A DNA stretch of 62,962 bases, counting the filler, from Aduncisulcus paluster (lineage: Eukaryota): the NCBI GenBank assembly GCA_024181965.1. It is 12 parts of 12 records of this genome, joined end to end, with 100 filler letters (N's around TTAATTAATTAA, not from the genome) between each part and the next. Parts side by side here need not be neighbours in the genome. Positions count along the whole stretch, not along the records: positions 59,492 to 62,962 come from BQXS01010174.1; 11 more parts are not named here. One strand, 5' to 3'. Shown piece by piece: positions 1 to 62,962 of the stretch. How positions within the stretch are numbered: the first letter of the stretch is position 1; each line of letters begins with the position of its first letter. The notes below the pieces were generated by a model. It was not told the origin of the DNA. It saw nothing but the letters and a program-made list of their open reading frames with translations, and searched no databases. Made by a program: the position numbers and the translations under genes.

Positions 1-675
1 GGTGACAATGGGACATGCGTGTTCAATCAATTGGATAGCACGGCTGTTTGTGAGTGTACTGATGCATTTGTTGGTTCCTCATGCCAAGTCCCATGTCCAT
101 TGGGGGACAATGCTGTTCCTTGCAGTGGGCATGGGAAGTGTGAGTTACTTGGATCTTCTGCCATATGTCTGTGTGATCAGCCCCATGCAGATTATTATGA
201 CAAGTACATTGGTGATGTGTGTCAATATCTCTGTCCAAGGTATGGGGACGATGCTGTGTGTGACGACCATGGATTGTGCACCATTGATGATAACTCGGAT
301 CAGGCCGTGTGTTCATGTGAATCGGGGTATGTTGGATCCTGGTGCCAGAGTCAGTGTCAATGTGACAATGATCATGGATATTGCTACGAATCAACACCTG
401 GAAGCTACTCGAGTCAGGCTCTATGCAACTGCTCTTTCTTTTTCTCTGCTAACAATCACTGCTCTTCATGGAATTATTTCCACGTTTCCCTCATCATTTT
501 GGTCGGTCTGATTGTGATTGCTGGCATAATCATATTTTCTATTCTGTGTGTTCGGAAAGTGAGGAAAAAGAATGAAACACACAGCAATGTCAACGAAAAT
601 GACAAGTTGCTTCAAAATGATCCGTCTGATCAGGATTCTTCATCGATTGAATCGATTGAGGAAAAATCGGAATGA
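1..675 (+). CDS. EGF/tenascin-like Cys-rich type I membrane protein, C-terminal part (5' partial)
   Basis: Repeated CSGHGxC/CxCxxGYxGxxC EGF-like motifs, TM helix VSLIILVGLIVIAGIIIFSILCV followed by RKVRKK and a short acidic tail; frame is open from base 1. Confidence 0.85.
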   Translation, partial: GDNGTCVFNQLDSTAVCECTDAFVGSSCQVPCPLGDNAVPCSGHGKCELLGSSAICLCDQPHADYYDKYIGDVCQYLCPRYGDDAVCDDHGLCTIDDNSDQAVCSCESGYVGSWCQSQCQCDNDHGYCYESTPGSYSSQALCNCSFFFSANNHCSSWNYFHVSLIILVGLIVIAGIIIFSILCVRKVRKKNETHSNVNENDKLLQNDPSDQDSSSIESIEEKSE

Positions 676-1068
676 TTTGTCGGAATCTATTTATATTTTA
701 TTTGTGTTTTGACCCAAAATTTGTAAGTTGTAAAATAATGAATTGATCGGATCAATGATGATCATTTGATCCAGTGACTATCTCGAATATAATCTATTCT
801 TGAAATTGTTTATAAAATCCTCTAAATGATTGAGAGTCTAAATCGGTGAGTATGATTAGTTGAATATCTCAGTGATTCTCAGATATTAAAATCTGAATTG
901 TTCCATTAATTGTAATGATGTTTTTTGAGTGCATGAAATAAATCAGCATATCAGAATCGACTGTCTGGACTCCAGATTCTGGTGGATTTGACAGTCTAGC
1001 CGTCTTCCATAAGGAAGTCAATAATATACTATATACTATTTTCAAAATAGTATTTTGGTCCTGTGAAA

Positions 1069-3699
1069 TTATTCTTTTTGTTCAAAAATATTTCGAAAAT
1101 GCAGAGAAAGAGTAGCTATTTGGATGAATGCTGACCATAATCTTTTCCAATCAGCGACCAAAGAGGGGAATTGATGCTTAAATAGCTCTCCCAGAGACAA
1201 AGCACAAGCCAAACACAATAATTCACATTGAATTGGACTTTTGATGTTCATTTGTTGAACAAGAACCGTTGAAATGAGATCTTCGATTAGGAACAATATA
1301 TTTTTATCCTTGAGTTGAATACCTATTTTTAGAATTCCATTGAGAAACATAGGTAGGTTTCCAATCACTTTTTTGTTAGAAAGAAGTGACAAGCAGCAAG
1401 AGTGGGTCCCCGGAAAAGATGCCATGAAATTTCTCCATATATCATCCAAAAACTTTGAAGGACATTTTTCTTGCCCGCTTTTTAGATCATCAGAAAACTC
1501 AGATAGGGTGTGATATTTTGGAGGTTTCAGGATGCTTCGAAGAATATATTTGACTTTATGAGAAAGAGCAGCTTCAAGAGATACAAATGCAGGAATACAA
1601 TGACAAAGAGAAGAATCAGGAGGAATTCGAATTATTTCTTTCTCTTTCTCTTCTTTTTGAGCTATTATTTCTTTCTTCTTCTTCTCTTTCACTTTTCCAA
1701 CTAATTTCATCGATTTTTCGAGACAAACACATGACTTAACAATTAATTCATCAATAATTCCTTCGAATGAACTGGACGATGCTGTGNNNNNNNNNNNNNN
1801 NNNNNNGCTTTTTAGATCATCAGAAAACTCAGATAGGGTGTGATATTTTGGAGGTTTCAGGATGCTTCGAAGAATATATTTGACTTTATGAGAAAGAGCA
1901 GCTTCAAGAGATACAAATGCAGGAATACAATGACAAAGAGAAGAATCAGGAGGAATTCGAATTATTTCTTTCTCTTTCTCTTCTTTTTGAGCTATTATTT
2001 CTTTCTTCTTCTTCTCTTTCACTTTTCCAACTAATTTCATCGATTTTTCGAGACAAACACATGACTTAACAATTAATTCATCAATAATTCCTTCGAATGA
2101 ACTCAAAAATCTATAAATAGAATCTATTACGAATATAATAGCAATTCCACATCTTGCAGCACTTAAACAGGATGGTGAGTAGAGTAAATAAGGCGGATAT
2201 TTGAGGATTCGGATGTTTTCTCCTCGTAATTCCTTGACAGGGATTCGTATCTTATTCAAAACAACGAAAGACAGTGCGGAATAACATGTTGCTAACTTCT
2301 TGGATAACATACAACACGAAGACAGATATTCTAGATCATCTGCGCCTTTAAATTCATCAACAGAATCTGGATGTCTCTCAAAATGATGTTTCTTATTTTT
2401 TCCGATATATCCTTGGTATTTTTTGTCTCTCCACAGTTTCTTGGTTTTATATGCAACTTTGCTCCTTCCTTTCCTCTTTATAATATTGGTCACAATGATA
2501 TTTATATTATTAATACACCGCTCTGCAAGGAGTTTTGAAGAAGGAAGAGAATGGATGCGAATAAGAGGAGGAATATACAAATCAGCATACTTAAAAAGAG
2601 CAAAAGATGGAATTGAAGACAAAGAAAAGACTGGAGAATGAGATGATTTCAGCATCAATGAGTTTTTGGCTTCAGAAAGAATATTTGTAATGAATGAGTC
2701 TTTTTTGGCTTTAGATTTGCGAACTATGGAGTGAGTTTGGTCATCAGATTCTTCACTCTCTTCAATGCCAATCGGTAATTGTGAAGAAAGATCAAGAGAG
2801 GAAAATGAAAGGTTAACTTTTGCGCGCATTTTCGGTTTCTTGGTACTAAAAATAGACACAGAAGGTTCTTTCTGACAGGAGACTAAACGGTGAGGAGAGG
2901 AAGGAATTGAAGAGTGTGATGAGGCGAGTGGCGAATCTCGACCAGACAACGGAGAAGATCGTTCTCGGGGAGATGCAGGAATTGAATGAGGCACAGAACG
3001 AAGCCCATGCGTATGAATATGGCTATATTGAGGTATTTTCGACGGAGGAGAGTGTAAGGGTCTGCAATATAGGCGATTAGTCAACGAAGGAGAGGAAAAT
3101 ACGGAAGATGAGATGTGAGGCAGTGAAGAAGAAAAGAAAGAATGAAAACTGCACATGGGACTTGAAATCTCATGAGAATCCATCTTGTAGAGTGGAATAT
3201 ATGGGAGATATTCACGCTTAGAAGAAGTAGATGAAGATTTTGTCGAAGAAAGATCAGCCTTTCCAAGATCCAGAACCTTTGAAATGAAGCCTTTTGCTGT
3301 TTTGGCTGAATTTCTCGAGAAACAACCAGAATCATAAAAACAATACCAAATTATTAGAGGATCAAGGGAATAGTATTTGGTAAGCAGACATTTTTTCTCT
3401 TGAAAGGAAATGAGAACCCTGGGATCGACAACAAATTGCAGAGGGTTATTTAGTGAAGGTAAGAGAGATTCATAAAATAAATATGATTGAACCACTATTT
3501 CTCTATATAAAATATTTAAATTTGAAGACATTTGACTCGAACTACAGCGAAAGGAGTGTGGAAGGATGGGAAGCTTTCCTTTGTGATGTTTTTGAGCTTT
3601 CGTTGCAAGAGATTCGGCTAAGGTATCAACATCAGTAAAATTAAGCCAGTAATCGAAGTATTTAAAATCAGCAGCTCTTGATAATGTTGTAAAATACAT
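1069..3699 (-). CDS. hypothetical Ser/Lys-rich protein (includes about 110 aa of artefactual duplication at the N-gap)
   Basis: Long ATG-started ORF flanked by AT-rich intergenic DNA; no recognisable domain. Confidence 0.7.
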   Translation of the reverse strand: MYFTTLSRAADFKYFDYWLNFTDVDTLAESLATKAQKHHKGKLPILPHSFRCSSSQMSSNLNILYREIVVQSYLFYESLLPSLNNPLQFVVDPRVLISFQEKKCLLTKYYSLDPLIIWYCFYDSGCFSRNSAKTAKGFISKVLDLGKADLSSTKSSSTSSKREYLPYIPLYKMDSHEISSPMCSFHSFFSSSLPHISSSVFSSPSLTNRLYCRPLHSPPSKIPQYSHIHTHGLRSVPHSIPASPRERSSPLSGRDSPLASSHSSIPSSPHRLVSCQKEPSVSIFSTKKPKMRAKVNLSFSSLDLSSQLPIGIEESEESDDQTHSIVRKSKAKKDSFITNILSEAKNSLMLKSSHSPVFSLSSIPSFALFKYADLYIPPLIRIHSLPSSKLLAERCINNINIIVTNIIKRKGRSKVAYKTKKLWRDKKYQGYIGKNKKHHFERHPDSVDEFKGADDLEYLSSCCMLSKKLATCYSALSFVVLNKIRIPVKELRGENIRILKYPPYLLYSPSCLSAARCGIAIIFVIDSIYRFLSSFEGIIDELIVKSCVCLEKSMKLVGKVKEKKKKEIIAQKEEKEKEIIRIPPDSSLCHCIPAFVSLEAALSHKVKYILRSILKPPKYHTLSEFSDDLKSXXXXXXXTASSSSFEGIIDELIVKSCVCLEKSMKLVGKVKEKKKKEIIAQKEEKEKEIIRIPPDSSLCHCIPAFVSLEAALSHKVKYILRSILKPPKYHTLSEFSDDLKSGQEKCPSKFLDDIWRNFMASFPGTHSCCLSLLSNKKVIGNLPMFLNGILKIGIQLKDKNILFLIEDLISTVLVQQMNIKSPIQCELLCLACALSLGELFKHQFPSLVADWKRLWSAFIQIATLSLHFRNIFEQKE
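1477..2103. repeat. gap-flanking duplication (1477-1773 vs 1807-2103) around a 20-N gap
   Basis: Direct repeat with offset 330 on either side of N 1787-1806. Confidence 0.9.
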
Positions 3700-4402
3700 A
3701 GAAAGGGTTCAAAACAATATTATTAAAATAATCTATAATATTTGATTAATAAAAAGAGCAATATAATAAAATCAGGCTTAATTATAAACAAAAATTTAGA
3801 TTTGCAGCCAAGAGAAGAGTTTGTAGGTACTTCGCCTATTTCTTCTTATAATTTTAAATAAACCTAATAATATGAATATATATATAAGTTAATCGAAAAT
3901 TATTCAATAAAATAAATTGTATTATGATCATGTGCTCTAGAGCCACCTATATTGCATTTATAAAAAATTTATTTTAATAACCCGATAAAAATCGTATTAT
4001 TATGACAATTTTTCCCGCCAACATCACCAATTTCAGAGGATTCATTCAAACAAAAGTTTCAAACTTTGATGAAGTTCATCTTACAAACTTTTTTGAATCA
4101 TGGAATGTTGAAAAAGTTATGACACATTGGCTAAAATGCCAAATATTAAGTCATTAAGTTGATCAATGTTCAAAAAATACCTAAGGAATCAATGATTTTA
4201 CGATAATTGGATCTGGAGTGAATATTATTATTATTATTATTGTATTGAATGAGAGTTGAGCGATAATAACTCATCAAAACATTCTTAAGCTTATTATTGA
4301 TTCCAACGAATAACAACGAAACATGAAACAAACAAAAAAAAAAAATCTCATAGAAAATCCAAAAAAATTCATAAAAAATAAATTTAATTGAAATAAACTC
4401 CA

Positions 4403-7400
4403 TTATTTCAATCTTAACGTTAGTTTTGGTCGATGTTTCCTCCTTTCTCTCTCTTTCTTTCTCTTTTCTTTCTCCTTTGCAGCCAAAACAGCCAGTTTAA
4501 TTTCCTTGCCGAGAGAGGGTGAATCCTTGGCAAACGAAACGATAATATCCTTCTTAGATCTTAACAAATCAAGCAATAACGTGTGGCATTGTGAAATATT
4601 TTGAGTGCACATAACCTCTTTCCCTTCCCCCTTTTCTTCTTCTACTAGGTAAAGACTGCGTTGCCGTTCACAAACAAAGCATAAACTTTTCACAACAGAG
4701 TTAAAGTCTTCTGTTTCACATGCTTCCAAGGCAGGTTTGATACAATTCACAACATGTTCATCACCCAATGGGCTCAAGAAGGGAATAGAGGAATGCAAGA
4801 AACATATCCACGCGCTGGCAAGGTGTTTAATATGCAAATGACGTTTCAATATCAATAACATATCGTGTAAATCGAGATGTTGATCGAGAGCCAAAGAAGA
4901 AAAGAATGAAGAGAACCCAGAATGAATAAGAGTATTCCAATGAGGCTGATTGTCAGAGACATTGAGAATACTGGTTATTTTAGAGGCAATTATGCAAGAT
5001 GACTTCACAGCAGTCAGTGAGGAACGAGTGATAAGTTTCTCAAAGGCTATAAATAGATGGTTTTCAGAACATAATTCAATGCATCTGTTGACACATCTAG
5101 TGAGAGGTTCCAACATCAATTCTGAATCGGAGAACCGTGATACAGAATCGATCAAAGTGTTCAAGCAAGCCATAGCCTCATTCTGGAGAGATCTAGGTTC
5201 AATAATTTCATGGATATGTTGATCATGGCTCATTTCTTGATGACCTTCAGCTGAATCGGGACACGAAATTTCACATTCATCATCAACAAAAGTTGGAGTG
5301 GCACTCTCGCGAAGATGGGTTTGACCGACTGAATGAGTTGATTTCGTCTCGATTTTATCCCGTTGACACAGTAAAACAATCAATCTCCGAATTCCCGTAA
5401 TTCCACAGCATTCACCATGGAGAACATCGATAACTATATCCCTATTCAAGCCCATTTCAAGCAGTAAAACACATAAACGAACCATTTGACGTTCACCATC
5501 ACATTCCATTCCGATGGATGTACACGTATTCAACATGGATTGTAACAAAGCCAAAGGAAGGATCGGTGGGTCAGAGATATCGGTAATTTCAGGTTTAATC
5601 TGCTTCGAAGTTGGATGAGAATCTAACATTTCACGCCGAAGCTCACTTGAAGGATCATCAACTCCTTGTTCAGAAGTGTGTGAGTCCAAAACCTTTTGCA
5701 TCGACTCACCCTTTCCGGCTTTCTTTTGTCTATCCCACCTTTCAAGCACACCGCACAGCCCACCTATTAGGAATGGGGCCGTAGCAACACAAACATCCCT
5801 CAGAGAAGCCCCTGCAAACTGTGTGAAAGAGGGGACAAGATGAGGCGGAAGTGGAGGGAGTAAGATATCACCGAGACGAGAATTCAATGCGAATGACATC
5901 AGATCAATCAGCATTAATATTGCGTTCATAACCTTTTTAATCATGACATTTCCTCGTTTGACCTCGTTGGAGAATAATTTAGGATCTTGGAGCAACCAAC
6001 TCACAAGCCACATGGCAGCAGGAAGTGTCCGGCACAAAACTGCCAAAGATTCCTCATGACTGAGTGTGCTATCTCTGAAGTATAGCATACGAGGCTCCAA
6101 CAATAGTGATTTTGTCCTTTCAAGCAATTCTGCACACACAGATTCAAGATCTGCAATTTGCCGGGATAATCCTTCAATTTGTCCCACACAATGTATGTGA
6201 TTCTCCTCATTGACAGACAATATGCTTTGGTACCTCTTGTCTTCCCTTTGCAAGGACTTCTTCTTCTTCATTTGGTGAACAACCCCTTCGAGCGCTCTGC
6301 AACACAACAAAACATTCACAGCACTCGACTCGAGGAACAAACCCATCAATCCTTCGACCTGATCATACGAAGCGTTGTGTTTGGTTGCCCTGAGGGTGAG
6401 TGCGGAGGCCAAGGGGGTGTCAATACAAGCAAAGAAAAGATCACGGAGACAGGTGATTCCAATACAAGATCCAATTACAACTCTTGCTTCATGTGTGTTG
6501 GCAGCAGTTGTCACAAGATTGAACACAATATCTGTAAAATGTTCATACAAAATAGACAACTCTTTGACACAGTCTTGATCAACATCAGCATGAGCGATTG
6601 AGCTGGAAAGGGCTTGAAGGGAAGAAACAAGGAAAGAAGCGTCACAAACAGCAGAAGAAAGAGTAAAAGCCCGTTTCCTTCCTCCTTTGCCTTCTTCCCC
6701 CGCTGAAATGCCAGAGGCAGTGGTTTTTATCGCAGTAGATTGATCTTCAACGGTCTGATTATCACCAGAATCACTTTTAACTGGACGATGAGTGAGCAAG
6801 GCAAGGTTTGGGATGGCAAGAAGAGAAATAATAGATAGAGAAGAAGCAAGAGAGGACAAAGTGGAAGAGAATGGAGTCAAAGATGAAACATTGGCAATAT
6901 CAGCACAAACTCCTTCGCCGCCACCAACCGAAAAGCACCGGCTACGTTTACGCCATCTTCCTCCACTGGGATTGACCTTCCCAGTCCCACCCATTTTGGT
7001 CACAATCTTCTTTGTCTTCTTCCCCAGCAGAAGACAGAAGAAAGAGTAAAAGCCCGTTTCCTTCCTCCTTTGCCTTCTTCCCCCGCTGAAATGCCAGAGG
7101 CAGTGGTTTTTATCGCAGTAGATTGATCTTCAACGGTCTGATTATCACCAGAATCACTTTTAACTGGACGATGAGTGAGCAAGGCAAGGTTTGGGATGGC
7201 AAGAAGAGAAATAATAGATAGAGAAGAAGCAAGAGAGGACAAAGTGGAAGAGAATGGAGTCAAAGATGAAACATTGGCAATATCAGCACAAACTCCTTCG
7301 CCGCCACCAACCGAAAAGCACCGGCTACGTTTACGCCATCTTCCTCCACTGGGATTGACCTTCCCAGTCCCACCCATTTTGGTCACAATCTTCTTTGTCT

Positions 7401-10400
7401 TCTTCCCCTTTCCAGTGTTCCCAGCTCGCCTATCTTCCCCCGCTGAAATGCCAGAGGCAGTGGTTTTTATCGCAGTAGATTGATCTTCAACGGTCTGATT
7501 ATCACCAGAATCACTTTTAACTGGACGATGAGTGAGCAAGGCAAGGTTTGGGATGGCAAGAAGAGAAATAATAGATAGAGAAGAAGCAAGAGAGGACAAA
7601 GTGGAAGAGAATGGAGTCAAAGATGAAACATTGGCAATATCAGCACAAACTCCTTCGCCGCCACCAACCGAAAAGCACCGGCTACGTTTACGCCATCTTC
7701 CTCCACTGGGATTGACCTTCCCAGTCCCACCCATTTTGGTCACAATCTTCTTTGTCTTCTTCCCCTTTCCAGTGTTCCCAGCTCGCCTATCTTGAGGCTG
7801 ACTCTCCTCCTCTTCACACACAAGATACAGAGGGACCAATCCACCAACTTCACTCACACCGCTCATCTCTGCAATTGCATCACACACGCTCAATCCACAC
7901 TCTCCTACAACTTGATACAACATAAACACTGTGGATCTTGAACGATCACAATCAGAAGCACTGCTTTTCGGCCATGCAATGATTCTTTGGACCATTCGCA
8001 AGGAGCTTGAGCGACACAATGAAGAGGCAATTATAGGACATGTATCAACAGCTGTGGGAAGAACCAATTCAGAGAGAATCAACGTTAACCTCTCTTCAAG
8101 AGCTCCTGTCAAATCCAAATTATGAAGAACTCGAGATAGACAATTTAAGGAGGAAAGATAGAAGAATGGAGAGGAAGGGAAGGAGCGAATAGACGAATCT
8201 AAAAATAGATTCATATTCTCAACCGAAGATTTGAGGAATAAAGCCGGTCTCTCGAGCAATATCTTTCTTGTCACTTCCGTTGTATCAGAGAGACATGTTG
8301 TAAGGTTGTGCAATAATCGAGTGATGATGATTTGGTCAAGGTTTATACAAGAGAGGTCATCTCTAGCAAGAACTTCCAAGGCAGATGATACAGCAGTCTT
8401 GACTAATGTTCCATCAAAAGATGATACGGAAGCTGATGAATTCACAAGAGATAATTCTTCAGGACCCTTTCTTGGAACTCCCCTTTTCTTGGCAGTTATC
8501 TTACTCTTTTCCACCCTTTCCCTCCCACAAACACGGTAAAGTGAGTTCATGATCTGCATCAACGTTCCAACACTCTCGCTCTCCTCACAGGAAGGGAGCA
8601 TACTCACCATGATGTCCCCACAACGTTCACAGACACACGGATGGAGTGGAAACCCAAGGGAAGCCATGGATGTTATCAGGAGAGAATGCAACGATGAGAC
8701 GCAGACCATAGCCACGGAAATAGAGAGAGGAGAAAGGATGGAATGGGAGTGGGTGAAAGATCCAAAGGAGAAAGATGAACACGAGTGCGAGAATGTGAGC
8801 AAATGAGACAGAAAGAGAGACAATGAAGAGGGAGAGAAGGGACAGATATTCAACACTGAAGAATCTGAAGCATGAGAACCCTTCTTGCTTTCCTTGAGCA
8901 ATGTCTCAGCCTGTTCTTCTTGCGTTTGTGTGTAAGTATGGTTTAATATCTCACGAACAACAATTTTCACTCTTTGATGAGTCGAAATGCCACAAGATTC
9001 ATCCTCTTTCAGTAATAACATAAGTCGACAAACAGACATGCAACACAAGTCACTCTCTTGACTAAACAAACCATTGCAATTATCCTTCAGAGCAGCAACA
9101 AGCAACTCAGCATCCCTCATTTCATTTCGACCCCCATACCCTAGCAGTGGTAACAGGCCAGGATAGAGGCTTTGGCGTTCCTTGCTCACTTTCAGAAACT
9201 CTGCCACCATCTCACACCGAGGATCATGACTACTGTCGGCTTCATACAGATACACAGCCGTTTGGAGCAAGGAGGATATGGTTTTTGCAGTGTAATCAAG
9301 CAAGAGGAAATGGGAAGACGAGAGGAAAGGGAACAAAGACAAAATGAGAGAATCTGAAGAGAATGGTTGAGATTTGGGAGAATCACTCGACTTTGAAGAT
9401 AGCGATGAATTGTGTGAGATCTGTTCCATAATGTTACGATGGCGGCTAAGAATTGCAGCTAAAATGACCAAACAGTTAGAAAATAGATTATCGCCAAATA
9501 ACGGTAAAGAGCCACCACATTGCAGCAACATCAAGAGGAAAAGATCCAATTGGCACAATGTTTGCACAGACATAGAGAGATTCAGGGGATATGTTGCCTC
9601 TTTACCAGAAGTAGAAGTTTCGGTATCTATATTAAATCTCGGGCCAGGAATGGAATGCGGTGGTGTTCCACACTCCTCACTGCTTGCTCTGGATGATCTT
9701 GTCGATTGCGGCGAAGAGTGAGTTGTGATCCCACCAAGAACAAGGGATACAATCTCTTGAGGAACTTCCACCACGAATACTCGTGCACACACACAGACAC
9801 AAACACACATCACACGTTGAATCCAAGAAACTAAGCTTTGTCTTTCAGTAGAAAGCTGTTTCAAGGAGTGGAGGGAAGAACTAGAGCTTGAAGAACAAGA
9901 GCTTGAAATGGATTGAGTTCTCGTCGTTCTGCTCGATGGGAATTTGCTGGAATGGGCTGACAAAGATGACTGCATGCAACTTCTGCTCCTTTTCCTTCCG
10001 TGTCTGCATCCTTCACTTCCCAAACTTGATCGTTCACTCAAGATATCTGCTTGATCGAACCGAGAGAATGCTCGGGTGTGTGTTCGAATGTGTGTCGAGC
10101 TGTATCTAAAAGCACTCTTCATGTTAATTTCACGCTGAGTTTCTCCTCCGACACCACAACAACGTAACAGCTCCTTTAGGCCAAGCCCACAAACGAATGC
10201 AATAGCTGCACTACCTCGGATGCTTCCTCCTTGTCGCCAACATCTCTCGAGCAATGGAAACGATGACAAACTTCCATGTTGACGGCTGAAAGACAGAACT
10301 GTCGATCCACACGTCAATGAAGGAGGATGAGTGAGGTACTGAGTGCTTGTGTAGACGTCTGGGATGTGGGTGAGTGTTTTCTCACGTGAATCTGGAAGGA

Positions 10401-11612
10401 ATAGAATATTGGGACCAGAGTCGATAACATTATGAAACCCGAATGTATTGGAAGCGAATGGAAGGAATTCGAGAGGGATTGGAGTGGATAAGAAAGGATT
10501 TTGAGGTTTGGCTGATATGTGAGATGTCGAATGATGTGCAGCACCATCCTTTGATTGTGATCCATCCATGCCTTCCGTTTCACCCCGTTGTTTTAACAAA
10601 GGGACAAGCATTCCAAGTCGACTACTTCCATCGGCAGGCATCAGGATGTATCGACCCATCTCCTCACTCACGACACCACTCACAGCGATGCATAGCAACT
10701 CAGTGAGAGATATGGTGGATGAAAGAGAGGCGGCCAAGGGATTTGATACAAAAATCAAGGGCGCTGAGGTCAAACTGATGAGCAATGAAGGGAGAGAAGA
10801 GAGGGCGGAGGAGGACAAGTCACCGGCAGTGCATTGGAAGAGGGCAGATACGAGGAGAGAGATGGAGAGATTGAGTGATAAAGAGTGAGAAATGGAATAT
10901 AATTGGTGAAGGGGGGGAATTGTCATGACATGTGCACGTTTGGGGGATGTTATACCTTTGTAGCGTGGTGATCTCATGGGAGAAGGCGTAGCACGACCTC
11001 GAGATGGTGAGACAGCAGCACTGCTTTCGACACACATTTCAAGACATCGTTCCACACAACGTTCATAAATATTCACGATATGACCCCTTTTGTTTTGACA
11101 ATTCTCAGCAACAATTGACACACATTGACAGAGGTCTGATAAGATCGAATATCCACCAGATGCAACTCCAAAAATAGATTGACTAAATTCATCCAAAGAA
11201 ATTGGAACCGAGGATGAGAGAGAGGAAATGGAAAACTTTCGCGATTCCTTAGCCTTTAATCTAGATATACGCAAGTCTCTTATTTCTTTTGCTTTAGGAG
11301 ATTCCATTCCAAAGAACTCTTTTTTCCAGAGTTCTTGGGAATCAATTATTTGAGTGGCATCATCTGACACTTCGTTTTCACACACACCACAAACACACAC
11401 GGACCAAACCCCCTCCGACACTCGTTCAATCCCCTCGCAGACTCTCTCGCATACGACATCTGAGAGAATAGCCTGAGAAGAGATGAGGGTTAAAGAGAGA
11501 CGAGAGAAAGCAGATAGGAGAGTGGCGGAGAAAAGCATCGGAAAAAGAGTGAATGTCGGCGGAAGGAAAGACATGAATGAGTGTGAAGAATCTGAAGATT
11601 TTGATTCGAGGC
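4403..11612 (-). CDS. very large hypothetical protein (about 2150 aa once the internal triplication is collapsed); possibly 5' partial
   Basis: ORFs 7000-11574 and 4403-7003 share the triplicated segment; removing 740 nt puts them in one frame; frame is open up to the spacer. Confidence 0.7.
6652..7793. repeat. three tandem copies of an approximately 360-380 nt coding segment
   Basis: Copies at offsets 383 and 357; TCTTCCCC microhomology at the junctions. Confidence 0.9.
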
Positions 11613-11712
11613 NNNNNNNNNNNNNNNNNNNNNNNNNNNNNNNNNNNNNNNNNNNNTTAATTAATTAANNNNNNNNNNNNNNNNNNNNNNNNNNNNNNNN
11701 NNNNNNNNNNNN
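11613..11712. other. artificial contig spacer N44-TTAATTAATTAA-N44 (also at 17156, 20797, 24086, 34591, 41626, 44923, 48159, 51895, 55827, 59392)
   Basis: Identical 100-nt cassette with stops in all six frames, 11 copies, repeatedly truncating ORFs. Confidence 0.98.
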
Positions 11713-12349
11713 TATCATCTCACTTCACTTCACCACATTTTTTCCTTGTTGTTTCACTTTCAAGTGATGAATTGATATGTAGATGTGTTGATATATAATC
11801 GAATGTGAATTGTATGGAATAAATTTCAGCGATAATCGGTTTGTAATCGGTTTTAGAGAACCAATACCGTTGAAGAATATAGAATATAAATTAAAAGGAT
11901 ATATATCATCGAATATATTATTAGAAAATATTGTGACAAGCATAATCGTGGAATAGAGAGCATCTAAAAGTGGGTTACGATCTCATCATAACAAAGGTGC
12001 ATTCCAGCAAGATAAAGATTATTTTCATCGCAGTTCTTTGTTTCATGGCATGCCTAATGAATGTTTCATGGAACATGACAGGATCTTGTCGCTAATATTT
12101 GCCTCAAATTGGACTTTGGAAGATGGCTTTGACCAATGAAGTGAAGCTGGTGCATGGAATCGTTAATCGGGATCATAATAATTTATACAATAATCATTTT
12201 CGATTTTTCAGTTGATAAAATCATGTTCTAACTTGGAGATAGCGAAAATGGCTGTCTATATCGGAATTTGAGAATATGTATGAAGAATGAATTTATATTC
12301 TCTAATAAATTATTACTCGATGATGGAATAATTTGAAATTTGCGAGTAA

Positions 12350-13674
12350 ATGGAAAGTAACACGACGAATTTGGAGGATCCAGAGTTTTGACACGTATCA
12401 TGGGACATCATCGCAAAAAAGATGATAAAACTCTCATTTCTGAATCTGATTTGGAATCCCTCTGCTACATTGGAGAAGGTGGATTCGGGTCCGTCTACAT
12501 TGTAAAAATTAGGGGTGTTTCTCAACCGTGTGTTCTGAAGAAATTGCTTAAAGTAGGTGACAAGAAAGTTATCAAAGCATGCCGTTTGGAGTTTAAGATC
12601 CAAGTGAGGCTCTTTATGAACCCCAGATGTTTCAACCGTATTCCTCGTCCAACATTCATCCTTGATCTTCTTGATGAGAACTACAAAGGGGTGTTCGGGT
12701 TTTGCATGGAGTTTTGTATCGGGGGCAGTGTGAAAGAGTTTGCCAAGAGTTGGTGTGTCTCTTCAAGTTCCTCAGAAAGTATTCCAGAAGAAGAGAGTTC
12801 TGAAGACTCAAGCTCTGACTCTGACTCTGACTCTGACTCTGACTCTGACTCAAGCTCCACTCGCATTAACCCCATGACTCTTGATCCTCTGAGAGTGAGT
12901 GCATTGTGTGTTGGAATGATTGAGTGTCTGTCTGAGGTGTTCACTGCCAAGCCTGACCTTTTTCACCGAGATATTAAGCCCGACAACTTTCTTGTTCGTG
13001 TTGAACCCAAGACAATCGATTGCACCATTGTCCTCTCTGATCTTGGTCTTGCTCAGATCCAAGACTCCATCTCCTCTTCCACGACTTGCAAGAGCTTTGG
13101 AGGTTTATCCTTCTCCAAGGAGTCTAAGGCTTCAGAATCTACTCCTAAAGCCCCCAAACGCTCCATTTGTGGTACACTTGTGTACAACTCATGCGAAGCT
13201 CTTGAAGGTATTCAAAGCCAAGAGAGTGATGCTTACTCACTCGGTCTGACTATCCTCACCATGTTCGAGGGATGTAATCCTTTCCTTCAAATGAAGGTGT
13301 TGCGAGGAATTGAGTCGGAGATTCTATTTGCCAAGAAACTCAAAGAGTTGATCAAAAATGACATGGGTCCAAAACTCTCCAACTCTCGTCTTTTCAGAAC
13401 CTTAAAAACCATCGAAGGTGGTAAGTTCAGGCCTGTTTATTCCTGTTTGAATGAAATATTCCAAGGATTGACAAAGCTGGATATCGATGAACGTATGAGT
13501 GTTCAGAAAGCCTGTGAGAAAGTTCAGTCCATCAAACGTTTACTTCCAAAGATTGGAGAAGGGTGGAAATGTCCATCCATTGATGATATTGTGAAGGCTC
13601 AGCTTGCCAAGCATAAAGGTGATACTGGAAGCATTGTTGATGAAGATTCGATTCCAATCTGGGTGTATTGTTGA
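12350..13674 (+). CDS. Ser/Thr protein kinase, lineage-specific family (kinase 1); likely start ATG 12350 needs one extra T near 12388
   Basis: GEGGFG, CVLKK, HRDIKPDN, DLG, GTLVYNSCE and DAYSLG motifs in ORF 12388-13674. Confidence 0.9.
12814..12849 (+). repeat. (TCTGAC)6 coding microsatellite encoding a Ser-Asp repeat
   Basis: Read directly; lies in the acidic kinase insert. Confidence 0.95.
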
Positions 13675-15118
13675 AGGTGAAGAAGATGAGGATTCGATCA
13701 TTGGTTCAATTCCAAGTGTTGTGCTTCCAAAAGGATGGGGTGATGGTTTGAGTCGTTCAGAGGAAGAACCTGAAAAGCAAGAAGTTGAAAGAAGGAAATT
13801 GGAGGAAAAGAAGAGGAAGAGAGAAAAACTCGAAAAGACGGAAACAGAAAGAAGAAGGAAACTGGAGGAAGAGATGAAAATGAGGGAGTTTAAAGATATA
13901 GCAGCAGCCTTGACTATTACTCCCAATCCTCAGATTTTGACATCTGATTCTGACATAACTCCACTTTGTATCATTGGAAGTGGTGGATTTGGTGATGTTA
14001 TCCTTGCTGGTATTGATTATCCTGAGTCATCTTCACCTTCTATCTTGTGTGCTCTGAAATGCATGAAGGTCACAAAAGAGTATGAAGGAAAGGATACGAC
14101 TGTACAACTTATGAAGCGAAATTTCTCTCTACAGTGCCGATGGTATTCTTCCAACCCTTTGCTACAAAGAGGTATCCCACGGCCTCTGCATATGCTTGAT
14201 TTCCTCGATGATGATCTGAAAGGAACGTTTGGACTGGCAATGGAGTTCTGTCAAGGTGGGAATGTGATTGAATTTGCCAAAAGCTGGGCTGTTGATCTCG
14301 AAGAATGTGATCCTGATGAAGATGATGAAGATGACTTTGTGTATGATCCTGTGAAGATCGCTGCTCTGTGTGTGGCTATCATCGAGTGTGTTGCTGATAT
14401 CTTTTCTGTGAAGAAACGATTTATTCATCGCGACATTAAACCCGATAACTTCCTTGTTCGGTATGATGCTTCCAAAGATAAATGTCATGTTCTTCTTGGA
14501 GATTGGGGAATTGTTGAGATCCATAACTCTATGTTTCGCAGTTCTTTCATTTCCACAGATTCCTCTTCTTCTTTAAGTTCTGCAAGTTCTTCTTTATCCT
14601 CCGAACATCGTTCGATCGTGGACTCTATATGTTATACTGCCCCAGAGAGTCTTAAAAGTGGGCTTTACTGCCAACGCAGTGATGCATGGGGAGTTGTTCT
14701 GACCATATGGTCTCTCTTCAATAAGATGCAACAGCCTTTCATGTCACATCCAAGAATAACAAGCATTCCATATTCTGAGGATTATGACAGGAATATCGTT
14801 AGAGTTTTGCAAGAGCTCACAAAGAAAAAGTGTTGCCTCCCACAGCTGAAAGATAGTGAGATCTTCTGTTCCCTTGAGACGATGGAAGATGGGAAATACA
14901 AAAAAGTGTACGATGTATTTCTTGCCGTGTTCGATGGCCTGTTGAATCCTGACCGTCTGGAACGAATGACGATCCATGAAGCGCGCTCTCTGATGGATGA
15001 TATCAAATATTTACTCCCGCCTCTTGGAGAAGGGTGGGAATGTCCACCTATCGAGGAGTACATTGCCCGTCAGATAGAGGAGTATGATGGAAAGAAAGGC
15101 TCAGAGTTCTTCATTTAG
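13604..15118 (+). CDS. Ser/Thr protein kinase, same family (kinase 2), preceded by a charged coiled coil
   Basis: GSGGFG, CALKC, HRDIKPDN, DWG, YTAPE, DAWG; start uncertain and may be fused to kinase 1. Confidence 0.88.
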   Translation: MPSIKVILEALLMKIRFQSGCIVEGEEDEDSIIGSIPSVVLPKGWGDGLSRSEEEPEKQEVERRKLEEKKRKREKLEKTETERRRKLEEEMKMREFKDIAAALTITPNPQILTSDSDITPLCIIGSGGFGDVILAGIDYPESSSPSILCALKCMKVTKEYEGKDTTVQLMKRNFSLQCRWYSSNPLLQRGIPRPLHMLDFLDDDLKGTFGLAMEFCQGGNVIEFAKSWAVDLEECDPDEDDEDDFVYDPVKIAALCVAIIECVADIFSVKKRFIHRDIKPDNFLVRYDASKDKCHVLLGDWGIVEIHNSMFRSSFISTDSSSSLSSASSSLSSEHRSIVDSICYTAPESLKSGLYCQRSDAWGVVLTIWSLFNKMQQPFMSHPRITSIPYSEDYDRNIVRVLQELTKKKCCLPQLKDSEIFCSLETMEDGKYKKVYDVFLAVFDGLLNPDRLERMTIHEARSLMDDIKYLLPPLGEGWECPPIEEYIARQIEEYDGKKGSEFFI

Positions 15119-15481
15119 GTTTAATTTGTCATGCCTCTATTAATATTGTTGAATAAATGTCGTTTTATTTACTTTGAGGAAAATATCTTCAAATATTATT
15201 GATGATTTGACTAATTTTGTATTTCTTTTCTCAAAGTCGAGATTTCATGAAAATATTGAACTATAAAATTAGAATGTTTTAGTTAATTGTATTTTTATTG
15301 AGGAATATTAAATTAGAGATAGTTTTTCTGTATTTCTGACACACACACAAATTTCATCGTTTTGTCGAGTATTCCTTTAAGGGATTCTATATTAAGCAAT
15401 CTTTCACAAAATATATTGCATCATTTTTGTCTTTTCTGTGGTTATTTTGAGATAAATATTTGAGAATATCACATTTCACCT

Positions 15482-17155
15482 ATGAAGTTCAGACTTCCCA
15501 TATCTTTGACATCTTTTTCAATGTCTTTCTTTTTTCTTGTATTTATAATTCAAATATGCTTTATTTTTACCCTAGATTCTTCAAATGCTGGTCTTGATCA
15601 GCAGCTCAACGATTTTTCAACTCCTTCACGTTATGATGATGAATTTGGTGATTACCAACATTATCCACGGACAAACAATTACAAGTTACAAGATAACTCA
15701 TTTAAAGATGATGTGGATTCGGTTGTGAATACAGATCCTCATAATCTTGCCGATTTTCCTTCTGGTTCTTCTAGTTCCGCAAATCAAAACGATTCATCCA
15801 TTCTTCCCGAGGAAAAGCATGAAGTTCAGGACCAAAATGACCTTTTCAATGGCAAATTATTACTGTCAAAGTTGATTCTAATCCCGAATTATGATGATGG
15901 GGAAGATGAGATCTCTTCGATTCAATCCCTTGGCGCCCTTTGTTTTTTTAGCCTTATCATTTTCGGCATATGTATTGGTGGTATATTGTTTCTTGATTGT
16001 TTATTTTGCAATGATAAATGTTGTTATCAAATTCCTGATGGTTGTGTAAAATTTCGTTCGTTTAATGCTGTAGTTGGAACATTTTCAGCCGGTTATTTAT
16101 TTTTAGGTGGTCTATTGATGAAGTTTTTACTATTTGATTCCTTTTTTCAACAAATGGTTACAGTTGGAGTAATCACTGGTGCGTTAATAATGTTCTTCCT
16201 GCTATTTTCTTTTGATTCAGACAAAACAGAATGCTTCTTTGAATCGGGTTGGGATATCTTATTTTTATATTGTGCAGGTGCAACTGGTGCCTGGTCAATG
16301 ATCATTGGGATTCCAATATTTCCGGTTTTGTTTTTTATCCTCTACTTTGTCTTCCGCTCAAAATGTGTTGAATCAATCCAGAGCAGGAAACACACGTTTT
16401 CTTTTGAATGGAATGCTTCCTTACTGAAGATTACTTTGTGCTGGGAATTGATATCACTCGGTGCACTATTCTGTTTCCTCAACATATCAATAGGAATTTT
16501 GATAATACTGATATTTTTTATTGTTCTGATTGTTCTGTTGGTCGAGAAAAGAAAAAATGTCAATGAAGAAATAGGACTAGTTGCCAGAAGAAGACGATTC
16601 ACTCCAGCAAGTAATAATCATAGTGTCCAGATTGTTGATAACAGACCATCTGTCTTACCTCCTACAAATCCCAGTCCAACAGTAACACGACCACCCACAG
16701 ACGCCCAGAAGAAAAAGCAAGCGGAAGAAGATGCGAAGAGGAAAAAAGAAAAGGAAGAGATAGAGAAGAAAACGCAGGAGTTGAAAATAGCCGAGGATAA
16801 AAGAAAAGCCGTGGAAAAGGCAAGGAAAAGACAACGACAGATTGAAGATGCGAGGAAAAAAGATGAGGAGGTTGCACGTGAAAGAAAGATTTCAGAAGAA
16901 AGAAGGGAGTTGGACGCTGCAAAAAGGCAGCTTGAACAAGACAAGGCACTATTTGAGATAGAAAAACAAAAGAGAGATCTTGAGCTAAAACTTAGAGAGA
17001 AACAATCAATGGAGCGTTCCAGATCCTCACATAGCCGGAGTTCAATCTCCTCTCAGATGATGATTCCCTCTGGCCAAGAGTCCTACGATCAGAGCCGAAT
17101 GATGTCAACAGACACATATGGTGCTTCGGTTGTTCCTGTCCACCACTCTTCTCAT
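15482..17155 (+). CDS. signal-peptide, multi-pass (about 6-7 TM) membrane protein with a cytoplasmic coiled coil (3' partial)
   Basis: Hydrophobic N-terminus, acidic ectodomain, cluster of hydrophobic helices, then an E/K/R-rich coil. Confidence 0.8.
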
Positions 17156-17255
17156 NNNNNNNNNNNNNNNNNNNNNNNNNNNNNNNNNNNNNNNNNNNNT
17201 TAATTAATTAANNNNNNNNNNNNNNNNNNNNNNNNNNNNNNNNNNNNNNNNNNNN

Positions 17256-20048
17256 CAATGGGGCACTGTTTCTCTTCCTCTCTTCCTCCATTTCCTCTTC
17301 TTTCTCTTTCTTCTCTTTCTTCTCTTTTTTTCTTTCGACAGCATCCTCTTCTTCCTTTTCTTTCCACCGACGCTTTCCTACACTGTCAAGATCATCAGTG
17401 TCGATTTCTATCATCTCAGCGGCACTGATTTTGTTCTTCTTCCGTTCTAATATTCTTTTTTTAGCTTCATTTTCTTTTCTCATTTGTTCATTCTGAATCC
17501 TTGTCCGTTCTTTGCGTTCTTTCTTCTCCTTCTCAGACAGCGAGGCACTGGTCTTGGCAAAGACATGCCCAATATCTATCATCATGCCTGTAATCGATGC
17601 CAACCCGCCTCCTTTTCTTCCTTTTGCAATGAAATCGCACCCAATACGAGTAAATAGCCACTCTCGAACACACGTTGTCAATGCAGAAAACCGAGCAGAG
17701 AGGGAACAGGAGCTTTGAGAAAGAGATATAAATAGAGAGAACGAGGAGGAGAGAAGAGAGGAGGATGAACGAAGGAGAGGAAGTGAAATTGAGGAAAGAA
17801 GTTCAAAAGTTGGAATGAGAATAAATGATAGAGAATAGCTAAATAAAGACGACAAAAGAGGTTCACAGAGTAAGTTGGGAGATAAAGAAAGGGTTTGATC
17901 TTCGATCTTAAATTTGTTTGCTTCAACTTTCTCTTCCTCCCCTTTCTCTCCTTCTTCTTTCGATTCTGAATCAGTGTTTTGTGTTATTAAACATGAATAA
18001 ATTGAAAATATATCCGAATCTGTGAACAGATCATGGAAGAGAGAAGAACATGAAGGATGAATTATTTTGGCCAATGCTCTCCTCTTTCCACCCTGTCCTT
18101 TTCCCTTCTTTTGATTACGTGCGAGACTCATATCTTTTTCAATCATTCCTTCACTCCACAATCCAAATATACAACCAACACACAGTTGAAGGGAAAGTAA
18201 GGGAGAAAATGGAACAAAATCACTCTTTCCTTCCTCTCCTTCTTCATCATCATCAACAGCATCAGTGTCAGTGTCAGTTTCACTAATTTTAGCATCAGTT
18301 TGTGCGAATGTATTATCAACAATTCCATCAGTGTTCCTTGCATGGTAAACGTATGAAGATGGAACAACGGTTGCATACTTAACAAATAACTGGGATAAAG
18401 ATGAAAGATAAGCGGATAAATGGAAAGAATATGGAACAAATGATGACATTCTTGCATCTTTCGGCCGTTGCATTAGAATATTTGCCTCTTTCAAAGCGTC
18501 ATCATGGCCAATATCAAGCTTTTCTTTAACCATCAAGATGGCCTTGTATTCTTTCACTCTACGTTCCTGCTCTCCAAGAAGGATTCCAATATCAGAACAA
18601 ACACGACGACTTCCCATTTCAAATATCCTCCTTCGCTCAGCTCTCTCACCATCCGTTTCAATCGGAGCATAGTCGCTTTGGAGTGTTGAGAACATAATTC
18701 TGAGTGCATCGCACCATATAAACACAGACAAAGCAGCTGATGAAGAAGGAAGCACGCAAGAGGAAGAAGAAGCATGGGATGGATATGTCTTTGATATATC
18801 GGAAGGGAAAGAAAATTGTAACAAAGACGAGACAAGAGTATATACACTGGAACTCTTGTCTAGTCTCGCCCCATCACACCCCTTTCGACAAATAGTTGAC
18901 ATATCTTGAGAAAGGTCACAATTAGAGTTGCAGAGATGAATGTAATACTTCAGAATATCGTCATAAATATGATCAAATTGGACTTTGAGATCAGAAGATT
19001 CTTTTTCACAAGTCAAACATTCTTTGAAATGTTCCAAACCTTTGACTGATAACTCAGACAAAACAGAACTTGTATTTGAGACTCCAACGCATCCAATGAT
19101 TCGAACACAAACACAGAGAGCGATCGTGGTGCAACGATGCCTTTGGATTGAAGAAGTGGGGAAATGAATAGGAGAGAATAAAGGGATGGAAAGAGATGAC
19201 AAGGGCGTGAATAATGGGTGTGGATCAACAGAAAAATGTCCAAATGGTGCATTTAAAGTAGTGGTACCAAAGTTCTTCGAAGAAAAAGAAGAAGAGGAGG
19301 GAATAACAGGAATATCTTGCATAATATAAATTCCTCTGGCTATATTCATACAAAATGCACAATTCATTAGACAGAACGAGAGTTGATCCACAAGACGCTG
19401 ACTCTCCCCAAGACTTCCACTGCCTTGTCGCATCAAAATGGTCTCAAGCGTATGGTATGATGAAATAACTGAAAATAACAGTGTATGACACACACCTGCT
19501 GCCAAAGTATCATTCTTGCATGTATTTATAGACCATTTGCAGATATTGTAACATGATGATACAATATTTGTCAAGGAAACACATAGGGCGAGGGTACGAC
19601 GTTGGGATGGGTTTAGGAGACATAAAGTGTCAAGAATATGTGAAAAGGATAAGTTAAGAAATTTACACGCTTCTTTGGCATCATTGGCATGCTTTGATAT
19701 GAGATATTCAAGATCAGAAACAACTGCGGTTGATAAATCCCGTTTCTTTCGTTGTACCGTCGCCAAAAGTTTTTTATGTTCTTTAATGTGATGTTTTAAA
19801 CGAGCAGAAACAATATAAAAAAATGATCTTGTTGAATTTATACACGCATCGAATTCTTCAGAATTATTTATGAAAGCAAAGCCGTATTTAAGAGCAATTA
19901 GCATTGGATCAAATAAATGAAGAATGCTTTTAGAATAATACTCATTAGATTCAGCATTTGTCGGAGACATTCCAAGAGATAGAGCTTTCCAAGCAGCAAT
20001 TCGAGTTTTTACATTAGGAGATATAATTTGTGGGATAGAAGAACTCAT
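17256..20048 (-). CDS. hypothetical protein with a charged C-terminal region (3' partial)
   Basis: ORF of more than 900 codons running into the spacer; no recognised domain. Confidence 0.7.
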
Positions 20049-20288
20049 TGGTTAAAATTAACTTTAATTCTGTCTAAATAAATTCTTTGGATTTCTCCTA
20101 TTCAAATACAATCGTTGATTTGGGATCAACTTGAGATTGGATAGTTATATAATTAAGTGAGATATATATACCACTGAAAATATGATCTTTTATTATTTTT
20201 TCTATATTAAAATAACAATAAGAAGTTTTCTCAAGAGTTTACACGAATGAAGATCTTACGTTAGAATATGGAGTTTAAAATTATCTTT

Positions 20289-20795
20289 TTAATGAATTTC
20301 AGAGCCATCTGGAAGATCGCAAGTGATGTATCCATCTTTATGCTTCAATTTCATTTTATCAACACAGGCTATCTTACCAAAGCAAGCGAATTCTTTCACA
20401 ATCTTTTTCCACTGTTTGTCATTGCAGTTCTTTCCAAGAGGAAAAGGCTCAGGGGTTGGGAATTCTTCTAATTCAATCTTATCTCCAACGGCAGCAGAGG
20501 CAGGAACTTCAAGGATCTTAACAATCTCTTTTCCATCTTCTTCGTATGATCCAGCAATTATCATGGCATAAGACATGACACCTGCGAGTTTAGCTGGCTT
20601 CAAGTTAACGATACAAGCAACCATCTTTCCTTCAAGTTCGGAGGCCTCATAATAATGTTGAAGACCAGTCACAAGTTCACGACTTTCAGATTCACTGATT
20701 TGAAGTTGACAGAGGAAGAGCTTCTCACTACCTTCCAGGGGAACACATTTTGTGACTTTTCCACAAACAATGGCAGCCTTGTGGAAAGATTGAAC
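20289..20795 (-). CDS. EMAPII/Trbp111-type tRNA-binding OB-fold, C-terminus of an aaRS or Arc1p-like cofactor (5' partial)
   Basis: VCGKVTKCVPLEGSEKLFLCQLQI..RELVTGL..NLKPAKLAGVMSYAMII..VGDKI; frame open to the contig edge. Confidence 0.85.
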   Translation of the reverse strand, partial: VQSFHKAAIVCGKVTKCVPLEGSEKLFLCQLQISESESRELVTGLQHYYEASELEGKMVACIVNLKPAKLAGVMSYAMIIAGSYEEDGKEIVKILEVPASAAVGDKIELEEFPTPEPFPLGKNCNDKQWKKIVKEFACFGKIACVDKMKLKHKDGYITCDLPDGSEIH

Positions 20796-20896
20796 CNNNN
20801 NNNNNNNNNNNNNNNNNNNNNNNNNNNNNNNNNNNNNNNNTTAATTAATTAANNNNNNNNNNNNNNNNNNNNNNNNNNNNNNNNNNNNNNNNNNNN

Positions 20897-23800
20897 GGAT
20901 GTTACAATACTAGATAGGTTCAATGAGGAACAACTCAGAGAACTCCTCAATGTGGCAACACTAATCATCCCATTGGATTCAATATCAGAACTAATCAGAC
21001 ATCCATTGGCGGGATCAGACAAATAAGCACGAATATTATCATCATGAATGGTATAACATGTGAGATCACCATCATCAACAGAGCCACTCGTCTTTGCAAT
21101 GAAAGCACATTGTTTTTCATTCACATCATCAACACTGTTGAATACTTCGTTAAGAAGAATTGAAGGGCAGTGAATATAGGAAGAATCGCAATAATAAGTA
21201 TCAATAACGTTAATAGGGCAGATATTTGGAAGGAAATTATTCTCAATCGCATCCGTATCGGATTTGTATATTGGCAGTATTGAAGAGATAATTGACCAAT
21301 AATCATCATCTTCTTCTGATCTACAAAGAGGTATTAGAGCAATATCATACTCCAGATCGGCAATCTCCAACCAATTCAAGCCGATATTTCTGAACGTGAC
21401 GGTGATGTCAAAAATTCGCATATTGCTGTGGAATGAACAACGATACAATCTATGAAGGGTATATATGGAATTAATATCATAAATATCCATAGAATATGTG
21501 TTAGATCGTTCTTGATCAATGTATAACGATGGTAGTTGACCAAGCGAGGCAATATCAATCACTCCAGAAATATCAGAGTCATTTGAATTAAAATAGTTAG
21601 TATTTATCAAATATTTAGCACCAATCAAAGTCGAAATGTGAGAAGAATTCGAATAAAAGTGGCCACTTATCCCAGCCATCTCAAACTCAGACACGTCACA
21701 AAGAGTCTCTACATATCCAACAGCATCACACACTTTACCCCTGAACAATGGATCTGGAATATGCACTTGATATAATTGATCACATTCATCGCCATACCAG
21801 GCAGATCGACAATCGGATGTAATAATATCTCCTGACGTTTTGACACACATTTGATGATCATTCATATGACTGGGACAGTCAGCATCGGTATCTTCAACGC
21901 ATGAATACTCTCCTTGGTCATAATAATACCCTTCCTCACATTCGGCTGCATAACGGCCAGGATATACTTCATTGCACTCCAAGTGATCTTCGACAGTAAA
22001 AGATCGGGCACAGTCCAAGGAATATGTTGGAACCAATATCGAACATGAATCTCCCGTATATCCATTTTTACAAGAAAGTTGACATGAAATTGAAGAATCA
22101 TTTGGATTGAGTGTTGAGAAGTAATGTTCTTTTCTTTCACATACTTGACAACGGATAGTATCAGAGGAATCAGTGGCTTCAGCACACTCTCCAGTCGATT
22201 TGTCGAGATAGTACCCATTCCAACACTCAACAGCCCATTGATCGGGGTACACTTCACGACACACTTGGTGGTCAGAAGAAGACACAGATGCAGAACAATG
22301 GCATGTTTGGTCAGAATATGTTATAGATGATAGGGTTGAGAAGTTGGATTGTAGAGCACTCACCATTCCTTCGATATCACAGATGTTATTGCCACTGATG
22401 TCAAGGGTTGTGAGAACTCCATCAATACTATCAGGAAACATGGAAGATGTGATGAGAACAGACACATCAGAGATGTTGTTGTTGGAGAGATCAAGTGAAG
22501 TGAGTTTGGAGGGTTGGATGTATGTATCAAATCCTAAAGCATTATCAACAATAGGAGTCAGATCAAGCACATCACTAACAGCACTCAATCCACACCCGCT
22601 CGCAGAGAGAGATGTGAGACCAGAATCGATGGAGTCGTAGGTCACGGCCTTTGCCAAGATCTGAACAACTAACTTATCATACTCGGCATTCTCATTGATA
22701 TTTCCACTCAAGTCATACCCATCAATGTTGAGAGATGTCAAACCAATGGACTCGCCATTTGAATCTGTACCTTGGGCATACTCAAGACCCTGAAGAGTCG
22801 TGATCTCATCAAGAGTAGAAACGGACGAGGAAGAACTGGAAACAACTTCAGAGAGCGACAACGAAGAACATGTCAACTTACTACGCATCGTGGCAACACT
22901 GATGATACCATTCGTTTCAGGGTCATTCCCAGAAAGACAATAATCTTTCAGGTATTGGCGAATATTATCATCATGAACAGTGTAACACTCGCCAGCAGAG
23001 CCTTCCTTAGCAATGAAAGCACATTCTTTAACTGGAGTATCAGCAACACTGTTGTACACTTCGTTAAGAACAATGGAAGGACAATTTGATCCATCGCAAT
23101 AATAATAATTATCCAAGTTAATGGGACAGGAGTTGGGAAGGAAATAAACATCCTTGCTGCTTTGACTCGAATAATGGATAGGGAAAACAGCTGCAATGAA
23201 ATCCCAATAAGCGGTATCATCTTCTGATCGACAAAGAGGGATAAATGCGGACTTACTTGTATTTGAAATATCCAACATATACATCCCAACATTTCTAAAT
23301 GATACAGAAATATCATAGATTTGTTCGTTTCCGTAGATATACAAATATTGTAATCTATTCAAAGTAAACAAAGAATTGAAATCACAAATATTGAGACTAT
23401 AATCACTATTAGCAAAAATATATAAATATAATAATTGATTAAGGGAGGAAAGGTAATTAACCGAAATAGCGGGGGAAAGGGAATTAGCAGATGTGACATC
23501 TGTATTTGCACCTTGGAAAAAAGACAAATTAATTAAATATTGTACACCTTCAAATGACTTAATATGAGTACTACCTACGTTAAATATTACAGACTGCCCA
23601 GCCATCTCAAACTCAGACACGTCACAAGGGATCGCTCCATATCCGGCATAATTACACACTTTCTCCCTGAACAACTCATCTGGAATATACACTTGATACA
23701 ATTGATCACAATCATCTCCATACCATGCAGCTCGACATCCACATGTGATGGATGAAGCTCCTTCCTCAAGAACAGGCATCATATTGGAATGGCCTTCACA

Positions 23801-24085
23801 TACTTGGACACGAATGGCATCATCAACAGAGGCACTCACAGATACACAAGTTCCACTTTCAGTATTAAGTTCAGAGCCACTATCACATGCAGAAACACAC
23901 TCTCCAGTCGATTTGTCGAGATAGTACCCATTCCAGCACTCAACAGCCCATTGATCGGGATACACTTCACGACACACTTGGTAGGATGAAGAAGACACAG
24001 ATGCAGAACAATGGCATGTTTGGTCAGAATATGTTATAGATGATAGGGTTGGGAAGTTGGATTGTAGAGCACTCACCATTCCTTC
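20897..24085 (-). CDS. LRR + Cys-rich/EGF surface protein, internal fragment (partial at both ends)
   Basis: LTSLDLSNNNISDVS and LTTLDISGNNICD LRRs, IPDxxFRxKVC caps, CREVYPDQWAVECWNGYY and CRxAWYGDDC modules repeated. Confidence 0.88.
22184..24085. repeat. near-identical approximately 190-nt internal repeat (22184-22372 vs 23897-24085), period 1713 nt = 571 aa
   Basis: Same DNA and peptide MVSALQSNF.TLSSITYSDQTCHC...YLDKSTGEC twice, with several substitutions. Confidence 0.85.
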
Positions 24086-24185
24086 NNNNNNNNNNNNNNN
24101 NNNNNNNNNNNNNNNNNNNNNNNNNNNNNTTAATTAATTAANNNNNNNNNNNNNNNNNNNNNNNNNNNNNNNNNNNNNNNNNNNN

Positions 24186-24528
24186 TCATGATGATCTTTC
24201 TGGACTTCTCTGAGTGTATAACCTCGATTAAACGACAAATATTATCATGATGTAACTTTTTCATAACAGCTATTTCTCGATATACACATTCAAGCAGCGT
24301 TTTATCTCCACCTTTTTTTGCAAGTAATTTCTTCTTAAAGATAATTTTGACAGCATATTCTTGTCCATTGAACTTATCAATGGCATATTTTACAGTACCA
24401 AAAGCACCTTTTCCAAGGGTAGATGCCAATACATATCGATTATTAACAACAGCAGAACCACCGAACTCTTTTTCATGTTTAATGGTTAACTCACACGTCT
24501 CTTTTGTCGGAGATCCTTCACCCGCCAT
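24186..24528 (-). CDS. CaMKK-like protein kinase, N-lobe (3' partial)
   Basis: NRY..LGKGAFGTVK..YAVKI..VYREIAVMKKLHHDNICRLIEVI matches the CaMKK/SAK1 pattern. Confidence 0.8.
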
Positions 24529-25028
24529 GTATAAAAATGGGTGATGAGATTGTGTGGGCTTTTGTGGGCAAATATGACGAAAGAAAACCCTTCAGGGGTT
24601 AATCCTAGCGCATGATAAAAAATGCAAGTTGAAACATATAATTATCATTAAATTATCGGGTTTATTATTTTTTTCTTTCTGAATTCTTTTTTTACCTGCA
24701 TAATAGAGTTCTACTTTTTTCATTTTTGTGAGGTCTCTAATGCCTCACTGAATTACATCTTGAGAATGGGACATTAGTTGGAGATAAATTTGTAGGTTCA
24801 AATGTAAGATACACTCAATTATTAAGGTATTAAGTCAATATTGCAACAAGAGACAGAATCTGTCCGATTTCAATTTAAAGGTCAAACAAAACCGTTTACT
24901 ATGAAAATAATAAATAATAATAAAAACGTTCAAATAAAATATCTAGTTAATACATCAATTAAAGGAAAGTGTGCAACTAAGACAAAGTTACGACTTCGAT
25001 GATAGATTTGGCCATTGATAAGCTTCTT

Positions 25029-27350
25029 TTATCTTTTCGTAATCCTCTTACGGAGTTCTTTGATTGTCCTGACATGGTCTCTTGCCTCACGTTTCAACCG
25101 ATCGGACTCTGTCATGTTGTCCTCCATTGCCAAAGTATAAGCAGAGGTGAATCCCTTGAACACGAAGAACAACACTCCGAACACCAAGGAGATGATTCCC
25201 AGGATAATTGGGGAGAGCATGAACTCCAGGAGACCAAGCAGAGTCATGGTGCCAGATTCAATCGTGCCATCATCGAGTGTGGTCTTAACAGGAATACCAA
25301 TATCGACATTAGCCATGTAGTTGTACAGAGTCTGAGTGTATCCGACACCTGCGTGGGGACCACAGTTGACCTTGGCAGCAAGGGAGTAAGCGATGGGGAT
25401 GAGCATGATCAGGAACACAATAGCAGTGAGCACACTGAAGAATCTATTCAGTGCAGCTGCTCCCCAAGGCTTATCTTCTCTCCGGCAGAAATGCATAATC
25501 TCAACCTTACGCATGTAAAACACAAAGAAGTTGATAATGACAATAAAGACGGCCAGTCCAGGGGAGAATATGATACCCAAGGTACTCAAAACATATGTAT
25601 AGATGATCTGAACAGTAATAACGGACACCTTGAATGGATATTTGGGTAAACATCCAGTTCCCACGAGAAGGAGAGGAATACCATTGGAAAGGACCAACTG
25701 AACAAACATATCGACAACACACAGCTGCCATAACTGGGAACCAACGAGATTGGTGGAACAATAACGATATTTGACAGAGTTCTCCTCGGACATTGAGGAT
25801 CCGTCAAGAGTCTTTTTCAGATCGACAAGAACAGTGAACATGTTGACAAGTTTAATCAAGAGAGTGAAAAGGATTTCGTGGATAAGACGTGTAGAGTTGT
25901 ATTCAAGGACTTCAACCTTTGACACGATAGTTCTTACGATAACGGGTGCAATGGCATTCAGTAAAGTGATCATGTATGGAACAATTGAGGGTGACAACCA
26001 GGAAACTGTGTCGCTGAGATCTTGGAGATTAGTAATAAGGAAAATAAAACCGATAATAATACCAACAATTAAAACCAGAGCGAAAGAGTTGGCAAAGAAT
26101 TTCTTGAACTTGTATCCTTTTCCTTGATCCAATTTCCAGTTACTGATTCTAAGCTTGTTTGATCTTTCACTCAACTGACGGGTGATTCGTTCCTGTCCAA
26201 CTTTCACACCTTCGTCGCCAGTTTGTCTGTAATCCCATCCGGCAAAGAGTAATTCACTGATATTGGCTTCAATTCGGGCACGTCTACGCCGTTCAGACCG
26301 AGTGTGGCCGACGAGAGACCGTATTTTTTTGTTAACGCCATGTAAGATAGCACTTGAGCCATCAACTTTGAAAGAATTAGAAATTCCTCCAACGCACACA
26401 AAGAAAGCGACAACGATCATAATATAATATACAGCAACAAGGGCTAAATCCATTTTATAGGGTTTTCCTGCCAGGTTTCCGAGAGGAATTCCGTGGGCAC
26501 GAATAGGGAAAGAATAGTTCTCACGATAAGAACCGTAGAATAAAGAGGTATCAAGGATGGCACCAGATGGAGACATAAGACTCATGACTCCACTCTGAAC
26601 AAGGGCAGTGAGGAGAAGAGGGAAGGAATTGGTCAAAAAGGCGGGGATCATCACAAACATGATATAAAGGATTGCACCAAATAAATTGATGGTAAAAATA
26701 GAACGGAAGAAACGGAAGGCAGCACCTTCTCCGGTTCCGAATCGAGCTTCAATGTCTCGAATACTATTTCTGAACAAAGTATTGCCTTCAGTCCGTCTTC
26801 CAGCATTTTGAGTGGCATCACGAACATCTGCCATCGTTTTGCTTAGCCATGCTTGAAATTCTTTTTTCCCTTTGGCGTTTTCACGCTGATCAGCAATTGC
26901 TTGCTGATTCAAAACGATTGTTGGGTTGACAGCCTGAATTAGAGCTGCCAATTGTCTAAGAAATACAGAACTATCCGTTTTCTTGAAGGCTAACCCGTGT
27001 CGTTCACATTGACGAACAACTTGTTTACACTCTTCGAAGAATTCAGCCTTTTTGGTTTCTTGATCCATAGTCATGGACGTCTCCTCGGTACTTAACTCTT
27101 CACGATGACGATCACGCTTGATAGTGCTACATATGGTCGCGTCAGGGGCTTCAATATCGATGGTTGGAGCTTTTACAGACAAGGCAACAGATTTTAACAT
27201 ATAAACATCAGAAGCTTCAGAATCACCGTGTCTGCTTGAATGAGTAGTGGGAACTTCCAAAAAGCCTCTTTCTGCCATTGTGGATGCATCATCAATAATT
27301 TCTGGAGAGGGAGAATTATCTCGGTTGTTCTTTCTTGAAAATAAACCCAT
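25029..27350 (-). CDS. transmembrane channel-like (TMC) family protein A
   Basis: IEARFGTG..AFRFFRSIFTIN, LFYGSY, PYKMDLA, LFAGWDY, CSTNLVGSQLWQL..D and CGPH correspond to TMC motifs (IEGxFG..YFxFLR, LFYGxY, FxxWDY, CWExxVGQE, CGPF); about 10 TM. Confidence 0.85.
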   Translation of the reverse strand: MGLFSRKNNRDNSPSPEIIDDASTMAERGFLEVPTTHSSRHGDSEASDVYMLKSVALSVKAPTIDIEAPDATICSTIKRDRHREELSTEETSMTMDQETKKAEFFEECKQVVRQCERHGLAFKKTDSSVFLRQLAALIQAVNPTIVLNQQAIADQRENAKGKKEFQAWLSKTMADVRDATQNAGRRTEGNTLFRNSIRDIEARFGTGEGAAFRFFRSIFTINLFGAILYIMFVMIPAFLTNSFPLLLTALVQSGVMSLMSPSGAILDTSLFYGSYRENYSFPIRAHGIPLGNLAGKPYKMDLALVAVYYIMIVVAFFVCVGGISNSFKVDGSSAILHGVNKKIRSLVGHTRSERRRRARIEANISELLFAGWDYRQTGDEGVKVGQERITRQLSERSNKLRISNWKLDQGKGYKFKKFFANSFALVLIVGIIIGFIFLITNLQDLSDTVSWLSPSIVPYMITLLNAIAPVIVRTIVSKVEVLEYNSTRLIHEILFTLLIKLVNMFTVLVDLKKTLDGSSMSEENSVKYRYCSTNLVGSQLWQLCVVDMFVQLVLSNGIPLLLVGTGCLPKYPFKVSVITVQIIYTYVLSTLGIIFSPGLAVFIVIINFFVFYMRKVEIMHFCRREDKPWGAAALNRFFSVLTAIVFLIMLIPIAYSLAAKVNCGPHAGVGYTQTLYNYMANVDIGIPVKTTLDDGTIESGTMTLLGLLEFMLSPIILGIISLVFGVLFFVFKGFTSAYTLAMEDNMTESDRLKREARDHVRTIKELRKRITKR

Positions 27351-27615
27351 GTATATTCAAAAAAATAATAAATATGTCTTTAATACAATAATTACACCAG
27401 AAAGGGTTTGAGATTAGTCTGATTGTAACGAAAACAGCAGGGGATCCTTCTCGCGAGGAAATTGGTCCGAAAAATGTGGTAAACCCCGATGAATTAACAT
27501 AGAATAAACCTAAAAACCCATGTTTATTTAAAAAATTCTGCTCTTTTTTACTTTTTTTATGGTACATGCTTGAATCCGAACATGGGTCGAACTGATCAGA
27601 TTCTTTCGCATGAAA

Positions 27616-28441
27616 AGAAACCTTGAGACCTCATGAAATGATTGTGATTTTAGTGTTTTATTCGATGACTCAAAGCAATACCTCCCAAATAACAATTTGG
27701 TCACGATGCTCGGTCTCTCTCTGCCAGAGCCGTGCTCAGGTAGGGAGATGATGGAGAGATGTGTTCGTCGACATAGGGAGGCCCTGGATTCATTATTCCC
27801 TCGATTAATGTTGAGGCCAATCTATGAACTGCAGTGTTGTTTTGGACAGTATCTTCTTTTCGAGGGGAAGAGTATATGCGATTTATTCGTTTCCTGTCCA
27901 AATAGCACATGGCTAGTAAATAACAATGTGGTAGTCATCTACCAACATGATGTTGTCAAACATTGACAATCAGTTCTGAGATCTCGGCCCTATTCTTTGC
28001 GTGAATTTTTTGGATATCNNNNNNNNNNNNNNNNNNNNAGAAACCTTGAGACCTCATGAAATGATTGTGATTTTAGTGTTTTATTCGATGACTCAAAGCA
28101 ATACCTCCCAAATAACAATTTGGTCACGATGCTCGGTCTCTCTCTGCCAGAGCCGTGCTCAGGTAGGGAGATGATGGAGAGATGTGTTCGTCGACATAGG
28201 GAGGCCCTGGATTCATTATTCCCTCGATTAATGTTGAGGCCAATCTATGAACTGCAGTGTTGTTTTGGACAGTATCTTCTTTTCGAGGGGAAGAGTATAT
28301 GCGATTTATTCGTTTCCTGTCCAAATAGCACATGGCTAGTAAATAACAATTTGGTAGTCATCTACCAACATGATGTTGTCAAACATTGACAATCAGTTCT
28401 GAGATCTCGGCCCTATTCTTTGCGTGAATTTTTTGGATATC
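27616..28441. repeat. gap-flanking duplication (27616-28018 vs 28039-28441), one substitution
   Basis: Offset 423; AATGTGG vs AATTTGG. Confidence 0.9.
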
Positions 28442-28587
28442 TATCTAGAAATTATCGGTACAATTTGACAATTTTTTTAATCTTTGATTTTTTCAAAACT
28501 GGTTAGTTTGCACATTGGTGAAATCATTCCATTTTTCAATCAATTTAGGTTTCCAGTTTTATTTATCCTAGAAAAGAAAAATAACTT

Positions 28588-30747
28588 ATGTTTAAGAATT
28601 GGATATCTTCCTTTTTTAAGAAGCCAAATAAGCCATTATCAAGAGAAGATCATGTTGGGTTTCCACATGAATCTGATCATAGTTCAACAACTTCTATTCG
28701 AGATCACAGTCATAAACCGAATACCACGCGTCATGTTAGTCAATTTCAATACAGACATCACTCACTCTCTCGCCATTCCGATGAAAAAATATTACATTCC
28801 ATTCATGAAGCTCCTTTTGGATCCAAAGATCCATCGCCGCATTCCTTTGGTTTTGCTTCTCCATTGACACCTCCAATATCATCTTGTGCTATGGTTCCAA
28901 CTCGCATCACTCCTCAAAGTGTCCCAAAGATACTCTCACCCTCTTCAAGAATATATTCACGACCTTTACCAATGATGCATCAATCTCCAGACAGTTATTA
29001 CGGATCTCTCCCTCATTCTGATGTATCATCCGCTAAACCGATATTATCATTTAGCCACACACCTTCTGGTTACCATAATCCCATGATGAGTATCTCTCCT
29101 CAGCCTCATCAAAGAGGATGGTTCGATAACATGGCGTGGGGATTTACAAAAGGATTTGCTGCTTTTACTGGTATTAACTTGCAGTCTCCAGATATCAAGT
29201 TGTCAAAATACAATCTCCAACAACAAGAGAGTTTTGCATCTGGAACGGCTGATTTTCGAGCTGCTGAGAAACAACGAAAGAAGACTTTTATTGAACGAAT
29301 CACAATGAGTCCCAAGGCCATTAAACTAACTCCTTCTGATTTACAGCATATCACTCTTGATCTTCAAGCTGCAGATACCGAATACCAATTCCGAGGACGT
29401 GTATCATTTTGTGGGTCATCGCTAGCTGATCTTGGCGAGGTGTATGGACATGGGGTTCGATATTACTTTTTTTTCCTCAGATTTCTGGCATTTTGTAATT
29501 TTATTCAATTTATGTTTAATTTCATCCCAATCATCAATTACTTTACTGCTCGTAAGAACGAATCCCTTGACACCCCTCCATTGACAGAGTTGATATTCTG
29601 GGCACCTTCTACTTTCCCCCATGTATTTAAGTCTTGGAGAGTGAGTAGTTTGTTGTGTATTATTCTTTGGTTCGTTAGTGGTTTCATATATGGATTAGTC
29701 CTTGGAAAGTACAAGGCCAAAGTCCTGGATGAAGATAAGCAGGCAAAGATTGAACACATCAGAGACCTTGTTGGTGATGATATTGAGATATTCGACATTG
29801 ATGCCTTTAAATTTGACGAGGGAGACGACCAGTCTGACCCCTATCTTGCTGGTCAAGAGGGTTTATCGTTGTCTGATGAAAGGCCCGAGAATTCTGGAAT
29901 TGAAGGGATTGAGAAGTTTATTCGATACATGTCATCATGGTTGATATTTCTTGTGTGTCTCGCTCTTTCCGTTGTTATATTATTTTATTTACATAGAATC
30001 CCAAGGACCAATCATGTTACTCTTGATAAAATGATGCCCTTCATTGTAACACTTACTATTGCTATTCTCAATGCCGTGTATAAACTGGTGGGAAAAATAC
30101 TGTCAGACAAATTGGAGAGAAGGCCATCATGGAGTTCGACAAGAAAGAGTGCTCTCATCAAGACATTTACTTTCAAAATGATTAATCTTATGGCTCTGTA
30201 TGCTATTTCAGGTCTTGTGAGTTCCTCGGACTCAAACACTGTTCCCACTTGTCCACTCACTTCCACAGGGCAACAGTTTACGACTGTTATTCTGATGGAT
30301 CTATGTTTGTTTAATCCCATCGAAATCCTTGTTCCTTTGTTATTGTATTTCATATTCAAGAAGGTCGGAGGGTCAAATAAGACTGATGAGGAACTTCGGA
30401 CAAAGTGGGATCAATCTGATGAATATCTTGAATTGTTTTATCGACTTTCTCAAACCTATTTTGGGACTTTAGGATCTCCGTTTATTGCATTGCTTGCTCT
30501 TGTCACTAATTTGTTTGAGATTGGAATTGACAAAGTTAGGCTTTTGTATATCAATCGAGTCCCCAAACGATTGATGAGCAGCATGAAAAACTTTATTATT
30601 TTCTACATGTTTATTATCGCTCTGTGTGCCCTCCTTTCTTACCCTAATGGATCTTTGATAGCTCTTGTGAATCTCTGGAATCCAAAGGAAGTATATCAGG
30701 GGTTTTCCTTCTTTGAAAGAGGGGATTATCAATATTGTTGGGAATGA
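28588..30747 (+). CDS. TMC-like family protein B (divergent)
   Basis: LGEVYGHGVRYYFFFLRFLAFCN, LERRPSW, CPLTSTGQQF..ILMD, WDQSDEYLELFY; multi-TM layout parallels protein A. Confidence 0.7.
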   Translation: MFKNWISSFFKKPNKPLSREDHVGFPHESDHSSTTSIRDHSHKPNTTRHVSQFQYRHHSLSRHSDEKILHSIHEAPFGSKDPSPHSFGFASPLTPPISSCAMVPTRITPQSVPKILSPSSRIYSRPLPMMHQSPDSYYGSLPHSDVSSAKPILSFSHTPSGYHNPMMSISPQPHQRGWFDNMAWGFTKGFAAFTGINLQSPDIKLSKYNLQQQESFASGTADFRAAEKQRKKTFIERITMSPKAIKLTPSDLQHITLDLQAADTEYQFRGRVSFCGSSLADLGEVYGHGVRYYFFFLRFLAFCNFIQFMFNFIPIINYFTARKNESLDTPPLTELIFWAPSTFPHVFKSWRVSSLLCIILWFVSGFIYGLVLGKYKAKVLDEDKQAKIEHIRDLVGDDIEIFDIDAFKFDEGDDQSDPYLAGQEGLSLSDERPENSGIEGIEKFIRYMSSWLIFLVCLALSVVILFYLHRIPRTNHVTLDKMMPFIVTLTIAILNAVYKLVGKILSDKLERRPSWSSTRKSALIKTFTFKMINLMALYAISGLVSSSDSNTVPTCPLTSTGQQFTTVILMDLCLFNPIEILVPLLLYFIFKKVGGSNKTDEELRTKWDQSDEYLELFYRLSQTYFGTLGSPFIALLALVTNLFEIGIDKVRLLYINRVPKRLMSSMKNFIIFYMFIIALCALLSYPNGSLIALVNLWNPKEVYQGFSFFERGDYQYCWE

Positions 30748-30765
30748 GAGAATGTTTATTTCTAT

Positions 30766-32080
30766 TTATTTCTTTAATGCGAATCCAAGACTGAGAAGGG
30801 AAAGATTATCTTTTTCTTCCTTAGATTTCTTCAGAGTTCTCCTCTTCATTCCTTTCGCTGAACTTGCTGAAGATGTTACAGCGGATGAAGAGAGAGTTAT
30901 TTTCTCCTTTGGGGGAAATATATATTCATACCGTATGTGATTATCAATGCAAAGCTTGAGAACATACTTCCTGGGAAAATGATGAGCAATAAAACGAACA
31001 CTCGTGATTTGAATGGCTTCTTTCTGAAGATCCTTGGATTCTGGTTGACTTTCATGGACAGATATGGCTTTGCTATATATTAATTTAACTGTTTCGTAGG
31101 CTTTGCTTGGTGAGAATCGATAGAATTTAAGTTCTTCAACTTCTCGAATTTCACAAAACAAATTGAAAATGGTTGGATCAAGAAGCTCAAATGATTGTTT
31201 AATGCCATCTTTACAGTCGGAAAACTTTGGTAACTCACATATATCGGAAATTATTGAAGTTAAGGGAAGGAATTTGGTCTCAGGAAGATGTTCATCGAAT
31301 CCAAGTTTTCCTATTGTTGAAGCAGTCGCTATATGGAAGACTTTTTCTTTTTTAGCACATGTCGCTAGAATGGCTTGAGCTTCTTTGCTTTGNNNNNNNN
31401 NNNNNNNNNNNNTGACTTTCATGGACAGATATGGCTTTGCTATATATTAATTTAACTGTTTCGTAGGCTTTGCTTGGTGAGAATCGATAGAATTTAAGTT
31501 CTTCAACTTCTCGAATTTCACAAAACAAATTGAAAATGGTTGGATCAAGAAGCTCAAATGATTGTTTAATGCCATCTTTACAGTCGGAAAACTTTGGTAA
31601 CTCACATATATCGGAAATTATTGAAGTTAAGGGAAGGAATTTGGTCTCAGGAAGATGTTCATCGAATCCAAGTTTTCCTATTGTTGAAGCAGTCGCTTTA
31701 TGGAAGACTTTTTCTTTTTTAGCACATGTCGCTAGAATGGCTTGAGCTTCTTTGCTTTGAGATGAGAATAACTCCTCAAACCATGAGACAAGATAAGGGA
31801 ATATGGAAGATCTCACACAAAGTACTGGCCTCCCATCAATTGCTATTTCTGAACTAGTTAATAAACACCCATACTTTAAATGAATTTGAGAAAATTCAAA
31901 CAAGGGGAAATCACCTTTTAGGAAACTTGATTGGACATCGTCATCTTCTGATTTTTTTGAAGATAATGGCAAGGCTACTTGAATAGATTCACCTGATATT
32001 GAACTTGGTAAGTGGTGTAACTGAAATCCAGCATCAAATAGCCAATTGGGGCCAATAATTACTCTCTTGCTTTTTTCCAT
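30766..32080 (-). CDS. probable RNase H2 subunit B (Ydr279-like); split by a gap duplication, about 315 aa when collapsed
   Basis: LFEF..IDG..IFPYL core, FYRFSxxK motif and basic C-terminus ending in a PIP-like LLSLGF..KK; the layout resembles RNASEH2B. Confidence 0.5.
31046..31759. repeat. gap-flanking duplication (31046-31392 vs 31413-31759), one substitution
   Basis: Offset 367; CGCTATATG vs CGCTTTATG (I/K). Confidence 0.9.
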
Positions 32081-32362
32081 TGGTGTCTTGAATAAATAAA
32101 TGGATGTTAGATATCACTGAATATTATATTCCAAGAAACCACCACTCAAAAAATAATTAAATGGCTAGAACCTCCCAAAAAGGTGATTATTTTGTATCAC
32201 TGGAAAATATTCTGTATATATATTTAAAATATAGGGTAGTATGATTTAATTATGAAGAAAATATGCATAAATTCAATTATAATAATTGAAAGGGCATGAT
32301 AGAAATATTTTTGATTTTTTGGCAAAATACCAACAAAAAACAGCATCGTTTCCGATAGAAAC

Positions 32363-34590
32363 ATGCATAAAAGACATATATATATTCAAAGAGAACCCGA
32401 TTCTCGTAGAACTAGAATCGATAGATCAAAAATGGGACAAATCCCCCCAACCGAGACACCCCCTCAATTAAAGAAGGCCAGAAATAGGAAAATGGCTGAA
32501 GTTTTATCTGGACCTCATAGAAGGAAGAGAAAGACTCGATATGACCGTCATATTGAAACCCAGGCTATAATTGCAGAATCTCGTGATCCTAGAGTTAGAA
32601 TTCATGGAGTCACTCCAAAAATTCCACCTCCATATTATGTTCTTGACCGGTCTGAAAGTGATGGACATACCCCTCGCTCTTCTTCGAACGATCGTGAAGG
32701 ATTGGCTGATTTTATGCAAAGACTTGAGCAACGAAACACTACAATTCAACATGGACATGTAGGAGGTATTCAAGAATCACAAAAACGTAGAGTAGAGTCA
32801 GATATTATGAGCTATGATAGGTATTCCGACCATCATATGTTAGACCACCATAAACATTCTATCCGAGATAAAGGCCGGGTATACCATGAAGATATGGTTG
32901 ATGAAGATTATTTAGCTCATTTAGGTCGTAGAGAACCCAGAAGGAAAAGTGATAAGTCGAAGAAGAATCATCGCCGTCATTCCACCCACAAAAACACTTT
33001 ATTCTTCCTTTCTTCTCTCAGCTTAGATACAAAACTTGACTTAACTCAACGTTTACTCGGTGAGAAAATGAAATCGAAAAGTACATCCACTCATGCTCCA
33101 ATCTCTACTTCAACTATCTCAAGGCCACCTTCTGAGCCTATTTCCAAGATGCATCCTTCCAAAACAATGAAAGAGCGTGAATCTAAAGTTCTCCCATCGT
33201 CTGTTTTGCCTGCTCAATTCTCTCATACTTTTCCCAAACAACATGTTACAACAAAACAACCTGAGCATCCTGGAGATAATGCTGATGATAGTGGAATCTC
33301 TGTGTCTGTTTCCATTCAACCTTGTTCCACTGAAGATCCCTTGAGTGAAGCCATGATGAGTAGTGGGATGCTTGGTCCGATGACGGAAGGAATGGAAGAG
33401 AGGATTCGTGAGGAAAGGGTGAGAAAGAGGGATGAAAAGCGAAGAAGACACGTAGATGCTGGCATTATTAGTCGAGAATTGGAAGAGATTGAGGATATGG
33501 TCGGTACAGGAACTCATTCGACGACTCTATCGAAAGATATTGACTACATTAGACAAGAAGTCAATGGATTTCCTCTTTCATTGAGAAATGTTGAGGTCTA
33601 CGTGCCTCAAGCAAGACTTCCGCATAAGGATGATGATGAAGCTGATGGAGTGGCCATAAATATTCATTCACAGCCGCAAGATACCGTTCATCAAGGACCA
33701 TCTGCCCCGTTGAGAACCCTTGAGAGGATAGCAAAGCCTAGTTCCAGTCTCAAAGACATGCTGGTCCCTCTTGTTGGTCGTCTCTCGCAATATACGGATG
33801 GGATCCCTCTCCTCGAACGTGTTCTGTCTTCACTCGAGGAGTGTGCTGAGGCCAAGATACCTGAATTATTTTCGTTGGTAAACTTATGTCTCGGTCATGA
33901 CGCACTTCCCCAAGAAGCTCAAGAGGAGCAGGAGAAACAACAGTTTGATTCACAGAGTGGCGTCGAAGATTTTATGATTGAATCTTTCTCTCTGCAGATT
34001 CCTTATAAAAGCTCTTCACAGGTCCAAACCCCAAATACTCCATCGGGTGGTAATTTTTCACATTCCCATACTCCCTCGTTGTTTAGCGCCGATGGAATGG
34101 CCTGCCCTTTCATTGCTGACGGTCTTAACACAGTGAAACAACCTCAACGGGGCTCTGAAAGGATATGTTCATCCAAGGATGACCAAGTTGACCTTGGTGG
34201 GGGTGGAAAAGGTGAAGAGCAAGGTCAGAATACTGTCAAGACTGGTGCAACAATCATATCTAGGAGTCCCGTTACCCCCAGTGGACGTGGAATGATATCA
34301 CCCACTCACGCTCATTCGGCGGAAGATGTTATTGATGTGCTTAGTGGCGATGCCTTGAAAGACGAGTCTGCTTCTTTGGACAAAGGAAAGGAAGAAGAGG
34401 AGGATGCTGACAATAGTGGAGGAGGAGTAAGAAGAGCTCTGCAGTTCAATAGTGAAAGTGGAGGATTGTCCAGTGGAGGGGCTGTTGATTGTCCAGTTCT
34501 TCCGTATAGCGATATTCCAGATGCTCTTCCTGTTGATGTGTGTGGGAATCGTGAAACTCAATGCATTGATAATGTACATACCAATGATGG
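32363..34590 (+). CDS. hypothetical low-complexity, probably disordered protein (3' partial)
   Basis: ORF of about 740 codons, basic/His-rich N-terminus, runs into the spacer. Confidence 0.7.
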
Positions 34591-34690
34591 NNNNNNNNNN
34601 NNNNNNNNNNNNNNNNNNNNNNNNNNNNNNNNNNTTAATTAATTAANNNNNNNNNNNNNNNNNNNNNNNNNNNNNNNNNNNNNNNNNNNN

Positions 34691-37600
34691 TCTTCTTTCT
34701 TGTAATTATACTTGCTATTGGATCGCCATCAGAACCAAGAGTCGAGGAAATATCTTGAGGGAGCTGAGGAATGGATCTAACACTTTCTCCATGATAAGTG
34801 TCATCTGGAACAACGACGGTGTCCTCACAATAACCATCAATCCTATCTTCCACAGCACTACTCTGAATTGTACTGCTCTGACTTGCACCATATTCGCCCA
34901 TTGGAATGTATGCAAACTCATCCAATGTGGGGTCAACATCAGGTTTGGCTTGAAACGTCGATTTGAAATAAGAAGGCGGATTATCAACAATTTGATGTTT
35001 TTCTTCTTCAACAACTCTCGTGTCGATCGCTATCTTTTCTTCCTTCATCGGTAAACTGAATGCATTTTCTGATTGTGAATACATTGGAAGTGGGTTAGAC
35101 GCATCCTCTACCATATCTGACTGAGTAGGAGGATAATCCTGCATTTCTCCTGGAGGTATCAGTGTTTTAGAGAGTTGAACAGGATATATAGACCGAGATG
35201 GACCAGTTTCAAGTGGATGAGGAGGAACAATGGTTGATTGGACGGAACAAGGATGATTTGCTCGAGTCTCTTTCCCATCGTTCAACCCCGTATTCTCTTT
35301 CTTCTGACGGTAGAACAGAATAATACCAATCACACCAACACCAATACAAATTAGCATGACAAAAATAAGGAAAATAATGAGCCCAATTCGATGATTCAGT
35401 TCTTCTGAGCACTGAGTTCCTAACCATTCGTCTTCACAAATGCACAAATATCCGGCACTTTGTTCATCATATCCACAGAATCCATGCCCTGAACATATGG
35501 TCACAGTGGACTGTGAAACACCACAAACATCCAAAGAACACGGAATTGAGATTTCATTTTCACTTGTGTTCCACCCATATGCACACTTACACATCGCAGC
35601 AGAAGAAGATTCATCAATCACGCAGGATCCGTTGCTATTATCTTGTCCACAACCAACGCAAGCAAATGAATTTCCAACAATAGAACTATACAAGGGATGG
35701 GTCGCAGGATCAATACAGGTTCCTAATGTCGAATCGAGAGCAAGTCCATGGGATGCACAATCGCAAGTATACGTTTCCTCATTAATATATTGAGAATAAT
35801 CACCATTGTTGGAAGAAGAATAATCTTTCCCACAAACAAAATCATTACTTTCCCCAGAAGAAATGATAGTTTCAACAGGATAAAGCGAACTGCAATCTGA
35901 ACCATACCATCCATCATCACATTCACAGCCAGAAAGTGGGGTTAAATCATCCAAATCATACACAACAGTGCATAATCCGTGTGAACTGCATTGAACTTGA
36001 CTCTCACAGTATAATTGGCACGCTGGACCCATAAAACTATTCTTACACACACAGACATGCTCAGTAATTTCACAATATCCATGTGTGTTGCCCCCACAAA
36101 CAAGAGATGATCCATTGGACTCCACCATTGGACATGCAGATGCACATTCTTCACCATACCATCCATCATGACACACACAAGAAACAGTATCATCAGTACC
36201 TTCAACACACGTTCCTCGAGAAGCACCACAACCGAGACAATCCAGACGATCCTCGACAAACTCACATGAATCTGATTCCGAGCTTAAGAAACTATCTCCT
36301 CGACAATCACAGTATTCCTGAGAGTCAATAACAACACAAATTTCATTGCTCTCAGTGTCACATATCGATTCATCGCATAACATCACAGTCTGTGAAGCTA
36401 TGGATAATTCAGACATTGCTAAGACACGATTACTGACAGAGATATCTATATCATTCAGGAGCTCAGTACAATCAGATAGAGAACAGAAATGATTGTCATC
36501 AAGATACAAAAATAACAACTCATCCAACTCGAGTATCATTGCCCCAATGAAAGAAATATCACTAAAATCATTGCCAGAAAGATCAAGGAAGACAAGGTTT
36601 GAGAATGAGGGTTGGATGTAAATAAAGGAGGGATCAGTGAGTCCGTTATTCGAAAGAACGACCTTCTGAAGCGTATCAGCAAGTGAAAATGGTCCACTTG
36701 GACATGATCCAACACATTTTGAAAGATAGTTTAACAATGTAAGGAAATCCCTCTCATCTGTGCTGGATGGAGCAATAGCTGGACTATTTGAGATATACAA
36801 GGCCTGCAATGAGCACAAACCAACACAAATAGAAGAAGAGAAGCTTGAAATATTATTTCCTGCCTCCGTGACCATAATTTCGACAACATCAACAATTGTG
36901 GAAATGTTGTCGGTCGTAGTTCCCTCGGGCATTGAGAGAGAGATCAGATTCGAAAGAGATGCAACAAGAGAGAAGTCCTCCAATGCCGACTCGGTTTCGA
37001 ATGAGAGCGATTCAAGCATTTCACAATACTGAATTCCCTCAAGAGATGTCACCTCAGCTGGAATGGTTAACTCAGATATCAGCCCAAGATCTGACACAAG
37101 TAACTGTGATAAAAGATTCTCAGAATCTCCAATACACGCCACTCTATTTTTAGCTTCACAGAGAACAAGCAACATTTCCTCAGAAATATCTGCGATTGAT
37201 GATACATATTGTTCCTCAAACGAACATAATGATCCAGTGTATCCCGAGGGACATTCACAGGAGTGAGAAGAAATATTACAATCAAAACCTCCACATATTT
37301 GCCCCGAGGTATCGTATGGACATGATTCAGAACAATCATCCCCATACCACCTATCTGCACACTTCAATTGGATCATTTCAGAATTGTTATATGTAGAAAT
37401 ACAATCATAACGAGGGTTAAGACAAGAGATCGAGAGATTATTATCCATTCCATCAGGAAACTCTTCACAAGTAATGCCAAATTCACCAACAATCCGAACA
37501 GAGTCACCAGAACAACCAAGATCCACAATCAACTCCTCAGATTCAGAATCAATTCCAATAACTCGACATATTTCCCTTTCAGTCACCGGATTCGGACAGG

Positions 37601-40600
37601 AATCACCCGTTGAGAGAGCAACCAGTGACCGCTGTGTGCCAATATCCACAGACGAGGAGAGATAGGAAGAAGCACTTGAGAAAATATCCTCGATATCAGT
37701 GGCTCTGAGATCAACAGTGAGATAATTGGAAGAAAGTTCCATGAGTATAACAGATTGAGAATTGCTATAAAGAGGAACCAAATCAAGAATTCGGTTGGAG
37801 GTCAAGATTAAACTGTAAAAACTTAGAGAATACAGTGGAAACAAATTATATACATAATTATATGAAACATCCAAGGAGAATAGTTGAGTAAAATCTAACA
37901 ATATATCCAAATCGACGATAGAATTCCAAGATATATCCAATATATTGAGGGAAGAAGCCAAGCAAGAAATGGAATCGAGGGACTCAATCCCATTGTATGA
38001 CATATTGAGGGATAAAAGAGAATTTTGTGAAGCACAGAGATCAGGAACTTTGTCAAAATAAATGTTTGAAATGTCAAGATATTGTAAAGCCGAAAAAGCC
38101 GACAAGAACTCAATTGACACAGCTGATAAATTTTGACAAGATCCAATATTAAGATCAATCAATGAAGCTACAAAAGGTTGAAGGGCTGATTCAATATCAT
38201 TCACATTTGATTCAGAAATATTGAGATATTTAAGGGAAGGAAGGTCCCTCAAGGGAGACATGTTGTCCAAATTTTGACACCCTGTCATATTTACCGTTTC
38301 AAGGTGGGTCAGATGAGCAATTCCATCAATAGAACGCAGCAAAGATGAGTTAGAGAGATCAATGGTTGTGATCTCAGAAGTAATGAATTGAAATTCCTCA
38401 AAACCTTCGACAATATCACTACCTGAGAGGTCTAAACTTGTAACTTTTGTCATATCCAATGGAGACACTGCGCACTCTGAAGGACGATCCATCGAAGGAT
38501 AAACAATATCAAACATTTCCCAACATAACTCCTCATCTTCGAATACAATGTACTCACATGAAGATCCTTTATATTTGGGAGCACATTCACATTCATGAGT
38601 TGACAAATTGCACTCACCATGGGAATCAATTGATGCAGAATACACTCCACACATGCCAGAAGAAGAATCCTCAGGATCTAACGCACACTCTAGGTCACAA
38701 TCAGGTCCGAACCACCCATCAAGACACCGTATTTCAGTCGTATCACCACTGAAGACACAACGTTCATGCAATGGAAGAAGACCAAAACAAGAATCATACA
38801 TCGAATTAGAGATTGACAACGGATTACATTGAATTGTCTGACTTGTTGTAAGATCCTCATAAAATCCATCAGAACAAACGAATTGCCATTCTCCTTCCCA
38901 AATCTCAGCACAAATCACACCCTCAACGTAAGAGAAAGTATCAGAACAGACACATTCATTCTCCTCAGAAATAAATGAATTAAGTCCCTGGAAGTCAGTA
39001 ATGGAAGAGGCACCACAAATGAGATTGTACGAGATATCCAAAGTCTCAAGAGAATCAAGGTAATTCATGATAGGAAAAGGGTCAAAAATAGAATTATGAG
39101 AAACATTCAAATCAGATAATGCTGATAATTGTGCGAGGAGATCCAACGAATCAACGGAATTATAACTGATATCGAGAGTAATCAGATCGTTATATTCATT
39201 CTGAAAGTGCAAAACCTCATATACATCCACAAGAGAATCACTCATAAGTACAGTGTCAATTTGAGTATATAAGGATGATATTTGAGAGAGTGAAGGAATA
39301 GCAGAGCTTGATATGTTAATGGAATGAAGCTCTGAGAGCGTACTAAGCTCAGAAATATCTTCAAGATTGAAATTATTGGAGAGGTCAATGGATGTAAGAT
39401 TCACCATAAACTCCACTCCTCTCAGAGAGACAATATCCACACTACTCAGATCCAATTCACCAACATTCTCAAGTTCACTCTGCAAGATATCATTACATTC
39501 TGCATCATGCCCTTGAAACAAATTACACAGAGCATATCTCAGATTGTCATCAGGGATCTTCACATATTGGCATGCATTCCCAAAATAAGCATCAAGACAA
39601 ATACAAGTATCTGCAGAACAAGTTCCATGATCAGAGCCAGAACACACTTTTCCATCAGCATAGGGGCACAAACTATCACAAGAATCTCCATAATAGCCAC
39701 TTAGACACTGACATACACCATCTGAATTGAGCTCAGCGTGTGTCATACAAGAACAGGTGCCTTCAACACACGACCCTTTCCCACACCTTACATTATCAGA
39801 ATCCAAAGGACATGTAACTTCAGAGCAGTCATCACCCAAATAACCAGAGCGACAAGCACACTGAACCTCGGAATCTAGAGTCTCACGAATCGGAATCATG
39901 TTTTGTTTCTCACAGATATTAGCTCTAGAATAATCAACATCAGTTTCCAACTCCACACAGTCACCATCCACAAGAGCCCAACCCTGCCAGCACTCCTTGT
40001 TCCAATAATCCTCATAAATCTCCCGACAAACCATCCGATTATCCGTCAAGGTACTCTCATCATCACACATACATGTCTGCGTTGAATATACAAACGAATA
40101 TGAATCAAAATTCGTCTGAGAAGTGAGATAATCAACGAATTTATCAATATCACAAATGTAATTAGCATCAATTGCAATATCAATTCCATTCAGAAATTTA
40201 TATCTCAAAAGTCCAGACAAATCCGAAATCATATTGTCCTGCAAACTTAACTTTTTAATAGGCATCTCAAATTTACCCGTGAAAATTCTATTTGACATCT
40301 CAAAAATATCTTCAAACGCCTTAATACCACAAGAAACGAGTGAAAGTTCATCAAGAGTATTCATTGACGTTAGAAATTGCAACGTTCTACGATCTTGGAC
40401 TTTGTTTTCAGCATAATAATCTTCTTTACCAAGATCATACCCGGACAAAGAGAGGATTTGGATGCCAGTCATGAATTCCAATCCATTCAGAGTGGTAATA
40501 TCAGTAGAGATGGAGGACAGATCGACCTCTGCCAGGGTTGTTCTCAGAGTTGGAATGGTAAATACCCCATTATCAGCAGGAGTAAGAGCAGCAGATTCAC

Positions 40601-41625
40601 CCAAATATGTGCGAATGTATTCGTCATGAATTGAATGACAAACGAATCCCTCGTCACCATCCAATTCAACCTTGAGAGCAATGTTTGAACATTGAATGAT
40701 ATCGAGATGTGGGTTATACACCTCATTCAGGGAAACATATGGACAAATTGATTCATCATCAGAGGTACACACATTGGAATAGAAACACGTCGAAGGATCG
40801 GGGAAAGAATCTAAGTGTGGAAAAACACCATTATAGAAAGATTCCAATTCAGTGGAATCTTCTGCGTGACAATTACTGAAAATATTATCCCCGAAAACAA
40901 GAGTGCTGAGGCTTGTGTGCTGATAAAGAGGGGAAAAGTCAAAAAGACCACTCTTTCCAATGGTTAAAATGGTACTTAAGTAGAACAACCCTTTAATAGG
41001 ACTCAAATCATAGAAATTTGGATTGGAACCGTAGAATCCAATATAATTCAGCATGGGTAAATCATAAATTGAATTGATATCGGTCAAACCAGACTCATAT
41101 ATTGAGAGACTCCCAAGCTGATATAGATTCTCAATTCCAACGATCGAATTGATATCAGCAAGAGTGTCTCCCGAACCGATTTCCAATTGTGTAAGTTCAG
41201 CGAACTCAAATATATCAACATCACAAATAACAGCACCATGTCCAGTGGCCTCACAGATATTCTTTCGGACATCAATATCCTCAATGAAGACCTTGTATGG
41301 GGTATCAACACAGTAACCACTCACAAGCATGGATGAAGCATCACAGATACACGTGTTTGAAACGAGATCACAGGTCCCTCCACTTCCGCATATCACTCCA
41401 TCAGGATTTGATGGACATGTTCGCACAGTACACTTGGGTCCACTCAGTCCATTCCGACACACGGCTGACACATCAGAAGCCCCATCTTCCTTAATACATC
41501 GATAACTTTGAGAAGACTCGTGTTCACACCATCGGCAGATCGCTGCTGCGCTATCTGTCAGTGCCAACAGACATGAAGACGATTCAACATCAAAGTAATA
41601 GCCAACCCAACATTCAACTTGCCAG
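34691..41625 (-). CDS. giant LRR + EGF/Cys-rich type I membrane protein (more than 2300 aa, partial at both ends)
   Basis: Alternating internalin-like LRR blocks and EGF modules, TM IGLIIFLIFVMLICIGVGVIGIILFY-RQKK, cytoplasmic tail; frame open to 41625 (WQVECWVGYY). Confidence 0.9.
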
Positions 41626-41725
41626 NNNNNNNNNNNNNNNNNNNNNNNNNNNNNNNNNNNNNNNNNNNNTTAATTAATTAANNNNNNNNNNNNNNNNNNN
41701 NNNNNNNNNNNNNNNNNNNNNNNNN

Positions 41726-44182
41726 GTGGAAAGTGTCAAGTCAAACGGATAAATCAAAGTTAACTTCAGATCCTCACACTTGTGTACCATTATTGGAGCA
41801 TGCTTCTGAATGTGGTGGGATTGGGTGTGAGTGTGATAAAGGGAAAGGGATGCAAGAGAAAGAATTATCTGATATTTCACATTTACTTGATTATGATCTT
41901 TTGCGGCCTTTTGACTCTTTATCGGGAGAATTTTTACGCTCTCACACATTCCTATGTCCAATAGAAAAAGTATCTCACATATCACACTGTCCATATTGCT
42001 CTAATTCCAAAGGATCATGTGTTTTATTTGAATCTTACAAACCATTCTTCGCTTATTTCCTCTCTTTGTCACTCTATTTGACTTGTTTAACCCCTAACGT
42101 CTCGATTCGTGAGAAATGTGAACATATCATTTTTGCTTCCGTAATTCCCTACCCTAATTCATTCGTTTTACCTTCTGTTGGCGCTACTTTCCTTCTTGGA
42201 ATGAATCATATGGAGAAAAGTCCGTTAAATTTTGTTCATGATGAGTCAAATATTCTTATTCCTCCAATTTTAGAGCCTCTTATTTGCCATTTCCCATCTT
42301 ATTCATCAATTTCTGATCATGTTTCTCAAAAATCTATTCTTGGATCAGTTAATAATCATGCTCGTTTTTCTTTGGGTGCTGATTGCAAGCAAATGGACCA
42401 CAAACGTCTCCCTCCTGCAGTTTTGAACTCTCTATCTCTCATTATTAGTGTTTTGCGTCATAATCGGTCACTTTTCATCTGTCCATATGTTTCAATTGAG
42501 TGTGTGAAGCTATTATTGTCGATGATTGGTCTTCCCCACAATCACTTGAGACCCCTTGCCCAAGCCTGTGTTCTTCATGTCCGTGAATGGATTGATATTA
42601 TTCGAGATCCCCATTGTGTGTGTAATGAACGTCCTTCATCCACCGTATCGATATTGGATAAGATGTATTCTTTGTCATTCGCTGAGATGGTGTGTCGGTC
42701 TGGGCTGTTGAGTACACGAATGGGTGAATCATATGAAGAACTGATCACTTCAGATTCACTTTCTTTGCTCGACTGTGGCGCTGGTTATACAAAATCTAGA
42801 GAAAGATTTTTCCAACATGGAGAGGATTCCTTTTTGTCCATTTTCTCCGAGCCTTCAAAATCTGTTCTTTCTCTATGTTCTGGTGAGGTTGGAGGCGTTG
42901 GACAAGCATGGGAAACGATGATGATGCAACTCTATCAGGAAGGATATGAGAGATCATTGAGTGATATTCATGAAATGGGGGATATGAAGGTGACTACTAG
43001 TACATTAGATCCTTATTCAAGTGCTTCAAGGTGTTTATCTGTCACCAATCCAAGATTTTCAATCCCACCTTCTCTTGATATCTCACTTTCCACCTTATCA
43101 TTATGTAGATTGTCCGCTGAAGAATTGGAACAAAAAATGAGTCAGTCCCGTACCTTGACCCAACAAAAAATTTCTCCAGCACCCAGATTCACTGTGTTTA
43201 AGGAGCCCCGTTCCAAAGGAAAAACCTTAAAAAATGGTGAATATGATCATTTGCATGTGAAACATCATGGAAGAGCCCATAATATCATTGTACTTGCTTC
43301 TCTTCTGGAAAAACCTGTGAATATGGGTGGATTGTGCCGAGCATGTGAGATTCTTGGAATCCAAGAGCTTGTTTTGCCGGATCGAAGTGTTTTGCGCAAT
43401 TCTGACTTCCGTTCTGCCGCCGTTTCATCAAGTTCACATCAACCTCTGCGCTTTATNNNNNNNNNNNNNNNNNNNNAATTTCTCCAGCACCCAGATTCAC
43501 TGTGTTTAAGGAGCCCCGTTCCAAAGGAAAAACCTTAAAAAATGGTGAATATGATCATTTGCATGTGAAACATCATGGAAGAGCCCATAATATCATTGTA
43601 CTTGCTTCTCTTCTGGAAAAACCTGTGAATATGGGTGGATTGTGCCGAGCATGTGAGATTCTTGGAATCCAAGAGCTTGTTTTGCCGGATCGAAGTGTTT
43701 TGCGCAATTCTGACTTCCGTTCTGCCGCCGTTTCATCAAGTTCACATCAACCTCTGCGCTTTATTAACAGACTCAAATCGATTGAAAGTTATATTGATGA
43801 GCTGAAACAACAATCGTATCGAATTGTTGCCCTTGAACAAGCCTCCGAGAGTGTTTCACTCGAACAATATGATTTTGTCTCTGTTTTGGGCAAACAGTTG
43901 GCTCAACAAGAAGAAGGATTTGGACAACAACCAGTCAAATCTCAGTCCGTGTCATCTCAAGGCACTCGAGGTATTGTTGTCCTTGTTGGTAATGAAAGGA
44001 AAGGTGTTCCATCTGATCTGTTACGATGTGTAGATGATGTGATAGAGATCCCATGCTTTGGAACTGTGAGATCATTCAATGCCAGAGTTGCCACTGTCTT
44101 GGTATTATGGGAATGCATTGCGCAATTGAGAAGAAATGAAGCTCGTGTTGGTGGCACCAAGATCCGTACTTTTGGATCATAA
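41726..44182 (+). CDS. TRM3: tRNA (Gm18) 2'-O-methyltransferase, Trm3/TARBP1-type with C-terminal SpoU domain (5' partial, split by a gap duplication)
   Basis: IIVLASLLEKPVNMGGLCRACEILG, ALEQ, LVGNERKGVP, IEIP..GTVRSFN match the TARBP1/Trm3 SPOUT motifs. Confidence 0.85.
43169..43764. repeat. gap-flanking duplication (43169-43456 vs 43477-43764)
   Basis: Offset 308 around N 43457-43476. Confidence 0.9.
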
Positions 44183-44301
44183 GATTGGATCGATCTGTCG
44201 AACTTACCCAACATTATTGAGCAATAAAAAAGACCATTATTCATTTTTGATTGTATGATCTCTCTCTCCGCTCCAACAAGATTATCCCATTGGTTTAAAG
44301 T

Positions 44302-44922
44302 TTAAACAATTTGACAATGTTTTCCTTTCGATTCTCCTCTTCCTCTTTTCTGTTTGACCTTTTTCATTCTTTTCCTCCATGCTTCTTGATCGTATTCTTC
44401 AAACGAACAACATAATGATCCCTGTTCAAACATCACTTCAACACCTCCACCTGTGCGTTCAATCAGATCATACACAGATTGTCTCAAGGATCTCTCATCA
44501 TCAAGTGGTATCTTTACAAGCATGTGTTGGGGAAGAGTGTATTGGATAAGAGAAGAATACGTGAGGATATCTTGAGAACTCGATCCATCACGTTTAAGAA
44601 CATGTTGGATTTGTATTTGCATTTCTTTTCCGGTGATAATATCGTAAAAACAAGAATCTTTGGGTTCGTAATATGGAATGGTTTTATGCAATTCTATGGC
44701 AGAACATACATGGAAAGCGTATGAATATCCATCTTTCTTCGGACATAAAGATGTCTCAATAGAAGGAATAAATGCAATCATTGGAACAGAACGGAAATAT
44801 GAAGAAGATACGAAGGAGCAAATGTTGGAAAGGTATTGGTTATAAGAATGAGTTGCATAATAACTCTTTTCGTGTTCTCTACACCATATCATGTCGGTAT
44901 CATATTTAGGAGATAGTTGAGG
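44302..44922 (-). CDS. lineage-specific family protein, C-terminus (5' partial); paralog of 50826-51894
   Basis: IPSIET, SSLIQYTLPQHMLV, ERSLRQSVYDLIERTG and FEEYDQEAWR shared with the other copy. Confidence 0.75.
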   Translation of the reverse strand, partial: PQLSPKYDTDMIWCREHEKSYYATHSYNQYLSNICSFVSSSYFRSVPMIAFIPSIETSLCPKKDGYSYAFHVCSAIELHKTIPYYEPKDSCFYDIITGKEMQIQIQHVLKRDGSSSQDILTYSSLIQYTLPQHMLVKIPLDDERSLRQSVYDLIERTGGGVEVMFEQGSLCCSFEEYDQEAWRKRMKKVKQKRGRGESKGKHCQIV

Positions 44923-45022
44923 NNNNNNNNNNNNNNNNNNNNNNNNNNNNNNNNNNNNNNNNNNNNTTAATTAATTAANNNNNNNNNNNNNNNNNNNNNN
45001 NNNNNNNNNNNNNNNNNNNNNN

Positions 45023-45553
45023 GATTTTCATCGATAATAAGATGTTCCAGTTTTTTGCAGAAGAATAGAGGTTTGAGTTGGTCAATGTTGGAAATTCGAT
45101 TGTTATGGAGATTAAGACATTTTAATGATGGCATAAATATCGAAATATAATATGAAATCGTGAAAATATTGTTATCGGCTAAAAATAGCGAAGATATGCG
45201 CGGCATAAGAGGAAAGCCAGATAATGATGAAATTGAATTTCTATTTAAATCTATGCAATCATATTTCGACTACATAATAGTTTTAAATGAAAATTAATGA
45301 ATAATAAAGTTCAATATTAAAATAGAAGAGATATAAAAAATCGATTAGAATGGACACAAGAAATGGGTCGGAAAATAGAACATGTAACAAATAATAGTGA
45401 GTAATTTCTAGATTATAAAACAACAATGAGATATTTTCTTGTGATATTAGAAGTAACACATACAGATAATAGATGGAACGATTTAATCTTGGTTCTACCC
45501 TGTCGTTCCCCGATACATGAAACGTATTCTGTTGCAGAGGAGAAATATTGCAT
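45023..45553 (-). CDS. U2 snRNP A'-like LRR protein, spliced (exons approximately 45553-45464 and 45269-45023; 3' partial)
   Basis: Downstream exon reads SKYDCIDLNRNSISSLSGFPLMPRISSLFLADNNI..MPSLKCLNLHNNRISNIDQLKPL, aligning by eye with U2A' (DAIDFSDNEI..LDGFPLL); the first exon and start are less certain. Confidence 0.7.
45270..45463 (-). other. putative spliceosomal intron (194 nt, GTATGT...TAG)
   Basis: GTATGT donor at 45463, AT-rich body, TAG acceptor at 45270; phase-0 join keeps the frame. Confidence 0.55.
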
Positions 45554-46278
45554 CTGATACGAGATCAAGAAAACGGGTGAACCGACAAATTGGATGCTTG
45601 TTTTGAAAAATTAAGAAGATAGTTGGCAGACTCATAAGATATGGATAAAATGGACAAATTAACAGTGTCTTCTTGTAACACCCCTAAACTTGATTGATTT
45701 GGAATTGTGAACTTAAAGGCCTCTCGAAGAAGAGTCAAATTAAACTTGGAATGTTTTTTCTTCTGGTGTTTTCCCATGGCAAAGTGATGGAACAAAAGAA
45801 AATGTCATTTCTGGATGTCGAATTCATTGTAGGCCGAAAATGTCTTTATCAAATCTTATTAAACTTAAAAAGTTGTTACTAAATAGTTATTCAAGTTCAC
45901 TCGGAAGTTCTGATCTCTGATGTCTGCCAGACAGATCACAGTGATCATTCAGTCAATTAGTTAAGTTAGGATATTAGTTAACTAGTTTCACTGGTCTACA
46001 AAAAAAGATGTAATGTTTTTTTTTCGTTAATTTTAGTGAATTTGAGTTCATGGCGACCCTATCTGGAACAAAACAAAAGATGAAACAACATTACCGCGTT
46101 TGACCATTTGATGGATTGTTGGAGAAGATATTATCAAAATTATTTAATATAATATCTCAGAAAGAATTTTATAGAATTCTATAGCTGTTCAGAATGTTCA
46201 GAATCGGTTCCAAACGCTTGAAACGTGAAAGTCGAGCAAGAAGGATATTCCATTGGATTAAGAATATGATAATATGAT

Positions 46279-46740
46279 AATAAAAACATAATCAAATCAA
46301 ACAAAGAAAATTCTTTTCAGAATACCCACTTCATTGCAGCATTATCGTCCCAGAATCATCAAACAATATCGACAATCGGATTATACAACAACAATAACAC
46401 CTGGCAACAATAATACCGTTAAGAATGACAACACAACATGGAATTGCAGATGAATCCAAGAAGAAGCTCGAATATCATGGTCGATATGGAGGATAAATCN
46501 NNNNNNNNNNNNNNNNNNNAATAAAAACATAATCAAATCAAACAAAGAAAATTCTTTTCAGAATACCCACTTCATTGCAGCATTATCGTCCCAGAATCAT
46601 CAAACAATATCGACAATCGGATTATACAACAACAATAACACCTGGCAACAATAATACCGTTAAGAATGACAACACAACATGGAATTGCAGATGAATCCAA
46701 GAAGAAGCTCGAATATCATGGTCGATATGGAGGATAAATC
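46279..46740. repeat. gap-flanking duplication (46279-46499 vs 46520-46740)
   Basis: Offset 241 around N 46500-46519. Confidence 0.9.
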
Positions 46741-47020
46741 AACCATAGATCTAGAAATAGCAAATCATACTTTCAAGACCCAATCCAAACAATGGGCACA
46801 AAACAACAATAAAAACCACGCCAAAAAACATTTCAAACAAGATCTTGTCCCATAAAATGAAAATAAAAACGTCTGACTCAGCCTGGGCTCGAACAAAACC
46901 AGACAAAATTCTCATCACGATCCAGAGCATGCATGTTCTGCTCCACAAGACACGGCACCAAGTGGGGGTGGGGGCATGTTTATTCATGGAGTTAGATTTT
47001 TAGTTCTGAATATTTCTTTT

Positions 47021-47071
47021 ATCATCATTATCATCTTAGTATCATTATCATCATTATCATCTTAGTATCAT
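47021..47071. repeat. 2 x 26-nt tandem repeat ATCATCATTATCATCTTAGTATCATT
   Basis: Read directly. Confidence 0.85.
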
Positions 47072-47629
47072 AAATCATCTTTATTTATCCACAACAAGAC
47101 AAGACGGGACAGAAAAACAACAAAAAATAAAGTTCAAAGTTCTTTGGAGTTGCATACGGTACGACTATAGGAACTCTATCCTCATCTGCGGGTGATGCGA
47201 CAGAAAACAGGGGGGGCAACAAAACAGAATGGGGCAATCAATGTAGTATTCGAGATGGCAATGACAATGATGGAGGGGGGAAGTACAACATACAATCGGT
47301 GTTCAAATAGATCAAATATGATTCATCCACTCATCAATTAACAGCAACATTCATTCCAGTCACACGTGATTCAATCAATTCAATCAATATGACACGGTGA
47401 CATATGACATATGTGGCTGCCTACTTGTATTTTTCTCTAAGAGAAGACATAGAGGTAATGAAAAGAAAGGAAAGGCATTGAAGGATGAAAGGGCAGTGTG
47501 AGACTCAAAAACTTTTTGAGAGGGGTGCAATACTAATCCAGCGCAGTTGTACAAAAAAAAAAATAAAAAGAACGACGAGGAGTCGAGAGTTCAGAATCTA
47601 ACAAAGCTTACATAAAAAATAAGGAATAG

Positions 47630-48158
47630 TATGAAAACTCTGAAACCTCTACTCGAGTCCATTTCTCACCCAACAAACAGATCTCTGCGCACCATACGCA
47701 CAGCCTTGCTCTCGTGGTGGACACTGACAGCCCCTGTAATCACCTTCAAGGGCAGCCTCAAGCCACCTTGCATACTCAACACACTGGTCTGGCTGGAGGG
47801 AACGTTGGCAAGAGAGAAGAAAGAAAGAAACCATGGCGATGTCTTGTTCCACCGACAAACGAGAAGGCTTTCAGCTCAATGAAGCATGGAGGTCCCAAAC
47901 GAATGAGTTTGACATACCCAGGAATGTCTTCACGACGGCAATTCAGCTTCTTAATGACAGTGATTCGGATGGCTGTCCTCTCTTGACGGGTGGATAAAAT
48001 GGACAGAACTCTCGTTCAATCGGCGCCAGGCGTCAGTTTTGCCGACATAGGGACGGTCGATTTCGGCTAATGTGTCCGGGTCAGCAGCGTCAACAGAGAG
48101 GTACAACTGGGTGACAGGGGGGCATGGCCTTGAGTTTCTCGGGGAGCTGGGAGTTCGA
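47630..48158 (-). pseudogene. TYW1: TYW1/Taw1 radical-SAM wyosine synthase C-terminal region, multiply frameshifted (5' partial)
   Basis: Across frames: SNSQLPEKLKAMPP/VTQLYLSVDAADPDTLAEIDRP..DAWRRLNES/LSILSTRQERTAIRITVIKKLN..GYVKLIRLGPPCFIELKAFSFVG; matches TYW1 TQLYxSVDA, IDRP, RT.xR.T, FIExK. Confidence 0.8.
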
Positions 48159-48258
48159 NNNNNNNNNNNNNNNNNNNNNNNNNNNNNNNNNNNNNNNNNN
48201 NNTTAATTAATTAANNNNNNNNNNNNNNNNNNNNNNNNNNNNNNNNNNNNNNNNNNNN

Positions 48259-50548
48259 AGGAAGAGGAAGATAAGGAAAAGAAAGGTAGAAAGGAAGCAA
48301 AAGGAAAGAAAAATAACAAACATATATCTTCTCGTTCTAAAGCCAAGAAGTCAAAGTCAAAGAGAATTACTAAGAGTTCGGCTGCAGATTCTATATTTAG
48401 CGCTTTCAAGGTGGCTGATTTCACAATTAAGGAAGGAGAGGTCACAAATCCGATTCTTTCATCTTCGTCCTCCTCCTCTTCCGCTGGTGGAAAAGCTGGC
48501 TTTTGGCGTGCACTGTTGGGTGAAGTTGAAGCTAAACGTCGAGAAGAAGAGCGTTTGGCACATGAAGAAAAAATGAATGCCCGTCAAAAGCGGAAGGATG
48601 CTATGTTTTTGAAGGTACCCAAGTACGACTATGATAATGCTGAAGATAACGACGTTTTTACAATGAATGAAGAGAATGCAAAGCAAGAGGAAGAAAATGA
48701 ACGCAAGGACGCAGAGGCTTTGAAAAAACAGGCCCTCATGACAAAAGAATCCGATGTTGAACGTAAAACGTCCCGGACAACAATTATTCAGCCAAGTTCT
48801 AGTGCGATTCAAGCCCAGAAAAAGATGGATCTTGTTAGTACGGGTCTTGTTCAAGCCCAAGCGCGTCCTAATGAGCCTTCAAAAGTGTCTTCCGCTCAGC
48901 AATTGAAGATAGCAATGCAACAAAACTATCTTAAATCTCTTGAGAAAATCAATACCATCATGACTCCTGCTCACCGCATTGTTCTTCTGCAGCTTTCCAT
49001 CTGTGTGTGCAGATTCCAACAACTTTCTTCAGTGTGGACGCATCTTCAATCTTTCCACTTCAATGGATTGTTGGGCACTGAGGCGAAGGTACTAAAAGTT
49101 TACAAACCTGAGATTTTGAGTTTTGTATCCAGTAGGTTATTGGAGAATATTTCTGATATTATTCATGGGAAGGTAACTCAATCCATGGTTCAGTGTGGTG
49201 TGTTCCCCACAAATAAGTGGCCTGTCGAGCCTCTTTACTTCACAATTCCACTCTATCAAATAGTTTTGGCTGTTCGTCAAACAACGGTCATGGACCGTGT
49301 CAGAATCATGTTTAGGTCATCTCTGTCTGATGCTGACTATCGAACTGTCTTTCCCTTGACTTGTCCTTCGATGACAACTTCCAAGACTTCCTCTTCATGG
49401 ATCAAGCAAATGCACGCATGGTCGATCAAGGGAAGGGAGCTTGCTGAAACTAAACAAGGTCGAAGAAGTTTGTATGATCCTGAGATTTGGCCCAAACTGA
49501 AATATTTCATCCATTCAAAGGATTTATTATATAAAATATGGATAAATCGGAAAGGTTTGTCTCTTTCCTTGATCAGCAGACACACCGATCCTGCCGTGGA
49601 AGCTGTGATTAGGGTTCATTTATCGATCTTGGAAGAAAGAAAGGCTAAACTTGATTCTCATCTTGTTGAATATGAAACTTGGGTGAGAGAACATCCGAAG
49701 GCTCCACCCTCAGAATCCCCATCGCATCCTTCAAGAGAAAATATCCAAAGGATATCATCCGAAATCCGAATGTGGTCCATTCTTTGTGATGTTGCTAAAA
49801 CTTCTGGGGATGCCTGGTTTGTGGATAAAGATAAGAATTTGTGGGACATGCGACTGTTGATTGGGCTATTTAGATATTACTCGCCGAATGGTTTATTGCA
49901 GACTTTGAGTATGGTTTGTGATGATGTCACTCTTGGAATCGGGAGTGCAGCCCTTGTGAAGGAACAATACACAATGTTCTTAAAATGGAGGGAAGACATT
50001 CACATGAAGCAAGCTTTGGTTGCTAAAAAGCAAGAAAAGGGTGAAACTCTGACTTCAGAAGATGAAATGATCTTATCCGTCAACACTTCACAATATCCAA
50101 GTCATATTTTGACTATAAAAGANNNNNNNNNNNNNNNNNNNNGTTTGTGGATAAAGATAAGAATTTGTGGGACATGCGACTGTTGATTGGGCTATTTAGA
50201 TATTACTCGCCGAATGGTTTATTGCCGACTTTGAGTATGGTTTGTGATGATGTCACTCTTGGAATCGGGAGTGCAGCCCTTGTGAAGGAACAATACACAA
50301 TGTTCTTAAAATGGAGGGAAGACATTCACATGAAGCAAGCTTTGGTTGCTAAAAAGCAAGAAAAGGGTGAAACTCTGACTTCAGAAGATGAAATGATCTT
50401 ATCCGTCAACACTTCACAATATCCAAGTCATATTTTGACTATAAAAGACAAGATAAAGGTTGAAGATCTTGCAAAGAGTTTGTTTGGGCATACTCAGGCA
50501 TTATTGAACTTGATATATGTCCTCACCAACCAACAGCCCCAATTGTAA
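48259..50548 (+). CDS. probable CHD-family chromatin remodeller, C-terminal region (5' partial, split by a gap duplication)
   Basis: FSAFKVADF...FWRALL...RQKRK post-helicase motif and SLIDE-like W..D.RLLIGLFRYY...D.TL. Confidence 0.55.
49817..50448. repeat. gap-flanking duplication (49817-50122 vs 50143-50448), one substitution
   Basis: Offset 326; TTGCAGACT vs TTGCCGACT (Q/P). Confidence 0.9.
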
Positions 50549-50825
50549 TCCCCTTTGATGGAATAAAGTGCGAGTGACTTTTCGTTCCTTTCAAAATAAC
50601 CATCCTTGACTTGTTAAGTCACCTAACAAAACTTTTAACAAGAATTGACACATTTTCATAAAAAATAAAAATTTTCAAGACACGATGTTTCGCGATTTTG
50701 CTCAAGTCATAGACTTGACAATTTGTTTTAAAATGTGAATTTATTCGGCTCTCCTTCAAGAATATGGTTGCTAATGACGAAACTAACGACGAATTCAATA
50801 TGATATTGCATAGTTTTTGCTAAAT

Positions 50826-51894
50826 TTAAATTTCTGCTTCAAACTCATTGAAAAAGAGGGGATCATCCAGTTCGTCAAATCCCAAACCCCCCATGATTGG
50901 ATCGAAAATTTCAAAATTCATTTCTTCAGGTAATTTTCGTGACCCTTTCATATCCGTCTCTTCTTCAACTTCTTCCATGCCTTCCTTCCAAGCTTCCTGA
51001 TCGAACCCTTCGAATGAACATGTTTGTTCTTCAAATAGGATTTCCACACATGCACCAGTCCGCTCGATAAAGTCATACACAGATTGTCGAAGAGGTCTTT
51101 CCTCAGTAAAGGACATGGTCACAAGCATGTGTTGTGGAGGAGTGTATTTAATGAGTGAAGAATGGGTGACTTGGCGAGTGTTTCTTGTGATTTCTCCTTC
51201 TCCTTCCTCCTTCTCTTCTTCCTCCTTCTCTCTTGTTTCCTTCTCCTCGGCAGCAGCTTCTTCCTCTTCCTTTCGTTCATTCGCAACACAAGTTTCAACA
51301 CATAATTCCCCATATCTCAGCCGAGAATATTCAAGCTCAGTTCCTCCAACGATAAGACATATGGTACTGATCTCTTGATGTTGTAAATATCCTGCAGATA
51401 TTGAAGACACATACTTAACTCCATCACAAAAATGAGTAGTTGGCAAAAGCGATGTAGCATTCGGGTATTGTGTGGTTTCAATTGTGGGAATGAGAGAGAT
51501 GGATGGAATAGAATGGAGGAGTGAGGGAAAAAGCAAACTTGAAATGTGGGAGTACACATTCTGTAGATATGAAGGAAGAGTTATACATTCTTGTGTATTG
51601 CAATAATATACAATACTATCATCATATTTGGGCGATATGTGAGGGACAATGGATGGAACCTTGGACAGAGAAATGATAAGATTAATCAAACCATCCATCA
51701 ATAATTCATCGTTTCCTTGAAGAAGACGACCCAAACCATCCAATTTATCCTTAACGAATGAAAAAATATCACAAGTGTGATCATAATCACAGCATAAATT
51801 AGAAAGAAAAGAAAGAAAAACGAACGATTCCGGAAAAAAAATAATCAATTTTACAAGATGACATTGAATTCCCCCTCGAATAATTGTAAAAATA
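50826..51894 (-). CDS. lineage-specific family protein, C-terminus (5' partial); paralog of 44302-44922
   Basis: HISPKYDD, IPTIET, SSLIKYTPPQHMLV, ERPLRQSVYDFIERTG, FEGFDQEAWK. Confidence 0.75.
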
Positions 51895-52222
51895 NNNNNN
51901 NNNNNNNNNNNNNNNNNNNNNNNNNNNNNNNNNNNNNNTTAATTAATTAANNNNNNNNNNNNNNNNNNNNNNNNNNNNNNNNNNNNNNNNNNNNCAAGGG
52001 GTGAATATAGAAAGTAGAGATCGAAGAGAGAATGACCAATAAGAAACATGGCCATCAAAATAGTCAGAAATAGTAGAGAAAAACAACATCATCAATTAGT
52101 TAAAGAAGATAACAGATAGGTAGTCAAGAAACAAAAACAAACAGCTAAGAGGACGTGGGTCTAGAACAGTTATCAATGACAATCAATAAGTTACACCAAC
52201 GACCTTCTTATCGACCTTCTTT

Positions 52223-52687
52223 TCACCCTTCTCTTCCAACACGATAAGCTACAATGCGTTCCTTGCCAAGAGCGCTAATAACAGTACACAACAGTTCCTC
52301 AGAATCTTCGTTGAGAGCTGAGAAAGCAGCACGGAGGTCCTCGCCGAGTTTGCCATGAGGAGCGTCAAGATCTTCGCGGAAAGAGCCATCCGTTCCCATG
52401 AGAATGAGATTATCGCTGTCATCCTCGATGTCTACGAGACTGAGCTCTTGACGTTCGATGACAGGAACATCGACAGAATGGCTTGTGGAGTAAATATCCT
52501 CACGCTTGGCAGACCCAAAGAGGTCGACACCAGTAACACGAGCCTTGGCATGCCCATGCTTTCCAGTCTTATGAATTGTGATCTTAACGATCTTACAGGG
52601 GTTCCCGTCAATCATGACATAGCCTCCTTTACGGAGTTGGCCAGCAGCAACGGGATAGGTAAAGCTTCCATTAACTTGTCCTTCCAT
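52223..52687 (-). CDS. eIF5A: eukaryotic translation initiation factor 5A
   Basis: TYP..AGQLRKGGYVMI.G.PCKIV and the hypusine loop KTGKHGHAK; codon bias typical of a highly expressed gene. Confidence 0.97.
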   Translation of the reverse strand: MEGQVNGSFTYPVAAGQLRKGGYVMIDGNPCKIVKITIHKTGKHGHAKARVTGVDLFGSAKREDIYSTSHSVDVPVIERQELSLVDIEDDSDNLILMGTDGSFREDLDAPHGKLGEDLRAAFSALNEDSEELLCTVISALGKERIVAYRVGREG

Positions 52688-53842
52688 CACATATATGTGG
52701 ATTGAAGTCGTATCAACGAAGAGAAAACTTCATGTTGCGAGGCTGGTTGAGATGAAGGGGGTCGAATAAACTTGTCATCTTCAGAATAATATGCATCTGA
52801 ATAAGGAAGGAAAATGGATTGGTTGGTAGAATGCTGAACAATTCGAAAAAGAATGATGAAAAGTGATGGCCATAAATGCGTAGTGTTTGGGTTATATGTT
52901 ATAACATATATGATTGTAGAAAGATCATTGGACAGGAAGAGAAAAGCTCAAAACTCCGATAGAAGTGGAAAGAATGGATAAAAGAACTCTTCAAGAAAGT
53001 AATAGAATATAGGAAACGGATGTAACTTATATGTAAAATGAAACAATGAATCCCACAGTGGGATTAACGGGACAAATCATAAATATTCCATTCTAGGACG
53101 TATATGTTCAATAATTCAGTTCAAAAAGACAAATAATCATCCATAATATGATTATAGTATCTGTATTAATGGCATTGAAGGAACATAACAATTTGATTTC
53201 GACAGAAAAACGGATTTTCTTTTCATGACTTTTTTTTTGAATCCTATTTCTCGTTCCCCTTCATGTTACAAGGGGTGTGGATTTTAATTTTTTGATCATA
53301 TCTTAAGAATGTACTATTTGATTCATTTGTATATTTTTATTCGTAATAGCCCCATTGAACATAAAGAAACAATGATTGTTTCTCTCCTATTTGAATTAAG
53401 AAATTAGAAGTAAACCAACATAGAAAATGGAACAAATGGATAAGATTGATTGCAGTGTCAAATATGTGACTCATTGACAACATGTATCAAGAGTGGGAAT
53501 GTATCATAATCAAAGTCACATTCAGATATACTGATAAAGGAGTATAATATGATATTCCATTCCAATATTATAAACTACCGCAGCATTTAAAGAGCAATTA
53601 ATGTTAACATATTAGATGGATAGCTTCCAAAACAGATGATTCGGTGATTTAGTTTTTAGATTCTCGTGTAAACAGAGTTGTTCGCATTTTAATTGGAATA
53701 TCCAATGTATATCTCTATCTTAACTCCACGAATCCCCATCTATACCTCTGGCAATGATCTTTATCAGCACAAAAAAAATGTTTTGCCTTTTTTGTTACAG
53801 TCTTAACACACTTCTTTTCTCTATTTTTCTTCAATTAATCTC

Positions 53843-54166
53843 ATGTCAAGTGTTGTTGTTAAATCGGGGTATATCATCAAACAGGGTGGAACGATTAAGT
53901 CGTGGAAACAACGATTCATGATTCTGACTTCTTGTGGTACTATCCGGTATTTTGAGTCTCCATCTTCGCTTGCTCCAAAGAATGGATTTGATATTCGTGA
54001 TATCAACGATGTAGAGCTTGTTGAGAGTGGGGTTGGACATGGGCCTGGTCTTATCTTGCACATGGACAAACGAGCCTTTAAGATCAAGACTTTTTCGGCT
54101 GAGGATGCATCAAAGTGGCATAAAGCATTTGTTGCGGTCAAAGAATCCATTACTTCAAAACCATAA
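53843..54166 (+). CDS. stand-alone pleckstrin homology domain protein
   Basis: KSGYIIKQGGTIKSWKQRFMIL...IRYF...DASKW..A: canonical PH with a basic beta1-beta2 loop. Confidence 0.9.
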   Translation: MSSVVVKSGYIIKQGGTIKSWKQRFMILTSCGTIRYFESPSSLAPKNGFDIRDINDVELVESGVGHGPGLILHMDKRAFKIKTFSAEDASKWHKAFVAVKESITSKP

Positions 54167-54830
54167 AAGTTTGTTTACAGTGTAAACACTCTTGTTTATT
54201 CGTCGATCTCTAAATGATCTTTTGTATTGATTGCCACTCATATTATTGTGGAAGACTGGAATATAATTCACAACCTGCTCCAAATAGTTAATATATTTTA
54301 GAATTTCTGTTGACAAGAATCCATTTTTAGGTCATTTAGGTTAGGTTAAAATCTTTATTCTTTAGATTTCCTCATTATATTGTTTTTGCGATTCCTTGTG
54401 TGAAATGTATTTGCAATATACAATATTCACTTATTACGTGTGCTTAATGGCATTTTTCGATTTATGATTCGATAATACGACAAAATTGTGAATCTGAGTG
54501 GGCTCTGTGATTGATATTTATTGATTCCAATAATCGTTATCATTAATAGCAATTCTCTTCTTTTCAACCTTGACCATTGAAAAAGAAGTATCTCTCGAGT
54601 CCATTCATGCCCAAACAAAACACAAAAACATTTCTGGTGTTAAATATAACCATTCTGTTTCTAATAAAACACTTCAACTGTCCTTTCTCATGTTCTTCTT
54701 TTTCAAAATGACAACTAATACGTTTTAAATAGATCCATTTCAGACTTAGAACAATGACGTTTTCAAAACGTTTTTTGAAATGGTTCTTTCCTCGTAATCT
54801 ATCCAAGTTGCCATCATTTATAACTATTAT

Positions 54831-55676
54831 ATGGATTTACACGTTCCAACTGTGAATGAATTTCTTGAAGATCCATCGGTTCTACGCGATAAACTCATGC
54901 CAGGAGTCAAATATGACGATTTTGTGTCAGCCCTCGAAAAAATTCGTTCACATGCCAAATTCATTGTTAAAACGATTGAAGACTTTGATAGCGATAATGA
55001 TCCAACCATAACAAATGGATCATTTTATGGTGGAATTCCCAGAACGTCCGAAAAGTTTCCTTGGCCAACATGTGATAAGTGCCATGAAAAAATGATGTCT
55101 TTCATCCAAATCGATCTCTCAAAGTTTCATATGGATCTAAAAGACTGGAAGCAAGAGCTTGAGGAGATGTCTTTGGATAAATGGTTTGGATCCTTCTCTG
55201 GCTATCTCCAATTATTCTGTTGCACCACTTGTGGCAAGGGATCTATTCGTGTTGTACAAATTGATGACACTGAAGCTGATACCGTTCGACCTGGTCGCTT
55301 CGATGATCTTGTGGCTGAATCCTTTGCTGTTAAGAAAGTCGATATCGCTCGATTCTATGGTGATTATGATTTTCCCGAATATTTTTCACTTGCAGACCTT
55401 CGTTCGTGTGATGTAACAAAGGAAGAAGCCAATGCATTTGATGAATGCATTGATCTGTTCCACTCACATGGTGACAAAATCTTTGGATACCCCACCTGGA
55501 TTCAAGGAAAAGAAGAATTTGTATGTCCAATCTGTTCTACTATTATGATGCCTGCGTTTCAGTTCGAAGGAGATGGTAGTGGACATGTTGATCTATCTAT
55601 GGGAGATTCAGGAAACCTCATCTTTTTCGTGTGTGAAACCCATCCTTGTGTCGAACTGATGTTCTCAATGTGTTAA
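54831..55676 (+). CDS. DUF1963/YwqG-like protein with CxxC pairs
   Basis: SFYGGIP..WPTCDKC..MSFIQIDLS, GYLQLF, KIFGYPTWIQ..CPIC, MGDSGNL motifs. Confidence 0.7.
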   Translation: MDLHVPTVNEFLEDPSVLRDKLMPGVKYDDFVSALEKIRSHAKFIVKTIEDFDSDNDPTITNGSFYGGIPRTSEKFPWPTCDKCHEKMMSFIQIDLSKFHMDLKDWKQELEEMSLDKWFGSFSGYLQLFCCTTCGKGSIRVVQIDDTEADTVRPGRFDDLVAESFAVKKVDIARFYGDYDFPEYFSLADLRSCDVTKEEANAFDECIDLFHSHGDKIFGYPTWIQGKEEFVCPICSTIMMPAFQFEGDGSGHVDLSMGDSGNLIFFVCETHPCVELMFSMC

Positions 55677-55926
55677 ACAAGAACATATTGATCTAATAAT
55701 ACCAACAATAATACTTTGCATATTAGAACTCGGATAGACCGACTCAATTGAATGAAGTTTGGATATTGACAAATAATTATCATTAGCTTCAGTGGATAGT
55801 CACAACATAATTGGGATTCTTGGATTNNNNNNNNNNNNNNNNNNNNNNNNNNNNNNNNNNNNNNNNNNNNTTAATTAATTAANNNNNNNNNNNNNNNNNN
55901 NNNNNNNNNNNNNNNNNNNNNNNNNN

Positions 55927-56817
55927 GTTCTAGCCTTTGTATTTGCGATTATGGATACTCTGATCATCATTGCAGTTTATTTCAAGGTATTTTTTAAACA
56001 AGAATTCAATGGTAAATGGCCTTTGTTCTGTCTTTCTATTTTCCCAATTGCTACAATAATTCCTTTTTATTTATGGTACACTCCATTTTATATGTCAGCC
56101 AATAATTATTATGGTGCTAGAATGACATGGACTCAGTGTACTTTGGCTTATTTTCTATCTTATGTTGGAGTAATCTTCATGGATTACCGTTCATTGAGAC
56201 TTGCTGCCGCCGCAGCTCCTCAGGTTTCTGATGAGCAAAGGCGTCAAATGTTTTGCATGACGTGTGTTATGTTTATTCTGAACGAAATGTTTTTTATTAT
56301 GATCGCCCAGCTTATTCCAAGTCTCATTAGCAGTCTAACTGAATCAATTAAAGGTAGTGCAATTGTAACTCTTGTCTCTTCGATATTATTTGGAATGTTA
56401 TTCGCTTTCGGAGTGCTTTTCCTTCATAAAAAGTCTCCAGATGCCCAATCAGAATCTGCACAGACAAGAATGAAACTCAAACTTGCCACTTTAGCCGTTC
56501 TACTTGTTGGAGTAATTGTCGAGAGTAGTGGAACTATCGCTAACTCAAGAAATACCGAAGTTGTTGGAGAAGTATTCTGCTACTGTTATCCAATGTTATA
56601 TTGTCTCATTTTACAAATGATTCAAAAGGATAGGATGTCTGGAGAAGGACTTCTTAGTGGCTCCGGCGGATGGGGTCAAAGTGCAGGAATTGTGGGAAAT
56701 AATAGTTACAATGCCCCATCTACCATTGCTTCTGTTACTTCCTCATCTTCAAACCCTCCTCCAGCTCGGCCTGGTCATTCCAATCCGTGGAGTGGCAAAA
56801 GTCGCCGTCTTGGATAA
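55927..56817 (+). CDS. multi-pass membrane protein (about 6-7 TM), 5' partial
   Basis: Successive hydrophobic helices, G/S/P-rich tail ending WSGKSRRLG. Confidence 0.75.
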   Translation, partial: VLAFVFAIMDTLIIIAVYFKVFFKQEFNGKWPLFCLSIFPIATIIPFYLWYTPFYMSANNYYGARMTWTQCTLAYFLSYVGVIFMDYRSLRLAAAAAPQVSDEQRRQMFCMTCVMFILNEMFFIMIAQLIPSLISSLTESIKGSAIVTLVSSILFGMLFAFGVLFLHKKSPDAQSESAQTRMKLKLATLAVLLVGVIVESSGTIANSRNTEVVGEVFCYCYPMLYCLILQMIQKDRMSGEGLLSGSGGWGQSAGIVGNNSYNAPSTIASVTSSSSNPPPARPGHSNPWSGKSRRLG

Positions 56818-57113
56818 CGTGTCCAGCATTTTTCAATCCAAAAATGTATAAAATACGATCATAGTTGCCAAACTGTCACCTCTCTTCAAAATAGAGAGTA
56901 ATTACTATCACTATTATTGCGGAATTATACATAATTCAGCCCAACTGTACTTGTATATAGACTTTTCCCCCTCTCCATTCCAGAGTTCAAAATAAATATA
57001 TTGAAATGTTAATTTTTATGTATACATTATTTGGATTAAATATTGATTGGTTGATTGAAATTTTCATGATCCTATCAGAAAATAAGTATTTTTGGCTATT
57101 ATTATACTATCGA

Positions 57114-59391
57114 ATGGATTGGACAGATTTTGTCAATCAAAAATGTTCAAATTACGTATATTCGAATAAGAAAATTCTGCAAAATCCAATATTTTCATCC
57201 AATTCAACTCGAATAGCCAAATTGATTGCCTTACTCCGTAATCTCATTGTAAATGAGAGTGTTATTCATTATCTCTCCGGTAAAAAGGGGAAAGAAGCTT
57301 CAAATATGATACAACATGCTCTTTCAATAATTGAATCGATGTCGACAGAAGATCATGTCTTTATCGGTAGAATCCCGTCAAAAACGCAATTTCTTCACAA
57401 AATTATTATTGAATGTATAAGTATGCCAACGGTTGAAAATCCAAAACTTTTGGAATATTGTTGTTCATGTCTATTTGGTATTTCGAATCCCTCTATTAAA
57501 TCTGATTCCAAATCCCCCGTTTCCGCACCGGATATATGGGTTTCTATTTGTAAATATGCAGATAACTATCTTCAAACTCATTGTCAAGGACGTTTTACTT
57601 TTCGAAACATACTCATGACTATATTAGCGGCCAATTGGGCCAAAAAGCAAGAATCTATTTCAAAAANNNNNNNNNNNNNNNNNNNNATCCCTCTATTAAA
57701 TCTGATTCCAAATCCCCCGTTTCCGCACCGGATATATGGGTTTCTATTTGTAAATATGCAGATAACTATCTTCAAACTCATTGTCAAGGACGTTTTACTT
57801 TTCGAAACATACTCATGAATATATTAGCGGCCAATTGGGCCAAAAAGCAAGAATCTATTTCAAAAAAGCTTGCTAAAGCCAAAAAGAAATCAGATAAGTC
57901 TGCGTCACAGGAAAAAAATGTTGTTAACCCTGTTGTTGATATTGTTGATGATTCTTCCCTCCATTCGATAGAACCCCAACCTTCTTTCTCTCTCCCTCCC
58001 ATCATATTACACCCTTCTCTTCTCCCCCTCTCTCTTCTTCCTTTCTCTCTCTCGTATTCATACTTTGGAGGAAGTTCCCAAGTTGTTCGTGTCTTTCTCC
58101 GGCATTCTTTGCCTCAATACATTGCTTCTTATGGATGGCCAACGGTATGTGAGGTGTTGTGTTCCTCTATGTGTTTATCTCTGCGTGGAATCAGAAGATG
58201 TCGTCTTATAAGAAGAAAAACATCAAAGAAAACTATTGACTCGCACTCCTTTTCTTCTTCTTCTCCGTCTCTTTCTCCCTTGTTCACTACCGAGGCATTT
58301 ATCGTGTGTAAGGAAGCAGGAGTGAGCAAGCAAACGGATGAGGACGAACAGTTGGCCAGACAAACTATGAATTTCTGTCTCACGATTCTTCCTGTCATCT
58401 TCGACACTCTCAAAACGGTGTCTCCTGTTCTTATATCACTCACCCCAGAAAGATACGGCGCTAAAAATAGCGACTCTTTCTCAATATCTTTATTGAGTGA
58501 GTTATTGTCACTCAATCAATCTCATGTTGCCACACAGAAGTGTACCTTCATTGTAGGGATATGTAGGAGTCTGGAAGACAGTTTTTGGATAGATCTTGAC
58601 AATTTACAGTCTTCCATTTCCACCAAACTTGCTAAGGACGAAGAGATCGACCCTGCTACACCCTCAGAAAAAGGATTAGAGGAAGAAGAAATGACTGAGT
58701 CTCACAAGACAGATATAATTGAGAATGCCGGAATTAATCCCTCAAAGCAAATAGAGATATTCACCCCCAACACCCTTATTCACCTCCTCCTCTCATCTCT
58801 AATGGCTTCTTCCATCTCTAGTTCCACCTATTATATCCGTCCTCTCCTCCGTTTCCTTTCTATACCACCTGCCACAGTACCTCCCCGTGTCTTTGAGTTG
58901 GTTTTACTGTGGAATGCTGTATCTGGCTGGGGAAGTGGTGTGTGTGGTGGAGATCTGTGTGAATTGAGGAAATGCGTATCCTCTATGCTTAACAGGACAT
59001 GTGGTTGTAAATGCGATGAAGACAGGTCCAGTGAACATCGCTCTCCTTCTACTTCTGCTATAGCTGCTCTTGAAGCTGGTCGTGAAGCCAAGAAGATGTC
59101 TTTGATGACAATTGACGATCCATCTTTACTCACTGTGACCTCAGTGAGTGAGTTGTTATCACTCAATCAGAGAATACTCGATTTCATGTCCTCCAGATCA
59201 TCTATTGATATAAATTCAACCATGATTGCTCCCTGGCTATCGTTTTCTGCCACTATCCCTGCCAATTTGAAGAATAGTGATAAATGTTCAATGTATATTG
59301 CGAAGATAACATCGTCCCAGCGTAGACTCTTTGTTAATTCTTTCATTGGAATGTGTGTTTCCCTTTTGTGTAATCCCTCATCATGCTCCAT
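57114..59391 (+). CDS. hypothetical protein (split by a gap duplication, 3' partial); start at 57114 or 57006
   Basis: ORFs 57006-57818 and 57581-59443 join once the 200-nt offset duplication is collapsed. Confidence 0.65.
57487..57866. repeat. gap-flanking duplication (57487-57666 vs 57687-57866), one substitution
   Basis: Offset 200; ATGACT vs ATGAAT (T/N). Confidence 0.9.
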
Positions 59392-59491
59392 NNNNNNNNN
59401 NNNNNNNNNNNNNNNNNNNNNNNNNNNNNNNNNNNTTAATTAATTAANNNNNNNNNNNNNNNNNNNNNNNNNNNNNNNNNNNNNNNNNNNN

Positions 59492-62151
59492 TATCTTCCG
59501 ATCTGTCGCTCATCACGACTCTGCAAGGTCTCGAATATGTTCAAGGTCTCGACAGTGAAGTGAATAACATTGGTCTCACCGAGTTGCATCTCGATGGATA
59601 TGATCTAAGTGGTGATGATGATGCCACTTCTTATGACAAGCTTGTTGTCCAGATCCTGTCGAAAGCTATCTCGCATTCCTCTATTTCCAGTGGTCTCACT
59701 GTGTTATCTGCGAGTGGTTGTGGATTGACGAGTGTGAATGATATCCTCGATTTCACTCCCATTGTTTCCGGTGACGACGCCACGGCCCCTTTCAAGCTAA
59801 CCACGCTGGACCTGTCGAACAATCGTATCTCCGATGTTTCTGTCTTCCTTACCGAGGAGAGTATCTTTCCCGCGGATGTATTGGTCTCGCTCGATATCAG
59901 CAACAATTATATCTGCGATATTGATGGCGTTGTATCAGTGTTAAGTGAGAACCTATCCTTGGATACGCTTATCTCTTCCGCACAAACGTGCAAGTGCACA
60001 GCGCCTGTCTCGTTTGCCGATCATCAAGTCTGTCGAGAAGTGTATCCCGATCGCTGGGCGGTTGAGTGCTGGAATGGCTATTATTATAATAAGTTTTCCG
60101 GATCTTGTGTCAAAGCCACCACTGATTCTAATGTTACTCGATGCTCTGTGTGTGAACGTAAGGATAACATGATGGCCGTTGTTGAAGAAGATGGCGAGGA
60201 CATTATATGCGACTGTCGGTCTGCATGGTATGGTGATGACTGTGATATTCTTGTCCCCATAATAACTCCTGTTCCTTCACCTCCATCATCTTTTCCTTGG
60301 CTCCCATGTATTCTTCTTGGAGTGCTGTTTATTGGGATTATTATTGCAATTGTTCTTGTCATCAGAAATTGTCAAAAGAAATCTGTCTCAAAACACTCTT
60401 CTCATAATGTTGATGAATCCTCCTCTTTGCTTCGATCTAAACCAATTGGTGAAACATCGGAGTTTAATTCTTATGATTCCATTCCTGTATTGGATGATGA
60501 TATGTCTTTATTGCCAATCACAACAGAAACCTCTAAGACTTCCTATGTGAGGAAACCATCTGAAGTGCACCAAGCAAGCAAGGGATACAATTGGTTTTTA
60601 GCTGAACATTCTTCTTCTGTCTCTGAGCCAGTTCCTCATACTATAATGTTATCACATGTTCCAAAAGCAGATTCTATAACCTTATCAAACCCCACTGATA
60701 TTGTTCCTCTCTGTATTCTTGGTCATGGTGGATTTGGAGAAGTTCTTCTTGTTCAAGTTAAAGGAATTCCTTTCCCATGTGTTCTGAAAAAAATGGTCAA
60801 GGTTGGAGATGAGTCTGTAATTCAGAGATGTCGAAAAGAATGGACAGTCCAACGTAAGTTGTTCAACAATCCAAAGTGTTTTCAATGTATTCCTCGCCCA
60901 TTATATATTCTTGATCTCCTCGATTCTTCATATCAGGGAGATTTTGGATTTTTGATGGAATTTTGTTCAGGATTTAGTGTTTTCTCATTCTCAAAGAAAT
61001 GGTGTTCTATTGTTGGTTCGGATTCCGATATTGATCTCAAACCATATGAAGATACATCTGACTCTTATTCCATGTCAGACGAAGATGTTTATTCCNNNNN
61101 NNNNNNNNNNNNNNNATGTCGAAAAGAATGGACAGTCCAACGTAAGTTGTTCAACAATCCAAAGTGTTTTCAATGTATTCCTCGCCCATTATATATTCTT
61201 GATCTCCTCGATTCTTCATATCAGGGAGATTTTGGATTTTTGATGGAATTTTGTTCAGGATTTAGTGTTTTCTCATTCTCAAAGAAATGGTGTTCTATTG
61301 TTGGTTCGGATTCCGATATTGATCTCAAACCATATGAAGATACATCTGACTCTTATTCCATGTCAGACGAAGATGTTTATTCCCATCCTTTGGAATTAGA
61401 TCCCCTGAAAGTAAGTGCATTATGTGTTGGAATGATTGAATGTCTCGATGATGTATTTGTTGCAAAACCTGGGCTTGTTCATCGAGATATAAAACCAGAC
61501 AACTTTTTGGTTCGCATTGATCCAAAAGATGGTGAATGTAGCATTGTTCTTGGTGATCTAGGCCTTGCCAGAATTCAAGATACTATTTCTTCTGTTCATT
61601 CTATATCGAAGAAATCAGATGCTATATCAGAAGTTTTGATTCCTCAACATTATGTTTGTGGAACATTGGTGTACAACTCAATTGAAGCCCTTCTTGAGGG
61701 AAACCATTCCCATCTAAGTGATGCTTATTCCTTGGGATTGTCAATTTTCACTTTGTTTATGAATAGACGTCCATTTTCTGATCACCCTTATCTTCGTGGA
61801 GTTTATGATTCAAAAGAATTCATTGAGCATCTCGCATTTTTATTAAAGAAGAAGTTTTCACCTAAACTCTCATCGTCTCCATTATTTTCATCTCTCAACA
61901 CCCTTGAAGATGGAAAATATGTTCCTGTATATCAATGCATACATGAAATATTCATTGGATTAACTCAGAATGATTTGAAAACCAGAATGAGCGTCCATAC
62001 GGCCCGCAAGAAGGTTCAATCAATTAAACCACTTCTTCCGAAGATTGGAGAAGGTTGGCATAATCCAAGTATTGATGAAATCATCGCTACTCAGCGCAAA
62101 CTATACGATTCAGTTGGTTCAATTCAAATTCTTCCAGACCACCCTAAGTAA
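59492..62151 (+). CDS. LRR/Cys-rich ectodomain - TM - Ser/Thr kinase (receptor-like kinase), 5' partial
   Basis: LTTLDLSNNRISDVS LRR, CREVYPDRWAVECWNGYY, CRSAWYGDDC, TM WLPCILLGVLFIGIIIAIVLVI, then GHGGFG, VLKK, HRDIKPDN, DLG; ectodomain to kinase N-lobe is gap-free. Confidence 0.9.
60828..61383. repeat. gap-flanking duplication (60828-61095 vs 61116-61383)
   Basis: Offset 288 around N 61096-61115. Confidence 0.9.
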
Positions 62152-62409
62152 CCTCCAGTTTATTTGAATAAGAATTATTTCTATTTCAATTTTATGTTTC
62201 TTACCGATTTTGTTTTTATCTTTTGTTTTTTTAATCCCTCTCCTCAACGCATTTCTTTTAAATTATTGATAACTTCGTGGCAACCTATTGATGTTATGGG
62301 TTTCCAAGACAGTCCACTGTCTTTCTAGACTTTCTATTTTAAGGATATTATCCGGAGTAGATCTAACCTCCTTTCTTTGGTTTATTTTCCTTCTTTTTCT
62401 CTTCCTATA

Positions 62410-62961
62410 TTAGTCAACTTCATCAAAATCAATTGTACTTTCCTCGCTGTCAATTTCTTCAACAAGAGCATGTCCTGTGGGCTCATTTGAGGGTTCATTA
62501 TGGATGTTGTCAACTTCAACGTGGAATATGGAGGATCTATTGGGAGCTTGGATCACATAATCATGTGTTTCTTGTCCTTCAGAGTTCGAGGATGAATCGT
62601 CTTCATCGAAGGCAAAATCATCATCAAAAGTAAATTTTTCGGTACAACTGTTCTTCTTTGATTGTTCCATCTTTTCCACTTCTTCATCGGTGACGTATTC
62701 AAGGTCAGGAATAGAATCAGTGGCCGATGAAGCTACAGATTCATCATCCTTTTCCTTGGCAAGCTCAGATGTGGGAGTAATGACTGGATCTTGAGACACC
62801 TCAGAACTCTTGGAACATGGAGGGAGAGAAGAATCTAAAGATGGGATTGTTGATGCCCAAGGACAGGTATCGGTCACTTCAGAGGTGAGATTATCCCTTG
62901 TTTTGGCCCTTTCTCGTGCCTTCTTCTTAATGGCCTCAGCTTTCTCAGCCCATATCCTCTC
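62410..62961 (-). CDS. acidic C-terminus of an unknown protein ending ...LVEEID...FDEVD (5' partial)
   Basis: Frame open to the window end (ERIWAEKAEAIKKKARE...), IPDLE motif, acidic tail. Confidence 0.7.
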   Translation of the reverse strand, partial: ERIWAEKAEAIKKKARERAKTRDNLTSEVTDTCPWASTIPSLDSSLPPCSKSSEVSQDPVITPTSELAKEKDDESVASSATDSIPDLEYVTDEEVEKMEQSKKNSCTEKFTFDDDFAFDEDDSSSNSEGQETHDYVIQAPNRSSIFHVEVDNIHNEPSNEPTGHALVEEIDSEESTIDFDEVD

Positions 62962-62962
62962 T

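What the first reader, a model, noticed from the sequence alone, without database searches (positions are those of the whole stretch)
59492..62151. LRR receptor-like kinase built from two lineage-specific modules
Seen: one gap-free reading frame links an LRR + Cys/EGF ectodomain, a single TM helix, a Ser-rich juxtamembrane region and a kinase with catalytic Lys, HRD and DLG. The ectodomain closely parallels 20897-24085 (GYDLSG..YDKLVVQIL.KA..SGLT.LSASGCGL..V.D.LD.TPIV; CREVYPD.WAVECWNGYY) and the kinase closely parallels the soluble kinase at 12388 (CVLKK..KVGD, LDPL.VSALCVGMIECL, CGTLVYNS.EAL, LLPKIGEGW). Known: LRR-TM-kinases arose independently in plants (RLK/Pelle) and oomycetes. Inference: an independent domain-shuffled LRR receptor kinase family in a probable metamonad, possibly for sensing bacteria or prey.
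Basis: partly seen in the sequence, partly recalled or inferred. Interest (0 to 1): 0.78.

Follow-up and report, generated by a model that had tools for sequence, protein, structure and literature searches.

The report
Truncated LRR receptor kinase gene
A free-living relative of Giardia carries a partly assembled gene for a membrane receptor that joins a leucine-rich-repeat sensor outside the cell to a protein kinase inside, a design known from plants but built here from the organism's own gene families.

Summary
The architecture is real, but the description needs correcting. The window is 12 small Aduncisulcus paluster (Fornicata, Metamonada) contigs joined by N44-TTAATTAATTAA-N44 spacers. 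The finding fills most of the last contig, 59492-62962.

The ORF 59494-62151 (+) is already in GenBank as ADUPG1_007200, a partial hypothetical protein. It encodes a short SDS22/internalin-like LRR arc, a 10-Cys module, one strong TM helix, a Ser/Thr-rich juxtamembrane stretch and a divergent but catalytically complete Ser/Thr-type kinase.

Corrections:
- The frame is not gap-free. A 20-N gap (61096-61115) sits between two exact 268-b copies. Contigs of two public runs skip these 288 b, so the true partial product is 789 aa.
- The gene is cut at the contig start, so there is no start codon or signal peptide.

Contigs of both runs bridge the Cys motif, TM helix and Gly-loop, so a chimera is unlikely. 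At least five other gene models carry the same module plus a kinase.

Both modules were found only in A. paluster in the searches run. The kinase's group is unresolved. Repeated fusion is not shown. GC3 drops from 0.48 to 0.26 where a multi-copy ectodomain cassette ends, which hints at cassette exchange.

Verdict: a new variant of the LRR receptor kinase design, of moderate interest.

The parts
59392..59491 (.). Spacer N44-TTAATTAATTAA-N44. It marks the boundary between two unrelated contigs, so the gene's 5' end is missing.
   Evidence: 11 such spacers split the window into 12 pieces
59494..62151 (+). Partial CDS (5'-open, TAA stop at 62149-62151), equal to GenBank ADUPG1_007200. It reads as 885 codons, or 789 once the artefactual 288 b are removed.
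59494..59973 (+). LRR domain (aa 1-160): about 4-6 irregular SDS22/internalin-like repeats, e.g. LTTLDLSNNRISDVSVF and LVSLDISNNYICDIDGV.
   Evidence: Pfam LRR_4 31.8 bits; AF2 model; VIA-align Z 9.8 RanGAP, 9.7 Roco LRR, 9.6 SDS22, 9.0 InlF over residues 1-167
59974..60252 (+). Cys-rich module (aa 161-253, 10 Cys). It ends in CDCRSAWYGDDCD, which has EGF-like C-x-C...G-x-x-C spacing. The fold is not matched to any solved structure.
   Evidence: AF2 pLDDT 81; Foldseek best E 0.31; VIA best Z 3.2
60298..60366 (+). Single transmembrane helix (WLPCILLGVLFIGIIIAIVLVI), followed by basic residues RNCQKK on the kinase side.
   Evidence: KD 3.45, residues 272-290
60367..60711 (+). Juxtamembrane region, Ser/Thr-rich. 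It is unique to this gene.
   Evidence: the 118 aa counted, aa 292-409, hold 23 S + 8 T and run 9 b past this part; only P0053 matches it
60712..61095 (+). Kinase N-lobe and acidic/Ser-rich insert. Gly-loop GHGGFGEV at 60721-60744; inferred beta-3 Lys (K432, VLKK) at 60787-60789.
   Evidence: spacing argument from the PKA numbering (own knowledge); full-domain Pkinase matches in paralogues P0060 and P0064
61096..61383 (+). Assembly artefact: 20 N (61096-61115) plus a second exact copy (61116-61383) of 60828-61095. It is not part of the real gene.
   Evidence: joint 'skips 288' in one contig each of X1 and X2; all 8 of the window's 8 20-N gaps have duplicated flanks
61384..62031 (+). Kinase C-lobe. 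HRDIKPDN at 61480-61503, DLG at 61555-61563, a 44-residue activation segment, GTLVYNSIE at 61660-61686.
62032..62148 (+). Family-specific C-terminal tail (LLPKIGEGW.NPSIDEI...), conserved across the A. paluster kinase family.
   Evidence: consensus of alignment A1
20897..24079 (-). Paralogous ectodomain-only ORF, open at both contig ends, with repeated LRR-Cys modules.
   Evidence: 57% identity over 263 aa
12400..13671 (+). Paralogous kinase with a short N-terminus; no TM helix or ectodomain in this ORF.
   Evidence: 52.8% identity over 400 aa

Best explanation
This is a real but incompletely assembled Aduncisulcus paluster gene for a type-I single-pass receptor Ser/Thr kinase.

Shown:
- An N-terminal part made of a short SDS22/internalin-like LRR arc and a 10-Cys module is joined through one TM helix and a Ser/Thr-rich juxtamembrane stretch of about 115 residues to a divergent eukaryotic protein kinase.
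- The kinase keeps every catalytic motif: Gly-loop, beta-3 Lys, alpha-C Glu, HRD, DLG and GT..Y..E.
- The kinase belongs to a family of well over 100 members, found only in this species in the searches run. Most members are soluble or fused to other N-terminal regions.
- The LRR-Cys module belongs to a second species-restricted family of large repetitive, probably secreted or surface proteins.
- At least six gene models combine the two.

Inferred:
- The LRR-Cys part faces outward. It carries disulfide-type Cys, basic residues follow the helix on the kinase side, and two relatives have signal-like N-termini.
- Ligand or contact binding brings receptors together. The RD-type kinase is then switched on by phosphorylation of its long Ser-rich activation segment and juxtamembrane region, as in other single-pass receptor kinases.
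- The ligand is unknown.
- The present ectodomain cassette was probably placed on the TM-kinase part by recombination at the conserved CRSAWYGDDCD motif.
For: - Identity: the product equals ADUPG1_007200 (P0053), 839 of 839 residues identical apart from the gap region, on a 3471-b contig.
- Domains.
- Physical continuity: in both runs X1 and X2 a 545/549-b contig covers 60204-60748/60752, that is CDCRSAWYGDDCD, the TM helix, the juxtamembrane stretch and the Gly-loop. A 437/439-b contig joins 60726-60827 to 61116-61450/61452. Further contigs run from 61425 past the stop.
- Recurrence: 6 of the 125 family kinases among 156 fetched proteins carry the ectodomain module. 5 of these have a TM helix between module and kinase (P0053, P0058, P0059, P0060, P0064). 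P0071 has none at the threshold used. They lie on separate contigs of 3.5-20 kb.
- Outward-facing ectodomain: relatives P0118 and P0131 begin with hydrophobic, signal-like N-termini. P0154 and P0149 have the module, a TM helix and no kinase.
- Catalytic motifs are invariant or nearly so in the family alignment: R190, D191, K193, N196, D214 and G216 invariant; H189, L215, G258, T259 and E266 in at least 90%.
- Species restriction: all 120 listed hits and 51 of 52 hits are named A. paluster; the 52nd is a EukProt record named Carplike_NY0171. Of 20 representatives named, all 10 with E<=1e-29 are A. paluster.
- Cassette exchange: GC3 is 120/252 before nt 60250 and 138/537 after it (Fisher p 2e-9), with the best change point at nt 60220. 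At 60247 another contig shares 60204-60247 and then diverges into ...TLYKIYVPSS, the start of a further ectodomain module.
Against: - The N-terminus is missing, so no signal peptide or start codon can be shown for this gene.
- The public runs are available only as assembled contigs, broken at every repeat. The link from the LRR part (59492-60073) to the TM-kinase part passes three contig breaks with 30-b overlaps.
- The LRR contig has about four times the per-contig depth of the kinase contigs (4818 against 1234-1320 in X1). So which of several near-identical cassettes lies upstream of this TM helix is not directly read. The tool warns that its depths are not copy numbers.
- Transcription is not shown.
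- No relative of the kinase or ectodomain has been studied, and no activity, location or ligand is known.
- The TM helix and topology rest on a hydropathy scale and the positive-inside rule only.
Confidence: 0.75

Rival explanations
1. Mis-assembly: the short-read assembler wrongly joined an LRR-Cys repeat contig to an unrelated TM-kinase gene at a shared motif, so no such fusion protein exists.
For: - The genome is a fragmented Illumina-only MaSuRCA assembly with an N50 of 4.6 kb (paper PMC9933649, main text read).
- The assembly graph branches at 60204-60247.
- GC3 steps at the same place.
- The contig starts in a repeat and already holds one proven artefact.
Against: - A single unbranched contig in each of two runs carries 44 b of the ectodomain's terminal motif (CDCRSAWYGDDCD) straight into the TM helix, juxtamembrane stretch and Gly-loop. 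Its depth (1254) matches the other single-copy pieces (1168-1320).
- Five other gene models on other contigs show the same ectodomain module followed by a kinase, four of them with a TM helix in between.
Confidence: 0.04
2. The gene is real, but it is a decaying or non-signalling copy, such as a pseudogene or a fragment left by repeat turnover, and not a working receptor.
For: - Only a partial gene is seen, with no start.
- The family is large and turns over quickly.
- This kinase has the longest end branch among the six receptor-type rows: 0.83 against a median of 0.21 for all rows.
- The product is 53% identical to the window's paralogue at 12400-13671, and 58% to its nearest row in the tree.
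Against: - 789 codons are open, with no stop or frameshift once the artefact is removed.
- All catalytic motifs are intact.
- The Cys pattern and LRR scaffold residues are conserved against the paralogues.
Confidence: 0.08
3. The kinase is a fast-evolving offshoot of the TKL group (RIPK/IRAK/RLK-Pelle-like). The receptor would then descend from an old receptor-kinase stock and would not be an independent invention on an orphan kinase.
For: - This gene's C-lobe matches RIPK1 best among solved structures (E 4.5e-6, 110 residues), including a shared DLGLA motif.
- RIPK1 also appears in the family profile's top hits at about 7e-10.
- TKL kinases exist in the metamonad Trichomonas (PMC3218828, passages).
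Against: - The family profile's best hits are non-TKL: STK38 4.8e-13, CDPK1 4e-12, Cbk1 and HRI. All lie within a few orders of magnitude of one another.
- No IRAK or plant RLK chain is among the 60 shown of 375 hits.
- Pfam Pkinase outscores PK_Tyr_Ser-Thr in every member tested: 55.9 against 20.6, 63.6 against 19.0, 61.6 against 37.1 bits.
- The catalytic loop is HRDIKPDN, the Ser/Thr consensus form (own knowledge).
Confidence: 0.12

Closest known systems
Plant LRR receptor-like kinases (RLK/Pelle family, e.g. BRI1, FLS2, CLV1; named from own knowledge)
   Same: Overall design: extracellular LRRs, one TM helix, a juxtamembrane stretch and a cytoplasmic RD-type Ser/Thr kinase. The plant family also has kinase-less LRR-TM relatives (RLP-like; here P0154 and P0149) and soluble kinase relatives.
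   Different: - There are only about 4-6 irregular SDS22/internalin-like repeats plus a 10-Cys module, not 20 or more plant-specific 24-residue repeats.
- The kinase shows no specific affinity to RLK/Pelle/IRAK.
- Pfam PK_Tyr_Ser-Thr stays below its cut-off.
- The family-specific tail LLPKIGEGW has no plant counterpart.
Non-plant LRR receptor kinases of oomycetes, Ectocarpus, Chlorella and Monosiga (Dievart et al. 2011, PMC3268121; abstract and passages read)
   Same: These are lineage-specific clades in which LRRs and a receptor kinase were joined independently, 'at least four times'. They expand and change domain organisation within a lineage.
   Different: - Those kinases are placed by the authors in the 'receptor kinase group'. 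This kinase's group is unresolved.
- The terms Giardia, Trichomonas, Naegleria, Entamoeba and 'Excavat' have 0 occurrences in that paper's main text, so no metamonad case is described there.
- The authors searched for EGF and other ectodomain types joined to oomycete RKs and found none. Here a Cys-rich module follows the LRRs.
[quoted passage not shown]
   Same: A protist-specific expansion of single-pass receptor Ser/Thr-type kinases with Cys-rich ectodomains, thought to sense the environment or prey.
   Different: It is a different supergroup (Amoebozoa), with no LRR arc. No sequence relationship was detected in any search here.
Giardia and Spironucleus kinomes (Manning et al. 2011, PMC3218828; Xu et al. 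2014, PMC3916229; passages read)
   Same: They belong to the same major lineage (Fornicata), and large lineage-specific kinase expansions are typical there (198 NEKs in Giardia).
   Different: Giardia is reported to have 'no receptor kinases' and no TKL or TK kinases. A. paluster has at least six LRR-Cys module/kinase fusions, five with a predicted TM helix between the parts, and several multi-pass TM-kinase fusions.

Membership tests
Eukaryotic protein kinase superfamily (Pfam Pkinase PF00069), catalytically competent | Profile match above the curated cut-off | tested here: met
   55.9 bits against a cut-off of 31.7. Paralogues match profile positions 4-259 of 263.
Eukaryotic protein kinase superfamily (Pfam Pkinase PF00069), catalytically competent | Gly-loop, beta-3 Lys, alpha-C Glu, HRD Asp, Asn of the catalytic loop, DxG Asp, and Glu of the APE-equivalent | tested here: met
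   GHGGFGEV, VLKK (K432, 15 residues after the loop Val as in PKA; own knowledge), RKEW, HRDIKPDN, DLG and GTLVYNSIE are read. These positions are invariant or at least 90% conserved in A1. The N-lobe assignment is by pattern: solved-structure matches to the N-lobe alone are weak (E 0.24).
RLK/Pelle-IRAK receptor kinases (TKL group) | Kinase domain nests within the RLK/Pelle/IRAK clade | tested here: inconclusive
   No reference phylogeny was possible. No IRAK or plant RLK chain is among the 60 shown of 375 PDB profile hits. The own C-lobe's best hit is RIPK1 (TKL) at 4.5e-6. Pkinase outscores PK_Tyr_Ser-Thr.
LRR receptor kinase architecture (a convergent class, not a clade) | LRR domain N-terminal of the membrane span | tested here: met
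   LRR_4 31.8 bits against 27. LRR solenoid matches at Z 9.8-9.0, rmsd 2.9-3.7, 112-133 residues aligned. Foldseek alone gave no E<=0.001.
LRR receptor kinase architecture (a convergent class, not a clade) | Exactly one TM helix between ectodomain and kinase | tested here: met
   One segment, KD 3.45, residues 272-290. This is a hydropathy scale only; no dedicated topology predictor was available.
LRR receptor kinase architecture (a convergent class, not a clade) | Signal peptide and extracellular exposure of the LRRs | not testable with these tools
   The 5' end is cut by the contig end. The only indirect evidence is signal-like N-termini in relatives P0118 and P0131 and basic residues after the helix.
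EGF-like domain | Pfam EGF profile match or an EGF fold | tested here: inconclusive
   No EGF family at E<=0.1. For the model of residues 161-253 (pLDDT 81), Foldseek's best match is E 0.31 (MSP1-19 double EGF) and VIA's best is Z 3.2 (Pfs25). Only the last three Cys show EGF-like C-x-C-x5-G-x2-C spacing.

The most novel reading that the evidence does not exclude
A. paluster has independently evolved a receptor-kinase system that runs on cassette exchange. Near-identical, multi-copy LRR-Cys cassettes, kept alike by gene conversion, are recombined at the conserved C-x-C...YGDDC motif onto TM-kinase parts drawn from a huge orphan kinase family. This would give a free-living bacterivore a diversifiable repertoire of surface sensors that its parasitic relative Giardia lacks altogether.
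Probability: 0.2. Interest if true: 0.7.

Novelty: new variant of a known kind. Interest (0 to 1): 0.45.

Why it matters
The joining of LRRs to a receptor kinase is a textbook case of convergent domain assembly: plants, oomycetes, a brown alga, a green alga and a choanoflagellate (PMC3268121). A case in Fornicata would add a deep-branching anaerobic lineage.

It would use a kinase that cannot yet be placed in any receptor-kinase group. It would also contrast with Giardia, which is reported to have no receptor kinases (PMC3218828). That bears on what was lost in the move from free-living to parasitic life.

None of the paper searches returned a paper describing receptor kinases in this lineage.

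On the practical side, the GenBank model of this gene carries an artefactual internal duplication, and every 20-N gap in this window hides a duplicated flank. Anyone using this assembly should know that.

Tried and rejected
- Whole-genome census: no genome is held for this window. Counts therefore come from fetched proteins only.
- RNA evidence: no RNA holder listed. X2's kind is a guess, so I do not count it as evidence of transcription.
- Independent transcript for the junction: a search with residues 225-420 (Cys motif to Gly-loop) among proteins of 293-935 aa found only P0053 itself, plus a weak ectodomain match to P0085.
- Repeated fusion: with 81 kinase rows, holding the six receptor-type kinases together was rejected (p-AU 0.0086, lnL 162.6 lower). 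But that set held 36 rows of unknown architecture. A further row scored there as non-receptor, P0004, is an N-terminally cut fragment that shares an intracellular region with receptor-type P0071.
- Repeated fusion, strict set: with 6 receptor-type rows and 34 strictly non-receptor rows (39 rows dropped), the tree still needs 5 changes. One clade is no longer rejected (p-AU 0.45, lnL 7.6 lower). I therefore drop the claim of several independent fusions. Both trees are quick LG+G4 searches.
- Kinase group by similarity: mixed weak hits only.
- Ectodomain relatives outside the species: the ESM Atlas gave only generic LRR/EGF leads at 0.80-0.84, below the 0.9 level.
- Fold of the Cys module: nothing significant.
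- Earlier notes of this scan: none on this genome or sequence. The word search returned other genomes only.
- One search was a wasted pattern search.
- Supplementary tables could not be seen. These include the LRR protein lists of PMC11437800 and the kinome tables of PMC3916229 and PMC3218828. They might list related proteins.
Full report
**What the window is**

The 62,962-b window is not one molecule. Eleven spacers of the form N44-TTAATTAATTAA-N44 cut it into 12 pieces, and eight further 20-N gaps lie inside pieces. The finding sits on the last piece, 59492-62962 (3471 b).

Protein searches name the organism. All 120 listed hits of the 137, and 51 of the 52 hits, are Aduncisulcus paluster. 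The 52nd is a EukProt record named Carplike_NY0171. A. paluster is a free-living fornicate metamonad.

The best hit, P0053 (ADUPG1_007200, 'hypothetical protein, partial', 839 aa, on a contig of 3471 b), is this very gene. The genome note (PMC9933649, main text read) describes an Illumina-only MaSuRCA assembly with an N50 of 4.6 kb, annotated with Braker2.

**Checking the observation**

A frame is open from 59494 to the TAA stop at 62149-62151. It holds the following parts.
- An LRR region: Pfam LRR_4, 31.8 bits against a cut-off of 27, residues 101-145.
- A module with 10 Cys in residues 161-253.
- One strongly hydrophobic segment, Kyte-Doolittle 3.45 over residues 272-290, followed by RNCQKK.
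- A juxtamembrane stretch with 23 Ser and 8 Thr in 118 residues.
- A kinase: Pkinase, 55.9 bits against a cut-off of 31.7.
- The kinase motifs GHGGFGEV, VLKK, HRDIKPDN, DLG and GTLVYNSIE.

The two paralogies are real.
- The ectodomain is 57% identical over 263 aa to the ORF at 20897-24079(-).
- The kinase is 52.8% identical over 400 aa to the kinase at 12400-13671.
- The kinase is 36% identical to the next kinase, at 13943-15115.

First, the frame is not gap-free.
- 20 N lie at 61096-61115, in the middle of the kinase.
- The 268 b before the gap (60828-61095) are repeated exactly after it (61116-61383).
- 268 + 20 = 288 b, or 96 codons, so the frame happens to stay open.
- In both public runs that hold this sequence, one contig joins 60827 directly to 61116, 'skips 288'.
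- All 8 of the window's 8 20-N gaps have duplicated flanks of 180-403 b, three of them exact.

This is therefore a systematic scaffolding artefact. The real partial product has 789 residues, not 885. The GenBank model spliced across the gap and still keeps about 50 duplicated residues.

Second, 59492 is the first base of a contig, not a gene start. The N-terminus, and any signal peptide, is missing.

**Is the fusion physically real?**

The runs are available only as assembled contigs, which break at every repeat. Even so, several things hold in both X1 and X2.
- One unbranched contig of 545/549 b covers 60204-60748/60752. It runs from the ectodomain's closing motif CDCRSAWYGDDCD through the TM helix and juxtamembrane stretch into the Gly-loop.
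- A second contig runs from 60726 across the joint to 61450/61452.
- A third runs from 61425 past the stop codon.
- The per-contig depths of these pieces in X1 agree with one another (1254, 1321, 1235).

Upstream, the LRR piece 59492-60073 and the piece 60124-60233 have about four times that depth (4818 and 5000). A short piece between them (60044-60153) is back at 1168. At 60247 a second contig of depth 3645 shares 60204-60247 and then diverges into a sequence reading ...TLYKIYVPSS. That is how internal ectodomain modules continue in the paralogues (DQLYQVYIPD).

My reading is an inference, because the tool warns that its depths are not copy numbers. The LRR-Cys cassette seems to exist in about four near-identical copies. 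One copy runs into the TM-kinase and the others run into a further module. Those copies may be tandem modules of this same gene, which would also explain why the contig ends here. Because the copies are identical over 59492-60073, the protein sequence given for that part holds whichever copy lies upstream.

Transcription is not shown. No listed run is on record as RNA, and X2's kind is a guess.

**Recurrence of the architecture**

Among 156 fetched family proteins, 125 carry the kinase and 37 carry the ectodomain module. Six carry both: P0053, P0058, P0059, P0060, P0064 and P0071.
- Five of the six have a predicted TM helix between the two parts. P0071 has none at the threshold used.
- They come from different contigs of 3.5-20 kb.
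- None of the further 91 representatives (P0157-P0247) adds another such fusion.

Most ectodomain-bearing models are fragments open at both ends, as expected for repeats in a short-read assembly.
- Two (P0118, P0131) start with hydrophobic, signal-like N-termini.
- Two (P0154, P0149) have the module and a TM helix but no kinase.

The kinase itself is promiscuous.
- 67 of the 125 have 150 aa or more upstream of the kinase, mostly without any TM helix.
- Several have 11 or more predicted TM segments before the kinase: P0130, P0139, P0167 and P0225.
- The source annotations also list fusions with small-GTPase, PARG-like and RRM domains.

**What the parts are**

*LRR arc.* An AF2 model of residues 1-259 (23-row alignment; pLDDT 74, pTM 0.75) aligns over residues 1-167 to LRR solenoids. 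The matches are RanGAP Z 9.8, Roco LRR 9.7, SDS22 9.6, LRRK2 9.3, InlF 9.0 and LANP 9.0, all tied within 1. Foldseek alone gave nothing at E<=0.001; its best match was InlB at 0.026. It is a short SDS22/internalin-class LRR arc. No closer family can be named.

*Cys module.* Modelled alone (pLDDT 81), it has no significant structural match. Foldseek's best is E 0.31 (MSP1-19) and VIA's best is Z 3.2 (Pfs25). The weak rows are mostly double-EGF and TNFR-type Cys-rich domains. 'EGF-like' is therefore a lead only.

*Kinase.* It is an RD kinase with the Ser/Thr-type catalytic loop HRDIKPDN, DLG in place of DFG, and a 44-residue Ser-rich activation segment. It has an acidic/Ser-rich insert before helix E and a conserved family-specific tail, LLPKIGEGW.CPSIDEI. 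The beta-3 Lys is assigned to K432 of VLKK by its spacing from the Gly-loop, 15 residues as in PKA (own knowledge). Solved-structure matches to the N-lobe alone are too weak to decide (E 0.24).

**Kinase group and range**

A 22-sequence profile of the family was run against 1.84 billion cluster representatives. It finds 119 proteins at E<=1e-30, after which scores fall to those of generic kinases.

Twenty representatives were then named.
- All 10 with E<=1e-29 are A. paluster.
- The 10 weaker ones are 5 further A. paluster kinases, 4 oribatid-mite proteins and 1 protein named only 'serine/threonine protein kinase'.

Against solved structures the profile's best hits are STK38 (4.8e-13), CDPK1, Cbk1, HRI, RIPK1, PAK1 and Aurora, all within about four orders of magnitude. 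This gene's own C-lobe hits RIPK1 best, but weakly (4.5e-6), helped by a shared DLGLA. Pkinase outscores PK_Tyr_Ser-Thr in all members tested.

So the family is an orphan expansion whose group is unresolved. It shows no specific tie to RLK/Pelle/IRAK, but a diverged TKL origin is not excluded.

**Was it 'domain-shuffled'?**

Two lines of evidence bear on this.

*(a) Kinase tree.* On a tree of 81 family kinases the six receptor-type rows are scattered, and holding them together was rejected (p-AU 0.0086). That set was unsound, however.
- 36 of its rows were of unknown architecture.
- A further row scored there as non-receptor, P0004, is an N-terminally cut fragment sharing an intracellular region with receptor-type P0071.
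- With only the 6 receptor-type rows and 34 rows that start with Met and have at least 150 aa of non-TM, non-ectodomain sequence upstream (39 rows dropped), one clade is not rejected (p-AU 0.45).

Repeated independent fusion is therefore not shown.

*(b) Codon composition.* Within this gene the third-position G+C is 120/252 up to nt 60249 and 138/537 afterwards (Fisher p 2e-9). The best change point is at nt 60220. That is inside the 44 b where the multi-copy cassette ends and the unique TM-kinase begins.

The two halves thus have different recent histories. This fits replacement of the ectodomain by recombination or gene conversion at the conserved CRSAWYGDDCD motif. It is an inference from composition and graph shape, not a demonstrated event.

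**Most likely working**

I read the gene as a type-I single-pass receptor kinase.
- The LRR arc and disulfide-rich module, probably in several tandem cassettes, are exposed at the cell surface and bind an unknown ligand or surface.
- Clustering of receptors brings the cytoplasmic RD kinases together.
- Phosphorylation of the Ser-rich activation segment and juxtamembrane stretch switches signalling on.

The domain order, the intact motifs and the physical continuity are shown. Topology, activation mode and ligand are inferred by analogy with other single-pass receptor kinases.

**Comparison and novelty**

The design matches plant LRR-RLKs and the independently assembled LRR-RKs of oomycetes, Ectocarpus, Chlorella and Monosiga (PMC3268121, abstract and passages). 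That paper's main text has no occurrence of Giardia, Trichomonas, Naegleria, Entamoeba or 'Excavat'. For Giardia, Manning et al. concluded that it has 'no receptor kinases' and no TKL kinases (PMC3218828, passages).

Several full-text searches were run.
- 'receptor kinase' + 'leucine-rich repeat' + 'Metamonada': 0 papers.
- 'receptor kinases' + 'metamonad': 3 papers; the 2 listed are on other subjects by their titles and abstract openings.
- 'Aduncisulcus' + 'protein kinase': 2 papers, on other subjects by their titles and abstract openings.
- 'kinome' + 'Fornicata': 10 papers.
- 'Kipferlia' + 'kinase' + 'leucine-rich': 1 paper, which counts Cys-rich and LRR surface proteins; the passages seen do not mention kinase fusions.

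None of these searches returned a paper describing such receptors in this lineage. Supplementary tables could not be read.

The gene itself is already deposited as a hypothetical protein. I rate it a new variant of a known kind, of moderate interest. The evidence rests on a fragmentary assembly, a truncated gene and no functional data.

Noticed in passing
window 1-62962; spacers at 11613-11712, 17156-17255, 20797-20896, 24086-24185, 34591-34690, 41626-41725, 44923-45022, 48159-48258, 51895-51994, 55827-55926, 59392-59491: The window is a chain of 12 unrelated small contigs joined by N44-TTAATTAATTAA-N44 spacers. Neighbourhood across a spacer means nothing.
   Followed up: yes
20-N gaps at 1787, 28019, 31393, 43457, 46500, 50123, 57667, 61096: All 8 of the 8 20-N gaps have the sequence before the gap repeated after it, over 180-403 b. 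Three are exact: 288, 221 and 268 b. Contig ends that overlap were scaffolded instead of merged, so ORFs crossing these gaps carry false internal duplications.
   Followed up: partly
window 60204-60250: GC3 falls from 0.48 to 0.26, with the best change point at nt 60220 (p 2e-9). This is exactly where a contig of about four times the depth (the LRR-Cys cassette) ends and a second contig branches off into another module. Cassette exchange is my reading. It is not proven.
   Followed up: partly
P0053 (GenBank model of this gene): The deposited protein was spliced across the N gap and still holds about 50 residues twice (GDFGFLMEF...SMSDED).
   Followed up: yes
P0130, P0139, P0167, P0225 (A. paluster proteins, not in the window): Kinases of the same family, or in P0225's case a more distant kinase, sit behind 11 or more predicted TM segments. 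These are polytopic membrane-kinase fusions of unknown kind. Pfam sees only the kinase in the two tested, P0130 and P0139.
   Followed up: no
P0064, P0071, P0004 (not in the window): This receptor-type subgroup has one or two copies of an unnamed module of about 150 residues (...MKGAYIC...YEF..PE..YEW.F..IDL..VVLCEIEGKG...) between the TM helix and the kinase. Pfam gives no match for it in P0064.
   Followed up: no
window 34692-41567 (-): An ORF of at least 2292 aa fills a whole contig. It has LRR_4/LRR_8 repeats and teneurin-like EGF repeats, so it is another giant LRR+EGF putative surface protein. Its relation to the ectodomain module was not tested.
   Followed up: no
window 25032-27350 (-) and 28588-30744 (+): Two divergently oriented ORFs on one contig both match TMC/anoctamin-type channel or scramblase profiles (TMC 1.4e-11; Anoctamin 1.1e-13).
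   Followed up: no
window 12400-13671 (+) and 13943-15115 (+): Two kinases of the family lie head to tail on one contig. They are 53% and 36% identical to the finding's kinase.
   Followed up: partly
window 59880: Both public runs read G where the window has A. The change is synonymous (GTA to GTG, Val) and lies inside the multi-copy cassette.
   Followed up: yes
P0223, P0229, P0230, P0231: Among the best non-family hits of the kinase profile are four proteins of oribatid mites (Oppiella, Medioppia, Oppia), at E about 1e-22 to 1e-18. The reason is unknown.
   Followed up: no
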